Shown one piece after another: positions 1 to 64,000 of a stretch of DNA of 64,000 nucleotides. This DNA is from Planctomycetota bacterium (GTDB taxonomy: Bacteria; Planctomycetota; UBA8108; SXIK01). Positions within the stretch are counted from its first letter, which is position 1; the number at the start of each line of letters is the position of its first letter. The notes under the pieces were generated by a model that was given only the letters and a program-made list of their open reading frames with translations, had not been told where the DNA came from and did not search any database. The stretch is from the NCBI GenBank assembly GCA_965223265.1, contig OZ244999.1:2656001-2720000 (forward strand), given 5' to 3'. The translations under genes and the position numbers were made by a program.

Positions 1-2
1 AA

Positions 3-1484
3 AAATTCAAGAAGGACGGCCTCGACTACTTCTTCAAGTATCTGCACGACATGAAGCCCAAGTGGCTGAGAGGAATCGTCTACGGACCTGGCACCAACAT
101 GACGCTCGCGGAGACGCGCCGTCGAACGCCTCGCCACTACCCGATTCGCCGCTATCCGGACATCACGCACAACGTACGGTGCCAGTATCCAATTCCGGCA
201 CTCGACGTCATCTTTGCACAGACTCTTGGTCGTGAAGGCATCAACCCACGACCGATGGCGACGAGCCATATTCACAACGTTCTCGCCAAGCACGCGGACG
301 GGTTCGTGTCGTACTCAGACGGCGCACACGACGATCTCAACAAGATGGTGTGGAGTGAAATGGGCTGGGGAGCGAAGGGCACGGCGGAGGAGATCGATGC
401 AATCTTACGCGACTACGGGCGCGTGTTTTTCGGTGCTTCGCTCGCTGCCGACGTTGCTGAGGGCTTGAAAATGCTCGAACAGAATCTCGCCGGCCCCGTC
501 TTGGAAAACGACGGCATCGACGCGGCGCTTCGCCATTGGCAACAGATCGAGAGGCGAGGTGGTGACCGCTTGTCAGCGAATTGGCGGTTTCAGATGTACC
601 TATTTCGCGCCATGTTCGACGCCTATGTTCGAGCTCGTCATGTTCTTGAGAAGGGCTACGAGAGGGAGGCGTACGCTGCACTCTCACGTGCCCGTGAACT
701 CGGCGTCAGCCCGGCGATCGCCGCTGCGCAGTGGGCGCTTGCCGAAACCGATCGCACGCGGCCGTTCCTCGACGATCGCATCGCTCTCGAAGCGCTCGGC
801 GTCAAGCTTTTGCAGCTCATCGGCTTTCAGATGAGCGTCGACCCACCGTATTTGGCCCGTAACCCTGAGCGTGGTGCGCTCCTCGACAAGCTCGATCGAC
901 CGCTGAATGATCGGCTGTGGCTCGAGGATCAATTCCGCAAGATTGTGGCGATTGAGAACGAGGCGGAGCAGCTGGCGTTGATTGACCGCATCGTCCATTG
1001 GGAGGATCCTGGGCCTGGCGGTTTCTACGACGATCTTGGCAACGCTCTCAAGCAGCCGCACCTTGTGCGCTACCAGGGAGCGGACGATCCCGGCTTCACG
1101 CTCGGACCGCAGGAGGCCCACTATCGTTCGTTGGACAACTACTCACTTCAAGTCTCGCGGCTGAAGATGTCTTGGCTAGACTATGCACAAACTCCCAGTC
1201 GCATTCCGCTCAAGATGCGTTACGAAGGACTCGATTCCGACGCAACGTATCGCCTGCGAGTGACGTATCACGGGCGTTTCGCACCGATCATGCGACTGAC
1301 AGTGGACGAGTCGATCGAGATTCACGGTGCGCTGCCGATGCCGCAGCCCGTTTGGCCGGTCGAGTTCGAGATCCCGCATCGAGCGACGCGCGACGGCACG
1401 CTGGATTTGCGTTGGGATCTCGTCGACCGTCGCGGCTGTCAGGTGGCCGAGGTGTGGTTGTTGCGGCAAGGACCGGCAGGCTAA
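3..1484 (+). CDS. Hypothetical protein, 5'-truncated by the window edge; paralog of 42986..45652 (putative carbohydrate-active protein)
   Basis: Frame is open from base 3 (KFKKDGLDYFFKYLHDMKPKWLRGIVYGPG). Shares motifs with 42986..45652: YSDGAHDDLNK/YSEGQHDHFNQ, HWEDPGPGGFYDDLG/HYEDPGEGGFYDNPG, and C-terminal EVWLLR/EVWLMK. Confidence 0.8.
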   Translation, partial: KFKKDGLDYFFKYLHDMKPKWLRGIVYGPGTNMTLAETRRRTPRHYPIRRYPDITHNVRCQYPIPALDVIFAQTLGREGINPRPMATSHIHNVLAKHADGFVSYSDGAHDDLNKMVWSEMGWGAKGTAEEIDAILRDYGRVFFGASLAADVAEGLKMLEQNLAGPVLENDGIDAALRHWQQIERRGGDRLSANWRFQMYLFRAMFDAYVRARHVLEKGYEREAYAALSRARELGVSPAIAAAQWALAETDRTRPFLDDRIALEALGVKLLQLIGFQMSVDPPYLARNPERGALLDKLDRPLNDRLWLEDQFRKIVAIENEAEQLALIDRIVHWEDPGPGGFYDDLGNALKQPHLVRYQGADDPGFTLGPQEAHYRSLDNYSLQVSRLKMSWLDYAQTPSRIPLKMRYEGLDSDATYRLRVTYHGRFAPIMRLTVDESIEIHGALPMPQPVWPVEFEIPHRATRDGTLDLRWDLVDRRGCQVAEVWLLRQGPAG

Positions 1485-1648
1485 CCCGCGTTTCGTGTGA
1501 CGTGCGATTCCCGTCGCCTTTCACACTCGAGTTGTGCACTCTGTTCTCTATATCTGTGTATGTCGACTTGAGCTCGCCGTCGAATGATCAAGGCAGGTCA
1601 TGGATGCGGCGGTGCGGAACACTGGATCCCCAATGGGAAGGAGTTTTG

Positions 1649-1966
1649 ATGGCCGACCATGCTGTCATCGTGCACCTTGTGCTCTCCGATAGCGACTTTG
1701 GCACTGAGGACGAGCGGGCGCGTGTCCATGAACTTTCGGACCGCATCGAGGCGGAGATCAACCTGAGCGGCGTTGGTGAATTCGACGGCGATGAATTTGG
1801 CGCCGGTGAGTGCACTCTTTACATGTACGGACCTGATGCCGATGCGCTGTTTGATGCGATCGAGCCGGTATTGCGCGGATCGACGCTCTCTTCGCGCGGC
1901 TACGCGATCAAGCGTTACGGCGACGCCGAGGATCCGGACGCGCGAGAGGTGCGCGTCGATCTGTAA
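1649..1966 (+). CDS. Small acidic hypothetical protein (105 aa)
   Basis: AAGGAG RBS before the ATG at 1649; protein-like sequence (GVGEFDGDEFGAGECTLYMYGPDAD). The ORF-track extension back to 998 overlaps the upstream gene. Confidence 0.75.
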   Translation: MADHAVIVHLVLSDSDFGTEDERARVHELSDRIEAEINLSGVGEFDGDEFGAGECTLYMYGPDADALFDAIEPVLRGSTLSSRGYAIKRYGDAEDPDAREVRVDL

Positions 1967-1986
1967 CCACCCCCGGCGTTCTCTCG

Positions 1987-3000
1987 CTACTTCGAGCTTG
2001 GCGGTCGCACGCCACGTTTGTGGCCGCCGACTTTGGAAGGCGTCGGATCGTAAGCGCCGACCGTCGCGGCGTTCGCACCGTTCGCAGGGATCGACCCCTC
2101 CATACCAAGGCACCAGAGAAGCGCGTTGATCGACAGACGTCGCATTGACTCGCGCTTGAAATCCAGTGGATGGCCGAGACTGGTATAGAAAACACGTGTC
2201 TCCTCGCCGCCGTCCGAGCGTTTGTGTCGCTGCAGCCAAGCGCATGGGTGCGAGACTGGTGGCTTCTTATATTCCCCGCCCACGGGATGGCCGACGAGGA
2301 GGAACTCGGGAGTCTTTGCGAGTGGGTACTCTTCTCGCTCTGCCGTGTAAAGCCAGGACCGAGCATGGAACGGCTCGACCCCGCGCAGGACGACGTGATC
2401 GCGGTTCCTTTCGAATAGCGTGACGTCCGTCTGTCCGGACTGATAGCCGATGAAGCGCTGACCAAAGAACTCGGTGCCGAAACCGTAGTCCCACTTCTTC
2501 CTTGGGTCGCCCTCGAGGGCACGGTAACGAAACGCGTGATTGGTCGTCCGAAAGGCCGCTCGAGGTTTTCCGGATTGGCAGTAGTCGAGGATCCACTGAA
2601 ACTGCTCCTGTGGTAGCGCACGGTAGCGGATGAAGAACACCGCTAGATCTGCCGTCTTGAGCGCCTGGAGTCCCGGCAGGTTGTCGACGGTGAGAGGATC
2701 GATGTCTCCGCTCTCCTTGTTGATGGCGTAGAGTACGGTTGTGCGAATCGGGTAGTCGCGCTCGAGAATCTTCGCCAACATGGGCATCGACTCTTCGGAG
2801 CGGTATTCTTCGTCGCCGGTGACGAAAACGACATGTTTCTTCTCTTCGACGGAAGCGGCGCCGCCGTCGTCGGCAGTACCAACGGACGAATACGTGTGCG
2901 CGATGAGAACGATGAGAAAGAACCGTGTCACGTCGAGGAAGTGTACTCCCGCCTTCTCTGAACGTTTGGCCAGCCGGAAGTTCGACGGTGTCATTCGCAT
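1987..3000 (-). CDS. ThuA-like / type 1 glutamine amidotransferase-like domain protein, probably secreted
   Basis: Motifs VFVTGDEEYRSEESMP and RVFYTSLGHP; hydrophobic N-terminal segment; ATG overlaps the upstream stop (TAATG). Confidence 0.8.
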   Translation of the reverse strand: MRMTPSNFRLAKRSEKAGVHFLDVTRFFLIVLIAHTYSSVGTADDGGAASVEEKKHVVFVTGDEEYRSEESMPMLAKILERDYPIRTTVLYAINKESGDIDPLTVDNLPGLQALKTADLAVFFIRYRALPQEQFQWILDYCQSGKPRAAFRTTNHAFRYRALEGDPRKKWDYGFGTEFFGQRFIGYQSGQTDVTLFERNRDHVVLRGVEPFHARSWLYTAEREEYPLAKTPEFLLVGHPVGGEYKKPPVSHPCAWLQRHKRSDGGEETRVFYTSLGHPLDFKRESMRRLSINALLWCLGMEGSIPANGANAATVGAYDPTPSKVGGHKRGVRPPSSK

Positions 3001-3890
3001 TAAAACGCGCAGTTCGTGGGGAGAGGTGGCTCCAGGGCGAGATCCGGAGCGAAGTCGGGCTCAAGTTCTACTTCTTCCACTCCCGCCTCAACGCTGCCGC
3101 GAAACCCTTGCCGGCTATAGCCGGAATCGCTCATGTGGGCTCGCACCACGACGACGTCACCTGGCTGGATGGGCACTGGGCCGCCGCTTCGCGTGAAGGG
3201 CTGCTCAGTGACGTGGCTGTGGAGCAGGACGCGGCGGTAGAGGAGTTCTCCCTCGGGCGTCGCGACTTCCCACCAATCGGCGTACCGTTCGCAGCCGGTG
3301 TCGGGGCTGGTGACGGTAACCGAAAACGTGTAAGCACCTGGCGCTCCACTTACGGTGACGTTCGTCACGCGCGCCTCTTCCGCGCCGTCGCTGCAGACGG
3401 AAAACTGCGCGCAGGAGAGAGGGTCAGTCGTCGGGTCAGGACCACACGAGTTGGCCCCCGGCGCGGGGATTTCGCCGTTACCTACGAAGAGGAAATTGAG
3501 CGTCGCGATGGCGTCGGAGATGTCGACGCCGCCATCGTCGTTTGCATCGGCGGCATCGTCGCATGCGATCGTTGCAGGATCGCTGCGAAAGAGGAAACCA
3601 AGCGTCGCCAGTGCATCCGAAATGTCGACTTCGCCATCGACGTTGGCATCGCCTCGGATGAAGTTCTCGGACGCCGGGCAGACAACGGCGCCTACGAAGA
3701 TCATGATCGTACAAACCGTCCAGATCACACTCGAGCGAACGTTTGGCGCCAGAATCTGGGTAGGCCGGCCACTCGCATCGTCACTCGTCAGCATGGTGTC
3801 GACACCGAGGGCGTTTCGGGTCGGACGGGTCCACCGCCGTCGCCAGCGCGACCGGTCGTTCGTCCGCTTTGTTGTCGATTCGCTATCCAT
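3000..3890 (-). CDS. Secreted protein with N-terminal dockerin-like module and C-terminal domain of unknown function (true start may be downstream of 3890)
   Basis: Duplicated Ca-binding motif FIRGDANVDGEVDISDA...CDDAADANDDGGVDISDA...CGPDP; C-terminal SPDTGCERYADWWEV...LLHSHVTEQPFTRS. Confidence 0.8.
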   Translation of the reverse strand: MDSESTTKRTNDRSRWRRRWTRPTRNALGVDTMLTSDDASGRPTQILAPNVRSSVIWTVCTIMIFVGAVVCPASENFIRGDANVDGEVDISDALATLGFLFRSDPATIACDDAADANDDGGVDISDAIATLNFLFVGNGEIPAPGANSCGPDPTTDPLSCAQFSVCSDGAEEARVTNVTVSGAPGAYTFSVTVTSPDTGCERYADWWEVATPEGELLYRRVLLHSHVTEQPFTRSGGPVPIQPGDVVVVRAHMSDSGYSRQGFRGSVEAGVEEVELEPDFAPDLALEPPLPTNCAF

Positions 3891-4074
3891 GAACTCTTGC
3901 GGCTCGAATCGCTACCTCTACGAGTGGGTAGCTTGCCAGTGCTACCCACTTTAGAGTCTTGGATGCCAGGAGGTATTGCAACCCCTTTCCCGACGCGCGC
4001 AACGTCAGTGACTGCCGCGGTCGAGCTTGCCGTTCATCGGCCAAACGTCCTTTCAACGGGAGGTGCACTCGAGG

Positions 4075-4866
4075 CTACACCTGCTGACCCGCTTGCCGAG
4101 CTTTCTCGGCCAGGAGCTTTTTCTGGTAACGGCCTTGCACGAGGTCGGTCAGCACGAGGATGACCAGCACGAAGTAGAATGTCGTCTTCGTCATCGGCGT
4201 GATCTCGTTGCCGAACAACTTGAGGTGAGCCAAATGCCCACCTTCTGTTACCAGCATGATGCCAACCAGAAAGAGAACGAAGAGGCCAAGAACCTCGTAC
4301 ATTCTGTTCCTCTGCAGGAACGTAGAGACGCGGTCAGCGAGCCAGATCATGAGCACACCGCCGATGACGATGGCGCTCGCCATGACCCAGAAGACATCGC
4401 TCAGAGCCATGGCGCTGAGAATCGAATCGAACGAAAAGACGAGGTTCATGACCACAATCATGAAGATCACCCGGTTCACAGAGCGGGTTTCGCGTTTCTT
4501 CGATTGCGCATGATCGTCGATGGAGATCATGTGCCAGATTTCTTTCATGGCTGTGTAGATGATGAACCCGCCACCGGCGAGCACGATCAGGCTGTGGAAG
4601 TTGAATGTGCCGTCGACGTACTCTCCGACATGGATACCGAAGAGGGGATCCTTGAAGTAGTCAATCACAGCGAGCAAGACGAACAGCAGAACGATTCGCA
4701 GGCCGATGGCCAGACCGATTCCGACTTTGCGGACGAACGCTCGCTTCTCCTCTGGAGCGTTCTGTGATTCGAGCGAAATGTAAAGAAGGTTGTCGAAGCC
4801 GAGTACGGCTTGGAGCAAAACGAGCATACCGAGCGTCAGGAAGTTGTCGATGGAGAGCGTGTCCAC
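4075..4866 (-). CDS. TerC family integral membrane protein
   Basis: TerC motifs LQAVLGFDNLLYI and NLVFSFDSILSA; about 7 hydrophobic segments; AAGGAG RBS before the GTG. Confidence 0.9.
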   Translation of the reverse strand: MDTLSIDNFLTLGMLVLLQAVLGFDNLLYISLESQNAPEEKRAFVRKVGIGLAIGLRIVLLFVLLAVIDYFKDPLFGIHVGEYVDGTFNFHSLIVLAGGGFIIYTAMKEIWHMISIDDHAQSKKRETRSVNRVIFMIVVMNLVFSFDSILSAMALSDVFWVMASAIVIGGVLMIWLADRVSTFLQRNRMYEVLGLFVLFLVGIMLVTEGGHLAHLKLFGNEITPMTKTTFYFVLVILVLTDLVQGRYQKKLLAEKARQAGQQV

Positions 4867-4984
4867 GGAATCTCACTCCTTGAGTCCAGCCAGCAAGAAC
4901 ATGAAGTGACCAACCAGATCCTCGAGCGAGGCATGGTAGGAAGGTTTGCCGCGTTGATCAAGTCGACCTGTATTTTCCCGACGA

Positions 4985-5995
4985 CTATCGACTGCGGACG
5001 CGAGCGAGCTTCATGATGCGGCCCGAGACGTTCCAGTCCTGCACGAAGAGGTTTCCCTGCTGGTCCCAAAAGGAACCGTGCGTGCCGCTGAAGAAGCCCT
5101 CGACCCAATTCTCTTGCTTGATCCCGAACGAGCGCCCCTTCTTGGCATCGGGGTTATGACCTAAGACCGCGATGATCGTGTTCGTTTTGTCGAGGATCAC
5201 TACGCGCCCATGCAGGTCGGGCACCGAGACGAAGTCGCCGAACACCGCTGCTGAGGTCGGCATCCCAAGCCCAGTGACGACTTCCGCGATGAACTTTCCT
5301 TCGAGGCTGTAGTGAACCAGACGTCCTTTTGGTTGGTGGTTGCGGTCGCAGATGAGGAGGCGCGGCGGCTCGTAACGGGTGTCGAGCGTCATGCCGTGAG
5401 CAGTGTTGAACTCCTCCTTGCCGTTGCCCTTGGAGCCGAAGTGCATTAGGTACTTGCCATTCCCATCGAACTTGAAGATTCTGTCGCTCGCGTAGCCGTC
5501 TGAGAGAACGATGTCGCCGTTCGGTGCTACCGTGATGGCTGTCGGGCTGAACCTCGTGCCATCGAGCCCGGATTTTTTGGGAAAGCCGAGCCTGAGAACG
5601 ATGCCGCCGTCGCTCGCACGAAACTTGATGCCTTCGCGATCGTTGTTCCGTGCTCCGTAAATGTACTCGACGCCGCCCTCATCGCGGATCTCCAGGTCGT
5701 GAATGTCGGAGTGGTCCTTGCCGAGAAACGAGCGGAGCACTTTTCCGGCGGGAGAGAATACGACAACACCCTTCTGCGCACTGGTGTACACGTTGCCTGC
5801 CCTGTCCACGACGACACCGCCGTGCGTTGGCCCGAGAATCGACCTCCCGTCGTGGCCGAGACCCCAGCCCGGCACCGTATCGAACGTCATGACACCGCAG
5901 CCCATCCGTACTGGCTCGACAGCATCCTCCGCGAAGGCGAAGGCTGTGAAAAAAAGAGCGACGAGCGCGGTTGTCGGTTGGATGGGACGTGTCAT
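4985..5995 (-). CDS. Secreted NHL-repeat / 6-bladed beta-propeller protein (peptidylglycine lyase-like)
   Basis: Signal peptide ending AFA; motifs SDGYASDRIFKF, FNTAHG, ICDRNH, GTHG. Confidence 0.8.
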   Translation of the reverse strand: MTRPIQPTTALVALFFTAFAFAEDAVEPVRMGCGVMTFDTVPGWGLGHDGRSILGPTHGGVVVDRAGNVYTSAQKGVVVFSPAGKVLRSFLGKDHSDIHDLEIRDEGGVEYIYGARNNDREGIKFRASDGGIVLRLGFPKKSGLDGTRFSPTAITVAPNGDIVLSDGYASDRIFKFDGNGKYLMHFGSKGNGKEEFNTAHGMTLDTRYEPPRLLICDRNHQPKGRLVHYSLEGKFIAEVVTGLGMPTSAAVFGDFVSVPDLHGRVVILDKTNTIIAVLGHNPDAKKGRSFGIKQENWVEGFFSGTHGSFWDQQGNLFVQDWNVSGRIMKLARVRSR

Positions 5996-6242
5996 TGGTT
6001 ACTCCGATGTGAGAATGCAGCGATTCACTTGCCAAAGGGGGGAGTCGGGCGAAACGGAGAATTCGGCTCCGTTGCTTCCGTATTGTCTCTTTGCGGCTGC
6101 AGACAATCAAGATTCTCAACGTTTTGCAGCAGCAGCTGGACACAATGGTGCCGCAACTGACCACGAACGATCCTGGGTTCGCGGACCAGGCGACTATACG
6201 CTAGCCGACGAGTTCAAACACGTCAGTGCTGTTGCGCTCGTC

Positions 6243-8609
6243 TCACCGCACGAACTCAAGCTCGACCGTCGTGTGCGCGACGGCCGGATATTTGCCGTCC
6301 TGCATCGCCGTGGCGCGGACGATGAACTTCTGCCGTCCCAGCAAACGATCGTCGTTCGCCGAAGTGACGCGGAACACCGTTTCGGCTCGACCCGGTTCTA
6401 TGACGACTGATTCTGCCTTCAGGAGCCCTGAGTTCACTTCATCCGGCACGAGCTCAAGGGTCGTCTGCTCGTTCAGCTTCACCGAGCGAAAGAGTTGGAG
6501 CGGAATCTCGAGAGTGTCTCCCGGCCTCGCGATCAGCTCTTTCGCGCCGTTCGATAGATTCATCAGCGCGCCCTCGACGCTCATCGTGATGCGACCGTCC
6601 ATTTTGCTCGCGATCCAGCGCTTGTTGCCCCGGGGGTCGGGTACGTGCACGAGCGCGTTGCAAATCATGCGCGACGTGCGGCTCGTTTCCAGCCACTCCG
6701 GCATGTAGACCGGGAACGGCACACGCGACTCGCCTGCCGGCACCAGCACGTCACCGGCATTGATGCCCTGGCGGTGACGGCTCTGACCAGCCGCCATCTG
6801 CAGCAGGACGTCGCCGTCGTAGTCTCGGTAGCGATCGATAATCACCATGGCAGGATAGGTCGTGCCGGCGTGGACTGTCCGTCCGCCTTCACGATCGACT
6901 GGGGTCACCTTCGCCAGAGGTTTCATCGTCGTGGCGAAGAGCATCGCGCCGCTCTGACGTTCGATGCGCGCTGTGCCTTCTCCGGCGACGCCGCTCACGC
7001 GCAGCGGGCTCGCCTTGGCCGGCGCGTCTGCGGACACGTTGACGGCAATCTTCAACTCCGACGCGTCCGCAGCGATGACGAGCTCGTCTGCAGTCGTGGC
7101 GCCATCGAACAGCCCTTCGACCGTGAGTCGAATTGGTTCTTTGAAGCCGCCGACGCGATCCGCCTTGACGGAGAACTCTGTTTTTGCCCCGATCGGCGCC
7201 GGTAACTGTTCAGGGATCGTCAGTTTGAATCCAGGTCGCGGTGGTACCACCGCGAGGCGGTAGACCGAAGCTTCCGAGCGCGGTCGTCCGGAGAGGTCGC
7301 TGACTTCAACTCGGTACGTGCCATCCGCCGGCACTGTGAACGTCAAACCGGCGTCGGTCGTGCCTGGAAGGTCATCGGCGCGCGCGAGTTCCTTCCCCTC
7401 GGATTCGTGCACCGCGAGCACGAGGTCTAAACGGGCATCGCTGCTGGCTTGCCTGAGACTCATCGGCCAGACCTCGTCCTTTCGGGCGGTGAACTCGTAG
7501 TGATCTGTCTCGCCTGGTAGGAGGGTCCCTGTGATGGCGCCGGGAACCGTCATCTCCCGTTTGCCCGCGGTGGCCGCAGTTTGTGACTCGAGAGCCGCCT
7601 CGCTCAGTTCCGGTGTGTCGCTGAGCGAAAACTCGTGCTGTACGCTTCCTACGAGCGTCTCAAGTGTGAACGGCATCGCAGCAGCTTGGTCAGACTTGGC
7701 CTCGAACGACACAGAGCGAGACACCGTCTCGAGTCGAGCTTGCTCGGATCTGAGGCCGTAGCCTATGAACTCCACCTCCTGCGTCTGCCCACGCTGTCCA
7801 GCTGCCGGGCGCGTCGCGACGATGCGTGGTCCCTGAGTGATCTGGAGGCGATACCTGAAGGTGCGGTTGCCGCGATAGTCGAGGTCATGAAGGCTCACGA
7901 GGTACTCGCCGCCGGCCCGCGCAGCGAACGTCACGGTGAGGTCTCGGCCTTCGGTGTCGACTTCGTCGACAAGCACGTTTCCCGATCCATCGGACACTTT
8001 CAGCGCGGCGTTCAGCGGCGAGCCAAGGCGTCGTGCGAACGAGTCAATCGTTACCGGCCCTGCGACGGGCGCTGCGAATCGGAAACGATCGACTTCTTCG
8101 ATTCTCATCACTTGTCCCGAGACGATGACCGGCAGCGCCGGCAGCAGCTGTGGGGCACGGCGGTGACGCTCCTCGACGACTTCCGTCGTCCGACTCACCC
8201 AGAACCTACCGCGCGCCGAGACGCCGTTGGCGTTGGCGACCTGCCAGTGAATCGGGCCGGGGGCACGGTCCTCTGGGATGGTGAGGCGCGCCGGAACTTC
8301 GCGTGGAATCGGTAGGGCACCGCTTCGTCCCTTGGCCCCGAACCAGTAGGGAGGTTCGGGCACAATCATGTCGCCTAGTGGTCCGACGATTTCGAGGTCG
8401 ACGTCTGACTCGAGGACGAAGAACTCCATGTCCGGTGTCCAGTCGAGACCGGCCAACGCAACGTCGACGGTCGTCCCTGCCTGACCGCCGGCGGGATAGA
8501 TGTAAGCGATCGCCGGCAGAGAGGGCGACGGCTCTTGAGCCCGAACTGAGGTGGACATCCACAGCAGAGCTGTGCAGAGGACGAGCGTTGAAACTTTCAT
8601 GATCACCAT
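6243..8609 (-). CDS. Planctomycete PPC (pre-peptidase C-terminal) domain protein
   Basis: YIYPAGGQAGTTVDV start motif; repeated DxxxF..(D)A.L.F..P.DG.Y.V.V.D PPC units; signal peptide; lies downstream of DUF1501. Confidence 0.8.
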   Translation of the reverse strand: MVIMKVSTLVLCTALLWMSTSVRAQEPSPSLPAIAYIYPAGGQAGTTVDVALAGLDWTPDMEFFVLESDVDLEIVGPLGDMIVPEPPYWFGAKGRSGALPIPREVPARLTIPEDRAPGPIHWQVANANGVSARGRFWVSRTTEVVEERHRRAPQLLPALPVIVSGQVMRIEEVDRFRFAAPVAGPVTIDSFARRLGSPLNAALKVSDGSGNVLVDEVDTEGRDLTVTFAARAGGEYLVSLHDLDYRGNRTFRYRLQITQGPRIVATRPAAGQRGQTQEVEFIGYGLRSEQARLETVSRSVSFEAKSDQAAAMPFTLETLVGSVQHEFSLSDTPELSEAALESQTAATAGKREMTVPGAITGTLLPGETDHYEFTARKDEVWPMSLRQASSDARLDLVLAVHESEGKELARADDLPGTTDAGLTFTVPADGTYRVEVSDLSGRPRSEASVYRLAVVPPRPGFKLTIPEQLPAPIGAKTEFSVKADRVGGFKEPIRLTVEGLFDGATTADELVIAADASELKIAVNVSADAPAKASPLRVSGVAGEGTARIERQSGAMLFATTMKPLAKVTPVDREGGRTVHAGTTYPAMVIIDRYRDYDGDVLLQMAAGQSRHRQGINAGDVLVPAGESRVPFPVYMPEWLETSRTSRMICNALVHVPDPRGNKRWIASKMDGRITMSVEGALMNLSNGAKELIARPGDTLEIPLQLFRSVKLNEQTTLELVPDEVNSGLLKAESVVIEPGRAETVFRVTSANDDRLLGRQKFIVRATAMQDGKYPAVAHTTVELEFVR

Positions 8610-8762
8610 CCTGAAACAACCTCTCCCAGTGGATCCGCCGCAGTGCGCTAGTAGCCTACCTCGCTCTTTTTCGAGTATCGACGCACCGGCGGCAGGGGTC
8701 AAGGTTGCTACGGTAAGCGCGGGCGCTACGAAGCATCTTCCAGACGTTCGTTCGCCCGCAGT

Positions 8763-10112
8763 CTAACCGACCAAATCGCGGACGAGGTGACCCCCGTTGA
8801 CGATCGGAACGGGGCGGCCGAGCGGTGTGTAGTGGATCTTGTTGCCGTCGATTCCGAGTTGATGAAAGATCGTGAAGAGAAGATCTTCCACACCAACCGG
8901 GTCGGACGTCGGGTAGGCCGCCTGCTTGTCCGTAGCCCCGATCACACGACCCGGCGGGATGCCTCCACCAGCGACGACGACCGTTTGCGCCATGGACCAG
9001 TGGTCGCGTCCCGCGTGCTGATTGATGCGCGGCGTTCGGCCCATCTCTCCCATCATCACGACGAGGGTCGAGTCGAGCAGGCCACGCTGCTCGAGGTCGG
9101 TGACCAGCGCGCTAAACGCCATGTCGGCGTGGGGAATGAGATCGTGCGTCTGGCTCGGGAAACAGCTGAAATGGGTATCCCAACTGCCGTGATCGATTCC
9201 GACGAAACGGCAACCCGCCTCGACCATCCGGCGCGCCAGAAGTGCGCATTGGCCCAGCGAGGTATGGCCGTACGCCTCGCGCACCTGTTCGGATTCCGAG
9301 TTGATGTCGAAAGCCTTCTTCGCTTCAGGCGAGGTGATCAGATTGAACGCGCGGTCGTAGTACTTCGACATGACGCCGGCGTGGCCGCCCTTTTCAAGTT
9401 TGCGCTCGACTCCGTCGACGGCGTTCAGGAGGCGCCGGCGAAGGTCGAAACGTTTCGAGGGCACGCTCGAAAGGGGGCTGACATCCTTGACCTGAAAATC
9501 CGGCTCGACTGGGTCGGTTTCAATGACGAACGGCGCATGCTCAGCGCCGTAGAAACCAGGACCGCCGGCCTTCATCGGATCCGGCATGTTGATGTTGGCT
9601 GGCACCGAGCTGCGCGGGCCGAGTTCCTTGGAGACGATCGAGCCGATCGCCGGATACAACTCGTTCGCAGGCGTGGCGACGTCACCATCAGAGAAGTTCG
9701 GACGATAGCCCGTCAGCACATAGTGGTAGCCGGTGACGTGGCCATTGTCGTTGTGACTGTGGTTGCGCATCAGGGTGAACTTGTCCATCACCTTGGCGCA
9801 GCGCGGTAGGTGTTCGCAAACCTGGATGCCCGGGACATTGGTCGGGATCGGCTTGTACGGCCCACGGATCTCGCGGGGTGCCTCGGGTTTCAGATCCCAC
9901 ATGTCAATGTGGCTCGGGCCACCTTCGAGGAAGAGCAGAATCAGCGACTCCGCTTTTGCCGGCCGCGTCGTTGGCGCCTCCGCCTGTAGTCGCATCAGTT
10001 GCGGCAGAGTCAAACCGCCAAAGAGTCCGGTCGTCCCCAGCCCGATAGCGCGTCGACGGGACATGCGGTCGCAGAAACGTCCCTTCGAACCGCCGAGATC
10101 CACTTTCAACAT
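8763..10112 (-). CDS. DUF1501 domain-containing protein (Tat-like N-terminus)
   Basis: SRRRAI leader; motifs GGPSHIDMWDLKP, LARRMVEAG, WDTH, GEMGRTP, GRDHW. Confidence 0.92.
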   Translation of the reverse strand: MLKVDLGGSKGRFCDRMSRRRAIGLGTTGLFGGLTLPQLMRLQAEAPTTRPAKAESLILLFLEGGPSHIDMWDLKPEAPREIRGPYKPIPTNVPGIQVCEHLPRCAKVMDKFTLMRNHSHNDNGHVTGYHYVLTGYRPNFSDGDVATPANELYPAIGSIVSKELGPRSSVPANINMPDPMKAGGPGFYGAEHAPFVIETDPVEPDFQVKDVSPLSSVPSKRFDLRRRLLNAVDGVERKLEKGGHAGVMSKYYDRAFNLITSPEAKKAFDINSESEQVREAYGHTSLGQCALLARRMVEAGCRFVGIDHGSWDTHFSCFPSQTHDLIPHADMAFSALVTDLEQRGLLDSTLVVMMGEMGRTPRINQHAGRDHWSMAQTVVVAGGGIPPGRVIGATDKQAAYPTSDPVGVEDLLFTIFHQLGIDGNKIHYTPLGRPVPIVNGGHLVRDLVG

Positions 10113-10308
10113 GGTTCTGCCGTGGCTCCGCGTTGGTCCTCAGCTGGACTCTCCAGCTGTCTCTTGCTGACAATTCTGCTCGACGGCTCAGACGACGGCG
10201 ATTCCGGCGTGACAGCCAGCGGGCAAACGCTGCCTGGGCGCCGGAGTTCGGCGACAGTCGTCCCTCGAGCCGACGAGACACGAACTTTCTGCCATCCTAA
10301 GAAATTCC

Positions 10309-12804
10309 TTAGTGGTTGTAAATGAACCCTTTGGAATTAATGACCGCCCACACGACGTCCTCAGTTGCCTGCCGGCGATCCCGGCCGGCTGTCTGGTCCT
10401 CGAAACTGTCGAACGCCACTAGCATGGCAGCGCGTTCGGAGTCGCTGGGAAAGCGCGCGAGCGCTGTCAGGAACACCTCGTCGATAATCTGCGCCGGTGA
10501 GCGTTCGGACGTCGCGAGGCGGTAGCAGTTGCCGTCACGAGCCTGGAGCTTCTCCAACAGCTCTGGCGAATTGAGGAGATGAAGGGCCTGCGAGATACTC
10601 GGCTCATTGCTGCGCTCGCATTCGCAGACGCTCACGCGCAGCGGGCGGCCGAAGATGCGAAAGAAATAGGACGGCATACGGCTGTCCCAGACCTGGATCG
10701 AGCGAAATCCTGCCGGCCAGCCGTCGAATTTTTCGCCGATTCCGGTCACTTGGGCGATGGCGTCGAGCAGCACCTCGGCCGGAAGCACCTTTTGATAGGC
10801 ACGCGAGAAGTTCTGCTCATCGGTTGCATTCGTCTCGTTCGCTGCGCCGCTGATCTGATAGACCCGGGAGTTGAGAAGTGTCCGCGTGAACGCGCGGACG
10901 TCGTAGTCGACATCGCGAAGATGCTGCGCCAGCGCCTCCATGAGCGGCTCGTTTGTCGGTGGATTCGTGGCGCGCAAATCGTCGATCGGCTCGACAAGGC
11001 CGCGGCCGAAATAGTGCGCCCACAGCCGATTGACGATGATCTTGGCGAAGAAAGGGTTGTTGGGTTTGAGCATCCAGTCGACGAGCTTCGTGCGGCGATC
11101 GCGGATGGCGGTGAAGTCACTCGGTGGGGCGCCGAGGGGCCGTGCCGCCACGGCTTCTCCGGTGCGCGGGTGGTTCAGGTCCGTACCGCCATCCGACATC
11201 AACGCCTCGCCACCGCCGGGGAGGCTTTTGCGTTTTAGCCCCGTGAAGTATCCCGCCAGCGCATAGTAATCGTCTTGGCCCCAACGTTCCGACGGGTGCT
11301 GGTGACATTCGGCGCACTCGATGCGCACACCCAAGAAAAGCTGACTCATCGACCGAGCGAGCACATCCGGCTTGGATGAGATCCGATAGAACGTCCCGGG
11401 TCCCTCGGCCAGCATGTTTCCTTCGCTGGTCAGAATCTCGCTGACGAACTCGTCGTAGGGCCGATTCGTCGCCATCTGCTTCCGCAGCCATCGAGTCATT
11501 GCCACGGCACCCGCTGGCGTGGCGCCGCGCCTGTCAACCCGCAGGATGTCGGCCCACTTCATAGCCCAGTAGTCGGCATACTCTGGACGCTCGAGCAGAG
11601 TGTCGATCACCTTCGAGCGCTTCGCCGTGTCGGTATCCGCCAAGAACTCTCGTACCTCCGCGCTCGTTGGGAGCGTGCCGATCGTGTCGAGGTACGTTCG
11701 CCGCAGAAACTCCGTGTCCGTTGCCGGGCCACTCGGCTGGATACCGAGTCGCTCGAGCTTGTTCCACACGAGCCGGTCGACGAAATTCACTTCGGCTGGG
11801 CGTTCAATGGTCACGCCCGGACGAGGATGGGTGATGCGGCAGACCGCGACATGACCCATGTAGCGCACGAGAATCGTCGCCTCGCCGGGGACATTCCCTG
11901 CCTCTACGAGGCCGCGCTCGTCCACGGTGGCGATCATCGCGGCGTTCGACTCGTATTCCGTCTCGACCGTGACGCAGCGGCGCGCTCCGTCCGTGCCGAC
12001 GGCGATGACTTGAATCTGCTGCGAGCCGCCGGCGTAGAGGACCTGCTCCGGCGGTGAAATCTCGATCGACTCTACCGCCGCCTCGCCGAGGGCGCTGAAG
12101 GCTGCACCTTCGCGCACCCAACGCAGCAGCCGCGCGTAGCGCAGGGCGTCTCTCTGTTTGTCGATCTTTAGCCCGCCGCCGTGCGGCACTGCGGCGGTCC
12201 CCTTGAGCACGAAGAGACTCGTCTCGGGAGCTGCCGGCCGCACCCGGCGACCGCGGCTATCCTTGGCCAGCGCTTCATGATCCGCTCGCGGGTCAAAGCC
12301 GAAGACGCTCAACTTGAGACCGCCCTTACCCTCGGCTTTGCCGTGGCAACCGCCGGCGTTGCAGCCTGCTTTGGTCAGGGACGGAATGACCTCGTAGCGA
12401 AAAGAGACCGGCTCAGGGGAGGTCAGACCCGTGACGTCGACCGGCACACGAACCGTCACCAAGCGGGCGCTGTCGGTGGTTTCGCCGAGCTCTTCCAGCG
12501 CGGTGACGGCCGCGACGTCGACTTCGACGACGATCTCCGTTGCACCTTCGCCCGTGGGAACCGCCAGCCCGCGGTGACTGAGGCGCGCGATGTTTGCGTC
12601 GACACTATAGTTTGCCGCGCGCGTTGCATCGACACGCAGGCCGTCGGGGCGCCGCACCGTCACCAATAACTGCTGCGAGGACTCCGGTCCCGCGAGGCGG
12701 ACAACTGGCGGTGACACTGTCAGCTCCTGGGCCGTGACATCACCGGCGGCTGTGGCGAACAGAACGAGCAGTGGAAGCACCGCGAACAATGCGCGAACCC
12801 ACAT
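10309..12804 (-). CDS. DUF1549/DUF1553 domain protein with Ig-like (Big_2) domains
   Basis: Motifs GCNAGGCHG, FLRRTYLDTIGTLPT, CAECHQHP, VNRLWAHYFGRGLVEP, CECERS, QALHLLNS, F.YNH terminus. Confidence 0.92.
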   Translation of the reverse strand: MWVRALFAVLPLLVLFATAAGDVTAQELTVSPPVVRLAGPESSQQLLVTVRRPDGLRVDATRAANYSVDANIARLSHRGLAVPTGEGATEIVVEVDVAAVTALEELGETTDSARLVTVRVPVDVTGLTSPEPVSFRYEVIPSLTKAGCNAGGCHGKAEGKGGLKLSVFGFDPRADHEALAKDSRGRRVRPAAPETSLFVLKGTAAVPHGGGLKIDKQRDALRYARLLRWVREGAAFSALGEAAVESIEISPPEQVLYAGGSQQIQVIAVGTDGARRCVTVETEYESNAAMIATVDERGLVEAGNVPGEATILVRYMGHVAVCRITHPRPGVTIERPAEVNFVDRLVWNKLERLGIQPSGPATDTEFLRRTYLDTIGTLPTSAEVREFLADTDTAKRSKVIDTLLERPEYADYWAMKWADILRVDRRGATPAGAVAMTRWLRKQMATNRPYDEFVSEILTSEGNMLAEGPGTFYRISSKPDVLARSMSQLFLGVRIECAECHQHPSERWGQDDYYALAGYFTGLKRKSLPGGGEALMSDGGTDLNHPRTGEAVAARPLGAPPSDFTAIRDRRTKLVDWMLKPNNPFFAKIIVNRLWAHYFGRGLVEPIDDLRATNPPTNEPLMEALAQHLRDVDYDVRAFTRTLLNSRVYQISGAANETNATDEQNFSRAYQKVLPAEVLLDAIAQVTGIGEKFDGWPAGFRSIQVWDSRMPSYFFRIFGRPLRVSVCECERSNEPSISQALHLLNSPELLEKLQARDGNCYRLATSERSPAQIIDEVFLTALARFPSDSERAAMLVAFDSFEDQTAGRDRRQATEDVVWAVINSKGFIYNH

Positions 12805-12999
12805 GACGTTGTCACTCCCGTTCAGACAGACATCTTGAGACAGGATCAGCTATGTAGCACCAGGCGGCGCTACTGCTACGCGCCTCGGATTATAGTCAAC
12901 AAGGGCGAAGGCCGCAATTTTTCGAGTGGGACAGTTGGCTCGCCGCGTAAGCCGATCGGCGCACGTCCTCCCGATGCGTCGACGATTCGCCGGTCGAAT

Positions 13000-15900
13000 T
13001 CAGGTCGAGCACGGCCCGGCGCGGCAGGCGGAAAGCGCGTCGCCTGAGACGTCGACGCCACAGCTGGGGAAAGGCGCTGCTGGCTCGGCGCCGCCGGTGA
13101 AGAGGAACCTGAGGAGACGGATCGCATCGGAGATCGTGACTCGACCCGAGTCGTTCGTGTCGGCGGCGTCGACACACTCGAGGCTCGCCTGGCGTCCGAA
13201 GAGGAATCCTAGCGTGAGAAGTGCATCAGCCTGATTTACGGTGGAGTCGCCGTTGGCGTCGCCGCGAACGAAGCCTGGAAGCCCGGGAGCGCCGAGCGGT
13301 GCGTGCACGCCTTGCTTGTATCCGACATAGTCGACTTGGATCGAGCCAGCCTCATCCAGCGCCGCGAGGCCAAGCTCCAGGTAGAGTCCGTCGGCATTCG
13401 CATCCGTGCCGCTGCTTGGCACGCGCACGAGGTCGTCAAACGCGGCAGTCTCCGAGCCGTCGATGTACAGGCGCAAGCGATGTTCGTCCCCCTCGCGCTG
13501 CAAGGTCACCCATGCAGCGTGAAATGCGTGCGGCGCGAGAGCGACTGGGGGTGTGAGATTCGTCGTCAGGCCCGCGTCGTCGAGCCACATGGAGAAGTGG
13601 CCGCGGCCGTCCTGGGCGCGATAGCCGATGCCGACTTGGCCTCGAAACGTTGGCCGCGGGGGCGTCTGCGCAGTGGGCGCTTCCAGGTCGGTCGGGTGAG
13701 GGTTCACGCGGAGGCGCGTCAGAAGCGTGATGCCGGAGTCGATCAAGTTAACGCTTCCAATCGGGCGCAGAAGCATGATGCGGCGATTGCTTGGAAACAC
13801 GAACTCAGGTCCCGGACTGCCGGGATCTTCGACGGTCAGCACTGAAACCGGACCGCCTCCTTCGCCGCCAGTTTCGATGATCTCAGCAGCGATACCGCCC
13901 GGCGCCGAACCCGCTTCGCCCGGACGGCTGCCATCCCATTCGTCGAGCGCACTCGGGCCCCAGCTGCCGTCGAGCGACTGCTCGCCGAAGACGAGCGCGT
14001 CACGCTGGCGATCTTCGCCTGGGCGCGCTTCGTAAAGATAGTTCCAGCCGCCGTCGGGCGTTTGCCAGCCCCCGCGCCCGCCAGCACCGGTCTTCACCGT
14101 CAACGCCGCAGAGACAGGAGATTCAGCTCCGACGCCGGTGACCACGACGACTTGGTACTCGTGGGTGGCGCCCGGCTCTGCGGTGTAGTCGGTGAAGTGC
14201 GTACCAGAGACGATGTGTCGAACGAGGAGCTCGCCATCGCGGAAGATCCTATACCCGAGCACGCCGGAGCCGACGTCCACAGCCGGAGTCCAGGTGAGTT
14301 CAACCGAGCGCACCCCGACTCGCGCTGCCCGCGGCGCTTCCGGAGTCGGGAGCGCCGTCGTGTCGGCTGCGGTGCCGAAGGTGAACGAGGTCGGTTCTGA
14401 GAGGAAGCTCCAGCGTCCGTCAGCGTCCATGAACGCGACGCGGAAAAGATAATCTTGATCCGCGACGAAGGCGTCGTCCGGCACGGTCGTCTCGACCAGA
14501 TCGACGGGACTGTCCAGCTGCCAGGTCGGAACGGCCCAGTTGCCGTCGGGCTCGATGATCAACCAGCGGGTTGTCGCGTGGGCCGACTCCACCGGACTCG
14601 CATACGAAGCAGCACGGAGAGTCACTGCTGCAGCGGGGCGACTGTCCGGCAGCGGTGCAAGATTCTGGGGCGTGGTGGGAATGGCGTCGTCGTTGAACTC
14701 TCCGACAAGACGCCCACGTAGCTGCGTGATCACACCTTTGACTTCGAGAGCGCGCTCGACCACCGTGTTTGACCATTTGAAACGATCGAAGTCGGCGTTG
14801 GCGGTTTCGCGGACGAGCTCGACGGACGTATCGATCGCCCTGAAGAGTCGCCTGCGGTCGTAGATCGTCTGCCACAAAAACCGGAAGCGGTTTTGATACT
14901 CTTGGCGAAAAGAGACGATCAGGTTCGCCAGTGGGTCGACACCGCCCATGCGCGAAAACCACAGTGTGTTATCGAGGTCCCACGGCAAGAACTCCCAGTC
15001 GCTAGTGTCCGAATTGAAGTAAAGATAGAAGTTGTTGAGGTTGTCCATGTCGTGATGGTTGATCAACTCCGAGACAACACGAAACGATAGGTAGTGGGGT
15101 ACGTCGAGGTTCGCCTCAACCCATTCACGCGACTGACCTGGCGCTTCGGCGAGGAATGTGTTGACGCTGTCAGTCGACGGGTTGCAGTCGGGATGCTGCT
15201 TGTTGACGCCGAACGAAAACTTGTAGAGGCCTGCGGCTTCATCCGTGGGGCGATCAAAGTCTTCCAGCAGCGCCTTGTCTGGCTCTTGGATGTCGAGGTA
15301 GAGACCGAAGAAGTCGCCGATCTCCGCGTCGTGTTCGTCCACGGCGCGCACGAAGCGTAGCTGCACAAAGGCTGTCGTGGAGGCGGCAATCCCTGAGTCG
15401 CGGTAGATTTTCCAAGCCAGCGCCGGTAGCACACCAGCATCCCCTTGCAGAATGCTTCCCTGCATGAGGTTGACCTTCGAGCGTGCGCTCACAAAGCGTT
15501 CGCCATCGTTGAAACGACCGCGAAACCGGTTGCCCTTGTTGAACTTGAATTTCCAGCTTGGCTTTTCACCGCCTCGGCCGCGACCACGGAGGCGAATTCC
15601 GACGTGGTCATGGACGCGATGCTCATGTACAAACGTGATGCGTCGGTGGTAGGCCGTGCGCGGCTCGAAGAGGATCGTGCGCACGTCTTCGATGTCCTGC
15701 GCCGTACCGATGACATGGTAAACCGGAAGTTTGTCCATATTCGTGTGCACGAACTCGCCGTCACCGAACGCGCTGTCGCTGGCGGTATAATCCGGGACAC
15801 CGTCGTAGACGAAGTACGCAAGGTTTGGCTCCGGGTCGCGAGGAAACGGCGCGCGTGCCGCAGCCGGAGTGCTCGCGGCATCGGTCGCGACGACGCGGTA

Positions 15901-17355
15901 ACGTACGAGCGTGCGGTGCGGCTGCGCGGGAATCGTCGCAGCATAGCGTTCGGTTTCGACGCTGTAGATCATCGGAACTGACGTCCAGTCCGTCTCGAAG
16001 CGCGCATCGGTCTTGCTTATGTAGTCACCTGCGACGCATAGTTGATATTCGAGCTGCGCGTCGGCAACGCCGTTGCCGTCAACGACTCGCGCTTCGATGC
16101 GTACTGCGTCGGTTGCGAAAATGTCATCGCGCTCGGGGTCGTCGGCTGGTGCGGCGCTCAGCCGTGTGATCTGCGGCCCAGAATTGCCGCCGAACATCGC
16201 GAGCTGAAGCGCTGAAGAGTTAGGTGCACCAGGTGTCCCCGTGAAGGGCTCGCTCTCACGCCACGCCTGGCCGCGCGCGTTGTCACTGAAAGGGTCGGCG
16301 AGTTCAAGCGAGCCGCGGAGACCGTCGGGGTTGATCGGCCATGGGATGCGATCGCGGTAGTCGACGAAATCGACTGGGAGGTCGGCGGCGTCCACGAGGA
16401 GCAAGTCCTCGCCGCCGTTACCGAGTTGACCGGCGTACGGACCGATCGCGTTGATGCCCTCTCCGTACTTCGCGGTGAACTCGTCGGCATCTCGATAGAT
16501 CGCCATGTAGTCGCCGGGCGCCAGCACCGTGCCTGGGGGAAATGTGAATTCGATGCCGTCTGCGAAACTCCAATTGGAGACGTCTATGCTTTCAGTGCCA
16601 CGGTTGTGAATTTCAAGAAACTCCTCGGCGACGCAGTGCCGAAGAAGCAGTGCGTCGGGATTTTTGACAGCGCTGTAGAGGATCTCGTTGATGACAATGT
16701 CGTGGCGTGTCGGTATGTCGCCTTGGCGCGAGTTCGGCCCGCCCGGCGTCCCGGGACGTTCGGCCGCGGCGCTCGCCGCAAAGTTGGTGAAGTCGGTGAT
16801 GAAATCGGCGGCGGAGATGCGCTCGAGGCTCGAACCGTCGCCGTCCGCTTCGGTCGGCCAGGGCAGATCGTCGGAGTAGACGACTTCGTCGACGAGAACG
16901 CCCGCTGCGTCGAAGAGGCGCACCGCATCGCCGCTGTTGGCGAGCGCGAAATCAACGTCGCCGACGATGTCGAAACTGTCGCCGTAGGCTTCGCGCAGCG
17001 CTGCCGAGTTGCGTGCGACAACCAGATAACCTCGCGGCGCGATTCGAGTCCCGGCCGGAAGTACGAATACGTTTTCTTGGTTGGAGTCCTTGAGGCGCCA
17101 TCCGGAGAGGTCGAGCGGGTCGTCGCTTTGACTGGCGATTTCTACGAACTCAAACTCGGTGTCGGCTCCAAGGCTCGGGGGCGGATTGTATTGAATCTCA
17201 CTGATCACGATGGGACCTGCCGGGGCGAGGTCGCTCGCCAGTATCGGCGTTCGAGCCGCTAAAACCACCAGCGCGAAGGCGCAGATGGCGACACGACGGA
17301 GCGGAGGTCCCAGCGGCAGGGGCGATGTTTTGGAATTGGCAGGTAGGACAAACAC
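13000..17355 (-). CDS. Secreted CotH-family kinase with two lamin-tail domains, FN3 domain and C-terminal dockerin-like module
   Basis: Two LTD motifs (VISEIQYNP..EFVEI; VINEILY..EFLEIHN); CotH motifs IRLRG, KFKFNKG, GLY, HHD..NN, PWDLD; FN3 (LTWTPAVD..GYRIFRDG); C-terminal FVRGDANGD...DAADTND. Confidence 0.85.
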   Translation of the reverse strand: MFVLPANSKTSPLPLGPPLRRVAICAFALVVLAARTPILASDLAPAGPIVISEIQYNPPPSLGADTEFEFVEIASQSDDPLDLSGWRLKDSNQENVFVLPAGTRIAPRGYLVVARNSAALREAYGDSFDIVGDVDFALANSGDAVRLFDAAGVLVDEVVYSDDLPWPTEADGDGSSLERISAADFITDFTNFAASAAAERPGTPGGPNSRQGDIPTRHDIVINEILYSAVKNPDALLLRHCVAEEFLEIHNRGTESIDVSNWSFADGIEFTFPPGTVLAPGDYMAIYRDADEFTAKYGEGINAIGPYAGQLGNGGEDLLLVDAADLPVDFVDYRDRIPWPINPDGLRGSLELADPFSDNARGQAWRESEPFTGTPGAPNSSALQLAMFGGNSGPQITRLSAAPADDPERDDIFATDAVRIEARVVDGNGVADAQLEYQLCVAGDYISKTDARFETDWTSVPMIYSVETERYAATIPAQPHRTLVRYRVVATDAASTPAAARAPFPRDPEPNLAYFVYDGVPDYTASDSAFGDGEFVHTNMDKLPVYHVIGTAQDIEDVRTILFEPRTAYHRRITFVHEHRVHDHVGIRLRGRGRGGEKPSWKFKFNKGNRFRGRFNDGERFVSARSKVNLMQGSILQGDAGVLPALAWKIYRDSGIAASTTAFVQLRFVRAVDEHDAEIGDFFGLYLDIQEPDKALLEDFDRPTDEAAGLYKFSFGVNKQHPDCNPSTDSVNTFLAEAPGQSREWVEANLDVPHYLSFRVVSELINHHDMDNLNNFYLYFNSDTSDWEFLPWDLDNTLWFSRMGGVDPLANLIVSFRQEYQNRFRFLWQTIYDRRRLFRAIDTSVELVRETANADFDRFKWSNTVVERALEVKGVITQLRGRLVGEFNDDAIPTTPQNLAPLPDSRPAAAVTLRAASYASPVESAHATTRWLIIEPDGNWAVPTWQLDSPVDLVETTVPDDAFVADQDYLFRVAFMDADGRWSFLSEPTSFTFGTAADTTALPTPEAPRAARVGVRSVELTWTPAVDVGSGVLGYRIFRDGELLVRHIVSGTHFTDYTAEPGATHEYQVVVVTGVGAESPVSAALTVKTGAGGRGGWQTPDGGWNYLYEARPGEDRQRDALVFGEQSLDGSWGPSALDEWDGSRPGEAGSAPGGIAAEIIETGGEGGGPVSVLTVEDPGSPGPEFVFPSNRRIMLLRPIGSVNLIDSGITLLTRLRVNPHPTDLEAPTAQTPPRPTFRGQVGIGYRAQDGRGHFSMWLDDAGLTTNLTPPVALAPHAFHAAWVTLQREGDEHRLRLYIDGSETAAFDDLVRVPSSGTDANADGLYLELGLAALDEAGSIQVDYVGYKQGVHAPLGAPGLPGFVRGDANGDSTVNQADALLTLGFLFGRQASLECVDAADTNDSGRVTISDAIRLLRFLFTGGAEPAAPFPSCGVDVSGDALSACRAGPCST

Positions 17356-17404
17356 TCAACCATTGTCCGGGGTGTTCGCCGTGGGCGTCAAGGTCCGTTC
17401 CCGC

Positions 17405-17800
17405 CGGGGAGTTCGATCCGAGTTCGTGTTCGCGTGCGTCCCAAAGTAGCAGGCAAGATCAGCGTGGTGTTGGATCCGGTGAGCGTTTGCGTTTGCGTGA
17501 GCGTTTGCGTGGGCGTGGGAGAGTGGGTGTGCGTAGGCGTCACTTCAACGTAGCACGTACGCGCCGTGTGCTGTTCCGTACGTGACCGTGGACCGTGACT
17601 GTGGCCGTGACCGCGAGGCGCGACGGCGCGTTCTAATAAACTCACCGCCTCTCCGTGTGCCATCCTGCCTGGTCGGCGTCGGCCGTTCCCGTTTGCGCTT
17701 GCGAGTGCGTCTGCGAGTGCATGGGAGTACGAGTACTCTGCTTCTGACTCTGTACCCGTCTCCACATCTGCATCTATCTCCGTCTGCCTCTGCCTGCCTC
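17405..17800. repeat. Intergenic low-complexity degenerate hexamer arrays
   Basis: Runs such as GTGAGCGTTTGCGTTTGCGTGAGCGTTTGCGTGGGCGTGGGAGAGTGGGTGTGCGT, GTGACCGTGGACCGTGACTGTGGCCGTGACC, GAGTACGAGTACTCTGCTTCTGACTCTGTACCCGTCTCC. Confidence 0.75.
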
Positions 17801-17834
17801 GATCCCTTCAAGGTGGCGGACGCGCTCCCGAATC

Positions 17835-20800
17835 CTAGCCCCCAACGCAGGGTGCGTGATGATCGCAGCTGAGTCCGTCGGGCGTTGGGTCGATCCCGCA
17901 GCCTGCGCTTGGCTGGGGTAGTGGTCCGTTCCCGGCAAACAGGTGGAGGAGGAGCGTCATGGCGTCTGCCAGATCGAGCCTGCCGTCATCGTTGGTGTCT
18001 GCGGCTTTGGCGCACGGCGGTGCCGCGGCGCTGCGGAACAGGTGGTTGAGAAGTGCGACCGCGTCGTTGACGTTCGTGGCGCCGTCCGCATCGAAGTCGC
18101 CGCGACGGTAAACGCTGCGAATCTCGACATCCGTCTTGTTGAACGATCTGAGTGCGGGGTTTGCCAGTGGCTGGAAATCTGCTCCGAGGAGCGTCACACC
18201 ACCAGGAAAGGAGAGCGTTGGTTCCGGTGCTGCAATCTCGACGACACTCACCGGCGCCGCGAGTCCGTCCACCACTACGGGTGGTTCGAGGAGCACCCAG
18301 TACTGTACGCTTCGATTGTGCCGTGCCGCGGCGTAGACTAGCTTCCAATAGTCGCCGACGATGGAACGATCCTGACCCGTGAGAGTGACATCGGCGCGGA
18401 CGATCGAGGCCGGGCCACTGGAGAGCAGGTTCTCCGACTCCAGGAAGCGCTCCTCGAGCTGGATCCGGCCGCCGGCGAATTCAACGTCGATTTGAAAATG
18501 AGGTAGCAGCTCGTAGAAGCACGACGAGTAACCGACCACCGGCTGGCCATTGAGGCGGCCGAGCATCGAGAGGTCGAACGTGAGGTATTCTTCGTCGAGG
18601 ATACGAAACTCGTCGATCGCTTGACTGCCTTGGCCTCGGAAGTTCAGGTTGAAAATCTCAATTTCGAGCTGATCACCGCTAGGCAATGTGAATCGCTGCG
18701 CGTAGCTGAATCGGTAGATGACACGGCGATCGGCATCCTGAACGCGAACGATGTCGACGCGGCCGCTCGCTACGGGCGCGGCGATCTCTTGTTCAGGTCC
18801 GAAGATGACCTGGTCGATGAGATCCAACGCGAAGGAGTCCGAGCGCGTCGGCAGTGGAAAGACGCCGCTGCGAAAGTGGACCATGCTTTTGAGCTCATAT
18901 TCGGTGCGCGGCGGGCGATCCGTGCGATCTTTCGAAAACACCGCGCACACCGATGTGCTGTCCGGGATACGAAGCTCGAACGTCGGAGATTCGACTCGCG
19001 TCGTTGTGAGGAGGAACGGGCGCACCTGTTTGACGGCGAGGGAGCCATCGGCTTCGACCTTAAATTCGAAATCGAGCAGCACTTCGTCGCGGGTGTGGGT
19101 GCCGAGCTCAATTGGGAAATTCTCGTCAACGTGAGCCATCAACGCGCCAAGTTCGCGCAGTTGCGCATCCGTCATGACGACTTCGCCCGGTGGCACAAGC
19201 GACGAACTTCGGTTACGGAATATGTCGATCACTTCGCCATCGACGACCTCCAGGAAATTGCGTTCGACGCGCACTCCTGGTTCAGGACTCACGCTGCTCG
19301 CTTCACCCAGCTGCGCCGTGACGACGTAGCGTCGATCACCCGCATTGGTTGGGTTGCCCGTAAACGCAACACCGTTGGCTTTCTCATCAAGAAAGGCGCG
19401 GTTGACGAGAATGCCCATGGACGCGGCTTCGCGTGGAATTTGAAAAAACGTCCGCTCCTCGTGGGCGCGGAACGTCCAGAGGCTCGTCCATACCTTCTTG
19501 AGAGCTCGTTCGACCGTCCGTTCGGAGTTTCGGCTCGGGTCGCAGTGAGATGCGTCCGGAGTCGCCGGGTCGATCGTATCGGCCGCGCACACCGAGGTTG
19601 ATTCGTAGAGCCCAGCACCGTTGAACTCGAGTCCATCCTCGACATTGGACGATGAACGAAAACGCACCATCAAATCTGTGGCGCCGAACACGTCACGGAT
19701 CCTCTCCGTGAGACTCGCGACGAGCATTGGGTCCACGACGCCTTCGCGGCGCGCGAAGCTGCGGAAGTCGTCGAGGAGCGTGAATCGGCGCTCCGAGTCG
19801 GTCTGCACGTCGGGGTCGTCCAGGAGCTCGAAGAGTAATTCCTCGTAACTCAGGGTGCGGTCGTCGAGCTGGAAAGAGTTTGATTGCATGAAGTCTAGAT
19901 AGTAGCGCATGGGGATTGCAAAGCCGATTTCGCGGTATTGTGCGTACGGACCGGTCAGGACGGTCTGCAGTCGCGACAGGTTCGTCGCCTTGCCGCCGAA
20001 TCGCGACACCGAGGCGCCGTCAAGTGCAACATCAAAGTCGAAGAGGTGATCAAGACCGCCGTATTGCGAATCTACCGTGGGCAGCTGCGGCAGCGACGGA
20101 CGGCTTTGGTCCCAAAACTCCTCGGCTTCGCTGAGCTGTGCCGGTTCGATGCTGTATCCCGTGTCGAGAACCTCGAATCGCACGAGTTCGCCGTCGCGCC
20201 CAGCGAGTTTGTCCGTCGCGCCGGCAATGAACGCGTTGGGCGTCCCGCGGCGCGCGGTGCGTACCGCGATATGACTCAAGTTTCCTTGCGGCTGGCCTGT
20301 GATCACGCCGCTGACGACACCTTCGATGTCCTGAGGGACCTCGTCGACGACCACGATGTCTTGAAGCGTGAAGCGGCCACTGCGGCTCGCAGCTTCGAAT
20401 TCTGCAAGCGTCAGGACACGCACACGACCATATCCTACGCCCCGAGTGTACGGCTCATAGTCACTTTCGGGGAGTCCGACGCCTTCACTGAGAATCGGAA
20501 ACGGGGGATTAGTCCAAGTCTCTGCTTCGTCTCGTGCGAGTTGCGTGTCGGGGTCGTACGCTAACTCGCCGAGAGAGAACACGTGCGTTAGCTGTGTGTG
20601 TACCCACTCGATTTCTTCCAGCTGCAGAACTTCGCGAACATCGAATCCCGTGTCTGCTACGACACTGAATGCGAAAACGGGCTCCGTCTCAGGCTTGAGC
20701 CGCGACAGCACACCGACGTAGAAGTCACGCGTCGCACGGCGCCCGACCAGCCTGTTGTACTCGTCACGTGTTCCCCCGGAGAAGATGTTGGGAAAAACTT

Positions 20801-23309
20801 CTGCGAGGAACGACTCATGAAGTTGAAAGCGGTTGACGTTTTGAAAGAGGACGCCGAGAAGCGTCTCATCATCTCGGGCGGGCACGATGAATTTCGTTGC
20901 CCGATTCGGCGTCGTCTCGCCCAGTGGCACCGATGCGCGGAAGAAATCGAGCTCAGTGCAGAGCTGCTCGAGAAAATCGAAATCGCCACGTTCCGTCGTC
21001 GTCTCCAGATTTTCGAACACGCTGACGTTTTGCGTGTCGTGATTGGCGCTGATGAGCTCAGCGTCGCCATCGCCATCGAGGTCTTGTCCGAAGACAAATC
21101 GAGGTCCCGAACCGCCGATCGCGATGGATTGCCGATCGAGTGCGAATCGGCGGTTGCCGAGGTTGAGCACGACGTCGATCGCAGTGTTCCGCTGCGATCC
21201 ACCCAGTAGATCCACATGTCCGTCGCCGTTGACGTCGGCAAGGCTTACTGAAAGGGGCGTGAACTCGAGCGGCTGAGACGACCCGAACTGACCGTCGCCC
21301 TGGTTCCAGAGAATCGACACGCTTTCGCCCGAGACCGCAGCGAAATCAAGTCGGCCGTCGCCATCCAAGTCGGCGCTTGCCAAGTAGAAAGAAGGCGTCA
21401 GCAATGGAAGGGAGCGTGGCTGCTCAAACGATCCATCGCCGCGATTGAGAAGAAGTGCGACGTCCGACATGTCTGTGCGGGCGGTGGCGATGTCCACATC
21501 GTTGTCGTCGTCGAAGTCGCCGACCACGGAAGCTGCTCCGAGAGTTGGCTCATGATTCGAGACGACCAGCTGGCCGTCGCCGCGGTTAAGAAGGATGACG
21601 CTACGATTCGGGTCGGTAGAGAGGACGTCCAGGTCGTCATCACCATCGAAGTCGCCGGCACTCGTGTGTACGTTCGCCCCGAGGTCGATGAAGAACTGAG
21701 ATGATAGGTTGCCACCGCCATCGTTGACAAACGTCTCGATTCCCAATCCTCGCAGGCCAACGGTGAGATCGAGGTTGCCGTCACCGTTCAAATCGCCTGC
21801 GACGACAGTGAATGCGCGCCCTTGAGCGTCGAGTTGAACCGGCGCTGAGAGCGTCCCATCGCCCTGATTCCGCAGCACTGAGATACCGGCGAAATCTCGA
21901 TTGTTCGCGGTGATGACATCGACGAATCCGTCGCCATCCATATCGGCGACCGTAGCCCCATGCGGCTCTCCAAGCGTCGGATAGAGTGATTCGGCACTGA
22001 CGACAACCTGGCTTGCCCTCGCGTCCGGGATGCGTCCTTGCCACACCATGACAGCGCGACCCTCCGACAAAACGGGGAGCGCCAAATCATCAGCGCTGTC
22101 GCCGTCAAAGTCACCGCCGATCAACGCGCCAGCAGCGACGCGAAACGGCAGGGGCGACAGCGCATCGAATTGACCGTCGCCGCCGTTTCGCGCCACGACC
22201 ACGCTGCCCCCTAGATAGCTCGCAATGACGTCCAAGTCGCCGTCGCGGTCGATGTCACCGCACGTGACGTCGGTGGGGCGCAGCCCTTCGGCTGTCACAA
22301 CCGTCTCAGGGCGAAGGCCAGATGTTGTCGCCATGAGGACATGGATTTCGCCACGTGCCGCGATGATCAGTTCGCCTCTCCCGTCACCGTTCAAATCGGC
22401 GACGGTGAGCTGCTCGGGCTTTTCGATTTCTATCGTTTCTTCGCTGAGCGCAAAGGCATCACCGTGATTCTCGACAACGGTCAGGCTGTTCGCGTTGCGA
22501 TTGCCAGTGACGATGTCGATGTCTGCATCGGCGTCGACGTCGAGCAGTTCGACGGCGATAGGAAACTCGTCGACCGGCAGCTCGGCGACCTCTTCGAGTC
22601 GGCGGTTGCTCCGACTGAGTAGAACCTCCACCGTGTCCACTCTGAGCGTTGTGACGACAACGTCCGTGAGGCCGTCACCATTGAGATCGCCGACAGCGAG
22701 GGCGTGGCTGCCGCGGGCAACCTCTACCCCTTCGGTGGAGCTGGTGAACTGGTCGCTGCCATCTCCGTAGAGAACCACGACCGCGTCAGTGTTGACGTAC
22801 ACGAGATCCTGATGGCCGTCCGCATCCATGTCTGAGGCGCCCCAGCTACGGATGCGCGTGTCCGCGATTTCAAGGTGTCGGCTGTCGAAAAAATCTTCTC
22901 TAAACTCGCCGCGTTCATCGATCGGTCGTTGAAGGAGGATGGTTGCGCCTGAGGAGTGGCCAAAAGCAAGATCCATGAGCCCGTCGGCGTTGAAATCTTT
23001 GGCCATGACCGAACGGGAGTCGCCGTCGAGTTCAACGTTGCTGACCGAATCCAATGCCAGCGGCGGACCCTCGCAAGTGTCTGGCACACCGTTAAGGTTG
23101 CAGTCTTCAGCGTCGCCGCGGCCGACTTCAAGTTCATCCTCGACGCCGTTACCGTTACAGTCCGCGCCGTGCAGCGGTGCGGCGTGTGGGGAGATCAGTG
23201 AGCCGAGAAGGGCGAGGAGAGCTGTGGCGCAGAGGCGAGGGCAGGCTGCACGCACATCGATGGGCGCCGAGGGGCTGAGGTGTGTGGACACGCAGCGGCT
23301 GTGGATCAT
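17835..23309 (-). CDS. Secreted FG-GAP/VCBS-repeat protein fused to phospho-His swivel and PPDK_N-type ATP-grasp domains, with C-terminal dockerin-like module
   Basis: Signal peptide; DCNGNG..D..E motif; many DxDGDGxxD repeats; VSGVITGQPQGNLSHIAVRTARRGTPNA swivel motif; GGKATNL, RFRSSSNVED..FNGAGLYES, ANGVAFT, DFEFK..KQVRP; C-terminal RGDFDADG...AADTNDDG. Confidence 0.88.
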   Translation of the reverse strand: MIHSRCVSTHLSPSAPIDVRAACPRLCATALLALLGSLISPHAAPLHGADCNGNGVEDELEVGRGDAEDCNLNGVPDTCEGPPLALDSVSNVELDGDSRSVMAKDFNADGLMDLAFGHSSGATILLQRPIDERGEFREDFFDSRHLEIADTRIRSWGASDMDADGHQDLVYVNTDAVVVLYGDGSDQFTSSTEGVEVARGSHALAVGDLNGDGLTDVVVTTLRVDTVEVLLSRSNRRLEEVAELPVDEFPIAVELLDVDADADIDIVTGNRNANSLTVVENHGDAFALSEETIEIEKPEQLTVADLNGDGRGELIIAARGEIHVLMATTSGLRPETVVTAEGLRPTDVTCGDIDRDGDLDVIASYLGGSVVVARNGGDGQFDALSPLPFRVAAGALIGGDFDGDSADDLALPVLSEGRAVMVWQGRIPDARASQVVVSAESLYPTLGEPHGATVADMDGDGFVDVITANNRDFAGISVLRNQGDGTLSAPVQLDAQGRAFTVVAGDLNGDGNLDLTVGLRGLGIETFVNDGGGNLSSQFFIDLGANVHTSAGDFDGDDDLDVLSTDPNRSVILLNRGDGQLVVSNHEPTLGAASVVGDFDDDNDVDIATARTDMSDVALLLNRGDGSFEQPRSLPLLTPSFYLASADLDGDGRLDFAAVSGESVSILWNQGDGQFGSSQPLEFTPLSVSLADVNGDGHVDLLGGSQRNTAIDVVLNLGNRRFALDRQSIAIGGSGPRFVFGQDLDGDGDAELISANHDTQNVSVFENLETTTERGDFDFLEQLCTELDFFRASVPLGETTPNRATKFIVPARDDETLLGVLFQNVNRFQLHESFLAEVFPNIFSGGTRDEYNRLVGRRATRDFYVGVLSRLKPETEPVFAFSVVADTGFDVREVLQLEEIEWVHTQLTHVFSLGELAYDPDTQLARDEAETWTNPPFPILSEGVGLPESDYEPYTRGVGYGRVRVLTLAEFEAASRSGRFTLQDIVVVDEVPQDIEGVVSGVITGQPQGNLSHIAVRTARRGTPNAFIAGATDKLAGRDGELVRFEVLDTGYSIEPAQLSEAEEFWDQSRPSLPQLPTVDSQYGGLDHLFDFDVALDGASVSRFGGKATNLSRLQTVLTGPYAQYREIGFAIPMRYYLDFMQSNSFQLDDRTLSYEELLFELLDDPDVQTDSERRFTLLDDFRSFARREGVVDPMLVASLTERIRDVFGATDLMVRFRSSSNVEDGLEFNGAGLYESTSVCAADTIDPATPDASHCDPSRNSERTVERALKKVWTSLWTFRAHEERTFFQIPREAASMGILVNRAFLDEKANGVAFTGNPTNAGDRRYVVTAQLGEASSVSPEPGVRVERNFLEVVDGEVIDIFRNRSSSLVPPGEVVMTDAQLRELGALMAHVDENFPIELGTHTRDEVLLDFEFKVEADGSLAVKQVRPFLLTTTRVESPTFELRIPDSTSVCAVFSKDRTDRPPRTEYELKSMVHFRSGVFPLPTRSDSFALDLIDQVIFGPEQEIAAPVASGRVDIVRVQDADRRVIYRFSYAQRFTLPSGDQLEIEIFNLNFRGQGSQAIDEFRILDEEYLTFDLSMLGRLNGQPVVGYSSCFYELLPHFQIDVEFAGGRIQLEERFLESENLLSSGPASIVRADVTLTGQDRSIVGDYWKLVYAAARHNRSVQYWVLLEPPVVVDGLAAPVSVVEIAAPEPTLSFPGGVTLLGADFQPLANPALRSFNKTDVEIRSVYRRGDFDADGATNVNDAVALLNHLFRSAAAPPCAKAADTNDDGRLDLADAMTLLLHLFAGNGPLPQPSAGCGIDPTPDGLSCDHHAPCVGG

Positions 23310-23478
23310 CGCGAACCTCCCTCGCGTACGCCCTCGTCCGCTACCCAGGACCCCTCTCGACCCTCGTTCGAGTGGCGGCTGTCAAGAATCGATGTTAAGC
23401 GACAGTTGCCCAGAAAGCGAAGACGATTCTCTGCCGCCACCACCAAAATCAACAAGCGCAGTTCTCCGCATGAATGTC

Positions 23479-23666
23479 TTAACAGCCCGTGTGAAAAAGT
23501 CACTCGCCCGAGAAACTGGCCTCTTCACGCCCAGCTCGACCGCGGCGAGCCTCGCCGTGTATATCTTATAGAAGAGGGCTCGGAGATTGCCTACGTTCGC
23601 CGCGGCCGATCTGGACGCGAAGAGACCAGTTTTCGGCTCGAAGCACTTTTTCAGGCAGGCTGTTAA
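23479..23666 (+). mobile_element. MITE-like palindromic element, family A copy 1 (long-loop variant)
   Basis: TTAA-CAGCCCGTGTGAAAAAGT ... ACTTTTTCAGGCAGGCTG-TTAA; body shared with copies at 26947, 57060, 57749 and 61825. Confidence 0.85.
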
Positions 23667-23883
23667 CTCGAGGTTAAGTGCGATGCAACGAAAGTGTCTG
23701 CATTCTCCGGCGCGAGTTCAGATCGAACACGTCGATGGTCTCGACGGCACAGTAGCTTTTGGCGCCGCTTTTCTGCAGGTGTTGAGGATAGACTCATTCC
23801 TACCAGTCGTCCGAATACACGAGTCCTATCTCGCGGCGCACGAATGTGACTGGGTGCCCGTGAGAACGATCCGGAGAAGAAAC

Positions 23884-25122
23884 ATGGAAAGACGAACGTT
23901 CTTGAGAAAGGGGGTCGCCGCTGCCGCGCACCTACTCGGCGCGTGGGCACTGTTTCCCAAGGCGGTGCTCGCTAAGATGCCGCGCGACCTGAAAGTCACG
24001 GCGCTCAAGGTGATTCCCGTCTGGACCGGGTCGATGAACTACGTCTTCGTGAAGTTGTACACGAATCACGGCATCACTGGCGTCGGCGAGGGCGGGATCC
24101 GAGGGCGAGGCGGCACGATGATCGCGGCGATCAAGGAGCATGAACGCTACATCGTCGGCAAGAACCCACTTGAGATCGAAAAGCACTGGCAGGCGATGTA
24201 TCGCTGGCCGCGGTGGCGTGGTGGGCCAATCTTGAATAGTGCCGTCAGCGCTGTTGACATCGCGCTCTGGGACATTGCCGGCAAGGTTCTCGACGCTCCG
24301 ATCTATCAGCTTCTCGGCGGTGCTGCAAAAGACAAGATCCGGCTCTACGTCGGTGGCGGATCGGCGGACGGAGTTCGGCAAGCGAAAGAGCGCGGCTTCA
24401 ACGCTTGCAAGACCGGCCCGGCTCTCGCGGTCAACGGAGTCATTCGCCAGCCGTGGGACGTCAAGTCCGAGATCAAACGCCTGCAAGAAATGCGCCAAGC
24501 GGGCGGGGATGACTTCGACATCCTCTACGATGCGCACACGCAGTTTAAGCCGGAGATGGCACTCGATTTTTGTATGCGGGCCGAGGAGCTGCGGCTCTTC
24601 TTTCTGGAGGAGCCCATGTTGACCTCAGACATCGGCAAGATGCAGTGGCTGGCGGACCGCGTCAAAGTGCCGCTCTGCCAGGGTGAGAGCCAGTTCATGA
24701 AATTCGGCTTTCAAGAGATGATCGATCGCCATCTCGTCAGCTACATCAATCCCGACGTCATACACGCCGGCGGCATCTCTGAGTGCAAGAAAATCGCCGC
24801 CATGGCGGAAGCGCATTTCATCGACGTGTCACTCCACAACGCCCAGAGCCCGGTGATGACTCTGGCCGGCCTCCACGTGAACGCCTGCACGACGAACTGC
24901 GTCATCCACGAGTTCAATCAAGCGCGGGAGTACGCCCCGTGGGAGGAGGACCTCTACCGCGGCGTCAAGATCGCGTATGCGAACGGCTACGCGGCGTTGC
25001 CGGAAGGTCCAGGACTCGGCATCGACATTGACGAAGCGGTAGCGAAGAAGCGCCCGGCGCGACCCTTCACTGAGACGCGGGGCACGCTGAGATGGCCGGA
25101 CGGTTCAGTGGGGGACACCTGA
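23884..25122 (+). CDS. Mandelate racemase / galactonate dehydratase-like enolase-superfamily enzyme with Tat-type signal
   Basis: MERRTFLRKG + hydrophobic leader ending VLA; motifs GITGVGE, WRGGPILNSAVSAVDIALWDIAGK, YDAH, FLEEP, QGE, NPD, LHN, GPGLG. Confidence 0.88.
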   Translation: MERRTFLRKGVAAAAHLLGAWALFPKAVLAKMPRDLKVTALKVIPVWTGSMNYVFVKLYTNHGITGVGEGGIRGRGGTMIAAIKEHERYIVGKNPLEIEKHWQAMYRWPRWRGGPILNSAVSAVDIALWDIAGKVLDAPIYQLLGGAAKDKIRLYVGGGSADGVRQAKERGFNACKTGPALAVNGVIRQPWDVKSEIKRLQEMRQAGGDDFDILYDAHTQFKPEMALDFCMRAEELRLFFLEEPMLTSDIGKMQWLADRVKVPLCQGESQFMKFGFQEMIDRHLVSYINPDVIHAGGISECKKIAAMAEAHFIDVSLHNAQSPVMTLAGLHVNACTTNCVIHEFNQAREYAPWEEDLYRGVKIAYANGYAALPEGPGLGIDIDEAVAKKRPARPFTETRGTLRWPDGSVGDT

Positions 25123-25125
25123 TCT

Positions 25126-25551
25126 TCACGATCCCTCTGTGAATACCTGTGGCTCGATGGCCATGCGGTGCGGAGAGGCAAACTCTCGGCCGGATTCCCC
25201 CATTTCGTACGGCACCACGATTCCCATCGCGAAACCCGACCGGTGCTCGACCGCAACGTGAATTGCATCGAGAGTTTCGCCTGACTCTGGATTGGAGAGC
25301 GTGACGTCCGTGATCACGGCGAGCGCGATCATGTCGCTTTCCTCACGGAACTTTCTCAAACCTCGGTAGAGAGTTGTGATCGCCTCATCGGTCTCCATCC
25401 CAGGATCGGTCGCGATCATTTGTCCCTCGGAGTTTTCGATGCTCGTGAAGGCGTAGGGGTGCAAGTCGTCGGTGTTCGCGGCCATCATCGAGAGGGAATT
25501 GAGAGCCTGTTCGTAGATTGCTGTAACTTCTTGTTCTGTCTGTTCGTCCAT
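25126..25551 (-). CDS. Acidic hypothetical protein
   Basis: AAGGA RBS before the ATG at 25551; C-terminal DAIHVAVEHRSG motif; converges on the dehydratase gene. Confidence 0.7.
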   Translation of the reverse strand: MDEQTEQEVTAIYEQALNSLSMMAANTDDLHPYAFTSIENSEGQMIATDPGMETDEAITTLYRGLRKFREESDMIALAVITDVTLSNPESGETLDAIHVAVEHRSGFAMGIVVPYEMGESGREFASPHRMAIEPQVFTEGS

Positions 25552-25600
25552 TCTGATTCCTTGAGACTCTGATGGAGTGATCTTCAATTGCGTCAAACGC

Positions 25601-26343
25601 TCATTCGTCACGAAACAACTCCCGCAGGAAACGATCGGGACTCTCGAGGAACGACTTCGTGATGACGTAGTGCTCGGTCTCTCGGTAGTCGACGGCGCCG
25701 ATCCCTTGGTCGGTCAGGTGGTAGAGCGTCGCGTCAGGATACGCCATCAAAATGGGGGAGTGCGTCGCCAAGACAAATTGGGCGCCGGCGCTGGCGAGAT
25801 CATGAATGAGCCTGAGGAGCGAGAGTTGACGTTGGGGCGAGAGGGCGGATTCCGGCTCGTCGAGGACATAAAGCCCTTTCTCGTGAAATCGGTTCTGCAC
25901 GACCCAGAGAAACGCTTCGCCGTGAGATCGAGAGTGGAGGTCCTCCCAACCATAGGCAAAGAGCCCCCTGGTTTCGATCTCGGTGGAAACGTTGAACATG
26001 GTTTCAGCCCGCAGAAAAAATGCAGATCGCTCACGTGTGGGGTTGCGGACGAGCCGCAGCGCGTTGTGCAGCGACGACTCAGACGGTCGCAGGGAATAGT
26101 CGAAGTTTTTGCTGCCTCCTTCGGGGTTGAGTCCAGCAGCGATGGCGATGGCTTCAATGAGGGTCGACTTGCCGGAGCCGTTCTCTCCGATCAGCATCGT
26201 CACTTGGGGTGAAGTGAAAGCGTCTCGAGCCCTTGGATTGCAGGAATCGCAAAAGGGTAGACCTCGAAGCTCTCCACTCGATCGCGACGCAGCTGGATTT
26301 CGCGCAAGAATCCGCGTTGCTGCAATCTTACTGTCACTTTCAT
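25601..26343 (-). pseudogene. Predicted AAA/ABC-type ATPase (COG3910-like), split by a single-base frameshift near 26203
   Basis: N-part ...YPFAIPAIQGLETLSLHPK* (26200..26343) and C-part VTMLIGENGSGKST..FFLRAE..SHGE..LDEPESALSP..ATHSPIL (25601..26203) read as one protein if one base is added at CAC CCC AA^ GTG. Confidence 0.8.
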
Positions 26344-26466
26344 TGGTGCCGTTTCGTCCATTCTGTCACGAAGCATCCTTGCGATCGCAAGTTTTCTTTT
26401 TGCTAGGCGGTTCGTGACTGCCCACAATCACCTTGGGATGACCATCGAGCAGATGCTGGGGAGCAT

Positions 26467-26961
26467 ATGGAGCCATCACTTTCGTCACGTTTCGTCTCCG
26501 TCTTCGAAGGCCGTCCTTCAGAAGTGTATGTGGTCCAGGCGACTCTCGAAGCGCAGGGTTTTCACACCTTCGCGGCGGACGAAACCATCAAGACGATCGA
26601 CCCGTTCATCACCGGTGTGGGCATGCTGCGCCGCACGCTGCAGGTGCCGTCGCAGCAGGTCGAAGCGGCTCGTTCGTACCTCGCCAAGCTGGAAGCATCG
26701 CGCAAAGAGGCTCCAGGAGCGAGGGTCGCTCAAAACCACGAGCCGACCCTGGAACGTCTCGGACGCCGGCTGCGATGGGGCGCGCTTGCGAGTCTGTTCG
26801 CACCGATCGTCCCACGTCTGGAGTGGTTGGCGATCGCCCTCTTCGGGGTTTTTTATCTCAGGTATTTCCTGTCGACGGTTACGGTTCAGCCGAAACCGCG
26901 GGCGCATCGCGCTACGCTCGTCTCCGGCGTCGTAATGATCGCCCTCCTAGCAGCCCGTTGA
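26467..26961 (+). CDS. DUF2007-like N-terminal domain membrane protein; 3' end supplied by a MITE
   Basis: GGGAG RBS; E..VVQATLEAQG...LQVP...VEAAR pattern plus TM helices; the stop TGA lies inside the MITE end. Confidence 0.7.
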   Translation: MEPSLSSRFVSVFEGRPSEVYVVQATLEAQGFHTFAADETIKTIDPFITGVGMLRRTLQVPSQQVEAARSYLAKLEASRKEAPGARVAQNHEPTLERLGRRLRWGALASLFAPIVPRLEWLAIALFGVFYLRYFLSTVTVQPKPRAHRATLVSGVVMIALLAAR

Positions 26962-27113
26962 AAAAGTCATTCGGCCGAAGAAACTGGCCTCTTCACGCCC
27001 AGCTCGACCGCGTCAATACTCGAAAATCCCAAGATTGCCTCCGTTTGCCGCAGCCGATCTGGACGCGAAGAGACCAGTTTTCGGCTCGAAGCACTTTTTC
27101 AACAGGCTGCTAG
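26947..27113 (+). mobile_element. MITE-like element, family A copy 2 (short variant), CTAG flanks
   Basis: CTAG-CAGCCCGTTGAAAAAGT ... ACTTTTTCAACAGGCTG-CTAG. Confidence 0.9.
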
Positions 27114-30100
27114 GCGTCGGTCACGATTCGAAGAAGCGCTGCCGCTTCCTCGCGCACACTCTCAAGCGCGCGGTCGTATCTCGACGTGCGTTCCAGCTCG
27201 ACCAGCGCCGCGTCGAAGTGCTTGAGGGCCTCTTGGCGCTCACCGAGATGCCAGAACGTCATAGCTAAATAAAAATCATCGAAGGCGTTCGGCGGGCGCA
27301 ATCGCGTCGTTTTCTTGAGCGCTTCGTAAGCCGCCGCCCATTCGCCCGTTCGAAAGTGCGCCACGCCAAGTGTGTTCCAGTATTCGGCTCGTTTCGGCGC
27401 GAAACGAACAGCCACCTGAGCTACGCGAAGTGCGAGAGTCAAGCACTCGGTCTGCGGCTGGGTCTCGGCAAGGGAGCTCCACGCGATATCGTTCAGCCGC
27501 GCTGCAAGTTGACGGCGTGTCGAAGGGCTCGGCTCGAGGGTGTCGATGCAGGCTAAAGCGGCATCGAAAGAAACCGAAGCTGGAGGCCGACATTCCGAGT
27601 GAGCCAGCGCCCAACTGCTGAGCAGCCACTCCGAGTAGCATAGGAGCGCTGCCTCGTCGTTCTCGCTCTCGCGCCTCAGGGTGTCGCAGAGTTCGCCGTA
27701 TCTGCTCTGCGCGATGGCGTTTGAGTCTGTCGGCAGAGGCTTCGTCGTCGCGATGATTTCTGCCACCAAACGCTGTGAACCAACAACGCGACCACCTTCA
27801 GGAGAGGGCGGTCGCGACGTTGCGGTCGACTCACGACTGCTGCGACTCGCCTCTTCGCGTACGTACTTCCAGGGAAACGGCGCCAACGCGCGCGTCCTGC
27901 TGCTTTTTTTCGGCTCGTTTTGGATCGCGAGTGTCGCCTCGGTTTGTAGCTCATTCGAACGAGAATCCGCGATCGTCGGTACTGGCCATAGGAGGACGCC
28001 GCTCTGTGTCGTGCCAACTGCGAGCTGTGCGCCATCGGAACTGAAGGCGAGAGTCCGGCCGCGGGAGCTGTGTAGCAGTGGCAGACTGTAGAACGGAGGC
28101 TCAGTCTTCAGGTTCCAGAGACGGGCGATGCCATCCGCGGACACCGCTGCCAAGAGCCGGCTGTCTGAGCTGAATCTCACGTCAACGATGGCACTCGCAT
28201 GCCGGGTTTCGGCTCCGATGCGTCGACGGACGCGGCGATCCCAGATTTCGATCGCTCCCGACATGTTCCCGCTAGCGAAGTAGTGACCGTCAGGGCTAAA
28301 GGCGAGGGCGTGTGTGCGACCATGCGCGAACGGCCGGCGCTGTCGCCTCGAATTCATGTCCACAAAGGTGTTCGCCCCGGCTCCACCTGTGGCCAAAAGT
28401 TCACCCTCAGGGCTGAATGCCATCGCCAGTACTTCGCCATTTGGTTTGGCCATCAGATCGTCGGCGAACTCTGTGTAAGGCGGCTCGATCCAACGGACCG
28501 TACCCTCCCGTGTGGCGACTGCGAGGGCTCCGGTGCGGGGTTGAAACGACACAACGGTGATCTCGGTGTCGATTTTGAGCGGCGAGGCGCTGCGCGTCCA
28601 GGTGTTGCTGCTCCAAAGGTCGACGACGCCATCTTTCGAGGCGACAGCCAGCAGCTCTCCGTCGGCGCGAAACGCCATTGTGCGAATGTCTGGGCCGATC
28701 GTCTCGAGTACGCGCTCGCGCGAACGTGTCTTCAGGTCCCACACGTCGACCGATCGTTTCGAGTGTGCGATGACCAACGAGGAGTCCCGTGGCCGAAACG
28801 CGAGGGCGTGGACCTCGCCGCTGAGCGGTATGTGCGTAGCTTTCGGTGCCCGACTCACATCATAGAGGCGCGCGTAGCCGGCCTTCGAGGCCGTCGCGAG
28901 TCGACGTCCGTCTGGGTGAAACGCGATCTTGTAGACGAGACTCGGGTGCGCAAGGACGAGGCCGTGCCTGCGAGCTGTGGCGGCGTTCCAGACATGGACC
29001 GTGCCGTCGAGAAGGGAGGTGGCAAAGAGGTGCCCACGTGGTGCGAAGCTCATGCATTCGACGGACGATTGGTGCTGCAGCGGTGCGCCGTGGCGCGTAG
29101 CGTTCGCGGCGTTCCACAGCTGCACGGTGCCGTCAGCTAGAGCAGTAGCGAGGTATGTCGACGTGGCGTCGAACGAGAGCGCGACGCAGTCGCCGTCATA
29201 CGGAAGTGGTGAGCCGTGGGGCGACATATCGTCCTGCCGCCACAGCTGTGCGCTTCCGGGTGAGCTGACTGCGAGCCATCGACCGTCTCGACTGAACGCC
29301 GTCCGATGCATTCCGTTCCCCTTGCCGACGCGAGAGCCGTGCGGCTCCCGGTCATCGACTCGCCACACGCCCGCGGGGCCGTCGTTGGATCCGGCTGCGA
29401 GCAGGCGGCCATCTGCACTGAAGCGGACTTCGCTTGCGCGTACGTGTCGAATGGGAGGTCCGTCGAGGACTCCATCGTCGCAGTTCCACAGCTTGATCGT
29501 CCCTTCCCGTTGTGAGCTGCTCGCTAGCAGACGCCCGTCCGGACTGAACGCGAGATGAAAGATTACACTCGTGCCGTGCGACATCTCCCTCAGTGAGCCG
29601 GTGGTCGAAGACCAAAGCCGAACTTCGCCGCGGTCGGTCGCTGTGGCGACGATGCCGCCGTCTGTGGGGCTGAACTCCAGCGCGGTGACGCGCGCTCGGT
29701 GCGCGAGCGGGAGTTCGCTGAGAACGCCGCGTGAGAGGTTCCAGATCTGAGCCTCATTGGGGCGGCCGCAGCCAATTGCCAGCGTGCGTCCGTCAGGGCT
29801 GAAAGCGATCGCACGCACGTGGCCAGTACCGTAGGTGCCAAGGACATCGACGAGTTGATTTGGGAAGATTTGATGCCAGCCGGACAGAATCCAGTCCGCT
29901 ACTGAGCGGAGCGGATTTTCTTGCGGAGCGATACGTCGGGCCTCCAGGACGTGGAGCAGCCCAAGAGGATTTCTGTCATCGAGCATCTGAGTTCCAACGT
30001 CGAGCCGCGAACGTGCGAGTAGTTCTTGCGTGTGTCGTAGGCTGTCCGCCCGGCTGCGCTCGCTCTCCTCGACGCGCTGCAGGGCAGCTTGCGTGCGCCG

Positions 30101-31345
30101 CTGCTCCCGCCAGATCAGGACAACGCTTGTCAAGAGGCCGATGAACAATAGAGAGAGCACACCGACAGCCATCGTCACGCTTGTACGGTGACGCTGGTAG
30201 AATGCTGCGCCCTTCTCCCACCTCGTCTGTGGTCGCGCTTCGATCGGGCTGCCACGAAGAAATCGCTGCAGATCTTGCGACATTGCCTCCGCCGTGGCGT
30301 AGCGATCGCGAGGCTCCTTGCGCAGGCACTTCATCACGATCGTGTCGAGATCGACCGGAATGGCTGCGTTCAAACTGCGCGGAGGGCGAGGTTCTTCCTG
30401 AAGTACGCGGCTCAAAGTGTCACGATGGTCTTTGCCGCGAAACGGAGGTTCACGAGTGAGCGCCTCGTAGAGAGTCGTTCCGAGGCTGTAGATATCGGCG
30501 CGATGGTCGATCCGCTGCTTTCGGGTCTGGGCTTGCTCAGGGCTCATGTAGAGAGGAGTCCCGAGAATGTCGCCGCTGAGGGTCAGCGACTCCTGGCCCT
30601 CGAGTCGCGCTAGACCGAAGTCCAGGATGCGAAGACGTCCGTCCGCATCGATCATCAGATTCGACGGCTTGATGTCTCGATGGATGACGCCCTGCTGATG
30701 CGCATGCTGCAGGCCCGATGCGACATCGGCGAAGGCCTCAGCGATTTCGTAGCACTCCCGCGCGCTGACGGTGTCAACGCGATCTGCCTCCACAGCTTGG
30801 CTTTCACGTGGCACCCGAGGACTCGTGATCGGGCCGCCCGCTGCAAGTGTTTGCGCCAAGGTTCGACCGTCAACGAACTCCATGGCATAGAACGGAGTCC
30901 CTCCCTCGACCCCCATGCCGTAGACCGAGACGATGTTCGCATGGTTCAGCTGGCCTGCAACCTGTGCCTCGCGAACGAAGCGTACGACGTTGCGCGCATC
31001 GGCTGCAATCCCGGCTGGCAGCATCTTCAAGGCGACGCGCCGATGCATCGACTTCTGCCAGGCTTCATAGACGACGCCCATCCCCCCGCGTCCCACTTGC
31101 CGCCGCAGTTCATAGTCGCCGATCGTTCCGAGCGGTTGAGTGTCACCGTCACCATCACCGTCACCGAGTCGTAGGAAGGTTTCGAACTCGACCATGATCT
31201 CGGCGGCGAGCTGTGGGTGTTCCGCCTCGACGACTTCACGATGGATCCATTCACCAGCGTTCAACCGGTCGATGTAGGCGAGAAGGAGTTCGTCAACGCG
31301 TTGGGCTTTTTCGGGAGTCGGCGTCGTCTGCTGATCCTTACTCAT
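27110..31345 (-). CDS. Hanks-type Ser/Thr protein kinase with TM segment, WD40 repeats and TPR
   Basis: GRGGMGVVY, VALK, HRDIKPSN, DFG, GTPLYMSPEQ; many AFSPDG..LA WD40 repeats; YWNTLGVAHFR TPR; ATG at 31345 overlaps the end of the sigma gene. Confidence 0.93.
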   Translation of the reverse strand: MSKDQQTTPTPEKAQRVDELLLAYIDRLNAGEWIHREVVEAEHPQLAAEIMVEFETFLRLGDGDGDGDTQPLGTIGDYELRRQVGRGGMGVVYEAWQKSMHRRVALKMLPAGIAADARNVVRFVREAQVAGQLNHANIVSVYGMGVEGGTPFYAMEFVDGRTLAQTLAAGGPITSPRVPRESQAVEADRVDTVSARECYEIAEAFADVASGLQHAHQQGVIHRDIKPSNLMIDADGRLRILDFGLARLEGQESLTLSGDILGTPLYMSPEQAQTRKQRIDHRADIYSLGTTLYEALTREPPFRGKDHRDTLSRVLQEEPRPPRSLNAAIPVDLDTIVMKCLRKEPRDRYATAEAMSQDLQRFLRGSPIEARPQTRWEKGAAFYQRHRTSVTMAVGVLSLLFIGLLTSVVLIWREQRRTQAALQRVEESERSRADSLRHTQELLARSRLDVGTQMLDDRNPLGLLHVLEARRIAPQENPLRSVADWILSGWHQIFPNQLVDVLGTYGTGHVRAIAFSPDGRTLAIGCGRPNEAQIWNLSRGVLSELPLAHRARVTALEFSPTDGGIVATATDRGEVRLWSSTTGSLREMSHGTSVIFHLAFSPDGRLLASSSQREGTIKLWNCDDGVLDGPPIRHVRASEVRFSADGRLLAAGSNDGPAGVWRVDDREPHGSRVGKGNGMHRTAFSRDGRWLAVSSPGSAQLWRQDDMSPHGSPLPYDGDCVALSFDATSTYLATALADGTVQLWNAANATRHGAPLQHQSSVECMSFAPRGHLFATSLLDGTVHVWNAATARRHGLVLAHPSLVYKIAFHPDGRRLATASKAGYARLYDVSRAPKATHIPLSGEVHALAFRPRDSSLVIAHSKRSVDVWDLKTRSRERVLETIGPDIRTMAFRADGELLAVASKDGVVDLWSSNTWTRSASPLKIDTEITVVSFQPRTGALAVATREGTVRWIEPPYTEFADDLMAKPNGEVLAMAFSPEGELLATGGAGANTFVDMNSRRQRRPFAHGRTHALAFSPDGHYFASGNMSGAIEIWDRRVRRRIGAETRHASAIVDVRFSSDSRLLAAVSADGIARLWNLKTEPPFYSLPLLHSSRGRTLAFSSDGAQLAVGTTQSGVLLWPVPTIADSRSNELQTEATLAIQNEPKKSSRTRALAPFPWKYVREEASRSSRESTATSRPPSPEGGRVVGSQRLVAEIIATTKPLPTDSNAIAQSRYGELCDTLRRESENDEAALLCYSEWLLSSWALAHSECRPPASVSFDAALACIDTLEPSPSTRRQLAARLNDIAWSSLAETQPQTECLTLALRVAQVAVRFAPKRAEYWNTLGVAHFRTGEWAAAYEALKKTTRLRPPNAFDDFYLAMTFWHLGERQEALKHFDAALVELERTSRYDRALESVREEAAALLRIVTDA

Positions 31346-31943
31346 GACTTGCGTCGTCGCTATCGAGCGTCCACGGCGGGAGGTGAAGACTCTCCGTGTC
31401 TCCGAACTCAAGGCGGAGCTTCTTGAGTGCTCGAGCGAGTAGCTGCGCTACGGCCGCTTTGGAGCGCTGCATTCGCCTGGCGATTTCATCGCTCCGCACT
31501 CGTTTGACGCGGGCCAACAGAATCACCTCTCGGTGATCGGGGCTGAGTCGCCCCAGAGCATTCTGGAGGCGCTCGAATCGCTCCTGGCGCTGAATTATTT
31601 TCCACACGGGAATCTCTCCAGACGAGGTTTCCTGGTCGAGGCCGCGATGCGCGTGCGAGCGGCGTGCTCTGCGAGCCTCCTTGAGGATCACATTTTCGGC
31701 GATGCCTCCTAACCAGCGCATGAGAGAGTCGTCTCCCTGCCAGCGAAAGCGGACGATCGAACCATACGCTCGCGTGAGAGTCTCCTGAAGAACATCTTCG
31801 ACCTCGACTTGTGCACTCAGTTCAGGACCCAGACGCGCGCAGATGAGTGCCTGCAGGCGTCCTCTGAGGAGGCGGGCGAGCTGATCAAACGCGTCTCGGT
31901 TTCCGCCCTGCGCCTCTCGAATGAGCGCCTCAGTTGGTACCAT
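31338..31943 (-). CDS. ECF-type RNA polymerase sigma-70 factor
   Basis: AQGGNRDAFDQL, EDVLQET, WL..IA.N (region 2); LSPDHREVILL..EIARRMQRS..AV..LLARA (region 4). Confidence 0.9.
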   Translation of the reverse strand: MVPTEALIREAQGGNRDAFDQLARLLRGRLQALICARLGPELSAQVEVEDVLQETLTRAYGSIVRFRWQGDDSLMRWLGGIAENVILKEARRARRSHAHRGLDQETSSGEIPVWKIIQRQERFERLQNALGRLSPDHREVILLARVKRVRSDEIARRMQRSKAAVAQLLARALKKLRLEFGDTESLHLPPWTLDSDDASHE

Positions 31944-32242
31944 GCACCTTACATCCTTGTCAGTCCCCAGGCGTCGTCGCTATGACGCGCCAATTCTTCA
32001 ATTCTCCGTCGTCTGCAAACAGGTGCCAAGAACGGTCTTGGCGTGTCGCTGCCGGCTCAGTGCCACGCGGCGCACAGCGCGGCGGCAGTGGTGAAAAATG
32101 TTGGGATTTTGCGTCAATCGGGCGCCCTTTCGGGACTCACAAGGGTAGTTGCGTTACGATGGCGTGTTCCGACGGCCTGATGGTCCCTCCATCCTACGCT
32201 ACACTGGTTGCAAGACACGTCTCCGCAGTCGAGAGGATCAAA

Positions 32243-35200
32243 ATGCGATCACCGAAAAGAGACCTCACATTTCGATTTCTCGCGTTCGTCTTGCTCATGC
32301 TCGCCCACGCCTCCACGGTGGTCGGCAACGTCGTGATCACGGAGATTCACTACGAACCGGAGGACATCACCGAGCCATCCGAATTCATCGAGATTTATAA
32401 CTCCGGAGGCGAGGCCGTCGACCTGGGCGGTTGGTCGTTTGCTGACGGCATCCTCTACGACTTTCCTGATGCGACCATGCTGCCCGCGGCTGGATATCTC
32501 GTGCTAGCGAGTGAGCCGACGGTGGTCGCAGAGAAGTACGGCATCAGCGTTCTCGGCTCTTACGACGGCAAGCTGTCGAATCAAGGGGAAGAAATCGTAC
32601 TCGTGAACGCAGCGAGGGAGGAAGTCGATCGCGTCGACTATCGAATCGGCTTTCCCTGGCCGATCGCCGCCGCCGGTGGAGGCAGTTCAATGGGGCTCAT
32701 CCACCCGCTGCTCGACAACGACCTCGGCGGCAGTTGGCGCTCCGAGACGCCGACGCCTGGCGCGCAGAACTCCGTTTTCGCAGCGAACGCGCCGCCGCAG
32801 ATCCGTCAAGTGCGCCATGCACCACAGCAGCCGCGCGCCGACGAAGAGATCACGATCACGGCGAAGGTCACCGACCCTGACGGCGTCGCCGCTGTGAGCG
32901 TTTTGTATCAGATCGTTTCGCCCGGCGATTACATTCCCGCGTTGTTGCCGCACTCCCGCGCGATTCATTTCCGCGATCCCTCGACGCCGCAGGAGCCAAA
33001 TCCGGATTTCGAAGATCCGGCGAACTGGACGCGCCTCTCAATGACCGACGACGGCTCCGGAGGAGACGAAGTCGCCAGCGACGATGTCTTCACGGCGAAG
33101 CTGCCTGCGCAGCCGAATCGTACTCTCGTGCGTTACCGCATCGAGTCGGGCGATCGCGCCGAAGCGGGAGGTGCCGTCGTGCTCGTCCCCTATGCAGACG
33201 ACCCCTCGCTCAACTTCGCGCTCTTTGTTTATGACGGCGTCCCTGGTTACACCCCGACCGCGCGCACTGTGCATCCCGCGGGGCTGGGGCACACCTACAG
33301 CGCCGAGTTGATGAACTCGCTGCCCGTCTATACCCTGATCACGCGCGCGACCGATTTGGAGCGCTGCGTCGCTTACGACGGCACCTTCCAAATCGACCGC
33401 TCGAACAAAGCAGCGCGGAGCTACTTCAACTGGGAAGGCGCGTTTGTCTACGACGGCGTTGTCTATGACCACGTCCGCTACCGCCTGCGCGGCCACAACA
33501 AGCGCTACCAACTGCGCATGAAACGCAGTATGCGTTTCCGATTCAACAAGGGGCACTTCTTTCAGGCTCGTGATCAACGCGGCGAGGAGTATCCCACCGA
33601 GTGGCGGACGCTGCTGACCGGGAAGATGTTCGGCCCCCGGGACGTGGGCGGCTTTGGCGTCACCGAGACGATGAACAACTTTCTGTGGGACCTTCTCGGT
33701 GTGCCGGCGCCGTTCGTGCACACGTTTCACTTTCGCGTCATCGATGGCGCCGAGGAAGCGCCGACGGGCGAGTCGGGGCAGTACACCGGCGACTTCTGGG
33801 GCATGTTTCTCGCCATCGAGGACTATGACGTCCGGTTCTTGAGAGCGCGCGACTTGCCGCGTGGAAATCTCTACAAGCTCAAGGACCGTGAACTTGACGG
33901 TGGGGAGCAGCAGCGCTACCAGGCGGCAGACGCGGTCGCTGCAGCCGAGGACTACGACACCATCGTCGCCGAGCTTCATCCAACGCAGGACGTCGACTGG
34001 CTCGAGCGTCACGTCGACTGGGAACAGTTCTTTCACTACCACACGGTCGTGCAAGCGATCCGTCACTACGATCACGGCGTCTTCCCGACCCGGGAGAACA
34101 GCTTCCCACCGGTCGACACTCCGGCGCTGAAGAACGCCGCTTGGTACTTCGCGCCAAGCGACGACAACCCGCTCGGTAAACTGTGGATCTTGCCTTTCGA
34201 TACGGACCAGTCGTGGGGACCGAACGGCTCGCACCAAGGTTGGGACATGCCGTCGTACGCCATGATCGCGCCGCGTAACGACACTGACTACGAAGGCGAC
34301 GCGGAGCGGCAAAAGTCCGAGCTCTACGTGCGCTATCGCAACGTGCTGCGGGAGTTCCGCGACCTCGTCTGGAATGAAGAGACGCTGAACCCGATGATCG
34401 ACCGCTACGCCGCAGTCGCCGCCGAGTTTTCACCGGCTGATCGCGACCGCTGGAAGGACCATCCACTCACTGGCGGTGAGTTGAGCGATTTTGGTGCGCT
34501 CGAAGACCGCGTCGCCGACATGAAGGTGTACGCTTTCGAAGGTGGCTCGCACTGGCCGGTTCTCGGCCGCGAGACATCGCCTGTTGCACCGGGAGGACGC
34601 GCGATCGAGCTCGATGCGCGTGCGAACGTGCGAGAAGACGAGACGAGCATTCCAGGGACACCGACCGTGACTTATGTCGGCGATGCCGAGTTCTCGATCC
34701 GCGGCCTGACGTTTGAAACCACGCCGTTCGACGATCCCCAGGGCGCACAGACGTTTGCCGCACTCAAGTGGCGGGTCGGCGAAGTCACCGATGTGAGCGC
34801 GCCAGCGTATGATCCTGCGGCGCTGCCGATCTACGAGTGGACCGAGGTGTGGACAAGCGGTGAGCTGACAGACTTCGCAGCGCAAGTGACAGTGCCGCCC
34901 GGCGCCGTCCAGGTGGGGCGTTCCTATCGACTGCGCGCGCGCATGAAGGACGACTCCGGTCGTTGGGGGCACTGGTCGGCACCAGTGAGCTTTGTGCCGA
35001 CGCTCGAGGAGACGGAGACGCCTGGAGACGTCATCATCAGCGAGTTCTTCGCCGACGCCCAGGGAAGTGACGACGGCAAGGAGTGGATCGAGCTGTTCAA
35101 CACCACGGACGCTGCGATCGACCTCACGGGCTGGGTCCTGCGGGACAACGGCGAGGATGCGCACTCAGTGGGCGGCGATGGGCCCGTGATCATCGGCCCC

Positions 35201-35851
35201 AAGGGCTACTTGGTGCTTGGCGAGTCGCTGGACGCGGAAGTCAACGGCGGCATCGCGATCGACTACGCCTTCGGCGACGACATCACGCTTGGCAACAGCG
35301 CCGACGAGATCATCCTCATGCAAGGGCAATCGGTAATCCATTCGCTCGGCTATGGGGAGTTCTCATCCGCCCCAATGGCGATCGTCACCGATGTCGGCGC
35401 CGAGCCGGAACGCGGTGCGGCGCTTGGAATGGGGATGGACTACTGCGCGGGTCCGGTGGGGGTGTGGGAGAATCAAACGTCGTCATCATCATCGTCAACA
35501 TCCCCGGGGACGGTGCCTGCCACGGGAACTCCGGGCGCCGACAACGACGGTGTGGCGGTGTGCGTCACGGGTGGTACCGTGTTCATGCGCGGTGACGTCA
35601 ACTCCGACTTGATCGTGAACTTGTCAGACGCCGTGGCGATCGTGGAGTTCCTCTTCCGCAGCGGCGCTGAGCCGACCTGCATGAAGACCGCGGACGCCGA
35701 CGATGACGGCAAGCTCGATGCCGCGGACGTCATGCGCGTCTTGGGCTACCTCTTCATCAGCGACGGGCCGCTGCCCGAGCCGGCCGAGTGTTCCCTCGAT
35801 CCGACCGCGGACGACCTCAGCTGCCGGGAGTATCCCATCTGCGAAGGATAG
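32243..35851 (+). CDS. Secreted CotH-family kinase with lamin-tail domains and C-terminal dockerin-like module
   Basis: Signal peptide; LTD motifs VVITEIHYEP..EFIEIYN and VIISEFFAD..EWIELFN; CotH motifs YRLRG, RFRFNKG, GNLYK, RHYD, PFDTD; C-terminal FMRGDVNSD...TADADDDG. Confidence 0.87.
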   Translation: MRSPKRDLTFRFLAFVLLMLAHASTVVGNVVITEIHYEPEDITEPSEFIEIYNSGGEAVDLGGWSFADGILYDFPDATMLPAAGYLVLASEPTVVAEKYGISVLGSYDGKLSNQGEEIVLVNAAREEVDRVDYRIGFPWPIAAAGGGSSMGLIHPLLDNDLGGSWRSETPTPGAQNSVFAANAPPQIRQVRHAPQQPRADEEITITAKVTDPDGVAAVSVLYQIVSPGDYIPALLPHSRAIHFRDPSTPQEPNPDFEDPANWTRLSMTDDGSGGDEVASDDVFTAKLPAQPNRTLVRYRIESGDRAEAGGAVVLVPYADDPSLNFALFVYDGVPGYTPTARTVHPAGLGHTYSAELMNSLPVYTLITRATDLERCVAYDGTFQIDRSNKAARSYFNWEGAFVYDGVVYDHVRYRLRGHNKRYQLRMKRSMRFRFNKGHFFQARDQRGEEYPTEWRTLLTGKMFGPRDVGGFGVTETMNNFLWDLLGVPAPFVHTFHFRVIDGAEEAPTGESGQYTGDFWGMFLAIEDYDVRFLRARDLPRGNLYKLKDRELDGGEQQRYQAADAVAAAEDYDTIVAELHPTQDVDWLERHVDWEQFFHYHTVVQAIRHYDHGVFPTRENSFPPVDTPALKNAAWYFAPSDDNPLGKLWILPFDTDQSWGPNGSHQGWDMPSYAMIAPRNDTDYEGDAERQKSELYVRYRNVLREFRDLVWNEETLNPMIDRYAAVAAEFSPADRDRWKDHPLTGGELSDFGALEDRVADMKVYAFEGGSHWPVLGRETSPVAPGGRAIELDARANVREDETSIPGTPTVTYVGDAEFSIRGLTFETTPFDDPQGAQTFAALKWRVGEVTDVSAPAYDPAALPIYEWTEVWTSGELTDFAAQVTVPPGAVQVGRSYRLRARMKDDSGRWGHWSAPVSFVPTLEETETPGDVIISEFFADAQGSDDGKEWIELFNTTDAAIDLTGWVLRDNGEDAHSVGGDGPVIIGPKGYLVLGESLDAEVNGGIAIDYAFGDDITLGNSADEIILMQGQSVIHSLGYGEFSSAPMAIVTDVGAEPERGAALGMGMDYCAGPVGVWENQTSSSSSSTSPGTVPATGTPGADNDGVAVCVTGGTVFMRGDVNSDLIVNLSDAVAIVEFLFRSGAEPTCMKTADADDDGKLDAADVMRVLGYLFISDGPLPEPAECSLDPTADDLSCREYPICEG

Positions 35852-35880
35852 GGGCGCTCTCGCACGTCGACGCCACCAGG

Positions 35881-36074
35881 ATTCACCGCAGAGAATCAAG
35901 GCGTGGGGACTCAAAAGTGCAACGCGAGCTAACAGCGCCGTTGCCTCTGCGACTCTGTGGTAGAAGTTATCAGGAAGAGTCGTTCACCGCAGAGTTCGCT
36001 GAGTGGCGCAGAGTATGGATGAGAGGTTGATCTCGCGAGGTTCACTGCGTTCCGTGGTGCACTCTGCAGTGAAT
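35881..36074. repeat. REP-like imperfect palindrome cluster between convergent genes
   Basis: TTCACCGCAGAG at 35882 and 35983; near-complementary CTCTGCGACTCTGTGG (35945) and CTCTGCAGTGAAT (36062); the same 12-mer recurs at 59743. Confidence 0.65.
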
Positions 36075-36096
36075 CGGTGCAGCAACGTCGATCGCT

Positions 36097-38415
36097 CTAC
36101 TCCCCGCGGATCGACCGGATGGCCTCGATCGCCGCACCGCGGACGCGTGGGTTGGGCGAGCGGAGTGCCTGCTCGATTGCTGGGAGCGCGCTGGCAGCCG
36201 TCTGTCCCTTGCGGCCGAGCGCGTGGGCAGCTACGAGCGCAACGCCTGGGAAGGTGTCGGTGACGCTTTTCGCAATCGCGCTGATGGCCGCCGCGCCGAT
36301 GGCGTCGAGTGCCATGACCGCGTGCATGCGGACGAACGGGTCGCGGTGACGTAGCTGCGCCTCGAGCGCTGGGAGCGCGGTCACAGCGGCAGGACCCATG
36401 GCACGGAGTGCGCGCAGCGCAGGAATGCGAACGCTTTCATCTTCTAAGCTGGCGACGAGCAGATCCGGAGACTCTCCCGCGAGCTCGCCTTGACTGCGGA
36501 GGGCGATCGCGCACGCTGCGGCTCTACGCTCTGCAGTCGTGCCGCGACCGAGAGCCGCAAGACATTCTCGGGCGTCCCTGCCGTCGAACTCCGTGCCCTC
36601 GAGTCCGCTTGTCGGGAGCGCGTGCGAGGGTGGGGCGGAATTCTCTTCGCCCGCCGCCGGCGGTAGCTGCTCGATCAAGCGAGCAGCGACTTCGCGGATC
36701 GTTCGATAGTGCTCCGGCGCAACGCTCGGATCGGGGTTCAGCCAGTCAAGATCCCAGAGTGTGACGAAGTCGAGGAGCACGCCGCGCAGCGCCGAGCGTT
36801 CGATCTGCTGCTTGAGGCGGCGCAGCCATACGGTTGCCTCTCTCTTTGTTTCGTTTTGCGCCGGCGCTGCCGCGACTCTCGATTCGAGAAGCTGCAGGTA
36901 GCGGTAGTCGTCGATCCCTTCGCGGCGCCCCTCGTAACCGACGCCAGGGATCGGTCCGTCAGGGCTTGGCAGGATGAAGCCCATGATCTGCTCGCGCGAT
37001 GGTCGCCGCTCATCCGGCAGATACACCGGATGCTGCCAGTTGTCTTCGCCGTGGTGGTAGGCGTACGGCACGTTGCCGTGCAGTCCGAGCCCCCAGGTGT
37101 AGAGCCCGGCGTAGTAGCGGTTGGCCATCGCGTTTGTGATCCTGAGGTCGTGAAGGTATGTCCAGACGCGTGAGCGTTGCCGCACGGCTTCGCGCACCAT
37201 TTCAGGCGTCGGGAAGCCGCCGAGCACGATCCACACGTCGTGAAGATGGCCCCAGGCCACCGCGCTGTCGCCGCCCATCGCAGCGACGCTACGGCACTGT
37301 GCTAGTCGCTTGTACTGCGCGATGTGATCCACGAACTCTTGGCTGAACTGCGGACCGGTCCATGCCGGAGGCTCGTCGCGCATGTAGAGGAGAATCTCCG
37401 GCCAGTTCTTCTCGACGGTGAGCCGCCGCAAAGTTTCGACGACGAACGGTTTGCGGGGTCCAGTTGGATTGTCCTGGACTCCGAAAACCGGGATGTCGAT
37501 GTGCGTTAGTCCCGCCGCTCGACACATCTCAAGCTGTGTTTCGAGAAACTGCTGCGGATCGATGACGCCGCGGGCGAAGTCCGCGGGGCGAAAGAGATCG
37601 CGCCACTTGACGATCCACTCCGGCGTCGGCACCTTGCCGCCATCCTGGAACGCATCCAGCCCGAAGGCGGAGAAGTACGAGATGATCTGCGCGCAGTTGT
37701 GCCCGTGCTCGGCCTGGTCGCGGAGATACATCTCCTGGTGCTTGCGGCCGTAGTAGACGGGGACACGGTCGATGCGATAGTAGCAGCCGAACGCAGCGCG
37801 CGCTCGCGGCAATGCAAACGGCCGCACGTGGACGTCGACGTTCAGGACGATCGGGTCGATACCATTCGCCGCGATGGTTATGGACGCTGTGTAGGACCCT
37901 GGCGGAACGCCGTCGCGATCACCAAACGTGATCCAAAAGGCGGCGCTGCGGCCTGGACGGATCTCGCTGATTGCGCTGCCGGGCATGACGTAGAGGGGAA
38001 GGCTCGGGCGACGGTGATCGTACACTTGTCCATGGTCGAGCATGCGCCGGCGTGCCTTGGCCTCGTAGTAGAGGTAGCCGATCTTGTGCGGTAGCACGCA
38101 GCGCACCGCGATCGTGATGTTCCTCAGTGCTTCCGGTTGCGTCGACGGCATGTAGAGTCCGAGCTGGAGTGGCTCGTATTCATTCGTAGCGAGTTGCACT
38201 ATACGCTGCGCGTCGACTTCGCCTGGAGTCGGGACGTAGTCGGCAAAACAGGGCTGTGCATGGTAGCGGCTATAGACGACAAGGGGTCGTTCGAGGCGCG
38301 CCCCGAGTGCTGGCTCGACGTTCCGCGGCGGCGCGATGAGATCGGCCGCGGAGACAATGCGTGTCGTGGCGACCAGAATGAGGATCGCGTTCAGGGCGTT
38401 GGAGGCGGTGCGCAT
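36097..38415 (-). CDS. Secreted DUF4091/GH123-like protein with C-terminal HEAT repeats
   Basis: Signal peptide; NEYEPLQL, YMRDEP, YEGRREGIDDYRYLQLLE motifs; C-terminal ALRALRAMGPAA..ALPAL HEAT repeats. Confidence 0.75.
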   Translation of the reverse strand: MRTASNALNAILILVATTRIVSAADLIAPPRNVEPALGARLERPLVVYSRYHAQPCFADYVPTPGEVDAQRIVQLATNEYEPLQLGLYMPSTQPEALRNITIAVRCVLPHKIGYLYYEAKARRRMLDHGQVYDHRRPSLPLYVMPGSAISEIRPGRSAAFWITFGDRDGVPPGSYTASITIAANGIDPIVLNVDVHVRPFALPRARAAFGCYYRIDRVPVYYGRKHQEMYLRDQAEHGHNCAQIISYFSAFGLDAFQDGGKVPTPEWIVKWRDLFRPADFARGVIDPQQFLETQLEMCRAAGLTHIDIPVFGVQDNPTGPRKPFVVETLRRLTVEKNWPEILLYMRDEPPAWTGPQFSQEFVDHIAQYKRLAQCRSVAAMGGDSAVAWGHLHDVWIVLGGFPTPEMVREAVRQRSRVWTYLHDLRITNAMANRYYAGLYTWGLGLHGNVPYAYHHGEDNWQHPVYLPDERRPSREQIMGFILPSPDGPIPGVGYEGRREGIDDYRYLQLLESRVAAAPAQNETKREATVWLRRLKQQIERSALRGVLLDFVTLWDLDWLNPDPSVAPEHYRTIREVAARLIEQLPPAAGEENSAPPSHALPTSGLEGTEFDGRDARECLAALGRGTTAERRAAACAIALRSQGELAGESPDLLVASLEDESVRIPALRALRAMGPAAVTALPALEAQLRHRDPFVRMHAVMALDAIGAAAISAIAKSVTDTFPGVALVAAHALGRKGQTAASALPAIEQALRSPNPRVRGAAIEAIRSIRGE

Positions 38416-38541
38416 AGGTGGGTGGTCGGGTGTTGCGGGCAGCTTGTTGTTAGAGCGCTACACTGTAATCGAGGGCCCGCGGAAATGCAGCGGCAGAGAC
38501 AGACCGCGATCTGATTGCTCCCGCGCCGGTCGCTGCAACCG

Positions 38542-39294
38542 TCAAGACGATCGTGTTCGCCGAATCGGCCGCATCTGAGTCGGCAGCATGGCCTCGACTC
38601 GGTGAATCCACTGACTCCACAGACGGTGCTGCACGCGCTCACGTGCGACCTTCATATCCCACCACGAAAGCTCGTCTGCGTCATCCTCGGCAGCCATGTC
38701 GCTCTCATCTGCGGCCGCGATTTCACGGGCCATGGCGAGCGCCATTTCGATCGCTGCGCGTGCCGCTCCCTCGAGTCGACATTGGCGGCACAGCGCTGAA
38801 TAGTGGCGCAGTGCAAATGAGTACATCGGCGGATGGTTGCGCAGTCGATAGTAGATCGCCGCCAGGTGCCGTTCGCGATTGTCGCTGCGCAGGGCGATCT
38901 TGGTGATTCGCTCCAAAGCGGTGCGGGCGTGTTCACGCGCGTGTGGGTTCGGATGAGCGCGGTAACGGAGCATCACCGGCAAGGCGTCGAATGCCTCGGC
39001 TCCGATTTTCCCCAGGGCCCGAAGACTGGCTCTCAGACCGTAGCCGTCCCGCCGCCGCAGAAACGACGTGAGCCGCTCAACCGCCTCCTCGACCGGTGCG
39101 TCGACGGCATCTGCGAGCGCGCCGCCGAGCATGTCCACGGCGACGATGACTCGACCAGCATCCGGTTCGCTGGCGATCAGATCCAGGAGCGTGCGGCCAA
39201 CCTGACTCCGGTCACGCAGCGGCCGGAACATCGCACGAAGTTCGTCGAGGGAAGGCGGACGGAAGGCTTCAGAGTTCACTGTGGTCCTGCTCAC
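38542..39294 (-). CDS. HEAT-repeat-containing hypothetical protein
   Basis: LRALGKIGAEAFDALPVM...AREHARTALERI; lies in a co-oriented run and overlaps the upstream gene end. Confidence 0.6.
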   Translation of the reverse strand: MSRTTVNSEAFRPPSLDELRAMFRPLRDRSQVGRTLLDLIASEPDAGRVIVAVDMLGGALADAVDAPVEEAVERLTSFLRRRDGYGLRASLRALGKIGAEAFDALPVMLRYRAHPNPHAREHARTALERITKIALRSDNRERHLAAIYYRLRNHPPMYSFALRHYSALCRQCRLEGAARAAIEMALAMAREIAAADESDMAAEDDADELSWWDMKVARERVQHRLWSQWIHRVEAMLPTQMRPIRRTRSS

Positions 39295-39856
39295 TCTCGG
39301 AGCTTTGCGGATAGAACTTCGAGTGTGCTGGACGAAAAACTCTCAGGGCGCTATCGCCGCCATGATCGGCGGTGACATGGATGCTGAGCGGCGCAGTCTC
39401 AAGCCAAACGATCACGGGACGGTGCTGCAGCTGAGGTCTCTCCATGGCCCCGGGGAAGTAGAGCTCCGCCTGTGCGGTCACCTGATGCACGTGGAGCCTT
39501 CGAGTCGACTGCGAATGGAACACCGAGGCGAACGTCGGCGCGTCGCCGTAGCAAACCCCTCGCACGAGGAACGCTTTGAACCCGGGTGCCGCGAATTCGT
39601 TCGGCGCCAGGTGGAAAGCCTGGCGTCGTGGAATTTCAACCGAGTCGACGAACATGAGCAGCAACTCAGCGTCTGCCAATCTCGACTTGCGCACCCAGAA
39701 AAACCGCTTCGGGTCGATGGGAGACCAATCGGAGGCTTCTGGGCGCACCTCCGAAACGCTCAGCCAGCCGATCTCACGTTGGCTTGGTCCGGCGCACGAG
39801 GGCAGAAACAAGGACGACGTGAACACGAGGAAGAGCGAGGACTTCACAACCTTCAT
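39269..39856 (-). CDS. Putative lipoprotein
   Basis: MKVVKSSLFLVFTSSLFLPSC lipobox-like N-terminus. Confidence 0.55.
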   Translation of the reverse strand: MKVVKSSLFLVFTSSLFLPSCAGPSQREIGWLSVSEVRPEASDWSPIDPKRFFWVRKSRLADAELLLMFVDSVEIPRRQAFHLAPNEFAAPGFKAFLVRGVCYGDAPTFASVFHSQSTRRLHVHQVTAQAELYFPGAMERPQLQHRPVIVWLETAPLSIHVTADHGGDSALRVFRPAHSKFYPQSSESEQDHSEL

Positions 39857-40039
39857 GGCGTTGTACTTGGATGTGGATTCGAGACTTTGTTCGCGTCTCA
39901 CCCGCGATTCTTCGCTCGGGTGGCAATGTCCATGCTGGCTGCAACTTGAGATCTTATCATGAAGCCGTGAACGTTCGTTCGTCGGACTCTCCGAACTTTT
40001 TCGTTCAGTTCGTTGTACCTTTGGACAGAGATGAACGTG

Positions 40040-40274
40040 ATGACGAACGAAGGTGATCCAGTTCTTCAAGAGGCCCTCGCACTCTCACCCAGAAGAACGG
40101 ATCGAACTCATCGAGAAACTCACTTCCAGTCTTGACCCTGTTTCTCGCCAAAGAATCGATGATCTATGGGTCGAGGAGGCTGAAGATCGATTGTGCGCTT
40201 ACGATGAGGGAAAGATCAGGGCGATTCCAGGCGCCGGCGGCGCTCACTCCCCCGAGCGCCCGAGCACCACGTAG
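40040..40274 (+). pseudogene. Putative addiction-module antitoxin component, frameshifted and without a toxin
   Basis: MTNEGDPVLQEALALSP in one frame continues as EERIELIEKLTSSLD..IDDLWVEEAEDRL.AYDEGKIRAIPG after one extra base near 40091; the 3' end runs into the convergent gene. Confidence 0.75.
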
Positions 40275-42193
40275 CCGCGCGGTTCCGTCTCCCCACTCGG
40301 CGGCCACGGCACGTAGAGGCGCTCGCCGCGGAGCGTCATCGGCAGCGACGTGCGCTCGGGATGGTCGGCGCGGCGGCCGAACCAGTCGAGCCAGACGCGA
40401 GAGTCCTTGTGGCCCCAGCGGTGTGCGTCTTCGACGACGTCGCCGCTGCGCAGCGCGATGGCTGCTGAGCGATCGCGCTTGAACTCAATCATCGTGAGCG
40501 GCAGGTTCGCAGCGGCGTCACTCTTCGCAGAAGTGGCGATCTCCTGGCCCGGATCGTTCACCATCCCTAAGGCCTCCCAGCGTCCCATGACGCGCACCGC
40601 CTGGCGCCAGTAAGCATCAGGGCCAAAGCGTTGGCGCGCTCCGGCCGCTGGTCCGTCCTGCATCGCCATGCTGAGCACCGAGATCAGTACTAGGACGACT
40701 GGTACGGACGACCACACGAGAGCGTAGCCGCGGCCGACGCGCCATCGCTGGTCGGCGCGTGTCACCTCTTCCGTCGACGGCCCCGGCACATTCGCCTGCG
40801 CTGCCGCATGCTGATGCCACAGCAGCATGAAGGTGACCGCACCGGCAAGGACAAAGAACGTCGCGTCGACGAGAGGGAAGTTCTGCACGCGCGCTCCCGG
40901 AAGGTGCTGCAAGAGTCCACCGACGGCGACGACCCACAGGAGAAGGATCAACGCCACCGTGCCCTTAGCGTAGGCGCCGCTTGGCAAGAGGGTGAGCGTG
41001 CCGCGCCAGTACTGGGCCAGAATGTAGAGTGCGAGTGCGGTGAGCAGCAGGCCGCCAGCTGTGAACCAGACCCACGGCATGAGTCCAGCGACCGGCTGGT
41101 TGGGCACCGCGTCGTAGCGGTGCAGCCACGCTATCGGCGCCCGGCGCAGGTTCATCCACATGAGGGCGATGAGAACGACGAAGGCGGCGAAGACATCGAG
41201 ACGCCGCCGCGGCGTGTCCTCGGGCGCCGCTGCCAGTCCGCCGTGCGCAAGTCGCACGACGCCGAGCGCGATCGCGACGCCCATGAAGAGTCCGAAGCTC
41301 TCTTCGGCGATCTTCCAGTGCATCCTTCCTCCCCAGGCTTCGAAAGGACCCCAAAGAACGCGCACCGGGTGGCGCACGAACACGGCGACAGCGAAGGCAA
41401 GCCCGCCACCGACGACGCCGTAGAGACACAGCATGAGCGCAGCTCGATTCCCATGCCGTTTCAAGTAGAGCGCGACGGCAACGAGAATGCCGAGGACACC
41501 GCCCCAGCCTTCGTTGCGGTAGGGGGGAGCCAAGTTGAGGCCACCGAACTTGGTCAGGCCGAGGTAGCCGATCCACCAAAAGAGTGCGCACGAAAAGAAG
41601 AGTCCGGCTTCGGCGCGCTCTCGTGGTCTCAGTAGCATGTGAAGTCCCGCAACGACGGCCACCGTGATGGTGGGAAACCAGTCGGCGTCGTGAAAGTGCT
41701 GCGCGGTGAGACGGTCGTATCGGTCATGCACCTCGGGGAAGAAGAAAAAGACGCCGTAGGTGGCAAGAAAGACGCCCGAGATGGCGACAAACGGCGGTAC
41801 GAAACGTTCGAGGTGCGAGCGCGGAAGCGTCAGCGCCAGGCCGAGCACACCGCCACCGATGCCTGCCCAGATGCCGCCAAGAAGAAACAGACATGAATAA
41901 CCGTAGACGACGTCGAGGAACGAGTCGGTCACCGTATAGAACGTCTGTTCCATGTAGCTGAACGAACCACCCCATGCCCAGCCCACGGCACCGAAGAGCC
42001 CAGCGACGAGCGAGCGGCGGTGCCAGTCGGAGCGCATCGAGCCGAGACAGACGGCGAGCCCTAGCATCGCGCCTGGCACCATCGCACCGCCTTCGTGCCC
42101 GACGATACCGCGATAGCCCCAGCCATACGCCATGACGAGCCCGGCGAGGGTGCAGAGAAAGAAGGTGCTGGTCGATGGTTTGTTGTCAGTCAT
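40244..42193 (-). CDS. Polytopic membrane protein of unknown function
   Basis: 649 aa with more than 12 hydrophobic segments; N-terminal GWGYRGIVGHEGGAM and GGSFSYM motifs. Confidence 0.8.
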   Translation of the reverse strand: MTDNKPSTSTFFLCTLAGLVMAYGWGYRGIVGHEGGAMVPGAMLGLAVCLGSMRSDWHRRSLVAGLFGAVGWAWGGSFSYMEQTFYTVTDSFLDVVYGYSCLFLLGGIWAGIGGGVLGLALTLPRSHLERFVPPFVAISGVFLATYGVFFFFPEVHDRYDRLTAQHFHDADWFPTITVAVVAGLHMLLRPRERAEAGLFFSCALFWWIGYLGLTKFGGLNLAPPYRNEGWGGVLGILVAVALYLKRHGNRAALMLCLYGVVGGGLAFAVAVFVRHPVRVLWGPFEAWGGRMHWKIAEESFGLFMGVAIALGVVRLAHGGLAAAPEDTPRRRLDVFAAFVVLIALMWMNLRRAPIAWLHRYDAVPNQPVAGLMPWVWFTAGGLLLTALALYILAQYWRGTLTLLPSGAYAKGTVALILLLWVVAVGGLLQHLPGARVQNFPLVDATFFVLAGAVTFMLLWHQHAAAQANVPGPSTEEVTRADQRWRVGRGYALVWSSVPVVLVLISVLSMAMQDGPAAGARQRFGPDAYWRQAVRVMGRWEALGMVNDPGQEIATSAKSDAAANLPLTMIEFKRDRSAAIALRSGDVVEDAHRWGHKDSRVWLDWFGRRADHPERTSLPMTLRGERLYVPWPPSGETEPRGYVVLGRSGE

Positions 42194-42377
42194 CCGTTCT
42201 CACCCGATGTCAGTGCTTGCACTCGCGGAATCTGTTGGCCGTGGTTTTTGCTTCCACAAAACATGCCGCGCGGTCGAAGACACCGTGGGATCTTATATGA
42301 GTCACGATTTCCACCGCAGTGATCGAGTCCCAAACCACGTGTGCTGGCCGCAAACGAGTAGACCCCCCGCCGAGCGC

Positions 42378-42722
42378 TCAACCGGGCATCGTCGTGTTTC
42401 CCTGCTGGGCGGAGCGGCTCCGCGCGTCGGCCGCGGCCTTCTCGAGCAGCAAGGAATCGGTGCTACCGCGAGTGGTCGCCAGACTCGAGACTCCATAGCC
42501 AAAGCCCGACATGCTGTTGAACCAGATCTCTTGGCCGGTGTGTGGGTCGAGGCAGTACTGATATCCGTTCACCGCTACGAAGAGCTGATCGCCGTCGAGG
42601 AGTAGCGAGACGTATCCGGATCCGGACGGCGCCTTCCAATCCCAGACGATTCTGCCATCGCGTCGCTCCAGCGCGGCGACGCGCGAGTTGAATCCTACGA
42701 AGACGAGCTCGTCGGTTTTCAT
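42378..42722 (-). CDS. Small PQQ-like beta-propeller repeat protein
   Basis: GAGGTG RBS; repeats VAALERRDGRIVW and YCLDPHTGQEIW. Confidence 0.8.
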   Translation of the reverse strand: MKTDELVFVGFNSRVAALERRDGRIVWDWKAPSGSGYVSLLLDGDQLFVAVNGYQYCLDPHTGQEIWFNSMSGFGYGVSSLATTRGSTDSLLLEKAAADARSRSAQQGNTTMPG

Positions 42723-42985
42723 GTCTCACCTCATGCTTTTGCGGTCGCTCCTGTCCGGAAAGTAGCAGGCACACGCCGTGTGCCGTCCGTCGCCAGTTTG
42801 GGAAATAGCTGCGGTCAAAGGAAACCGTGAGCTGCAGTCGTCACCACACGGCTACAATGGTCTCGCATCGCACCGATCGGCGTCGCATGAATCGAGCCGT
42901 GCGAGACGAACGGCCGCGCTGCACCCGCGAGACGATCGGGCTCATCTCAACACACACGACAACACAGGACGCGAGTCGACATCCA

Positions 42986-45652
42986 ATGAATAACCCCTTG
43001 CAGACCACGCGAACGCCGCCGCGGCGGCGTTTGTTGAAGACGGGATTCCCTCTGGTTTTGCTAACGCTTGGCGTGCTCCTACTCGACGCGTCGGCCTCGG
43101 AGTTGCATGCATCCGAGATCGATTTTGCACTTCCTTGGCAGCGGCTGACCGTTGTTGGCAGCGACGAGCCCACGGCTGTTGAGCAGCGATACCTCGAGCT
43201 CTTGACCGACCGGCTTCGCAGGATCGATGGCGTTGAGGTTGAAGCGGTGCAAGACCTCAGCACCGACGTCCGCCGCGACGGCCTCGTTCTTCTCGTCGGA
43301 CGCCCGTCGAATCACGCCGCACTGGCTCACAAGCTTTCCGCATGGCGTGTGCCCAAGCCGACCGAGAAGAACCCGGGTCCGGAGGGTTTCGTTCTTCGTT
43401 CGCAGCCTCTGGAGGGTGGGGGAGTGACGGTGCTCGCGGCCGGAGTCGATGAGAGGGGCGTCCTCTACGCGATCGGCGAGTTCCTCAGGCAGATCGAAGA
43501 GCGTGGCGATGGTGTGGTCTTTCCGTCGCAGCTCGACATTCGTACCGCTCCCGCCTTCGAGATCCGCGGCACCGAACCGCGGCAGGGACACACCGTGCGC
43601 GAGCTCACGGGCACGCGCGACTGGACTGAAGAAGAGCGCCAGGACTATCTGCTCGATTACGCTCTCGCCGGTGCCAACACCTTCGCGTACGAGTACGAGC
43701 TGCCGGCCCGCTATGGCCTCAAGTCGCTGGTTGGCCACTGTCCGAACGTCGGCAGCGGCCCCGAAGAGTGGCAGGCAATGGAGGCGATCGGGCGTACCGG
43801 TTACCTCTGCCCGTCGGTGCCGGAGGCGCGGGAACATCTTCTCAAAAGCTGCGAAAATCGTTTCAAGAACGCGCCGCCGTGGGACTACGTGCGCATGAAC
43901 TCCGGCGACGGCGGCGGCTGTGAGTGCGACCGCTGCGCGCCGTACGGCGGGACGTACATTCGCCTCGCTGCCGACATGGCGCAGATCATCCACAAGTATC
44001 TGCCGAACGCCAAAATTTTCTGCACCAACCAGAAGCTCGACAACGCCGGCGAGGAGGCGATTTTCAACTACCTGAATGAGAAACCGCGGCCTTGGCTCGC
44101 TGCGATCTGCTACGCGCCGGGGTCAAACGCCATGAGCTTCCAGCCGGGGCGACGGCAAGACCATCGCATGGATCTCTTTCGCTACCCGGCTTTCGGCGAA
44201 TACGACCGCTATTTGCGCGAGATGCTGCACCGCTTGCCGCGCCAACAGGACATCGTCTTCTTCACGGGTCTGACGCATTGGATCTATTCGGAGTACGGTC
44301 TCGTGACCGGGCCGTTTCCGCCCGATCGCAACTACGAGACGCCACCCCACTGGAGCCGACACATCTACAACAAGAGGCCCGATGCCGCACTTGTGCGCGT
44401 CTACAACCGCCGCACGTTCCACGTGCGGCCGCGGGCCTACTATCGCGCCTTCCAGGAAACCATGCGCTACTCGATCGGCGACGTGACCTATTCAGAGGGA
44501 CAACACGACCACTTCAATCAGTGGATGTGGCAGCGCCTTTTGTGGAACCCGCACCAAAGCGTCGAGGAGGTCGTCTCGGAGTACGCGCGCACATGGTTTG
44601 GCCGCGACGCTGCGCAGGCGATGGCGAAAGCGATCTTTCAGCTTGAGAAGAACTACTCGACACCACTGGCCACGAACGAGGGGATCGATCGTCTGATTCT
44701 CCTTGTCACCGAGGCGGGCCTGGCGATGCCGCCGCATCTCAAGGCGAAGAACGTCTTGTGGCGCCAGTACATGGAGAAGGCACTCCTCGACAAGTACGTG
44801 CAGCTGCGCCTGCGGCGGCAGCTAGCGCTCGAAGCTGACGTGATGGAGGTCCTCAGCGCAGCAGATCGCGGCGAGCGAGATGCGGAGGCGGCACTTGCGA
44901 TCGCGGCGGAGCGTTTTGCCGCCGCCATCGAGAGTGCCGAGATGAAACGACTGCGCGCTGAGGCCGATCGGCTCGGATCTGAGACCGATCGGCTGCTTGG
45001 CGTGCGCAGCGATGGCGCGTTCAATCTCGAGCAGGACCTTGTCGGGCTTGGTTGGCTCCGTCAGCAGGTGTCGGTAGCGCACAAGCTCGACTCGGGCGAC
45101 GAACGTCGCCGGGCGATCGCCGCCATCGTTCACTACGAGGACCCGGGTGAGGGTGGTTTCTATGACAATCCCGGAGTGCCCGGTGGCGCGCCCCGACTTG
45201 TCTACGGCTTTCCGCGGCGTTTTCGTGCCGGGACGTTTCGGGCATCGCAATCGTCCTTTGCCTACACGACCGACGAGCAGCGCGGCGTCACCTTTGCCTA
45301 CGACGGTCTCGATCGCGAATCCTCCTATCGCATCCGCTTCACGCTGGCGCGCTGGGAGCGTCCGAATCGGCCAGGGAGAAGGCCGCGCCCGAAGTTTCAG
45401 AAGACGCAGTCGATCTACGCCGACGGGCACGCACTAGCGCAAGACCTCGAGTTGCCGGCGAACGACCCGTCATTCTTCGAGTTCGACATCCCTGCCGATC
45501 TGACGCGCGACGGCCAGCTCGAGGTGTGGTTCGAAAAGGAGAAGGGCGTCGGCGAGGGAACGCAAGCCGAGAAGACGATCTGGCGTGTGGCAGGCGGCTG
45601 GGGTACGCTGTGCAGTGAGGTGTGGTTGATGAAGCGGCCGAGCGGGTCGTGA
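42986..45652 (+). CDS. Large secreted hypothetical protein with GH67/GH20-like N-terminal domain; paralog of 3..1484
   Basis: Signal-like segment; GPEGFVL..AAGVDERGVLYAIGEFLR..PAFEIRG N-terminal motif; GDGGGCECDRC; C-terminal region homologous to 3..1484. Confidence 0.82.
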   Translation: MNNPLQTTRTPPRRRLLKTGFPLVLLTLGVLLLDASASELHASEIDFALPWQRLTVVGSDEPTAVEQRYLELLTDRLRRIDGVEVEAVQDLSTDVRRDGLVLLVGRPSNHAALAHKLSAWRVPKPTEKNPGPEGFVLRSQPLEGGGVTVLAAGVDERGVLYAIGEFLRQIEERGDGVVFPSQLDIRTAPAFEIRGTEPRQGHTVRELTGTRDWTEEERQDYLLDYALAGANTFAYEYELPARYGLKSLVGHCPNVGSGPEEWQAMEAIGRTGYLCPSVPEAREHLLKSCENRFKNAPPWDYVRMNSGDGGGCECDRCAPYGGTYIRLAADMAQIIHKYLPNAKIFCTNQKLDNAGEEAIFNYLNEKPRPWLAAICYAPGSNAMSFQPGRRQDHRMDLFRYPAFGEYDRYLREMLHRLPRQQDIVFFTGLTHWIYSEYGLVTGPFPPDRNYETPPHWSRHIYNKRPDAALVRVYNRRTFHVRPRAYYRAFQETMRYSIGDVTYSEGQHDHFNQWMWQRLLWNPHQSVEEVVSEYARTWFGRDAAQAMAKAIFQLEKNYSTPLATNEGIDRLILLVTEAGLAMPPHLKAKNVLWRQYMEKALLDKYVQLRLRRQLALEADVMEVLSAADRGERDAEAALAIAAERFAAAIESAEMKRLRAEADRLGSETDRLLGVRSDGAFNLEQDLVGLGWLRQQVSVAHKLDSGDERRRAIAAIVHYEDPGEGGFYDNPGVPGGAPRLVYGFPRRFRAGTFRASQSSFAYTTDEQRGVTFAYDGLDRESSYRIRFTLARWERPNRPGRRPRPKFQKTQSIYADGHALAQDLELPANDPSFFEFDIPADLTRDGQLEVWFEKEKGVGEGTQAEKTIWRVAGGWGTLCSEVWLMKRPSGS

Positions 45653-45948
45653 CGTGGCAGTTTTTGTTGCGGCTTCAAATCTGCGTGGGTGAAACGTCGA
45701 ATGTTGCCCGTAGACGATGTTGCCCTGGCCGCAGGCATTCAATCACGCCGCTACAAGCTGCTGCCGTGGGTCGTCGGTGCGATGGAGAAGAGGTTGATTT
45801 CTGTCGCGCGGGAACGCGAGTACGGCGTCGTTTCGAGCCCGCGCTCGGTCGGTTGGCGCGGCACTCTTCGCATCTTCCGTCGGATGCTCGCTCCGAGCGA
45901 CACGGTCCCGGAACGAGTGTGACGTTGCCATAACTGAAGGATCATCGA

Positions 45949-46683
45949 ATGGAATCCCCGTACTCTCCCCCTTCCGAAGATCACCTCCGGCGCGGTCAAC
46001 AGTACGACTTTGTTCCGGCGAACACGCGTGGGTTGGTGACCTTCCTTTTCATCGGTTTGATCGTCGGAACAGCCATTACCCTGCTCGATGTCATGTGCGC
46101 GCTGACGATCCCAACGTGGAACGATCCCAATGCAGCACCGAGTAGTGACTTCGAGGTCACGGCGATCAATCTCGCGCTGGCGGGTGGTTTACTCTACATT
46201 GTTGTCTTCGTGGTCACCATTGTGCTTTTTTGCATTTGGATCCACCGAGCGAATCGTAACGCCCGAGCACTCGGTGCCCAGGGCATGGCGTTCACCCCGG
46301 GTTGGTGCGTCGGCTGGTGGTTCGTGCCTTTTCTCAACTTGTTCAAGCCGTACCAGGCGGTGAAGGAACTGTACCTCGCCAGTGATTCGAAGGGAGGTCC
46401 CGAGGGATGGCAAGCCGCTGCGGCGCCCCGGGTTTTTGCCCTCTGGTGGAGCACATGGATCATCGCGAATCTTGCTAGCAACGCCGAGCTCCGCCTTGGC
46501 ATTCGGGATGATCCGCAGCTTGTCGAGGCCAGCTCCTGGTTTGGCGCCGTTGGAACGGTGTTCTCCATTCCGTCCTGCTTCGCCGTCGTCTGGATCATCA
46601 AAGCCATTGAGCGAAGGCAGCTGGTCACAGCTGGCTGGGACGACATCGATGCTGCCACGGACGGAATCTCCGCGGTGGACTAA
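45949..46683 (+). CDS. DUF4328 domain membrane protein
   Basis: WIHRANRNA..TPGWCVGWWFVPFLNLFKPYQAVKEL motif; 4 TM helices; N-terminal SPYSPP. Confidence 0.88.
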   Translation: MESPYSPPSEDHLRRGQQYDFVPANTRGLVTFLFIGLIVGTAITLLDVMCALTIPTWNDPNAAPSSDFEVTAINLALAGGLLYIVVFVVTIVLFCIWIHRANRNARALGAQGMAFTPGWCVGWWFVPFLNLFKPYQAVKELYLASDSKGGPEGWQAAAAPRVFALWWSTWIIANLASNAELRLGIRDDPQLVEASSWFGAVGTVFSIPSCFAVVWIIKAIERRQLVTAGWDDIDAATDGISAVD

Positions 46684-46903
46684 CTTCCGAGAGGGAGGTC
46701 ATGAAAGCGTTCACACGTTTGTCCCTTTCGTGCGGCGAAACTGCCGAGTCGATACAACTCCGGACTCACTCGACTGCGAGTCATATCCGCTCTGCGAGTA
46801 GGATGTGTGGGGGTGACGACATCGTCATTCGGCGGAGCTTCTTCGCACGGCTCTTCGAGTGGCTCAACGGTTTTTCCGAAGCGTTACCTGATCCGCGTGA
46901 ACT

Positions 46904-49336
46904 ATGAGACGACCAAGCTTGGAATTGACCTCGGTGCAGCGATCGCTTGTTGCCGCTTTTTTCGCTTCGGTCTGTGCCGCAAGTACGTACGGCGATGCAT
47001 CGGACCCGCCGTCTCTGAAGATCGTGACCCTCGGCGATTCGATCACCAAGGGTGTTCGCACGGGTGTTCGCGCGGAGGAGACCTTTGCAGCGCTCGTCGA
47101 GACCGGCTTGCGGCAGCGCGGGGTCGCCGTTGAGGTGGTGAACGCCGGCATCGGCGGTGAGCGCACCGACCAAGCACTCGCACGGCTCGAGAACGTCATC
47201 GAGCTTGCGCCCAGCTACGTCACCGTCATGTATGGGACGAACGACAGCTATGTCGACCGTGGAGGCGAGGCGAGTCGGCTCTCAGTCAGCGTGTATCGTG
47301 ACAACTTGCGCGAGATCGTCCGGAGGTTGCTTCTTGCCGGCGCTGAGCCGGTTCTCATGACCTCACCACGCTGGGCACCTGGAGCTCGCAACGGCATCGG
47401 CGAAGACCCGAACGACAGGCTTGTAGAGTATGTGGAGGCTTGTCGTCAGGTGGCGCGAGAACTTGACGTTGCGCTGGTCGATCACTTCGCTGCTTGGACG
47501 AGTGCGGAGGCCCAAGGTGAAAAACTGATCGACTGGACGACCGACCGCTGCCATCCCAACCGGCTCGGTCACGTTCAGCTCGCCGAGAGCATCTTGGCGG
47601 TGCTGAACGAGAGACTGACTCAAGCGGCCGAGGCCGTTCCGTTTCGCGTCAACCTGGAGACGATTCTCGAGCACGACGATGGGAAGTTTCTCTGGTTTCA
47701 TCCACGAGTGACCGCCATGCCGAGGCGAGAAGACGAACTCTCACCGACGGTGCTCATGACGATTCAGAAACACCTGCGCACATCCGATCACTACTCCGGA
47801 CTGAGCGATTTGTACACGCTCGACCTTGGCGCGACGTGGAGCGCACCGCGTGCACGTCCCGAGCTCGACTGGACGCCGGGAGGCGAAGGCGTCGACGTGG
47901 CGGTCGCTGACGTGACGCCGGGCTGGCACGCTACCAGCGGCTGCGTGATCGCCATCGGCGCGCAGGTGCGCTACAGCCGTGATGGCCGACAGCTCGAGGA
48001 TCAGCCGCGCGCGCATCAGACGGCGTACGCGATCTTCGATCCGCGACATGACCGTTGGACGCGTTGGCGCCGCCTCGACATGCCCACTGCTGCCGAGTTC
48101 AACTTTGCTCGCAGCGCCTGTGCGCAGTTTGTCGTGGAGCCGGACGGGACGCTGCTCCTGCCGTTTTACATCGCCACGTCAGCCGCCGTACCCTACTCAA
48201 CGACGGTGGTTCAGTGCGCCTTCGACGGCGAAGAGATCACCTATCGCGAACACGGCGATGTGCTTGAGCTCAGCGACGGGCGTGGCCTCTACGAGCCTTC
48301 GCTCGTGCGGTTTCAGAAACGCTACTATCTAACGATCCGCGGCGACAGCGGTGCTTACGTGACTGCGGGCGAGGACGGGCTTCACTACCGGCCGGTCAAG
48401 GCGTGGCGATTCGACGACGGCACCGAGCTTGGCAGCTACAACACGCAGCAACATTGGCTAACAACCGCGAACGGTCTCTTTTTGGTCTACACACGACGCG
48501 GCGCCGAGAACGATCACATAATGCGCCATCGCGCACCCCTCTTCATGGCGCAGGTGGACCCAGATCGACTTCACGTGCTCCGCGGCACGGAGAAGGTTCT
48601 CGTTCCCGAGCGCGGCGCAACGCTTGGCAACTTTGGTGCTGCACCGATCAATAGGCACGAGTCCTGGGTGACCGTCGCCGAGGGCGTGTGGAACGACGAT
48701 GCCCGGCGACGCGGCGCAACCGGCGCCGTTTTCCTTGCGCGCGTCGAGTGGTCGAGCGCGGTCGCGCACACGTTCGACGCGGGCCATGAGGGGTGGAAGG
48801 TCTACGACTATGAGGCGGCTGCGGCGCGGCGCGATGGCTTTCCCGCCGTTACCTGGGAGCACAGCGACGGCGTCGCCGATTCAGGTCACGTTTCTGCGGA
48901 CGATGCACGCTGGACGATCGACACCCCAGAGCGGCCGCACTCCATTCTGCCCTTCATCATCTATCGGCAGTGGACGAAGCGCGGTGGGCTCGACCTCCGC
49001 GGCGCGACGCTGTCTGTGTACTTGCGCGGTGACGACCTCGATCTCAAGGGTGGAACGTGCCTCTTCTGGGTCCTGAACCACAAGAGCGGCACACGGTGGC
49101 ACTACGCGGCGAATCCTTTGACCATCTTTCGCGGCGGCTGGGGGCCGAAACAGCAGCTGGAGCTTGCGAACGACGCGTCGCTCTGGAACATGAGTTGGTC
49201 GCGCGATCCGAAGAACCCTGCGAGCCTTGACGCGGTCCTCAGCGATGCTGACAGCTACGGATTCTCGTTCGTCGGATTCTTGAGCGAAGTGACGGGCACA
49301 ATCCGCATGGATGAACTTGCCATCGAGGGACGCTGA
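46904..49336 (+). CDS. Secreted SGNH/GDSL esterase fused to a sialidase/BNR-like propeller and a C-terminal domain
   Basis: SGNH blocks GDSIT, NAGIGG, YGTND, DRCHPN; TLDLGATWS Asp-box, RGLYEPS, LGSYNTQQHW, RHRAPL, LGNFG. Confidence 0.85.
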   Translation: MRRPSLELTSVQRSLVAAFFASVCAASTYGDASDPPSLKIVTLGDSITKGVRTGVRAEETFAALVETGLRQRGVAVEVVNAGIGGERTDQALARLENVIELAPSYVTVMYGTNDSYVDRGGEASRLSVSVYRDNLREIVRRLLLAGAEPVLMTSPRWAPGARNGIGEDPNDRLVEYVEACRQVARELDVALVDHFAAWTSAEAQGEKLIDWTTDRCHPNRLGHVQLAESILAVLNERLTQAAEAVPFRVNLETILEHDDGKFLWFHPRVTAMPRREDELSPTVLMTIQKHLRTSDHYSGLSDLYTLDLGATWSAPRARPELDWTPGGEGVDVAVADVTPGWHATSGCVIAIGAQVRYSRDGRQLEDQPRAHQTAYAIFDPRHDRWTRWRRLDMPTAAEFNFARSACAQFVVEPDGTLLLPFYIATSAAVPYSTTVVQCAFDGEEITYREHGDVLELSDGRGLYEPSLVRFQKRYYLTIRGDSGAYVTAGEDGLHYRPVKAWRFDDGTELGSYNTQQHWLTTANGLFLVYTRRGAENDHIMRHRAPLFMAQVDPDRLHVLRGTEKVLVPERGATLGNFGAAPINRHESWVTVAEGVWNDDARRRGATGAVFLARVEWSSAVAHTFDAGHEGWKVYDYEAAAARRDGFPAVTWEHSDGVADSGHVSADDARWTIDTPERPHSILPFIIYRQWTKRGGLDLRGATLSVYLRGDDLDLKGGTCLFWVLNHKSGTRWHYAANPLTIFRGGWGPKQQLELANDASLWNMSWSRDPKNPASLDAVLSDADSYGFSFVGFLSEVTGTIRMDELAIEGR

Positions 49337-49379
49337 GCGTCCTTCCAACCCATGCGATAGACGAGGAAAGATCGACGGT

Positions 49380-49610
49380 TCAAGAAAGGAAGAGGGATTG
49401 AACAGAAGAGCACGAAGGTAACGAAGACCGGAGTCAGATGTCGGCACTCCACCGCCGATTTGTTCGTTGCACGTGGTGTGGTTCTGAAGAGCGAGTTGGG
49501 CTCGGTGGGCGCAACGAGCTTGTGATTTTTCTCTTTGCCTTCGTTTTCTTTGTTCCCTTTTGTTCGAAGAAAGAGGGATCGAAGAGAAGAGAACGAAGGT
49601 AACCAAGGCG
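49380..49610. repeat. Purine/pyrimidine-skewed REP-like repeats
   Basis: GAACAGAAGAGCACGAAGGTAACGAAG, TTGCCTTCGTTTTCTTTGTTCCCTTTTGTTC and GAAGAGAAGAGAACGAAGGTAACCAAGG; related to the hairpin at 62130..62193. Confidence 0.6.
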
Positions 49611-49708
49611 GAGGGGGCGATTCGCTTCCGCCTTGTCTGAGAGCCAGAAAACCAGGGTCGATCCTTGACTTCGTCGGGGCTCTTACGGAGTGTGGGTTGT
49701 CGCTGAGA

Positions 49709-49915
49709 CTAGCCCGCATTTCTCACCAGAATTCGTAGCGAGGAGCCGTAAGTCGTGTCGTGGCAAGGAAGACTTTGCGATTCGACTGTTGAGTCCGACC
49801 GAGGAGGGAGGACGAAAGTGCTTCCTGCACACTGAGGATCGAATCGTGAAGTCTGACGCAGTCCACGGCGCGACTTACGGCCCGCAGTAGGAATCTGGTG
49901 AGAAATGCGGGCTAG
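49709..49915. mobile_element. MITE-like element, family B
   Basis: Perfect 18-bp inverted repeats CCCGCATTTCTCACCAGA (49713-49730) / TCTGGTGAGAAATGCGGG (49894-49911), CTAG on both sides; internal IR GCCGTAAGTCG/CGACTTACGGC; no transposase. Confidence 0.85.
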
Positions 49916-49957
49916 CGTCATGACCTTCCTTCGCCGAACTCGAAAGGACGCCCTACG

Positions 49958-51265
49958 ATGAAACCAGCGCACGACATCCAGAAGCAGTTTCCACAAGCCG
50001 ACCGTGCCATGATCGAGTGGCTCGCCGCCAAGGAAGAGAAACAGAAACGGCTCTCGCGCCGGCGGTTTCTCGGTGCTGCAGCTGCCGGCCTCGGTGTCGT
50101 CGGACTTCTCGACACCATGCGCCGCGTTGAGGCTGATCAGCACAGCCGCGCACTCATTTCTCGTAACGAATCGATCAAGATCACCAAAGTCGAGAGCTTC
50201 GTGCTCAAGAGCAGCTGGGTGTTCGTCAAGATCTCGACCAACGTCGGGCTCGTCGGTTGGGGCGAGATGCTCAAGGACCGTAGTCTGACCTGCGCGACCG
50301 GACTGAAACAAGTCGAGCCGTATCTCCTGGGCAAGGACCCTCGCCGCGTCGTGCATCACTGGCAGGCGATCTACCGCCATGCTTTCTACCGCGGTGGACC
50401 GGTGCTGACGGCAGTCCTCAGCGGTATCGATCAAGCACTCTGGGACATCAAGGGCAAGGCGCTCGGCATGCCGGTCTACGAGCTTTTGGGTGGTCCGACG
50501 CGCGACAAGATCCGCGTCTACGGCGGTGAAGGCGACGTGCGCGCCGGACGCGTCAATGCGTGCAAGATCGGCCCGGGTGCCGATGGTCGCAATCCCTACC
50601 GCTATGTCGAGAGTCCGGGGATGGTGAAGAAGGTTGCAGAGCGGTTCCGGTCGCTGCGTGAGGAGTTCGGCGACGACGCCGACATCGGCATCGACTTTCA
50701 CGGTGCCGTGCAGCCGCAGACCGCGATGCTGCTCGTCAAAGCTCTCGAACCGTACCAACCGTTCTTCTACGAAGAGGTGATCCAGTGTCAGAACGTCGAC
50801 GCCATGGCTGAGATCGCCAGCAAGACGCACATTCCCATCGCCACCGGCGAGCGTGTGTTCACAAAGTGGGGCTTTCGCGAAATTCTCGAGAAGAAAGCCG
50901 CGAGTATTCTGCAGCCAGACGTCTGTTATGCCGGCGGCATCACCGAGCTTCGCCTCATCGCCGGCATGGCCGAGTCCTACTATGTGCCATTGGCGCCGCA
51001 CAATCCGCAGGGACCATGCTCACTTGCCGCCAGCTGTCAGATTGCTGCTGCGATTCCGAACTTTCTTATCCAAGAGGGAGGTGCGCGTTCCTACGCCCAT
51101 CTGCTCAAGGTGCCGTTTCAGCAAAAGGATTCTTACCTTCCACTGCCGCAGAAGCCAGGACTCGGCATCGAGATCGATGAAGAGAAGCTGCTGGCCCAGG
51201 TGGGGCCGCCGTCTCAGTATCCCGAGACGTACGATCACGAGGACGGATCGGTGGTGGACTGGTAG
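49958..51265 (+). CDS. dgoD: Galactonate dehydratase (DgoD-like) with N-terminal extension containing a Tat motif
   Basis: FYRGGPVLTAVLSGIDQALWDIKGK, DFHG, FYEE, IATGER, QPD, APHNPQGP, DGSVVDW terminus; SRRRFLGAAAAGLG leader. Confidence 0.82.
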   Translation: MKPAHDIQKQFPQADRAMIEWLAAKEEKQKRLSRRRFLGAAAAGLGVVGLLDTMRRVEADQHSRALISRNESIKITKVESFVLKSSWVFVKISTNVGLVGWGEMLKDRSLTCATGLKQVEPYLLGKDPRRVVHHWQAIYRHAFYRGGPVLTAVLSGIDQALWDIKGKALGMPVYELLGGPTRDKIRVYGGEGDVRAGRVNACKIGPGADGRNPYRYVESPGMVKKVAERFRSLREEFGDDADIGIDFHGAVQPQTAMLLVKALEPYQPFFYEEVIQCQNVDAMAEIASKTHIPIATGERVFTKWGFREILEKKAASILQPDVCYAGGITELRLIAGMAESYYVPLAPHNPQGPCSLAASCQIAAAIPNFLIQEGGARSYAHLLKVPFQQKDSYLPLPQKPGLGIEIDEEKLLAQVGPPSQYPETYDHEDGSVVDW

Positions 51266-51274
51266 GCGACCAGT

Positions 51275-54200
51275 ATGACGACACGGCTCTGCCTCCTACG
51301 CTCGAGCGCTGCGATTCTTCTGACGGCGATTGTGCCTGCGTGTTGCCGAACGGTTCATGCCGCACCCGGCGACTTTCCAGAAGTCTTCAACACGCAGGAG
51401 GTGACCGTACCCCTCACCCCAGCGGCAGAAGCGGCGCGGCGCATGCAGGTCCCCGACGGTTTTCGTGTCACAGTCTTCGCCAGCGAACCTGACGTCAGGC
51501 AACCGATCGCTATCACGACGGACGATCGTGGACGACTGTGGGTTTGTGAGAACTACACCTACGCCGAAAGTGCGATCAAGTTCGATGCGCGTTTGCGCGA
51601 CCGCATCGTGATCTTGGAAGACAGCAACCACGACGGCCGCGCCGACCGCCGCACTGTGTTTTGGGACGGCGCCGACAAGCTCACCAGTGTCGCGCTTGGC
51701 TTCGGTGGCGTCTGGGCTTTGTGCGCACCGCACTTACTCTTCATCCCTGACCGCGATGGTGACGACGTTCCCGATGGACCGCCGGTGGTGAAGCTCGACG
51801 GCTGGGACGCTGAGCGTGTGCGTCACAACATCGTCAATGGTCTCCGCTGGGGACCCGATGGCTGGCTCTACGGCCGCCACGGCATCCTGGCGACCTCGCG
51901 TGTTGGAACGCCGGGGGCGTCGAGCTCGCAGCGCGTCGCGATCAACTGCGGCATCTGGCGCTACCACCCGACGCGCGACGTCGTCGAAGCTGTCGCCCAC
52001 GGGACAACGAACCCGTGGGGATTTGACTACGACGATCACGGGCAGATGTTTTTCATCAACACTGTCATTGGTCATCTCTTTCACGTCGTCCCTGGGGCGC
52101 ACTACAAGCGTATGTACGGGGTCGATCTGAATCCACACGTCTATGAGCTGATCGACGCCTGCTCAGATCACTACCATTGGGACACCGGCGAGCGCTGGAG
52201 TGACACTCGCAAGATCGGCGTGACGCCGACGACGTCGGCCGCCGGTGGTGGCCATGCCCACTGCGGCATGATGATCTACCTCGGCGACAACTGGCCGGAG
52301 CGGTACCGTGGTGGCGTGTTCACGGTCAATTTGCATGGCCTGCGCGTCAACAACGATCGACTCGTGCGACGCGCTTCGGGTTACGTCGGTGAGCACGCGC
52401 CGGACTTTCTCAAGACCGACGATCCGTGGTTCCGCGGCGTCGAGCTCGTCTACGGCGCGGACGGCGGTGTGTACATAGCGGACTGGTCGGACGTCGGCGA
52501 GTGCCACGAAAACGACGGCGTGCACCGGACGTCGGGGCGGATCTTCAAGGTCACCTATGGCGATCCCGCACCGCCACCGGGCGAGTCGTTGAACCAACTC
52601 AACACCGTTGAGCTTGCGGACCTACAAACGCATCGAAACGACTGGTTCGTGCGCCGTGCACGGCGTCTGCTTCAGGAGCGCGCCGCGGCGGGCGAAGACC
52701 TGCGTGAAGCGACAAACGCCCTGCGCTCGCTCTTTACCCAGCAGACCGACGTGACGCGGCGACTGCGTGCGCTTTGGGCGCTCAACAGCGTCGGCGCCGC
52801 CGACGAACCGTGGCTCGCCTCGCTTCTAAGTGACGACAATGAACACGTGCGCGTGTGGGCGCTGCGGTTACTCGTCGACGGCGAAGTGATCCCGCGCTGG
52901 CTTCCAGATCGTCTCACGCAGCTCGCGGCGGACGAGCCCTCGGCAATCGTGCGTCTCTTCATCGCTTCGGCGATGCAAAAGCTGCCGCTTGCCGCACGCT
53001 GGCCGATCGCCGAAGCACTTGGCGCACGGCGCGAGGACGCCGCAGATCCGATGATTCCACTCATGCTCTGGTATGGCATCGAGCCTGCGGTACCGGCGGC
53101 GCCGCTGCGCGCGGCACGGTTTGCCGTCAAGTGCCAGCTCGCGACGACGCGGCGGCTGGTCGCTCGGCGTCTCACCGAGGAGATCGAGATGTCACCCGCT
53201 GGCGTCGGAGAGCTGGTCAAAGATCTTCCTCGCATCAACTCACGTGCCTTGCGTCTCGATCTACTGCGCGGCATGAACGCGGCGCTCAAAGGTTGGGGGC
53301 GCGCACCAGCGCCGATCGGCTGGGACACTACCTCTGACGCGCTCGTCAAGGCGGAGGACGCCGAGGTTCGCCGTCTCGTCGGCGAGCTGTCGCTCGTCTT
53401 CGGCGCAGGGCGTGGCGTCGAAGAGTTGCGTCAGCTGGTCGCGAACAATGAGGGTGAGCCCACTGCACGGCGCAGTGCCCTTCGCATCCTGGCGCAAAAT
53501 GCACCGCCGGATTTCGCCCCCGAGCTTCAAAAGCGGCTGGGCGACCGCGTCCTTCAGCTCGAGGCGGTCAGCGGCCTGGCTCGCTTCAACCATCCTGCGA
53601 CCGGTGGGCTTCTCATCGAGCGGTTCGAGAGCTTCGATCCCGACGTGCAGGCCGCCGCCGTGGTGACGCTGGTCGCCCGGCATGACTCGGCGCGCGCGTT
53701 TCTTCAGGCCGTCGACGATGGCGCCATCGAACGCAGCGCGATCACGGCGCTCGCAGCGCGGCAGATCGTGAGCTTCAATGACGCGCAGCTCACCGCGCAG
53801 TTGACGCGGCTGTGGGGCGCCATTCGAAAGTCTCCTGCGGAGAAGCGTGAGCTCATCGCAAGCTACAAGCAGAAGCTAACACCGGAGGAGCTCAGTGGCG
53901 CGAATCTTCGCAGCGGGCGCGCCCTCTATGATCGCACCTGCGCGTCGTGCCACGTGCTCTTCGGTGCTGGACGGCACGTTGGTCCTGATCTCACCGGCGC
54001 GGGCCGGCAGAACCTCGATTACCTGCTCGAGAATATCGTCGACCCGAGCGCCAGCGTGGCGGCGGATTTTCAGGTGTCGGTGCTCACCTTGAACGACGGC
54101 CGCGTACTCAGCGGAGTCGTCCTGCGTCAGGACGAGCGGGCGATCACCGTCCAGGTGCAAACGGAGACGTTGACCTTTCCGAGAGATTCGGTCGTGAGCT

Positions 54201-54316
54201 CCGAGCGGACACCTCAGTCGCTCATGCCGGACGGACTTCTGAACGCTCTGAGCGGCGCTGACGTGCGCGACCTGGTCGGCTACCTCATGTCGCCTCGGCA
54301 GGTCGAGGTGCGGTAG
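51275..54316 (+). CDS. PVC-type membrane-bound dehydrogenase-domain / heme-c (CxxCH) protein
   Basis: VPDGFRVTVFASEP, NGLRWGPDGWLYG, HGTTNPWG, YIADW, HEAT region, CASCH..GPDLTG, SLMPDGL. Confidence 0.9.
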   Translation: MTTRLCLLRSSAAILLTAIVPACCRTVHAAPGDFPEVFNTQEVTVPLTPAAEAARRMQVPDGFRVTVFASEPDVRQPIAITTDDRGRLWVCENYTYAESAIKFDARLRDRIVILEDSNHDGRADRRTVFWDGADKLTSVALGFGGVWALCAPHLLFIPDRDGDDVPDGPPVVKLDGWDAERVRHNIVNGLRWGPDGWLYGRHGILATSRVGTPGASSSQRVAINCGIWRYHPTRDVVEAVAHGTTNPWGFDYDDHGQMFFINTVIGHLFHVVPGAHYKRMYGVDLNPHVYELIDACSDHYHWDTGERWSDTRKIGVTPTTSAAGGGHAHCGMMIYLGDNWPERYRGGVFTVNLHGLRVNNDRLVRRASGYVGEHAPDFLKTDDPWFRGVELVYGADGGVYIADWSDVGECHENDGVHRTSGRIFKVTYGDPAPPPGESLNQLNTVELADLQTHRNDWFVRRARRLLQERAAAGEDLREATNALRSLFTQQTDVTRRLRALWALNSVGAADEPWLASLLSDDNEHVRVWALRLLVDGEVIPRWLPDRLTQLAADEPSAIVRLFIASAMQKLPLAARWPIAEALGARREDAADPMIPLMLWYGIEPAVPAAPLRAARFAVKCQLATTRRLVARRLTEEIEMSPAGVGELVKDLPRINSRALRLDLLRGMNAALKGWGRAPAPIGWDTTSDALVKAEDAEVRRLVGELSLVFGAGRGVEELRQLVANNEGEPTARRSALRILAQNAPPDFAPELQKRLGDRVLQLEAVSGLARFNHPATGGLLIERFESFDPDVQAAAVVTLVARHDSARAFLQAVDDGAIERSAITALAARQIVSFNDAQLTAQLTRLWGAIRKSPAEKRELIASYKQKLTPEELSGANLRSGRALYDRTCASCHVLFGAGRHVGPDLTGAGRQNLDYLLENIVDPSASVAADFQVSVLTLNDGRVLSGVVLRQDERAITVQVQTETLTFPRDSVVSSERTPQSLMPDGLLNALSGADVRDLVGYLMSPRQVEVR

Positions 54317-54420
54317 CTAACGTCCCACGCAGTCCGGGAGCATCGGGCAGCCGGCGATCGGCACGCAGCCCCGCGTTTCGTTGTTTTGGGGTCTGCTCAC
54401 GTCGCATCTCATTCCGATCG

Positions 54421-54449
54421 TTGACACGTTTCTACGTCCCTCTTAGCAT
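54421..54449 (+). promoter_or_regulatory. Sigma70-type promoter for the ankyrin gene
   Basis: TTGACA (54421-54426), 17-bp spacer, TAGCAT (54444-54449). Confidence 0.65.
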
Positions 54450-54626
54450 GCGCTTGCGTTCGAGGGCGCTGCCGGGTCCGCGGAAAGGCCATGCCACCTC
54501 GTCCACTCTCCGTGATTGCCAACGACCTTCTTTCTGCCTGTCGTGAGCGGACAACGGGCATCATCGGCCGTCAAGGCCGGATCGCGCCGAAGGCGATCCC
54601 TCAGGCGTGATGAGAAAGGAGTTCAA

Positions 54627-56243
54627 ATGGATGCGCCGCGTCGTTCCTCTCCGACTCGTACCCTGCCCGGCCAGCCCGAGCTGTCGCGCATTCGCAAGCA
54701 GGCGAAACTCTTGCTCAAGCAGTTTCGTGCCAGCGATGTCGAAGCCACCTCCGAGGTCAGCACCCACTATCACGATGCGGATCCTGGGGCGCTGCGTCTC
54801 TGCGACGCTCAGTTGGTGATCGCACGAGCCTATGGTTTTTCCAGTTGGCCGAAGCTCGCGGCTCATGTTCGATCGAAAGAAGTGACCGCCGATCAGGATC
54901 CTCGCCACTACAAAGATGTATTTCGTGCGATAGAGGAGGGGAACACACAGAAGGTCCTGTCTTTGATCGATGTCGATGAGTCTCTACTCGACGTTGCCGA
55001 TCACAACCAAAGCACGCCGCTCACCCGGGCTTTCGCGTTCAATAACTTAGAGTTGGCAGGTCTGCTGATTGAAAGGGGAGCCAATGCGTTCGCAATGAAC
55101 CATTCGGAGAAGTGGGCTATGCGGTCCGTTGTCGAACGCAGTGGACTGCGTCGCGAGGATCGCGAACGCTTGGTGGAGACAGCCATCGCCGCGCGAGTCT
55201 GGGATGCGGAGATCTTTCATGCGGTGTGGCGCCGCGATCGCAACCTCGCAGAGAAAGTACTGAAGGATGATCCGGCGCAGGTTTCCATCCGCCTTGCCGT
55301 TCTCGATGCAGCGGATGGTTTTTGGAACACGCTTCCCTACTGCGGTCTCAGCCCGCTCCACTATGCCGTCATCGCTGGTGATTTGCGCATGGTTCGTCTT
55401 TTGCTGGAGCGCGGAGCGGAAGTCGATGCTCTCCCACACGCTCACGAAGCTGACTCTCGATTCACTCCCATGTATTACGTTCCCAGTGGGTGCGGCCCGA
55501 TCGCTGAGCGCCTCGTCGAGCACGGTGCGAACGTGAAGCACACGAAGTGGTACCTCACCTCCGGCAGCAAGGCGATGCGAAAAGTCGTGGTTGCACATGG
55601 AGCTGCCGGTACACCGCTGTTGGCGGCGCTGTGTGTCGGTGACTTGAACAAGGCGATCGACATCGCACGTCAAGACCCAACTGTCATTCACGACCGATTG
55701 AAGGAAGCCTATATCGACACGCCACTGCACATGGCAATGAAGGCTGGCTGCGCCGAACTGGTAGAGATCTTGCTTGACCATGGGATGGATGTGGACACTC
55801 CATCATCGCGAGGATACACCCCGCTGACGATGGCCCCTGAGCTCTATTGCTCGCTCGATATGATCAAGCTACTTGTCGAGCGTGGAGCGGATGTTCACGC
55901 CGGCATGTCTGCGAGCGGCTCGGGCTTCTTGAGTCACGACGCCGCGCTCCACAGCGCCATCTGGCAACATGCATACGAACACTGGGACTACGAGGCGGTG
56001 ATCCGCTACTTGGTTCGGATCGGCTCACGTCCCTGTGGCTTGTATCACTGTGCACTCGGCGGGAATCTCGCCGCGGCCAAACTGCTCGTCGAGCTAGGCG
56101 CCGACGTCAATGAAACCGACGACAAGGGGCGCACAGCGTTGGACTACTGCACTGGCGCCGCGGCGGAACACGAGCACCCAGACATCGCGGAGTTCCTACG
56201 GCAACACGGCGGCAGGCACGCGGAGGAGCTCGTAGGACCCTAA
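54627..56243 (+). CDS. Ankyrin-repeat protein with N-terminal LP..P.L..IRKQAK.LL / AQLVIARAYGF.SW domain
   Basis: GAAAGGAG RBS; ankyrin motifs TPL, SPLHYAV, TPLHMA, GADVN, GRTALD. Confidence 0.88.
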   Translation: MDAPRRSSPTRTLPGQPELSRIRKQAKLLLKQFRASDVEATSEVSTHYHDADPGALRLCDAQLVIARAYGFSSWPKLAAHVRSKEVTADQDPRHYKDVFRAIEEGNTQKVLSLIDVDESLLDVADHNQSTPLTRAFAFNNLELAGLLIERGANAFAMNHSEKWAMRSVVERSGLRREDRERLVETAIAARVWDAEIFHAVWRRDRNLAEKVLKDDPAQVSIRLAVLDAADGFWNTLPYCGLSPLHYAVIAGDLRMVRLLLERGAEVDALPHAHEADSRFTPMYYVPSGCGPIAERLVEHGANVKHTKWYLTSGSKAMRKVVVAHGAAGTPLLAALCVGDLNKAIDIARQDPTVIHDRLKEAYIDTPLHMAMKAGCAELVEILLDHGMDVDTPSSRGYTPLTMAPELYCSLDMIKLLVERGADVHAGMSASGSGFLSHDAALHSAIWQHAYEHWDYEAVIRYLVRIGSRPCGLYHCALGGNLAAAKLLVELGADVNETDDKGRTALDYCTGAAAEHEHPDIAEFLRQHGGRHAEELVGP

Positions 56244-56396
56244 CGTTCGTGGCCGATTCTTAGATCCATTCACTTGCTTGGTTGGGCACTCTGTTTGACT
56301 CAGAACTAGGGTGTCGCTCGCGACTACTTCTCAATGAAGAACGGTGGGACCTCGCGGTTACGTCGAGTTTTTGCTTACAATCGGCGACTGCAGCGC

Positions 56397-56471
56397 GTCG
56401 AGAAAGGTGCATTTGAGGACGGTGAGTTCGAGGACGGTGGGTTTGAGAAAGGCGAGTTTGAGGACGAGGCT
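56397..56471 (+). repeat. Five degenerate tandem 15-bp units
   Basis: GTCGAGAAAGGTGCA / TTTGAGGACGGTGAG / TTCGAGGACGGTGGG / TTTGAGAAAGGCGAG / TTTGAGGACGAGGCT. Confidence 0.7.
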
Positions 56472-56562
56472 TCTGCGGACGGGATTCTCAGTGAGGCGAT
56501 GCTCATTAGGGGTTACGCGTTTTGGAAAGAGTCGATCGTGACTGAGAGCGAGGCCCATCGAA

Positions 56563-57063
56563 TTGCGAGACGTCGTAGAGAATAGCAACAGCAAGAGCGA
56601 GAGTACTTTCCGGGTCATCGGCGCGGCGCTGAGGGACTACGTCCAACGGTGTGCGCCTTGCCTCCGTAGACTCTCTGCGACCGAAGCCGTGGCTCCGCGC
56701 GGCGAGGGCAAGTGGACGAAGATTGAAATCCTGGGCCACCTCGTTGACTCCGCGGCGAACAATCACCACCGATTTGTCCGCGTGCAAGAGTCATCCAGCG
56801 AGTTCGCGTTTCCTGGATACGCACAAGATCAGTGGGTCAGCACACAGGGCTACGCAGAGGCTGACTGGAATTCAGTCGTTTCGCTTTGGGAGCGGTACAA
56901 TCTACACCTGGCAACTGTCATTGACCGGATCCCGTCCGAGCACGCCGAGACTCCCTGCAGGATTGGGGATGAGCCTCCCCAATCACTCGCCGACCTGGCC
57001 CGAGACTATGTCGACCATGCGTGCCATCACATCGAGCAGGTCGTTGACGTTGGCGATTCTTAA
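56563..57063 (+). CDS. DinB family protein (start uncertain)
   Basis: GKWTKIEILGHLVDSAANNHHRF, FPGYAQDQWV, DYVDHACHHIEQ; the stop TAA lies within the MITE TTAA flank. Confidence 0.85.
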   Translation: MRDVVENSNSKSESTFRVIGAALRDYVQRCAPCLRRLSATEAVAPRGEGKWTKIEILGHLVDSAANNHHRFVRVQESSSEFAFPGYAQDQWVSTQGYAEADWNSVVSLWERYNLHLATVIDRIPSEHAETPCRIGDEPPQSLADLARDYVDHACHHIEQVVDVGDS

Positions 57064-57227
57064 CAGCCTGTTGAAAAAGTGCTTCGAGCCGAAAACTGGT
57101 CTCTTCGCGTCCAGATCGGCTGCGGCAAACGGAGGCAATCTTCGGGATTTTCGAGTATTGACGCGGTCGAGCTGGGCGTGAAGAGGCCAGTTTCTTCGGC
57201 CGAATGACTTTTTCAACGGGCTGTTAA
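57060..57227 (-). mobile_element. MITE-like element, family A copy 3 (short variant, inverted), TTAA flanks
   Basis: Near-exact reverse complement of 26951..27109, bounded by TTAA at 57060 and 57224. Confidence 0.9.
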
Positions 57228-57281
57228 GAGCGATTCTTGGCGGCCTTTGCAAAGAATCGTGCTCCGCCAGCCACACATGGG

Positions 57282-57749
57282 TCATTTACCGGTGCTGGAT
57301 TGCTCGACTGCTTCACGCGGGATTGTGCCTTCGTAGCGAAGATCGCGGAGCGAAGCGAATTCCACGGCGAGGAGCTCCGAGTCGGTGAGTGATCTCTTCT
57401 CGTCCGCGTGGTAGCTGAAGAGCCTTTCTCCCGCAACCTCGAAGACAACAATGTTGCTCAGTTTGTTCCATGCTATCTGGGCTCGAAACTCCCTGTCAGC
57501 GGGAGAGAAGTCAGGTGAGACATAGATTCGGTGCCCATCGACACTGAGGCGAAAGTTGACGTCGATGCCCTGCGTGCGGACAAGCTTTGCGGTGTGTTGG
57601 CCGTTTGGGCTCGCCTTCTTCATGACGGTCCAGGTCACCAGTGAGTAGAGCCAGAGCACGAGTGCCCCGACCGCGGCCGGAGCGACCACACCGAGCGCGA
57701 TCGCGACGGGCAGAATCTGTCTCAGCTTTCTGGGTGTCGGCTCTGGCAT
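57282..57749 (-). CDS. Membrane-anchored hypothetical protein lying between two MITEs
   Basis: N-terminal TM helix followed by ASPNGQHTAKLVR; the ATG abuts the MITE end. Confidence 0.65.
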   Translation of the reverse strand: MPEPTPRKLRQILPVAIALGVVAPAAVGALVLWLYSLVTWTVMKKASPNGQHTAKLVRTQGIDVNFRLSVDGHRIYVSPDFSPADREFRAQIAWNKLSNIVVFEVAGERLFSYHADEKRSLTDSELLAVEFASLRDLRYEGTIPREAVEQSSTGK

Positions 57750-57932
57750 CGACAGCTCGTTGAAAAAGTCATTCGGCCGAGAATCTGTCCTCTTCCCGCC
57801 CAGCTCGACGGCGTCAATACTTGCCGTAATACCTTGTAAGAGAGGGCTCGGAGATTACCTGCATTTGCCGCGGCCGATCTGGACGCGAAGAGACCAGTTT
57901 TCGGCTCGAAGCACTCTTCAACAGGCTGTCAA
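57749..57932 (+). mobile_element. MITE-like element, family A copy 4 (long-loop variant, degenerate)
   Basis: CAGCTCGTTGAAAAAGTC ... GCACTCTTCAACAGGCTG; shares the GAGGGCTCGGAGATT loop insert with 23479..23666; flanks TCGA/TCAA. Confidence 0.82.
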
Positions 57933-57948
57933 GCATCTACGCCTCGAG

Positions 57949-59628
57949 TCACCACTCGAAGTAATCGCGCAGATCCGGCCACTGCTTCTCCATGAACACG
58001 AGCACCGACATGCCGAAGTAGAAAGCTGCGCAGGCTATCACACCCAGGCGGCTGTACCAACGTGGCCTGAGCTCCGGCGGCAGGAACTTCACGTTAATGC
58101 GCAGGAGGGCGACAGCGGTCACGGCGAGCGCGACGTTGTTGATGTTGGCGATGAGGATCACCATGAGCTTGGGCGATCCGTGCGTCGTGAAGTACCAGGC
58201 GCACAGGTACGACCAGGCGACGTAGGCGAAGAGGATGCCGTAGTAAAGGCGCTTGACGTGCCTGGGATTCATGCGCTCGCGCACGAAGCGGCTGCCGGAC
58301 CATGAGATGTCAGTCCAGCGGCGACTGAAGCCGTCGACGATCGACATCTGACTGGGGAGGAGGACCGCGATGCCGACAAAAAGAGTGACGATCCAGAGAA
58401 GGTTCGCGACGCCGGCCGAGAACTGCGGCGCGTTGCGGATGCCGTCCGCCGTGATCACCGCTTGCGCCCAGTCGAGCCCCGCTTTGTCATGGTAGAGCGG
58501 CGAGAACTGGGCAAACTCGAGCGACAGCAGCGCTGGGAGTGCCATACCGGCGAAACAACCGGGGCCCCAAATCAGCACCTGGTCCCGCACGACGTAGCGC
58601 CACCAGCTCTTCCAGCGTGAGAGGTTTTCTGCGGTCAGTGGGAAGACCTTTCCGAGATGGCTCAGTGTGATCTGGCGTCCGCCGATGGCGCTCGGGATCG
58701 CGCCAACGCGTTGACCCATGCCCCAGCCCTTGTCGCGGACGTAGTTCGAGTACGCCGCATTGGAGAGGCCGCCGCCACCGGCGTAGCCCGCGAAGGCGCC
58801 AAGGACGGCGATGTTGGCGAGCGCGATCACAGGCCATTCGCCGTGCTCGAGCCAGTGCGAGACGGCGTTGACCACCGTTTCGCCGCCTTTGCCATCGCTC
58901 ACGGGAACGTTGCCGAACGCTACGAAACCGCTCAAAACGTTCCACCAGTTGGCCGGGGTGACGAAAAAGATTCCCATCAAGAGGCAAAAACCGAGCACGA
59001 GGAGCACCTTGGTCGTCATCACTGCCTGCAGCGTGTTGTAGACCTTGCCGCCGACGAGCACCGGCAGGACGACGACACCGAGCGTGATGTAAGCGAGGAT
59101 CTGAACCAAGTGCTGGTCCGCCTCACCGGGTGGGTGGCCAAGGTACATCGAGGCGATCAGCGCGGCGCCATGCGTCGACAGCCCTGGGATGAGTGTGCCG
59201 ACGTTGAGGATCATGATCACACCCATCCAAAACGCCGGCCCAGGTCGCATGCGCATGAAGCCGGTCATGATGGGCTCGCCGCAGTAGAGCGCGTAGCGGC
59301 CGGCCTCGAGGTTGAAGAAAACTTGCACGACGATCGCCACCGTTGCAATCCACATGAGGCCGCCACCGTAGCGCGCGGTGATCTCAGGGCCGAAGAGCCA
59401 CTCGCCACCGCCAATCTGAATGCCGCACATGACGATGCCAGGTCCAATCAGCGCCGCCCACTTCTTCCAAGTCGATCGCGCTGTCGCCGCGTCCGGCGCC
59501 GCCTCGGTCGCGGGAAGATCCTCGACGGTCCAAGGCGGCAGTTGTGTGGGCGGCAGAAACGCTGCCGGAGCGCCGTGTTCTCTGCTTTCGTAGTGGTAGT
59601 GCTCCATGGTCGGCCTGTTCCCTGCCAT
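57949..59628 (-). CDS. Nramp-like / APC-superfamily membrane transporter
   Basis: IGPGIVMCGIQIGGGEWLFGP, E.GRYALYCGEP, YVRDKGWGMG; 10 or more TM helices. Confidence 0.85.
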   Translation of the reverse strand: MAGNRPTMEHYHYESREHGAPAAFLPPTQLPPWTVEDLPATEAAPDAATARSTWKKWAALIGPGIVMCGIQIGGGEWLFGPEITARYGGGLMWIATVAIVVQVFFNLEAGRYALYCGEPIMTGFMRMRPGPAFWMGVIMILNVGTLIPGLSTHGAALIASMYLGHPPGEADQHLVQILAYITLGVVVLPVLVGGKVYNTLQAVMTTKVLLVLGFCLLMGIFFVTPANWWNVLSGFVAFGNVPVSDGKGGETVVNAVSHWLEHGEWPVIALANIAVLGAFAGYAGGGGLSNAAYSNYVRDKGWGMGQRVGAIPSAIGGRQITLSHLGKVFPLTAENLSRWKSWWRYVVRDQVLIWGPGCFAGMALPALLSLEFAQFSPLYHDKAGLDWAQAVITADGIRNAPQFSAGVANLLWIVTLFVGIAVLLPSQMSIVDGFSRRWTDISWSGSRFVRERMNPRHVKRLYYGILFAYVAWSYLCAWYFTTHGSPKLMVILIANINNVALAVTAVALLRINVKFLPPELRPRWYSRLGVIACAAFYFGMSVLVFMEKQWPDLRDYFEW

Positions 59629-59862
59629 GATCTCAAAATCGAGCCGGAGCGCGAACGGGCGCGCCGCGAGGACGAGATCGTCGCTGATTGTCTTCGGACG
59701 GTCAACTTGATTCGAGTAAGGTGTCAACTCGCAGAAGGAGTCTTCACCGCAGAGGTCGCAGCAGCGCGCAGCGAAGAGACAATCGGAGTTCTCTTCTTGC
59801 TGTCGTGGAGAAGCGCCGCCGAGTGACGTACAATTCGAAGGACCATTGCGGAGGCCCACAAC

Positions 59863-60429
59863 TTGACGAAATCACCGTTTCTTTGGTGCGTTCCTTCTGC
59901 GCTTCTTGCCGTCAGCTGTGTCAAGAGTGACCAATCGCCGACCGACGCGAGGGAAGCCTATACGATGGCATCGCCCTCAGATGGTCGTGAGAATGAATCC
60001 ACGCATGGGGCAGCGACCGAGTCAGCGGACGGCTGGCGCCGCATCGACGCGCGAAAGTTTTCATTCCTCCTGCCAGACGACGTGAAAGAAGTCCCGGTGC
60101 AGGGCATCGACTCGCTGGTCGGTCAGTATGCCGGCGCAGAAATGGCAGTGTCGTTCGACTATGGTTGGTATTCGAATTCGTTGCCGAGAAGCGATGACAA
60201 GCAAGGTTTCACCAGCGAAGAGACCGAAATCGGTGGCAAGGCCGTTCGGATCGTAACCTTCATGCGTCCGGACGACTCGGACGACTTCTCCCACGTCGTG
60301 GGCGTTCATTTTCCTACCGTGAGCACAAAAGGACCGCATAGAAAGAAGAAGCTCACTTTGCTCGTCCGCTACTCCAAGGCGGCCGAGCGGCCAACTGCTC
60401 TACGTATCGTTCGGTCGATTCAGTTTTGA
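59863..60429 (+). CDS. Putative lipoprotein
   Basis: LLAVSC lipobox; VQGIDSLVG..FDYGWYSN motif; GGAGG RBS before the TTG. Confidence 0.7.
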   Translation: MTKSPFLWCVPSALLAVSCVKSDQSPTDAREAYTMASPSDGRENESTHGAATESADGWRRIDARKFSFLLPDDVKEVPVQGIDSLVGQYAGAEMAVSFDYGWYSNSLPRSDDKQGFTSEETEIGGKAVRIVTFMRPDDSDDFSHVVGVHFPTVSTKGPHRKKKLTLLVRYSKAAERPTALRIVRSIQF

Positions 60430-60483
60430 CGGGCGTCCCTGCTCTTGATCGAGTTGAGATCCGTCGGATCTTTCGAGGGCTCT

Positions 60484-61029
60484 TTAGTCATACAACCGAC
60501 GGACCGGGCGCATCGAAGATTCGATCTCTTCCAGGCCGAACGCGTTGAGCGGTTCGTCCGCATCCGTGCGAAACGCGTGGGCGATCTCCGCGCCAGTCGG
60601 AACGGAGAGCCCCAATGCAGCGTAGCTCGAGGCCAAAGACCCGGCGGGAGAGAGGTCGACGCCGGGGCCGCCGATGGGGGCGACGTCGATTTCGTTCCTC
60701 TTGGGGATCAGGAACGGCCTGACCTTCACAGCCGTCGACGGTGCTTTGACGGGCCAAAACAGCTGCAGCAAGTCGAGAGACGACTTCGCCTCCTGCGGCG
60801 AAACGATCCCACGCGGCAGCAAGACAAACACGGCGTCGGTCTCGAGATGTCTGTATTCCTTGTAGCCTTGTGCGTTCTCCCCGAGAGATTCAAACTCGCT
60901 GCGAAGGATGTGCCGCGCTTTCACGTGAGACCAATTGGCAACCACGAGAGCTGAGAAAGTCGTGGCGATCAGGAGACCCAGCACGATGACGAGGCGTCGT
61001 CCACGTTTCTGCGATGACATGCCAGCCAT
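60484..61029 (-). CDS. Membrane-anchored protein with a degenerate, shortened FGE-sulfatase (SUMF1)-like domain
   Basis: TM helix, then NAQGYKEYRH..FVLLPRG, VRPFLIPK, LSVPTGAE, PLNAFGL, RPVR resembling FGE-domain blocks. Confidence 0.55.
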   Translation of the reverse strand: MAGMSSQKRGRRLVIVLGLLIATTFSALVVANWSHVKARHILRSEFESLGENAQGYKEYRHLETDAVFVLLPRGIVSPQEAKSSLDLLQLFWPVKAPSTAVKVRPFLIPKRNEIDVAPIGGPGVDLSPAGSLASSYAALGLSVPTGAEIAHAFRTDADEPLNAFGLEEIESSMRPVRRLYD

Positions 61030-61173
61030 TCTAACGTCGAATGGTCGGGAGGACGACGCTAAGGATGACCGGCGGGAAGCCAACCTTCCCGAGTGAGCTC
61101 ACCGGTGTATTCGTGCCCCGGTACACCCACTTGTTATGTGGCGTATGCTTCCGTCATCCATCCTCGCCACCTT

Positions 61174-61695
61174 TCATTTTTCAATGTGCTCGAAAACCTC
61201 TTCCAGCGGTTGAAAGGTCAAGTAGATGACCAGAATGCCATCGTGGTTTTCGGTAAGTTGAATCGCAAACTGCTCGTCTTCATTTCGCCAGAGACCCATC
61301 CCTGGATCGTCCGCGAAGTCGTCCTTTTCGTACTTGCCGTACAACTGGTTGAGCGCCAGGCGCATTGGTTCCAAGCTCACGGTCTTTGGATAAGTGAGCA
61401 CTGCGCCGATGTATTTGCCGCCTTCGGCGTCCAGATGGACGCTTGTTGGGGGGACGGCACCCGGATGAGACGGCAACATTCGTTGAGGAGCATCGGCAAC
61501 GTTCTTGCGAAGTAGACGCGGATTGAAATGCTGCACGTTCGCAACGCGTGGATTGGGTGGGGGCGATGGCTTGGCAGTTGTGTCAGAGCACGAAGTGGCT
61601 GTAGCGGTGAACGCCGAGAGAAGGCCAACCACAAGGACTCTTGAGTTTGGCGGCACAGGATTTCGGATGAGCGAGCCTGACAGCGCGGATAACAT
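61174..61695 (-). CDS. Putative lipoprotein
   Basis: VLVVGLLSAFTATATSC followed by a Pro-rich linker; GAGGG RBS. Confidence 0.65.
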   Translation of the reverse strand: MLSALSGSLIRNPVPPNSRVLVVGLLSAFTATATSCSDTTAKPSPPPNPRVANVQHFNPRLLRKNVADAPQRMLPSHPGAVPPTSVHLDAEGGKYIGAVLTYPKTVSLEPMRLALNQLYGKYEKDDFADDPGMGLWRNEDEQFAIQLTENHDGILVIYLTFQPLEEVFEHIEK

Positions 61696-61824
61696 GAGTG
61701 TATCGTACCCTCATGAGTCCCCTGCTGCTGCCTTTGCTTTGGCCGAAGCACGTCAGTAGACGAGTTTCAGAGTTTGCCTGCTACTTTCGAACAAAGCTTC
61801 GCGGCGTAGCGAACAAGTATGCCC

Positions 61825-61992
61825 TTAACAGCCCGTTGAAAAAGTCATTCGGCCGAAGAAACTGGCCTCTTCACGCCCAGATCGACCGCGTCAATACTCG
61901 AAAATCCCGAAGATTGCCTGCGTTTGCCGCGGCCGATCTGGACGCGAAGAGACCAGTTTTCGGCTCGAAGCACTTTTTCAACAGGCTGTTAA
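61825..61992 (+). mobile_element. MITE-like element, family A copy 5 (short variant), TTAA flanks
   Basis: TTAA-CAGCCCGTTGAAAAAGT ... ACTTTTTCAACAGGCTG-TTAA. Confidence 0.9.
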
Positions 61993-61999
61993 CCTAGAG

Positions 62000-62269
62000 T
62001 TAACAACCCACTGAAAAAGGTGCTCAAACGGATTTCGGACGTCGACGACGATTCGCTACATTTCGTTCGACATATCGAGGCGTAGAATACGCAGGAATTT
62101 GTTCGATGGAACCATTGTCGCCCTTCTTTGTTGCCTCTGTTGCCTTCTGTTCGGAAACTCTTCTGTTCTTGAACAGAAGGCAACAGAGGCAACGAAGGGG
62201 GGCTTCTCGGCGCTCTTTGCGTAGATTCCCTTCCCAAGTCGGACGGATGCGTTTTCAACGGGCTGTTAA
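62000..62269. mobile_element. Element with family A-like ends and different cargo, including a 23-bp perfect hairpin
   Basis: TTAA-CAACCCACTGAAAAAGG ... TTTTCAACGGGCTG-TTAA; stem GTTGCCTCTGTTGCCTTCTGTTC (62130-62152) / GAACAGAAGGCAACAGAGGCAAC (62171-62193). Confidence 0.7.
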
Positions 62270-62484
62270 TCCAGAGACGCAGATTGCGGATCCCATATGG
62301 TCGCGGCGATCGTGCGGATCGGCGCGCCTTCGGTGCGGTAGTAGTACACCGTGACGCACTTTCCGTCGGGTCGCTCGACCGTGCGTGGATCGCCGATGTC
62401 CCAGCTGCCACCATCGCGACGCAGGACGATTTCGTCGCGCCAGGTTTGACCTTTGTTCCGCGGCAGACGCGCGTGCGCCTGCGA
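62266..62484 (-). pseudogene. 3' remnant of a sialidase/BNR-repeat gene
   Basis: Manual translation: HARLPRNKGQTWRDEIVLRRDGGSWDIGDPRTVERPDGKCVTVYYYRTEGAPIRTIAATIWDPQSASLD*; no start codon found. Confidence 0.7.
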
Positions 62485-62492
62485 GTCTCCTC

Positions 62493-63818
62493 TCAGCGAC
62501 AGATCGTCTCGAAGATCGGCTTTGTGCTCGGTACGTCGGAAAGCGTCGCGCGAGCGTTTTCGCGTGGCCGACCGTTTTTGGGGTCGACCGGCATGAGCGA
62601 TTGATCGTCACAGTCGACCAGCAGCTGATACTTGCCCGCGCTCTTTTTGTTGCCGGCTTCCGTCGACACTGGATTCACCCAAATCAGCTTGCCCGGAGGA
62701 GTCTTCGACTCTTCGATGCGCGCACGGTCATAGTAGTAGTCGAAAGTCTGCGACGGATCGCGATAGAGAAGCTGCCAGTCGCTCCTGGGTCGACTCGGTG
62801 CGGTGACTGCGGGATGGGCGCGGCGAGCGACAGCCGGCGGCGACGTTCGGCGACCCTCTCCAGTCTGAAGACTTTCGGCTACTTCCAAGAGCGAACGCGT
62901 CAGAGCTTCAACTTCCGCGTCTGTCTTTTTGCCGCGACTTGAAAGATCGACCCACAGACAGCCAGTGCCTCGAGGCTCACGTGGTACAAGGGCATTCGCT
63001 GAGAGCGATGTGTCCGAGCGCCAAATCGCGAGCGTCGCCTCGCGTCCCAGCACCGACACCTTCTTGACTGTCGTCGGTGCGACTCGTCTGCGTTCAGTGG
63101 TCGACTCGACGAAAGCCTCAGGTGTCTTTGCGGCGCACGATGGGAGTGCTCGCATTCGAGCTTTGCCATCGACCCTGACGAGATAGATGTTTCGCCAGAC
63201 GCGCGTGTTGTCGACGCGGAAGTAGAGGTACTCAGTCCAGCCTGGAGGGATGCGTACCGAGAGTGTCCCGTCGTCGTTGACCAGGCGGCCGCGAGGCATT
63301 CTCCGCTTGGCGCCATCGAGCTTCAGACTCCGCAGGATCGCGCTGAAGGCGGCGCGCTTGGTGCCGACTTCCTGCGGCGTGGGGGAGCCGTTGACTCGGA
63401 AACGGATCAGGCACTGGTCTTCCCCGGAGCCTGGATCGAGGGGGATCAGGATATGCTCGATGTGACGGTACGGGAGGTCCCAGAGAATGCGTGTGCCGTC
63501 GCGCTCGGCGACGCGGATTGGCTCGGCGACGGCGGACTCGGCGACTTTCTCGACATGAATCGGCACGACCTCGATGCTGTGACGCTGCTTGCGAATGAAC
63601 TCTTCTGCGGAGGAAGCAGGTGCGTCGGGTGAGGTGAAAATGTCGGCGCGTTTGTCCTCTGACGTGAGGACGAGTGTTTGGGGTGGGCTCGAGCTTCTGC
63701 CGGCGACCCAGCCGGACGGGAGCTCGAACGAAATGCTGCCGTCGTCGTTGCGGACCCGTTCCGCGGCGACGGAAACGGAAGTTACCGAAAGAAAGAAGAA
63801 AAGCGAGCACCGAAGCAT
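62493..63818 (-). CDS. Secreted hypothetical protein with two PsbP/DcrB-like repeats and a C-terminal adhesin-E-like domain
   Basis: GGAGG RBS; signal peptide; internal duplication NDDGSISFELPSGW / NDDGTLSVRIPPGW; C-terminal W..L..YYYD..I..W..VDC...IFETIC. Confidence 0.7.
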   Translation of the reverse strand: MLRCSLFFFLSVTSVSVAAERVRNDDGSISFELPSGWVAGRSSSPPQTLVLTSEDKRADIFTSPDAPASSAEEFIRKQRHSIEVVPIHVEKVAESAVAEPIRVAERDGTRILWDLPYRHIEHILIPLDPGSGEDQCLIRFRVNGSPTPQEVGTKRAAFSAILRSLKLDGAKRRMPRGRLVNDDGTLSVRIPPGWTEYLYFRVDNTRVWRNIYLVRVDGKARMRALPSCAAKTPEAFVESTTERRRVAPTTVKKVSVLGREATLAIWRSDTSLSANALVPREPRGTGCLWVDLSSRGKKTDAEVEALTRSLLEVAESLQTGEGRRTSPPAVARRAHPAVTAPSRPRSDWQLLYRDPSQTFDYYYDRARIEESKTPPGKLIWVNPVSTEAGNKKSAGKYQLLVDCDDQSLMPVDPKNGRPRENARATLSDVPSTKPIFETICR

Positions 63819-64000
63819 TCCGACCTCCGTACACGTGCCGAGAACAACAGTCTACATTTGCATTCACCTCTTTTGTCGACTGGGCTGCGAGGCGTTGTGA
63901 ACCCACGTGCCAACTTGGCCGGTAATCTCCGTGGATGTGCGGATTGCGCGTCCGTGATGAAGCTGCGGCGAGCCTTCACGCGACGCAGTTCGATTCCTAA

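Follow-up and report, generated by a model that had tools for sequence, protein, structure and literature searches.

What is phosphorylated outside the cytoplasm is the question raised by a planctomycete genome that carries 35 genes for predicted exported propeller-dikinases. One of these genes lies in the stretch of DNA analyzed here (the window), which comprises 64,000 nt from a Planctomycetota bacterium (assembly GCA_965223265.1, contig OZ244999.1, positions 2,656,001-2,720,000 of the forward strand).

Domain architecture

The gene was found to be one intact open reading frame encoding a dikinase-like protein of 1,824 aa, and its features lie where a first-pass annotation had put them. They are listed below by window coordinates.

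17835..23309, reverse strand: whole gene, a single open frame of 1,824 codons plus stop
23163..23309, reverse strand: probable Sec signal peptide (residues 1-49), with a basic n-region, a 15-residue hydrophobic core and a small residue at -1
23070..23162, reverse strand: N-terminal Cys/Ca-loop motif DCNGNGxxD...DCNxNGxPDxCE (residues 50-80), with conserved Cys
20988..23054, reverse strand: FG-GAP region of about 14 blades (residues 86-774)
20460..20987, reverse strand: conserved domain before the His domain, fold unrecognised (residues 775-950)
20055..20459, reverse strand: putative phospho-histidine (swivel-type) domain with an invariant His (residues 951-1085), PF22973 below cut-off
19005..20003, reverse strand: PPDK_N ATP-grasp nucleotide-binding domain (residues 1103-1435), Pfam PF01326
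19542..19589, reverse strand: Cys-Cys loop inserted in the ATP-grasp, conserved pair C1241...C1256
18135..19001, reverse strand: C-terminal domain, fold unrecognised (residues 1437-1725), exchanged between paralogs
17838..18134, reverse strand: dockerin-like tail (residues 1726-1824) with two Ca-loops and four conserved Cys, Dockerin_1 below cut-off

From the N- to the C-terminus, a signal sequence is followed by about 14 FG-GAP blades, a 175-aa domain, the His domain, PPDK_N, a 290-aa domain and the dockerin-like tail. Homologues share this layout of about 1,800 aa, and 69 of the 149 listed representatives were at least 1,700 aa long. The PEP/pyruvate TIM barrel, noted earlier as missing, was indeed absent, with no PF02896-type Pfam match at E ≤ 0.1.

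The FG-GAP repeats reported in the first-pass annotation were readily recovered, with FG-GAP_3 matching over 10 stretches (E = 4.4e-61) and FG-GAP also matching (E = 2.9e-21). Twelve strict DxDxDxxxD loops, 45-56 residues apart, were identified along with two further degenerate ones read by eye. The approximately 14 blades probably form two 7-bladed propellers.

The ATP-grasp and putative phospho-histidine domains

The ATP-grasp domain matched PF01326 (PPDK_N) at E = 2.3e-14 and 53.9 bits against a cut-off of 27, and the same model matched 27 of 27 relatives. Pfam placed the domain at 19005-20003, in agreement with the full PPDK_N-type domain described earlier at about 19010-20010. A family profile searched against the PDB aligned this domain with PEP synthase (8a8e, E = 1.1e-14) and rifampin phosphotransferase (5hv1/5fbs, E = 3e-6). 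The catalytic residues were intact: the GGK lysine, K1107, was conserved in 51 of 52 homologues, R1216 and R1218 in 53 of 53, E1224 and D1225 in 54 of 54 (RxRSSxxED), and E1415, Q1428 and R1430 in 54 of 54 (DxE...QxR). C1241 and C1256 were both present in all 54 diverse homologues and all 35 paralogs, and they probably form a disulfide.

The motif GNLSHIAVR is encoded at 20259-20285 (reverse strand), and its translation confirmed the intact His reported before at codon 20271-20273, here His1013. The first-pass annotation had tied its reading to the conservation of this residue in homologs, and all 35 paralogs have His1013, as do 49 of the 50 diverse homologues with coverage at that column. By analogy with characterized dikinases, it would be the phospho-carrier on a swivel domain.

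The Pfam model for such domains in GWD1, PF22973 (GWD1_pHisD), matched the His domain at E = 0.014 and 15.4 bits, short of its cut-off of 27. There were 25 matches to this model in the genome, all within the paralogs, the best of them (24.4 bits) also below cut-off. PF00391 had no match in the protein at E ≤ 0.1, none on the isolated His segment at E ≤ 10, and none in any paralog at E ≤ 1. Alignment with the six canonical PF00391 domains of the genome (hhalign) paired the catalytic His residues but did not reach significance (E = 0.12, probability 0.5%). In the ESM Atlas, the clusters nearest the module were all PPDK_N families, and those at ranks 26 and 30 bear GWD1_pHisD. The sub-threshold PF22973 matches, set against the lack of PF00391 matches in the paralogs, suggest a GWD-like His domain.

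Comparison with known systems

A His domain (approximately residues 951-1085) followed by an ATP-grasp (1103-1435) is the order found in GWD/PWD, as the first-pass annotation had pointed out. The protein resembles GWD1/PWD (EC 2.7.9.4/2.7.9.5) in that the His domain directly precedes a C-terminal-type PPDK_N ATP-grasp, in that GWD1_pHisD is the sole Pfam model touched by the His domain, albeit under cut-off, and in that there is no PEP/pyruvate domain. The LSH..R around His1013 is presumably a further likeness to the GWD motif. However, the plant and algal GWD/PWD are plastidial or cytosolic and carry CBM45 or CBM20, whereas this protein is predicted to be exported, belongs to a bacterial family with as many as 35 members in one genome, and adds FG-GAP propellers, the 175-aa domain before the engine, the 290-aa domain after it and the dockerin-like tail. 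Neither CBM45 nor CBM20 was matched in the protein (Pfam, E ≤ 0.1) or found among the families listed for 27 relatives, and the same Pfam search of the protein detected no other carbohydrate-binding module. GWD phosphorylates starch, opening it for degradation. In eukaryotes, its occurrence correlates with semi-crystalline starch, according to a preprint (bioRxiv 10.64898/2026.09.25.754361).

PEP synthase and PPDK have a homologous ATP-grasp with the same conserved ATP/Mg residues, but in these enzymes the ATP-grasp comes first and a TIM barrel is present. The genome's own canonical PEP synthase follows this order, with PF01326 at 2536481-2537476 and then PF00391 at 2537600-2537812 (forward strand). 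The protein studied here has the reverse order and neither a TIM barrel nor a His domain detectable by PF00391, and it was therefore rejected as an ordinary PEP synthase or PPDK paralog. NCBIfam PEP synthase models matched it at E = 1.5e-5 to 0.015 and 13-24 bits against cut-offs of 598-883.

Rifampin phosphotransferase (RPH) and PigC/RedH share with it an ATP-grasp, a swivel His and a separate substrate-binding domain, and circular permutation of the RPH order (ATP-grasp, substrate domain, His) would yield the order His, ATP-grasp, C-terminal domain. Models of the RPH/PigC/RedH group in NCBIfam scored 17.6-28.7 bits against cut-offs of 999-1350 (RedH, E = 3.1e-7), with no match beyond the ATP-grasp, and again the present protein differs in being predicted to be exported. 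The dockerin-tagged CotH kinases of cellulosomes and anaerobic fungi are likewise ATP-dependent phosphotransferases with a dockerin and a signal peptide, but they have a protein-kinase-like fold and unrelated chemistry, whereas a His-relay dikinase is predicted here. There are two CotH kinase genes in the window and approximately 53 in the genome, and both terms, dockerin and CotH, occur together in published papers (PMC12774918, PMC12484212, PMC8665504).

Evidence for export

The signal peptide was called by eye and from hydropathy, a heuristic. R5, R20 and R25 lie upstream of the 15-residue hydrophobic stretch LCATALLALLGSLIS (mean Kyte-Doolittle 2.25), and cleavage is predicted near HGA/DC (...HGA/DCNGNG). 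All 35 paralogs begin with a signal-like leader, as do 29 of the 30 diverse homologues examined, many of which have a lipobox, and distant relatives of about 700 aa also have signal or lipoprotein leaders. Of 13 cysteines in the mature protein, twelve were conserved, each in at least 33 of the 35 paralogs; C51, C70 and C79 of the N-terminal motif were kept in 33-34 of 35. An HMM of that motif matched 33 paralogs and 12 other frames genome-wide. Ca-binding loops occur in both the propeller region and the tail. The leaders, conserved cysteines and Ca-binding loops all favor the signal peptide and export proposed in the first-pass annotation, and every sequence hallmark indicates an extracytoplasmic location.

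In the tail, described before as dockerin-like, Dockerin_1 (PF00404) matched residues 1737-1786 at E = 5.5e-4 and 20.5 bits, slightly below its cut-off of 22.9, and two DxDxDG-type loops lie at residues 1738 and 1771. Dockerin_1 matched 22 of 27 relatives at E ≤ 0.1. Among PDB dockerins, the best matches were 1daq/2mte with the single protein as query (E = 0.007-0.008) and 2y3n_B with the family profile (E = 2.3e-4). An HMM of the tail matched 304 frames genome-wide, in 247 cases at the C-terminus. CotH kinases, a subtilase, a purple-acid-phosphatase-like protein and others bear the same tail, and the genome also encodes cohesin-like proteins. CotH kinases, subtilases and purple acid phosphatases are kinds of protein that are usually exported.

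It could be argued that the hydrophobic N-terminal stretch is no signal and that the enzyme works inside the cell, since to our knowledge all characterized His-relay dikinases are intracellular, acting where ATP is plentiful, and the call of the signal peptide is a heuristic one. The family-wide leaders, lipoboxes included, the conserved even set of cysteines, the FG-GAP and dockerin Ca-loops, and the sharing of the tail with usually exported kinds of protein make a cytoplasmic enzyme very improbable.

Two family-specific domains

Residues 775-950 and 1437-1725 had no Pfam match at E ≤ 10, and the family profile matched no PDB sequence in these parts at E ≤ 1. For the second of these, this agrees with the earlier description of an unrecognised domain of about 290 aa, and searching the ESM Atlas with it alone gave no usable match. 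The conserved domain at 775-950 did not appear in the earlier description. In the genome, an HMM of this domain matched only the 35 paralogs and one remnant, and it is retained even in minimal forms of about 700 aa (match to query residues ~18-660), which have no C-terminal domain 1437-1725. Both domains are conserved across phyla.

The C-terminal domain has been swapped between near-identical paralogs, in which the core is 0.95-0.97 identical and the C-terminal domain 0.44-0.48. It is a candidate specificity domain.

Paralogs, selection and mosaic evolution

There were 35 intact paralogs in the 9.18 Mb genome, representing about 2% of its DNA. This expansion had gone unmentioned in the first-pass annotation. 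The family was found in 21 of 21 genomes searched from the same order, the others having 1-10 matches each. It spans several phyla and includes Omnitrophota and Myxococcota MAGs; 2,566 clusters at 50% identity matched it (E ≤ 1e-3), and species-representative genomes contained more than 567 family loci.

In tandem copies, the catalytic core was 95-98% identical and the propellers 31-41%. The same pattern (core at least 0.9 identical, propellers only 0.31-0.41) was seen in 10 of the 528 paralog pairs, and the propeller region was the most variable part among the paralogs (mean identity 0.31). Nucleotide similarity between paralogs had a sharp 5' boundary at aa ~736-864, and relatives join the module to LTD, BNR_2 or PF07603 in place of FG-GAP. 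In six recent paralog pairs, dN/dS in shared blocks was 0.055-0.226; the catalytic core is under purifying selection. The paralog, core-conservation, cysteine and leader findings together give good support to both export and an intact dikinase engine.

The dikinase-like part might nonetheless bind a nucleotide or other ligand, for example as a sensor of external ATP, or be purely structural, with no phosphotransfer. Conserved binding residues cannot by themselves separate binding from catalysis. However, a His that serves solely as phospho-carrier is invariant, the Mg/phosphate ligands of the ATP-grasp are invariant too, and the entire engine is under purifying selection, so that a non-catalytic module seems quite improbable.

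A large expansion with variable recognition parts could also be expected of a contact-dependent effector, at the surface or released, that acts in or on an ATP-containing prey or competitor cell, with the propellers recognizing targets. TcdB_toxin_midN matched within the propeller region of 6 of 27 relatives, and the family is present in Omnitrophota and Myxococcota MAGs. In predatory Omnitrophota, PPDK_N is reported as one of the domains often present in giant surface proteins (bioRxiv 10.1101/2023.11.21.568195). The TcdB matches, however, cover propeller blades only, and Pfam revealed no delivery domain of the Rhs, PAAR or VgrG type in the protein. Polymorphic toxins vary in their toxic tip, and an immunity gene follows. 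In this family it is the enzymatic core that stays constant, and neither the paralog loci nor the loci of other genomes showed a recurrent small, immunity-like neighbor gene. A polymorphic toxin was rejected on these two grounds, and an effector of any kind appears rather improbable.

Genomic neighborhood

No conserved operon partner was found in the genome itself or at 80 loci elsewhere, where no neighboring family was common beyond close relatives. Copies of DUF1501 (8 of 126) and PSCyt (9 of 94) lay near a paralog at background frequency, given that paralog territory is 7.5%. Enrichment was only mild for MR_MLE (5 of 20) and for CotH, with 5 of 53 domains within 5 kb of a paralog (1.6 expected, p ~0.02). 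Neither a carbohydrate-binding module nor a conserved operon partner was found that would point to an acceptor. The sequencing runs with this DNA, four runs from one study, included no RNA run.

Proposed function

At about even chances, we propose that this is a Sec-exported, disulfide-bonded, Ca-binding protein in which two propellers present a phospho-His dikinase engine and the dockerin-like tail fixes it to a scaffold of the cell envelope. The sequences directly show the domain layout, intact catalytic residues, hallmarks of export, purifying selection, mosaic evolution and the size of the family, whereas catalysis, the nature of the acceptor and the origin of the ATP are inferred. If the engine works like PEP synthase, PPDK, rifampin phosphotransferase and GWD, the ATP-grasp would bind ATP-Mg, after which His1013 on the swivel domain would receive the beta-phosphate, and water the gamma-phosphate. 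The His domain would then swing to an acceptor held by domains 775-950 and/or 1437-1725, and a hydroxyl group on that acceptor would be phosphorylated. Because the propellers and the C-terminal domain vary and the engine is kept, the paralogs may amount to a single engine directed at a variety of extracytoplasmic targets.

We know of no extracytoplasmic source of ATP in such bacteria, which counts against an exported dikinase. The TLC-type nucleotide transporter PF03219 had no match in the 91.65%-complete genome, which carries little weight as the positive control was also silent. External ATP is scarce, and to use it as a source of phosphorus is more economical than to spend it. The protein might instead be a nucleotide or phosphate scavenger that splits external ATP to AMP + 2 Pi, with water as sole acceptor and the propellers only anchoring, or one whose relay runs backwards from a phosphorylated external compound. 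The sharing of the tail with a purple-acid-phosphatase-like protein fits scavenging, as does the lack of a detectable acceptor-binding module of known type. But with water as the sole acceptor it is difficult to account for 35 paralogs with exchanged propellers and C-terminal domains around a conserved core, and the two family-specific domains are themselves conserved across phyla. Taken together, the two forms of scavenging are unlikely.

Turnover by the exported dikinase engine would imply either that these bacteria provide nucleotide at their periplasm or surface, or that the enzymes draw on a donor that has yet to be thought of. Either outcome, if true, would change the view of envelope biochemistry in Planctomycetota and their relatives, in which one genome devotes about 2% of its DNA to a widespread family under purifying selection. 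More tentatively, ATP-driven phosphorylation outside the cytoplasm by dockerin-anchored dikinase arrays may be a feature of the PVC group and Myxococcota, with the family as prokaryotic sister or ancestor of the eukaryotic GWD/PWD engine. The expanded exported CotH kinases and the tagged phosphatases would then join in phosphorylating external polymers or surfaces, and the propeller and C-terminal domain of each paralog would choose its own target, much as GWD acts on starch. The GWD-like domain order also makes it possible to test where the eukaryotic starch dikinases came from, and a constant engine with exchangeable heads is natural material for acceptor discovery.

No paper on this family was found in the literature searched, most subscription journals being outside its reach; the closest report is that of PPDK_N in the giant proteins of Omnitrophota cited above.

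Gene and domain organization

The gene at window 17835-23309 (-) is real and intact. The frame is open without interruption over 1,824 codons, and the histidine of its GNLSHIAVR motif lies at the codon given in the first-pass annotation. The FG-GAP repeats, full PPDK_N-type ATP-grasp and dockerin-like tail that had been read by eye were all recovered by Pfam HMM search, the last just under the cut-off.

Features of the protein encoded at window 17835-23309
Ten stretches (-): FG-GAP_3, Pfam E 4.4e-61
Same protein (-): FG-GAP, Pfam E 2.9e-21
Window 20259-20285 (-): GNLSHIAVR motif, His codon 20271-20273, by translation
Residues 1103-1435 (-): PPDK_N, Pfam E 2.3e-14, 53.9 bits (cut-off 27)
Residues 1737-1786 (-): Dockerin_1, Pfam E 5.5e-4, 20.5 bits (slightly below the cut-off of 22.9)

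Neither a PEP/pyruvate TIM-barrel family, already thought to be missing, nor the canonical His domain PF00391 was found by Pfam on the whole protein. Segments were also scanned one by one against Pfam at E ≤ 10. The His segment alone (residues 951-1085) had a single match, to PF22973 (GWD1_pHisD; E 0.014, 15.4 bits), and there was no match at this threshold for the first 70 residues, residues 775-933, or residues 1437-1725, the last being the domain of about 290 residues noted earlier as unrecognized. NCBIfam models for RedH, PEP synthase, and rifampin phosphotransferase matched the ATP-grasp weakly and locally, all scoring far under their cut-offs. Each feature observed in the first pass was thus confirmed, with one addition: ahead of the His domain lies a conserved domain of 175 residues (775-950).

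The stretch from residue 105 to residue 692 contains twelve strict DxDxDxxxD calcium loops at intervals of 45-56 residues; inspection by eye added two degenerate ones, near residues 305 and 743. This predicts about 14 FG-GAP blades in all, enough for two seven-bladed propellers.

The His domain and the ATP-grasp

As had been reported, the His domain of this protein precedes the ATP-grasp; the PEP synthase encoded in the same genome has the two in the reverse order. Across the whole genome, PF22973 had 25 matches at E ≤ 1, every one within the paralogs of this gene; the best scored 24.4 bits (E 1.3e-4), and none of the 25 was above the 27-bit cut-off. It also matched 4 of 27 relatives from other sources at E ≤ 0.1. 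PF00391 matched six housekeeping genes at 71-103 bits and no paralog at E ≤ 1 in the genome-wide search. An hhalign comparison of the family His domain with these six canonical domains was not significant (E 0.12), although it put the family His on the catalytic His. The domain order is thus that of the plant water dikinases of glucan and phosphoglucan (GWD/PWD), and the His domain appears to lean toward the GWD type. However, membership in the GWD family is not established, since the Pfam cut-off was missed and the protein has no CBM45 or CBM20.

The ATP-grasp retains the GGK, RxRSSxxED, DxE, and QxRP motifs. In an alignment of 54 diverse homologs, K1107 was present in 51 of the 52 sequences that span its column, R1216 and R1218 each in 53 of 53, and E1224, D1225, E1415, Q1428, and R1430 in all 54. 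We take these positions to be the ATP and Mg ligands of PPDK. A profile of this alignment searched against the PDB matched PEP synthase 8a8e (E 1.1e-14) and rifampin phosphotransferase 5hv1/5fbs (E about 3e-6) in the ATP-grasp and dockerins in the tail (2y3n_B, E 2.3e-4); neither domain 775-950 nor domain 1437-1725 had a match at E ≤ 1. That the module merely binds and does not catalyze is decidedly unlikely, given the conserved His, the retained ligand positions, and the purifying selection on the engine.

Predicted export, cysteines, and the tail

The signal peptide noticed earlier held up on a heuristic reading: three basic residues and a 15-residue hydrophobic core, then a small-residue site directly before DCNGNG. 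A hydrophobic leader opens all 35 paralogs, followed by A-[AVI]-DCNGNG in the 33 long ones; the two short copies do not have the motif. Leaders were present in 29 of 30 diverse homologs, many with a lipobox-like L-x-x-C, and the sole leaderless record is truncated at its N-terminus. Thirteen cysteines lie past the leader, of which 12 are kept in at least 33 of the 35 paralogs, and the C1241/C1256 pair, in a loop inserted into the ATP-grasp, occurs in 54 of 54 homologs. All 35 paralogs end in a Cys-braced dockerin-like tail. Leaders, cysteines, and tail are the marks of a predicted extracytoplasmic protein, and location in the cytoplasm is highly improbable.

A double motif, DCNGNGxxD...DCNxNGxPDxCE, with three conserved cysteines (residues 50-80, window 23070-23162 (-)) follows the predicted signal peptide and is also found at the head of 12 other large proteins of the source genome.

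An HMM of the tail matched 304 frames in the genome and was C-terminal in 247. From 220 non-paralog frames of 300-1,400 aa with a C-terminal tail, 40 were drawn at random: nine were FG-GAP proteins and three CotH kinases, with one each of a purple-acid-phosphatase-like protein, subtilase, glucose/sorbosone dehydrogenase, Kelch protein, and FGE-sulfatase-like protein, a few further single families, and 14 frames without any family. No recognizable glycoside hydrolase was among these 40. Cohesin (PF00963) had four matches in the genome, three above the cut-off; cohesin-like domains lie at 9019118, 1526012, and 2393035.

Proposed mechanism

The best-supported reading of these sequences is a His-relay dikinase that would act outside the cytoplasm. 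The engine (His domain and ATP-grasp) and its export are supported by the results, while we infer that it is catalytic, what its acceptor is, and how it is supplied with ATP. ATP would be bound by the ATP-grasp, its β-phosphate would be passed to His1013, and the swivel domain would then hand the phosphate to an acceptor that the family-specific domains hold and the propellers may help to choose. If the acceptor were water, the protein would be a scavenger of ATP or phosphate, which is unlikely. A genome search for a TLC nucleotide transporter, run with no positive control, gave no match. A contact-dependent effector could draw on the ATP of another cell, and this seems quite unlikely. The family is of high interest for two reasons: the question it raises of phosphoryl chemistry beyond the cytoplasm, and the size of its paralog expansion.

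Paralogs and mosaic evolution

The source genome is a single contig of 9,179,496 bp, with PF01326 matches at 38 places. A phmmer search of all open frames found 35 intact paralogs; 33 are long (about 1,800-1,900 aa) and two short (about 1,070 aa). By summed coordinates they occupy about 187 kb, ~2% of the genome. The nearest paralog of the gene studied here is 47% identical overall. Several copies lie in tandem arrays.

Tandem arrays and mean pairwise identity by region (33 long paralogs)
4.620-4.642 Mb: array of four genes
8.235-8.246 Mb: array of two genes
8.265-8.282 Mb: array of three genes
2.309-2.321 Mb: array of two genes
Propellers: 0.31
Residues 775-950: 0.46
His domain: 0.58
ATP-grasp: 0.62
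C-domain (1437-1725): 0.40
Tail: 0.49

In 10 of the 528 paralog pairs, the core was at least 0.9 identical and the propellers just 0.31-0.41. The C-domain and tail were swapped too (0.44-0.48 identical) around an identical His domain and ATP-grasp in the 8.24-8.28 Mb group. The shared block, 95.7-98.5% identical in DNA, has a sharp start, at gene positions nt 2,204-2,590, upstream of which similarity is undetectable, and dN/dS within shared blocks was 0.055-0.226. This pattern suggests that selection maintains the engine, which was either homogenized between neighbors or re-joined to different heads, and that the propellers and C-domain may hold the differences that matter among paralogs.

A paralog remnant lies at 8069377-8072029 (-) of the contig. 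In one of its frames the sole match is to the 775-950 domain (E 3.5e-56); the frame after it bears the tail and otherwise matches the C-domain alone (E 2.9e-20); between them is neither a His domain nor an ATP-grasp. A frame of ~375 aa at 8070875-8071999, a weak phmmer match (E 6.6e-30), is part of this remnant. Elsewhere, the canonical PEP synthase at 2536481-2538900 (+) (PF01326, 397 bits, followed by PF00391, 103 bits) is directly upstream of a paralog at 2538867-2544467 on the same (+) strand, which may be coincidence.

Distribution of the family

The family, uncharacterized and widespread, is a putative new variant of the His-relay dikinases, one that is exported and has its domains in GWD order. 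When residues 775-1725 (the module) were searched with HMMER against 1.84 billion cluster representatives, 2,566 matched at E ≤ 1e-3, of which 833 also reached E ≤ 1e-30. Among the 149 matches listed, excluding the query, 69 were at least 1,700 aa, 18 were 1,300-1,699 aa, 34 were 950-1,299 aa (the module alone), and 28 were shorter, including forms of ~700 aa that end directly past the ATP-grasp. The source names of homologs, from Planctomycetota MAGs, went no further than 'hypothetical protein', 'PEP/pyruvate-binding domain-containing protein', or 'FG-GAP-like repeat-containing protein'; LTD, BNR_2, or PF07603 replaces FG-GAP in some relatives.

At least 567 module loci were confirmed in species-representative genomes. 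By record title, the best 80 of these came from Planctomycetota, Verrucomicrobia (loci L045-L047), Omnitrophota (L043, L044, L055, L067), Kiritimatiellae (L089), Sumerlaeia (L061), Anaerolineae (L083, L094), and many Myxococcota/'Deltaproteobacteria' MAGs, mostly matching just module residues ~1-660; a few MAGs were labeled Enterobacterales or Rickettsiales, labels taken with caution. Nearly all 80 records were titled MAG or uncultured isolate. All 21 genomes of the order, including the source genome, contained the family, with 1-10 matches each in the others versus 36 in the source genome; the best match to the gene studied here in another genome was 51% identical. In 150 other genomes sampled from the phylum, with at most five candidates scored per genome, 5 had a match at E ≤ 1e-20, and four of these are outside the order and match a partial module only.

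Literature searches found no published description of the family. The nearest published report found was a preprint that lists PPDK_N as one of the domains often present in giant surface proteins of predatory Omnitrophota (bioRxiv 10.1101/2023.11.21.568195).

Gene neighborhood

No neighbor common to most copies was found in this genome or at loci in others, and no operon clue points to the acceptor. The genes at 13000-17355 (-), downstream, and 31934-35851 (+) each encode a large protein that combines LTD, CotH kinase, and dockerin domains. The genome has 55 CotH matches in about 53 genes, another class of ATP-dependent phosphotransferases that is expanded and apparently exported. Five of the 35 paralogs have a CotH domain within 5 kb, and the enrichment is mild: five of 53 CotH domains are this close to a paralog versus 1.6 expected from random placement (p about 0.02). 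CotH also adjoins the module at three loci in other genomes (L062, L093, L096).

The divergent upstream gene at 23587-25122 (+) encodes an enolase-superfamily (MR_MLE) enzyme. An internal Met near 23884 is the likely true start, and the twin-arginine-like leader there (MERRTFLRKG...) suggests Tat export. Five of the 20 MR_MLE genes in the genome are within 9 kb of a paralog, territory that makes up 7.5% of the genome.

Also in the window, 27110-31411 (-) encodes 1,433 residues in which a Ser/Thr protein kinase domain occupies the N-terminus and WD40 repeats form a long propeller region. At 8763-12804 (-) are a DUF1501 gene and a gene of the PSCyt2/PSD1 (DUF1549/DUF1553) kind whose product includes a Big_2 domain, a gene pair typical of Planctomycetota; the genome has about 126 DUF1501 and 94 PSCyt2/PSD1 homologs.
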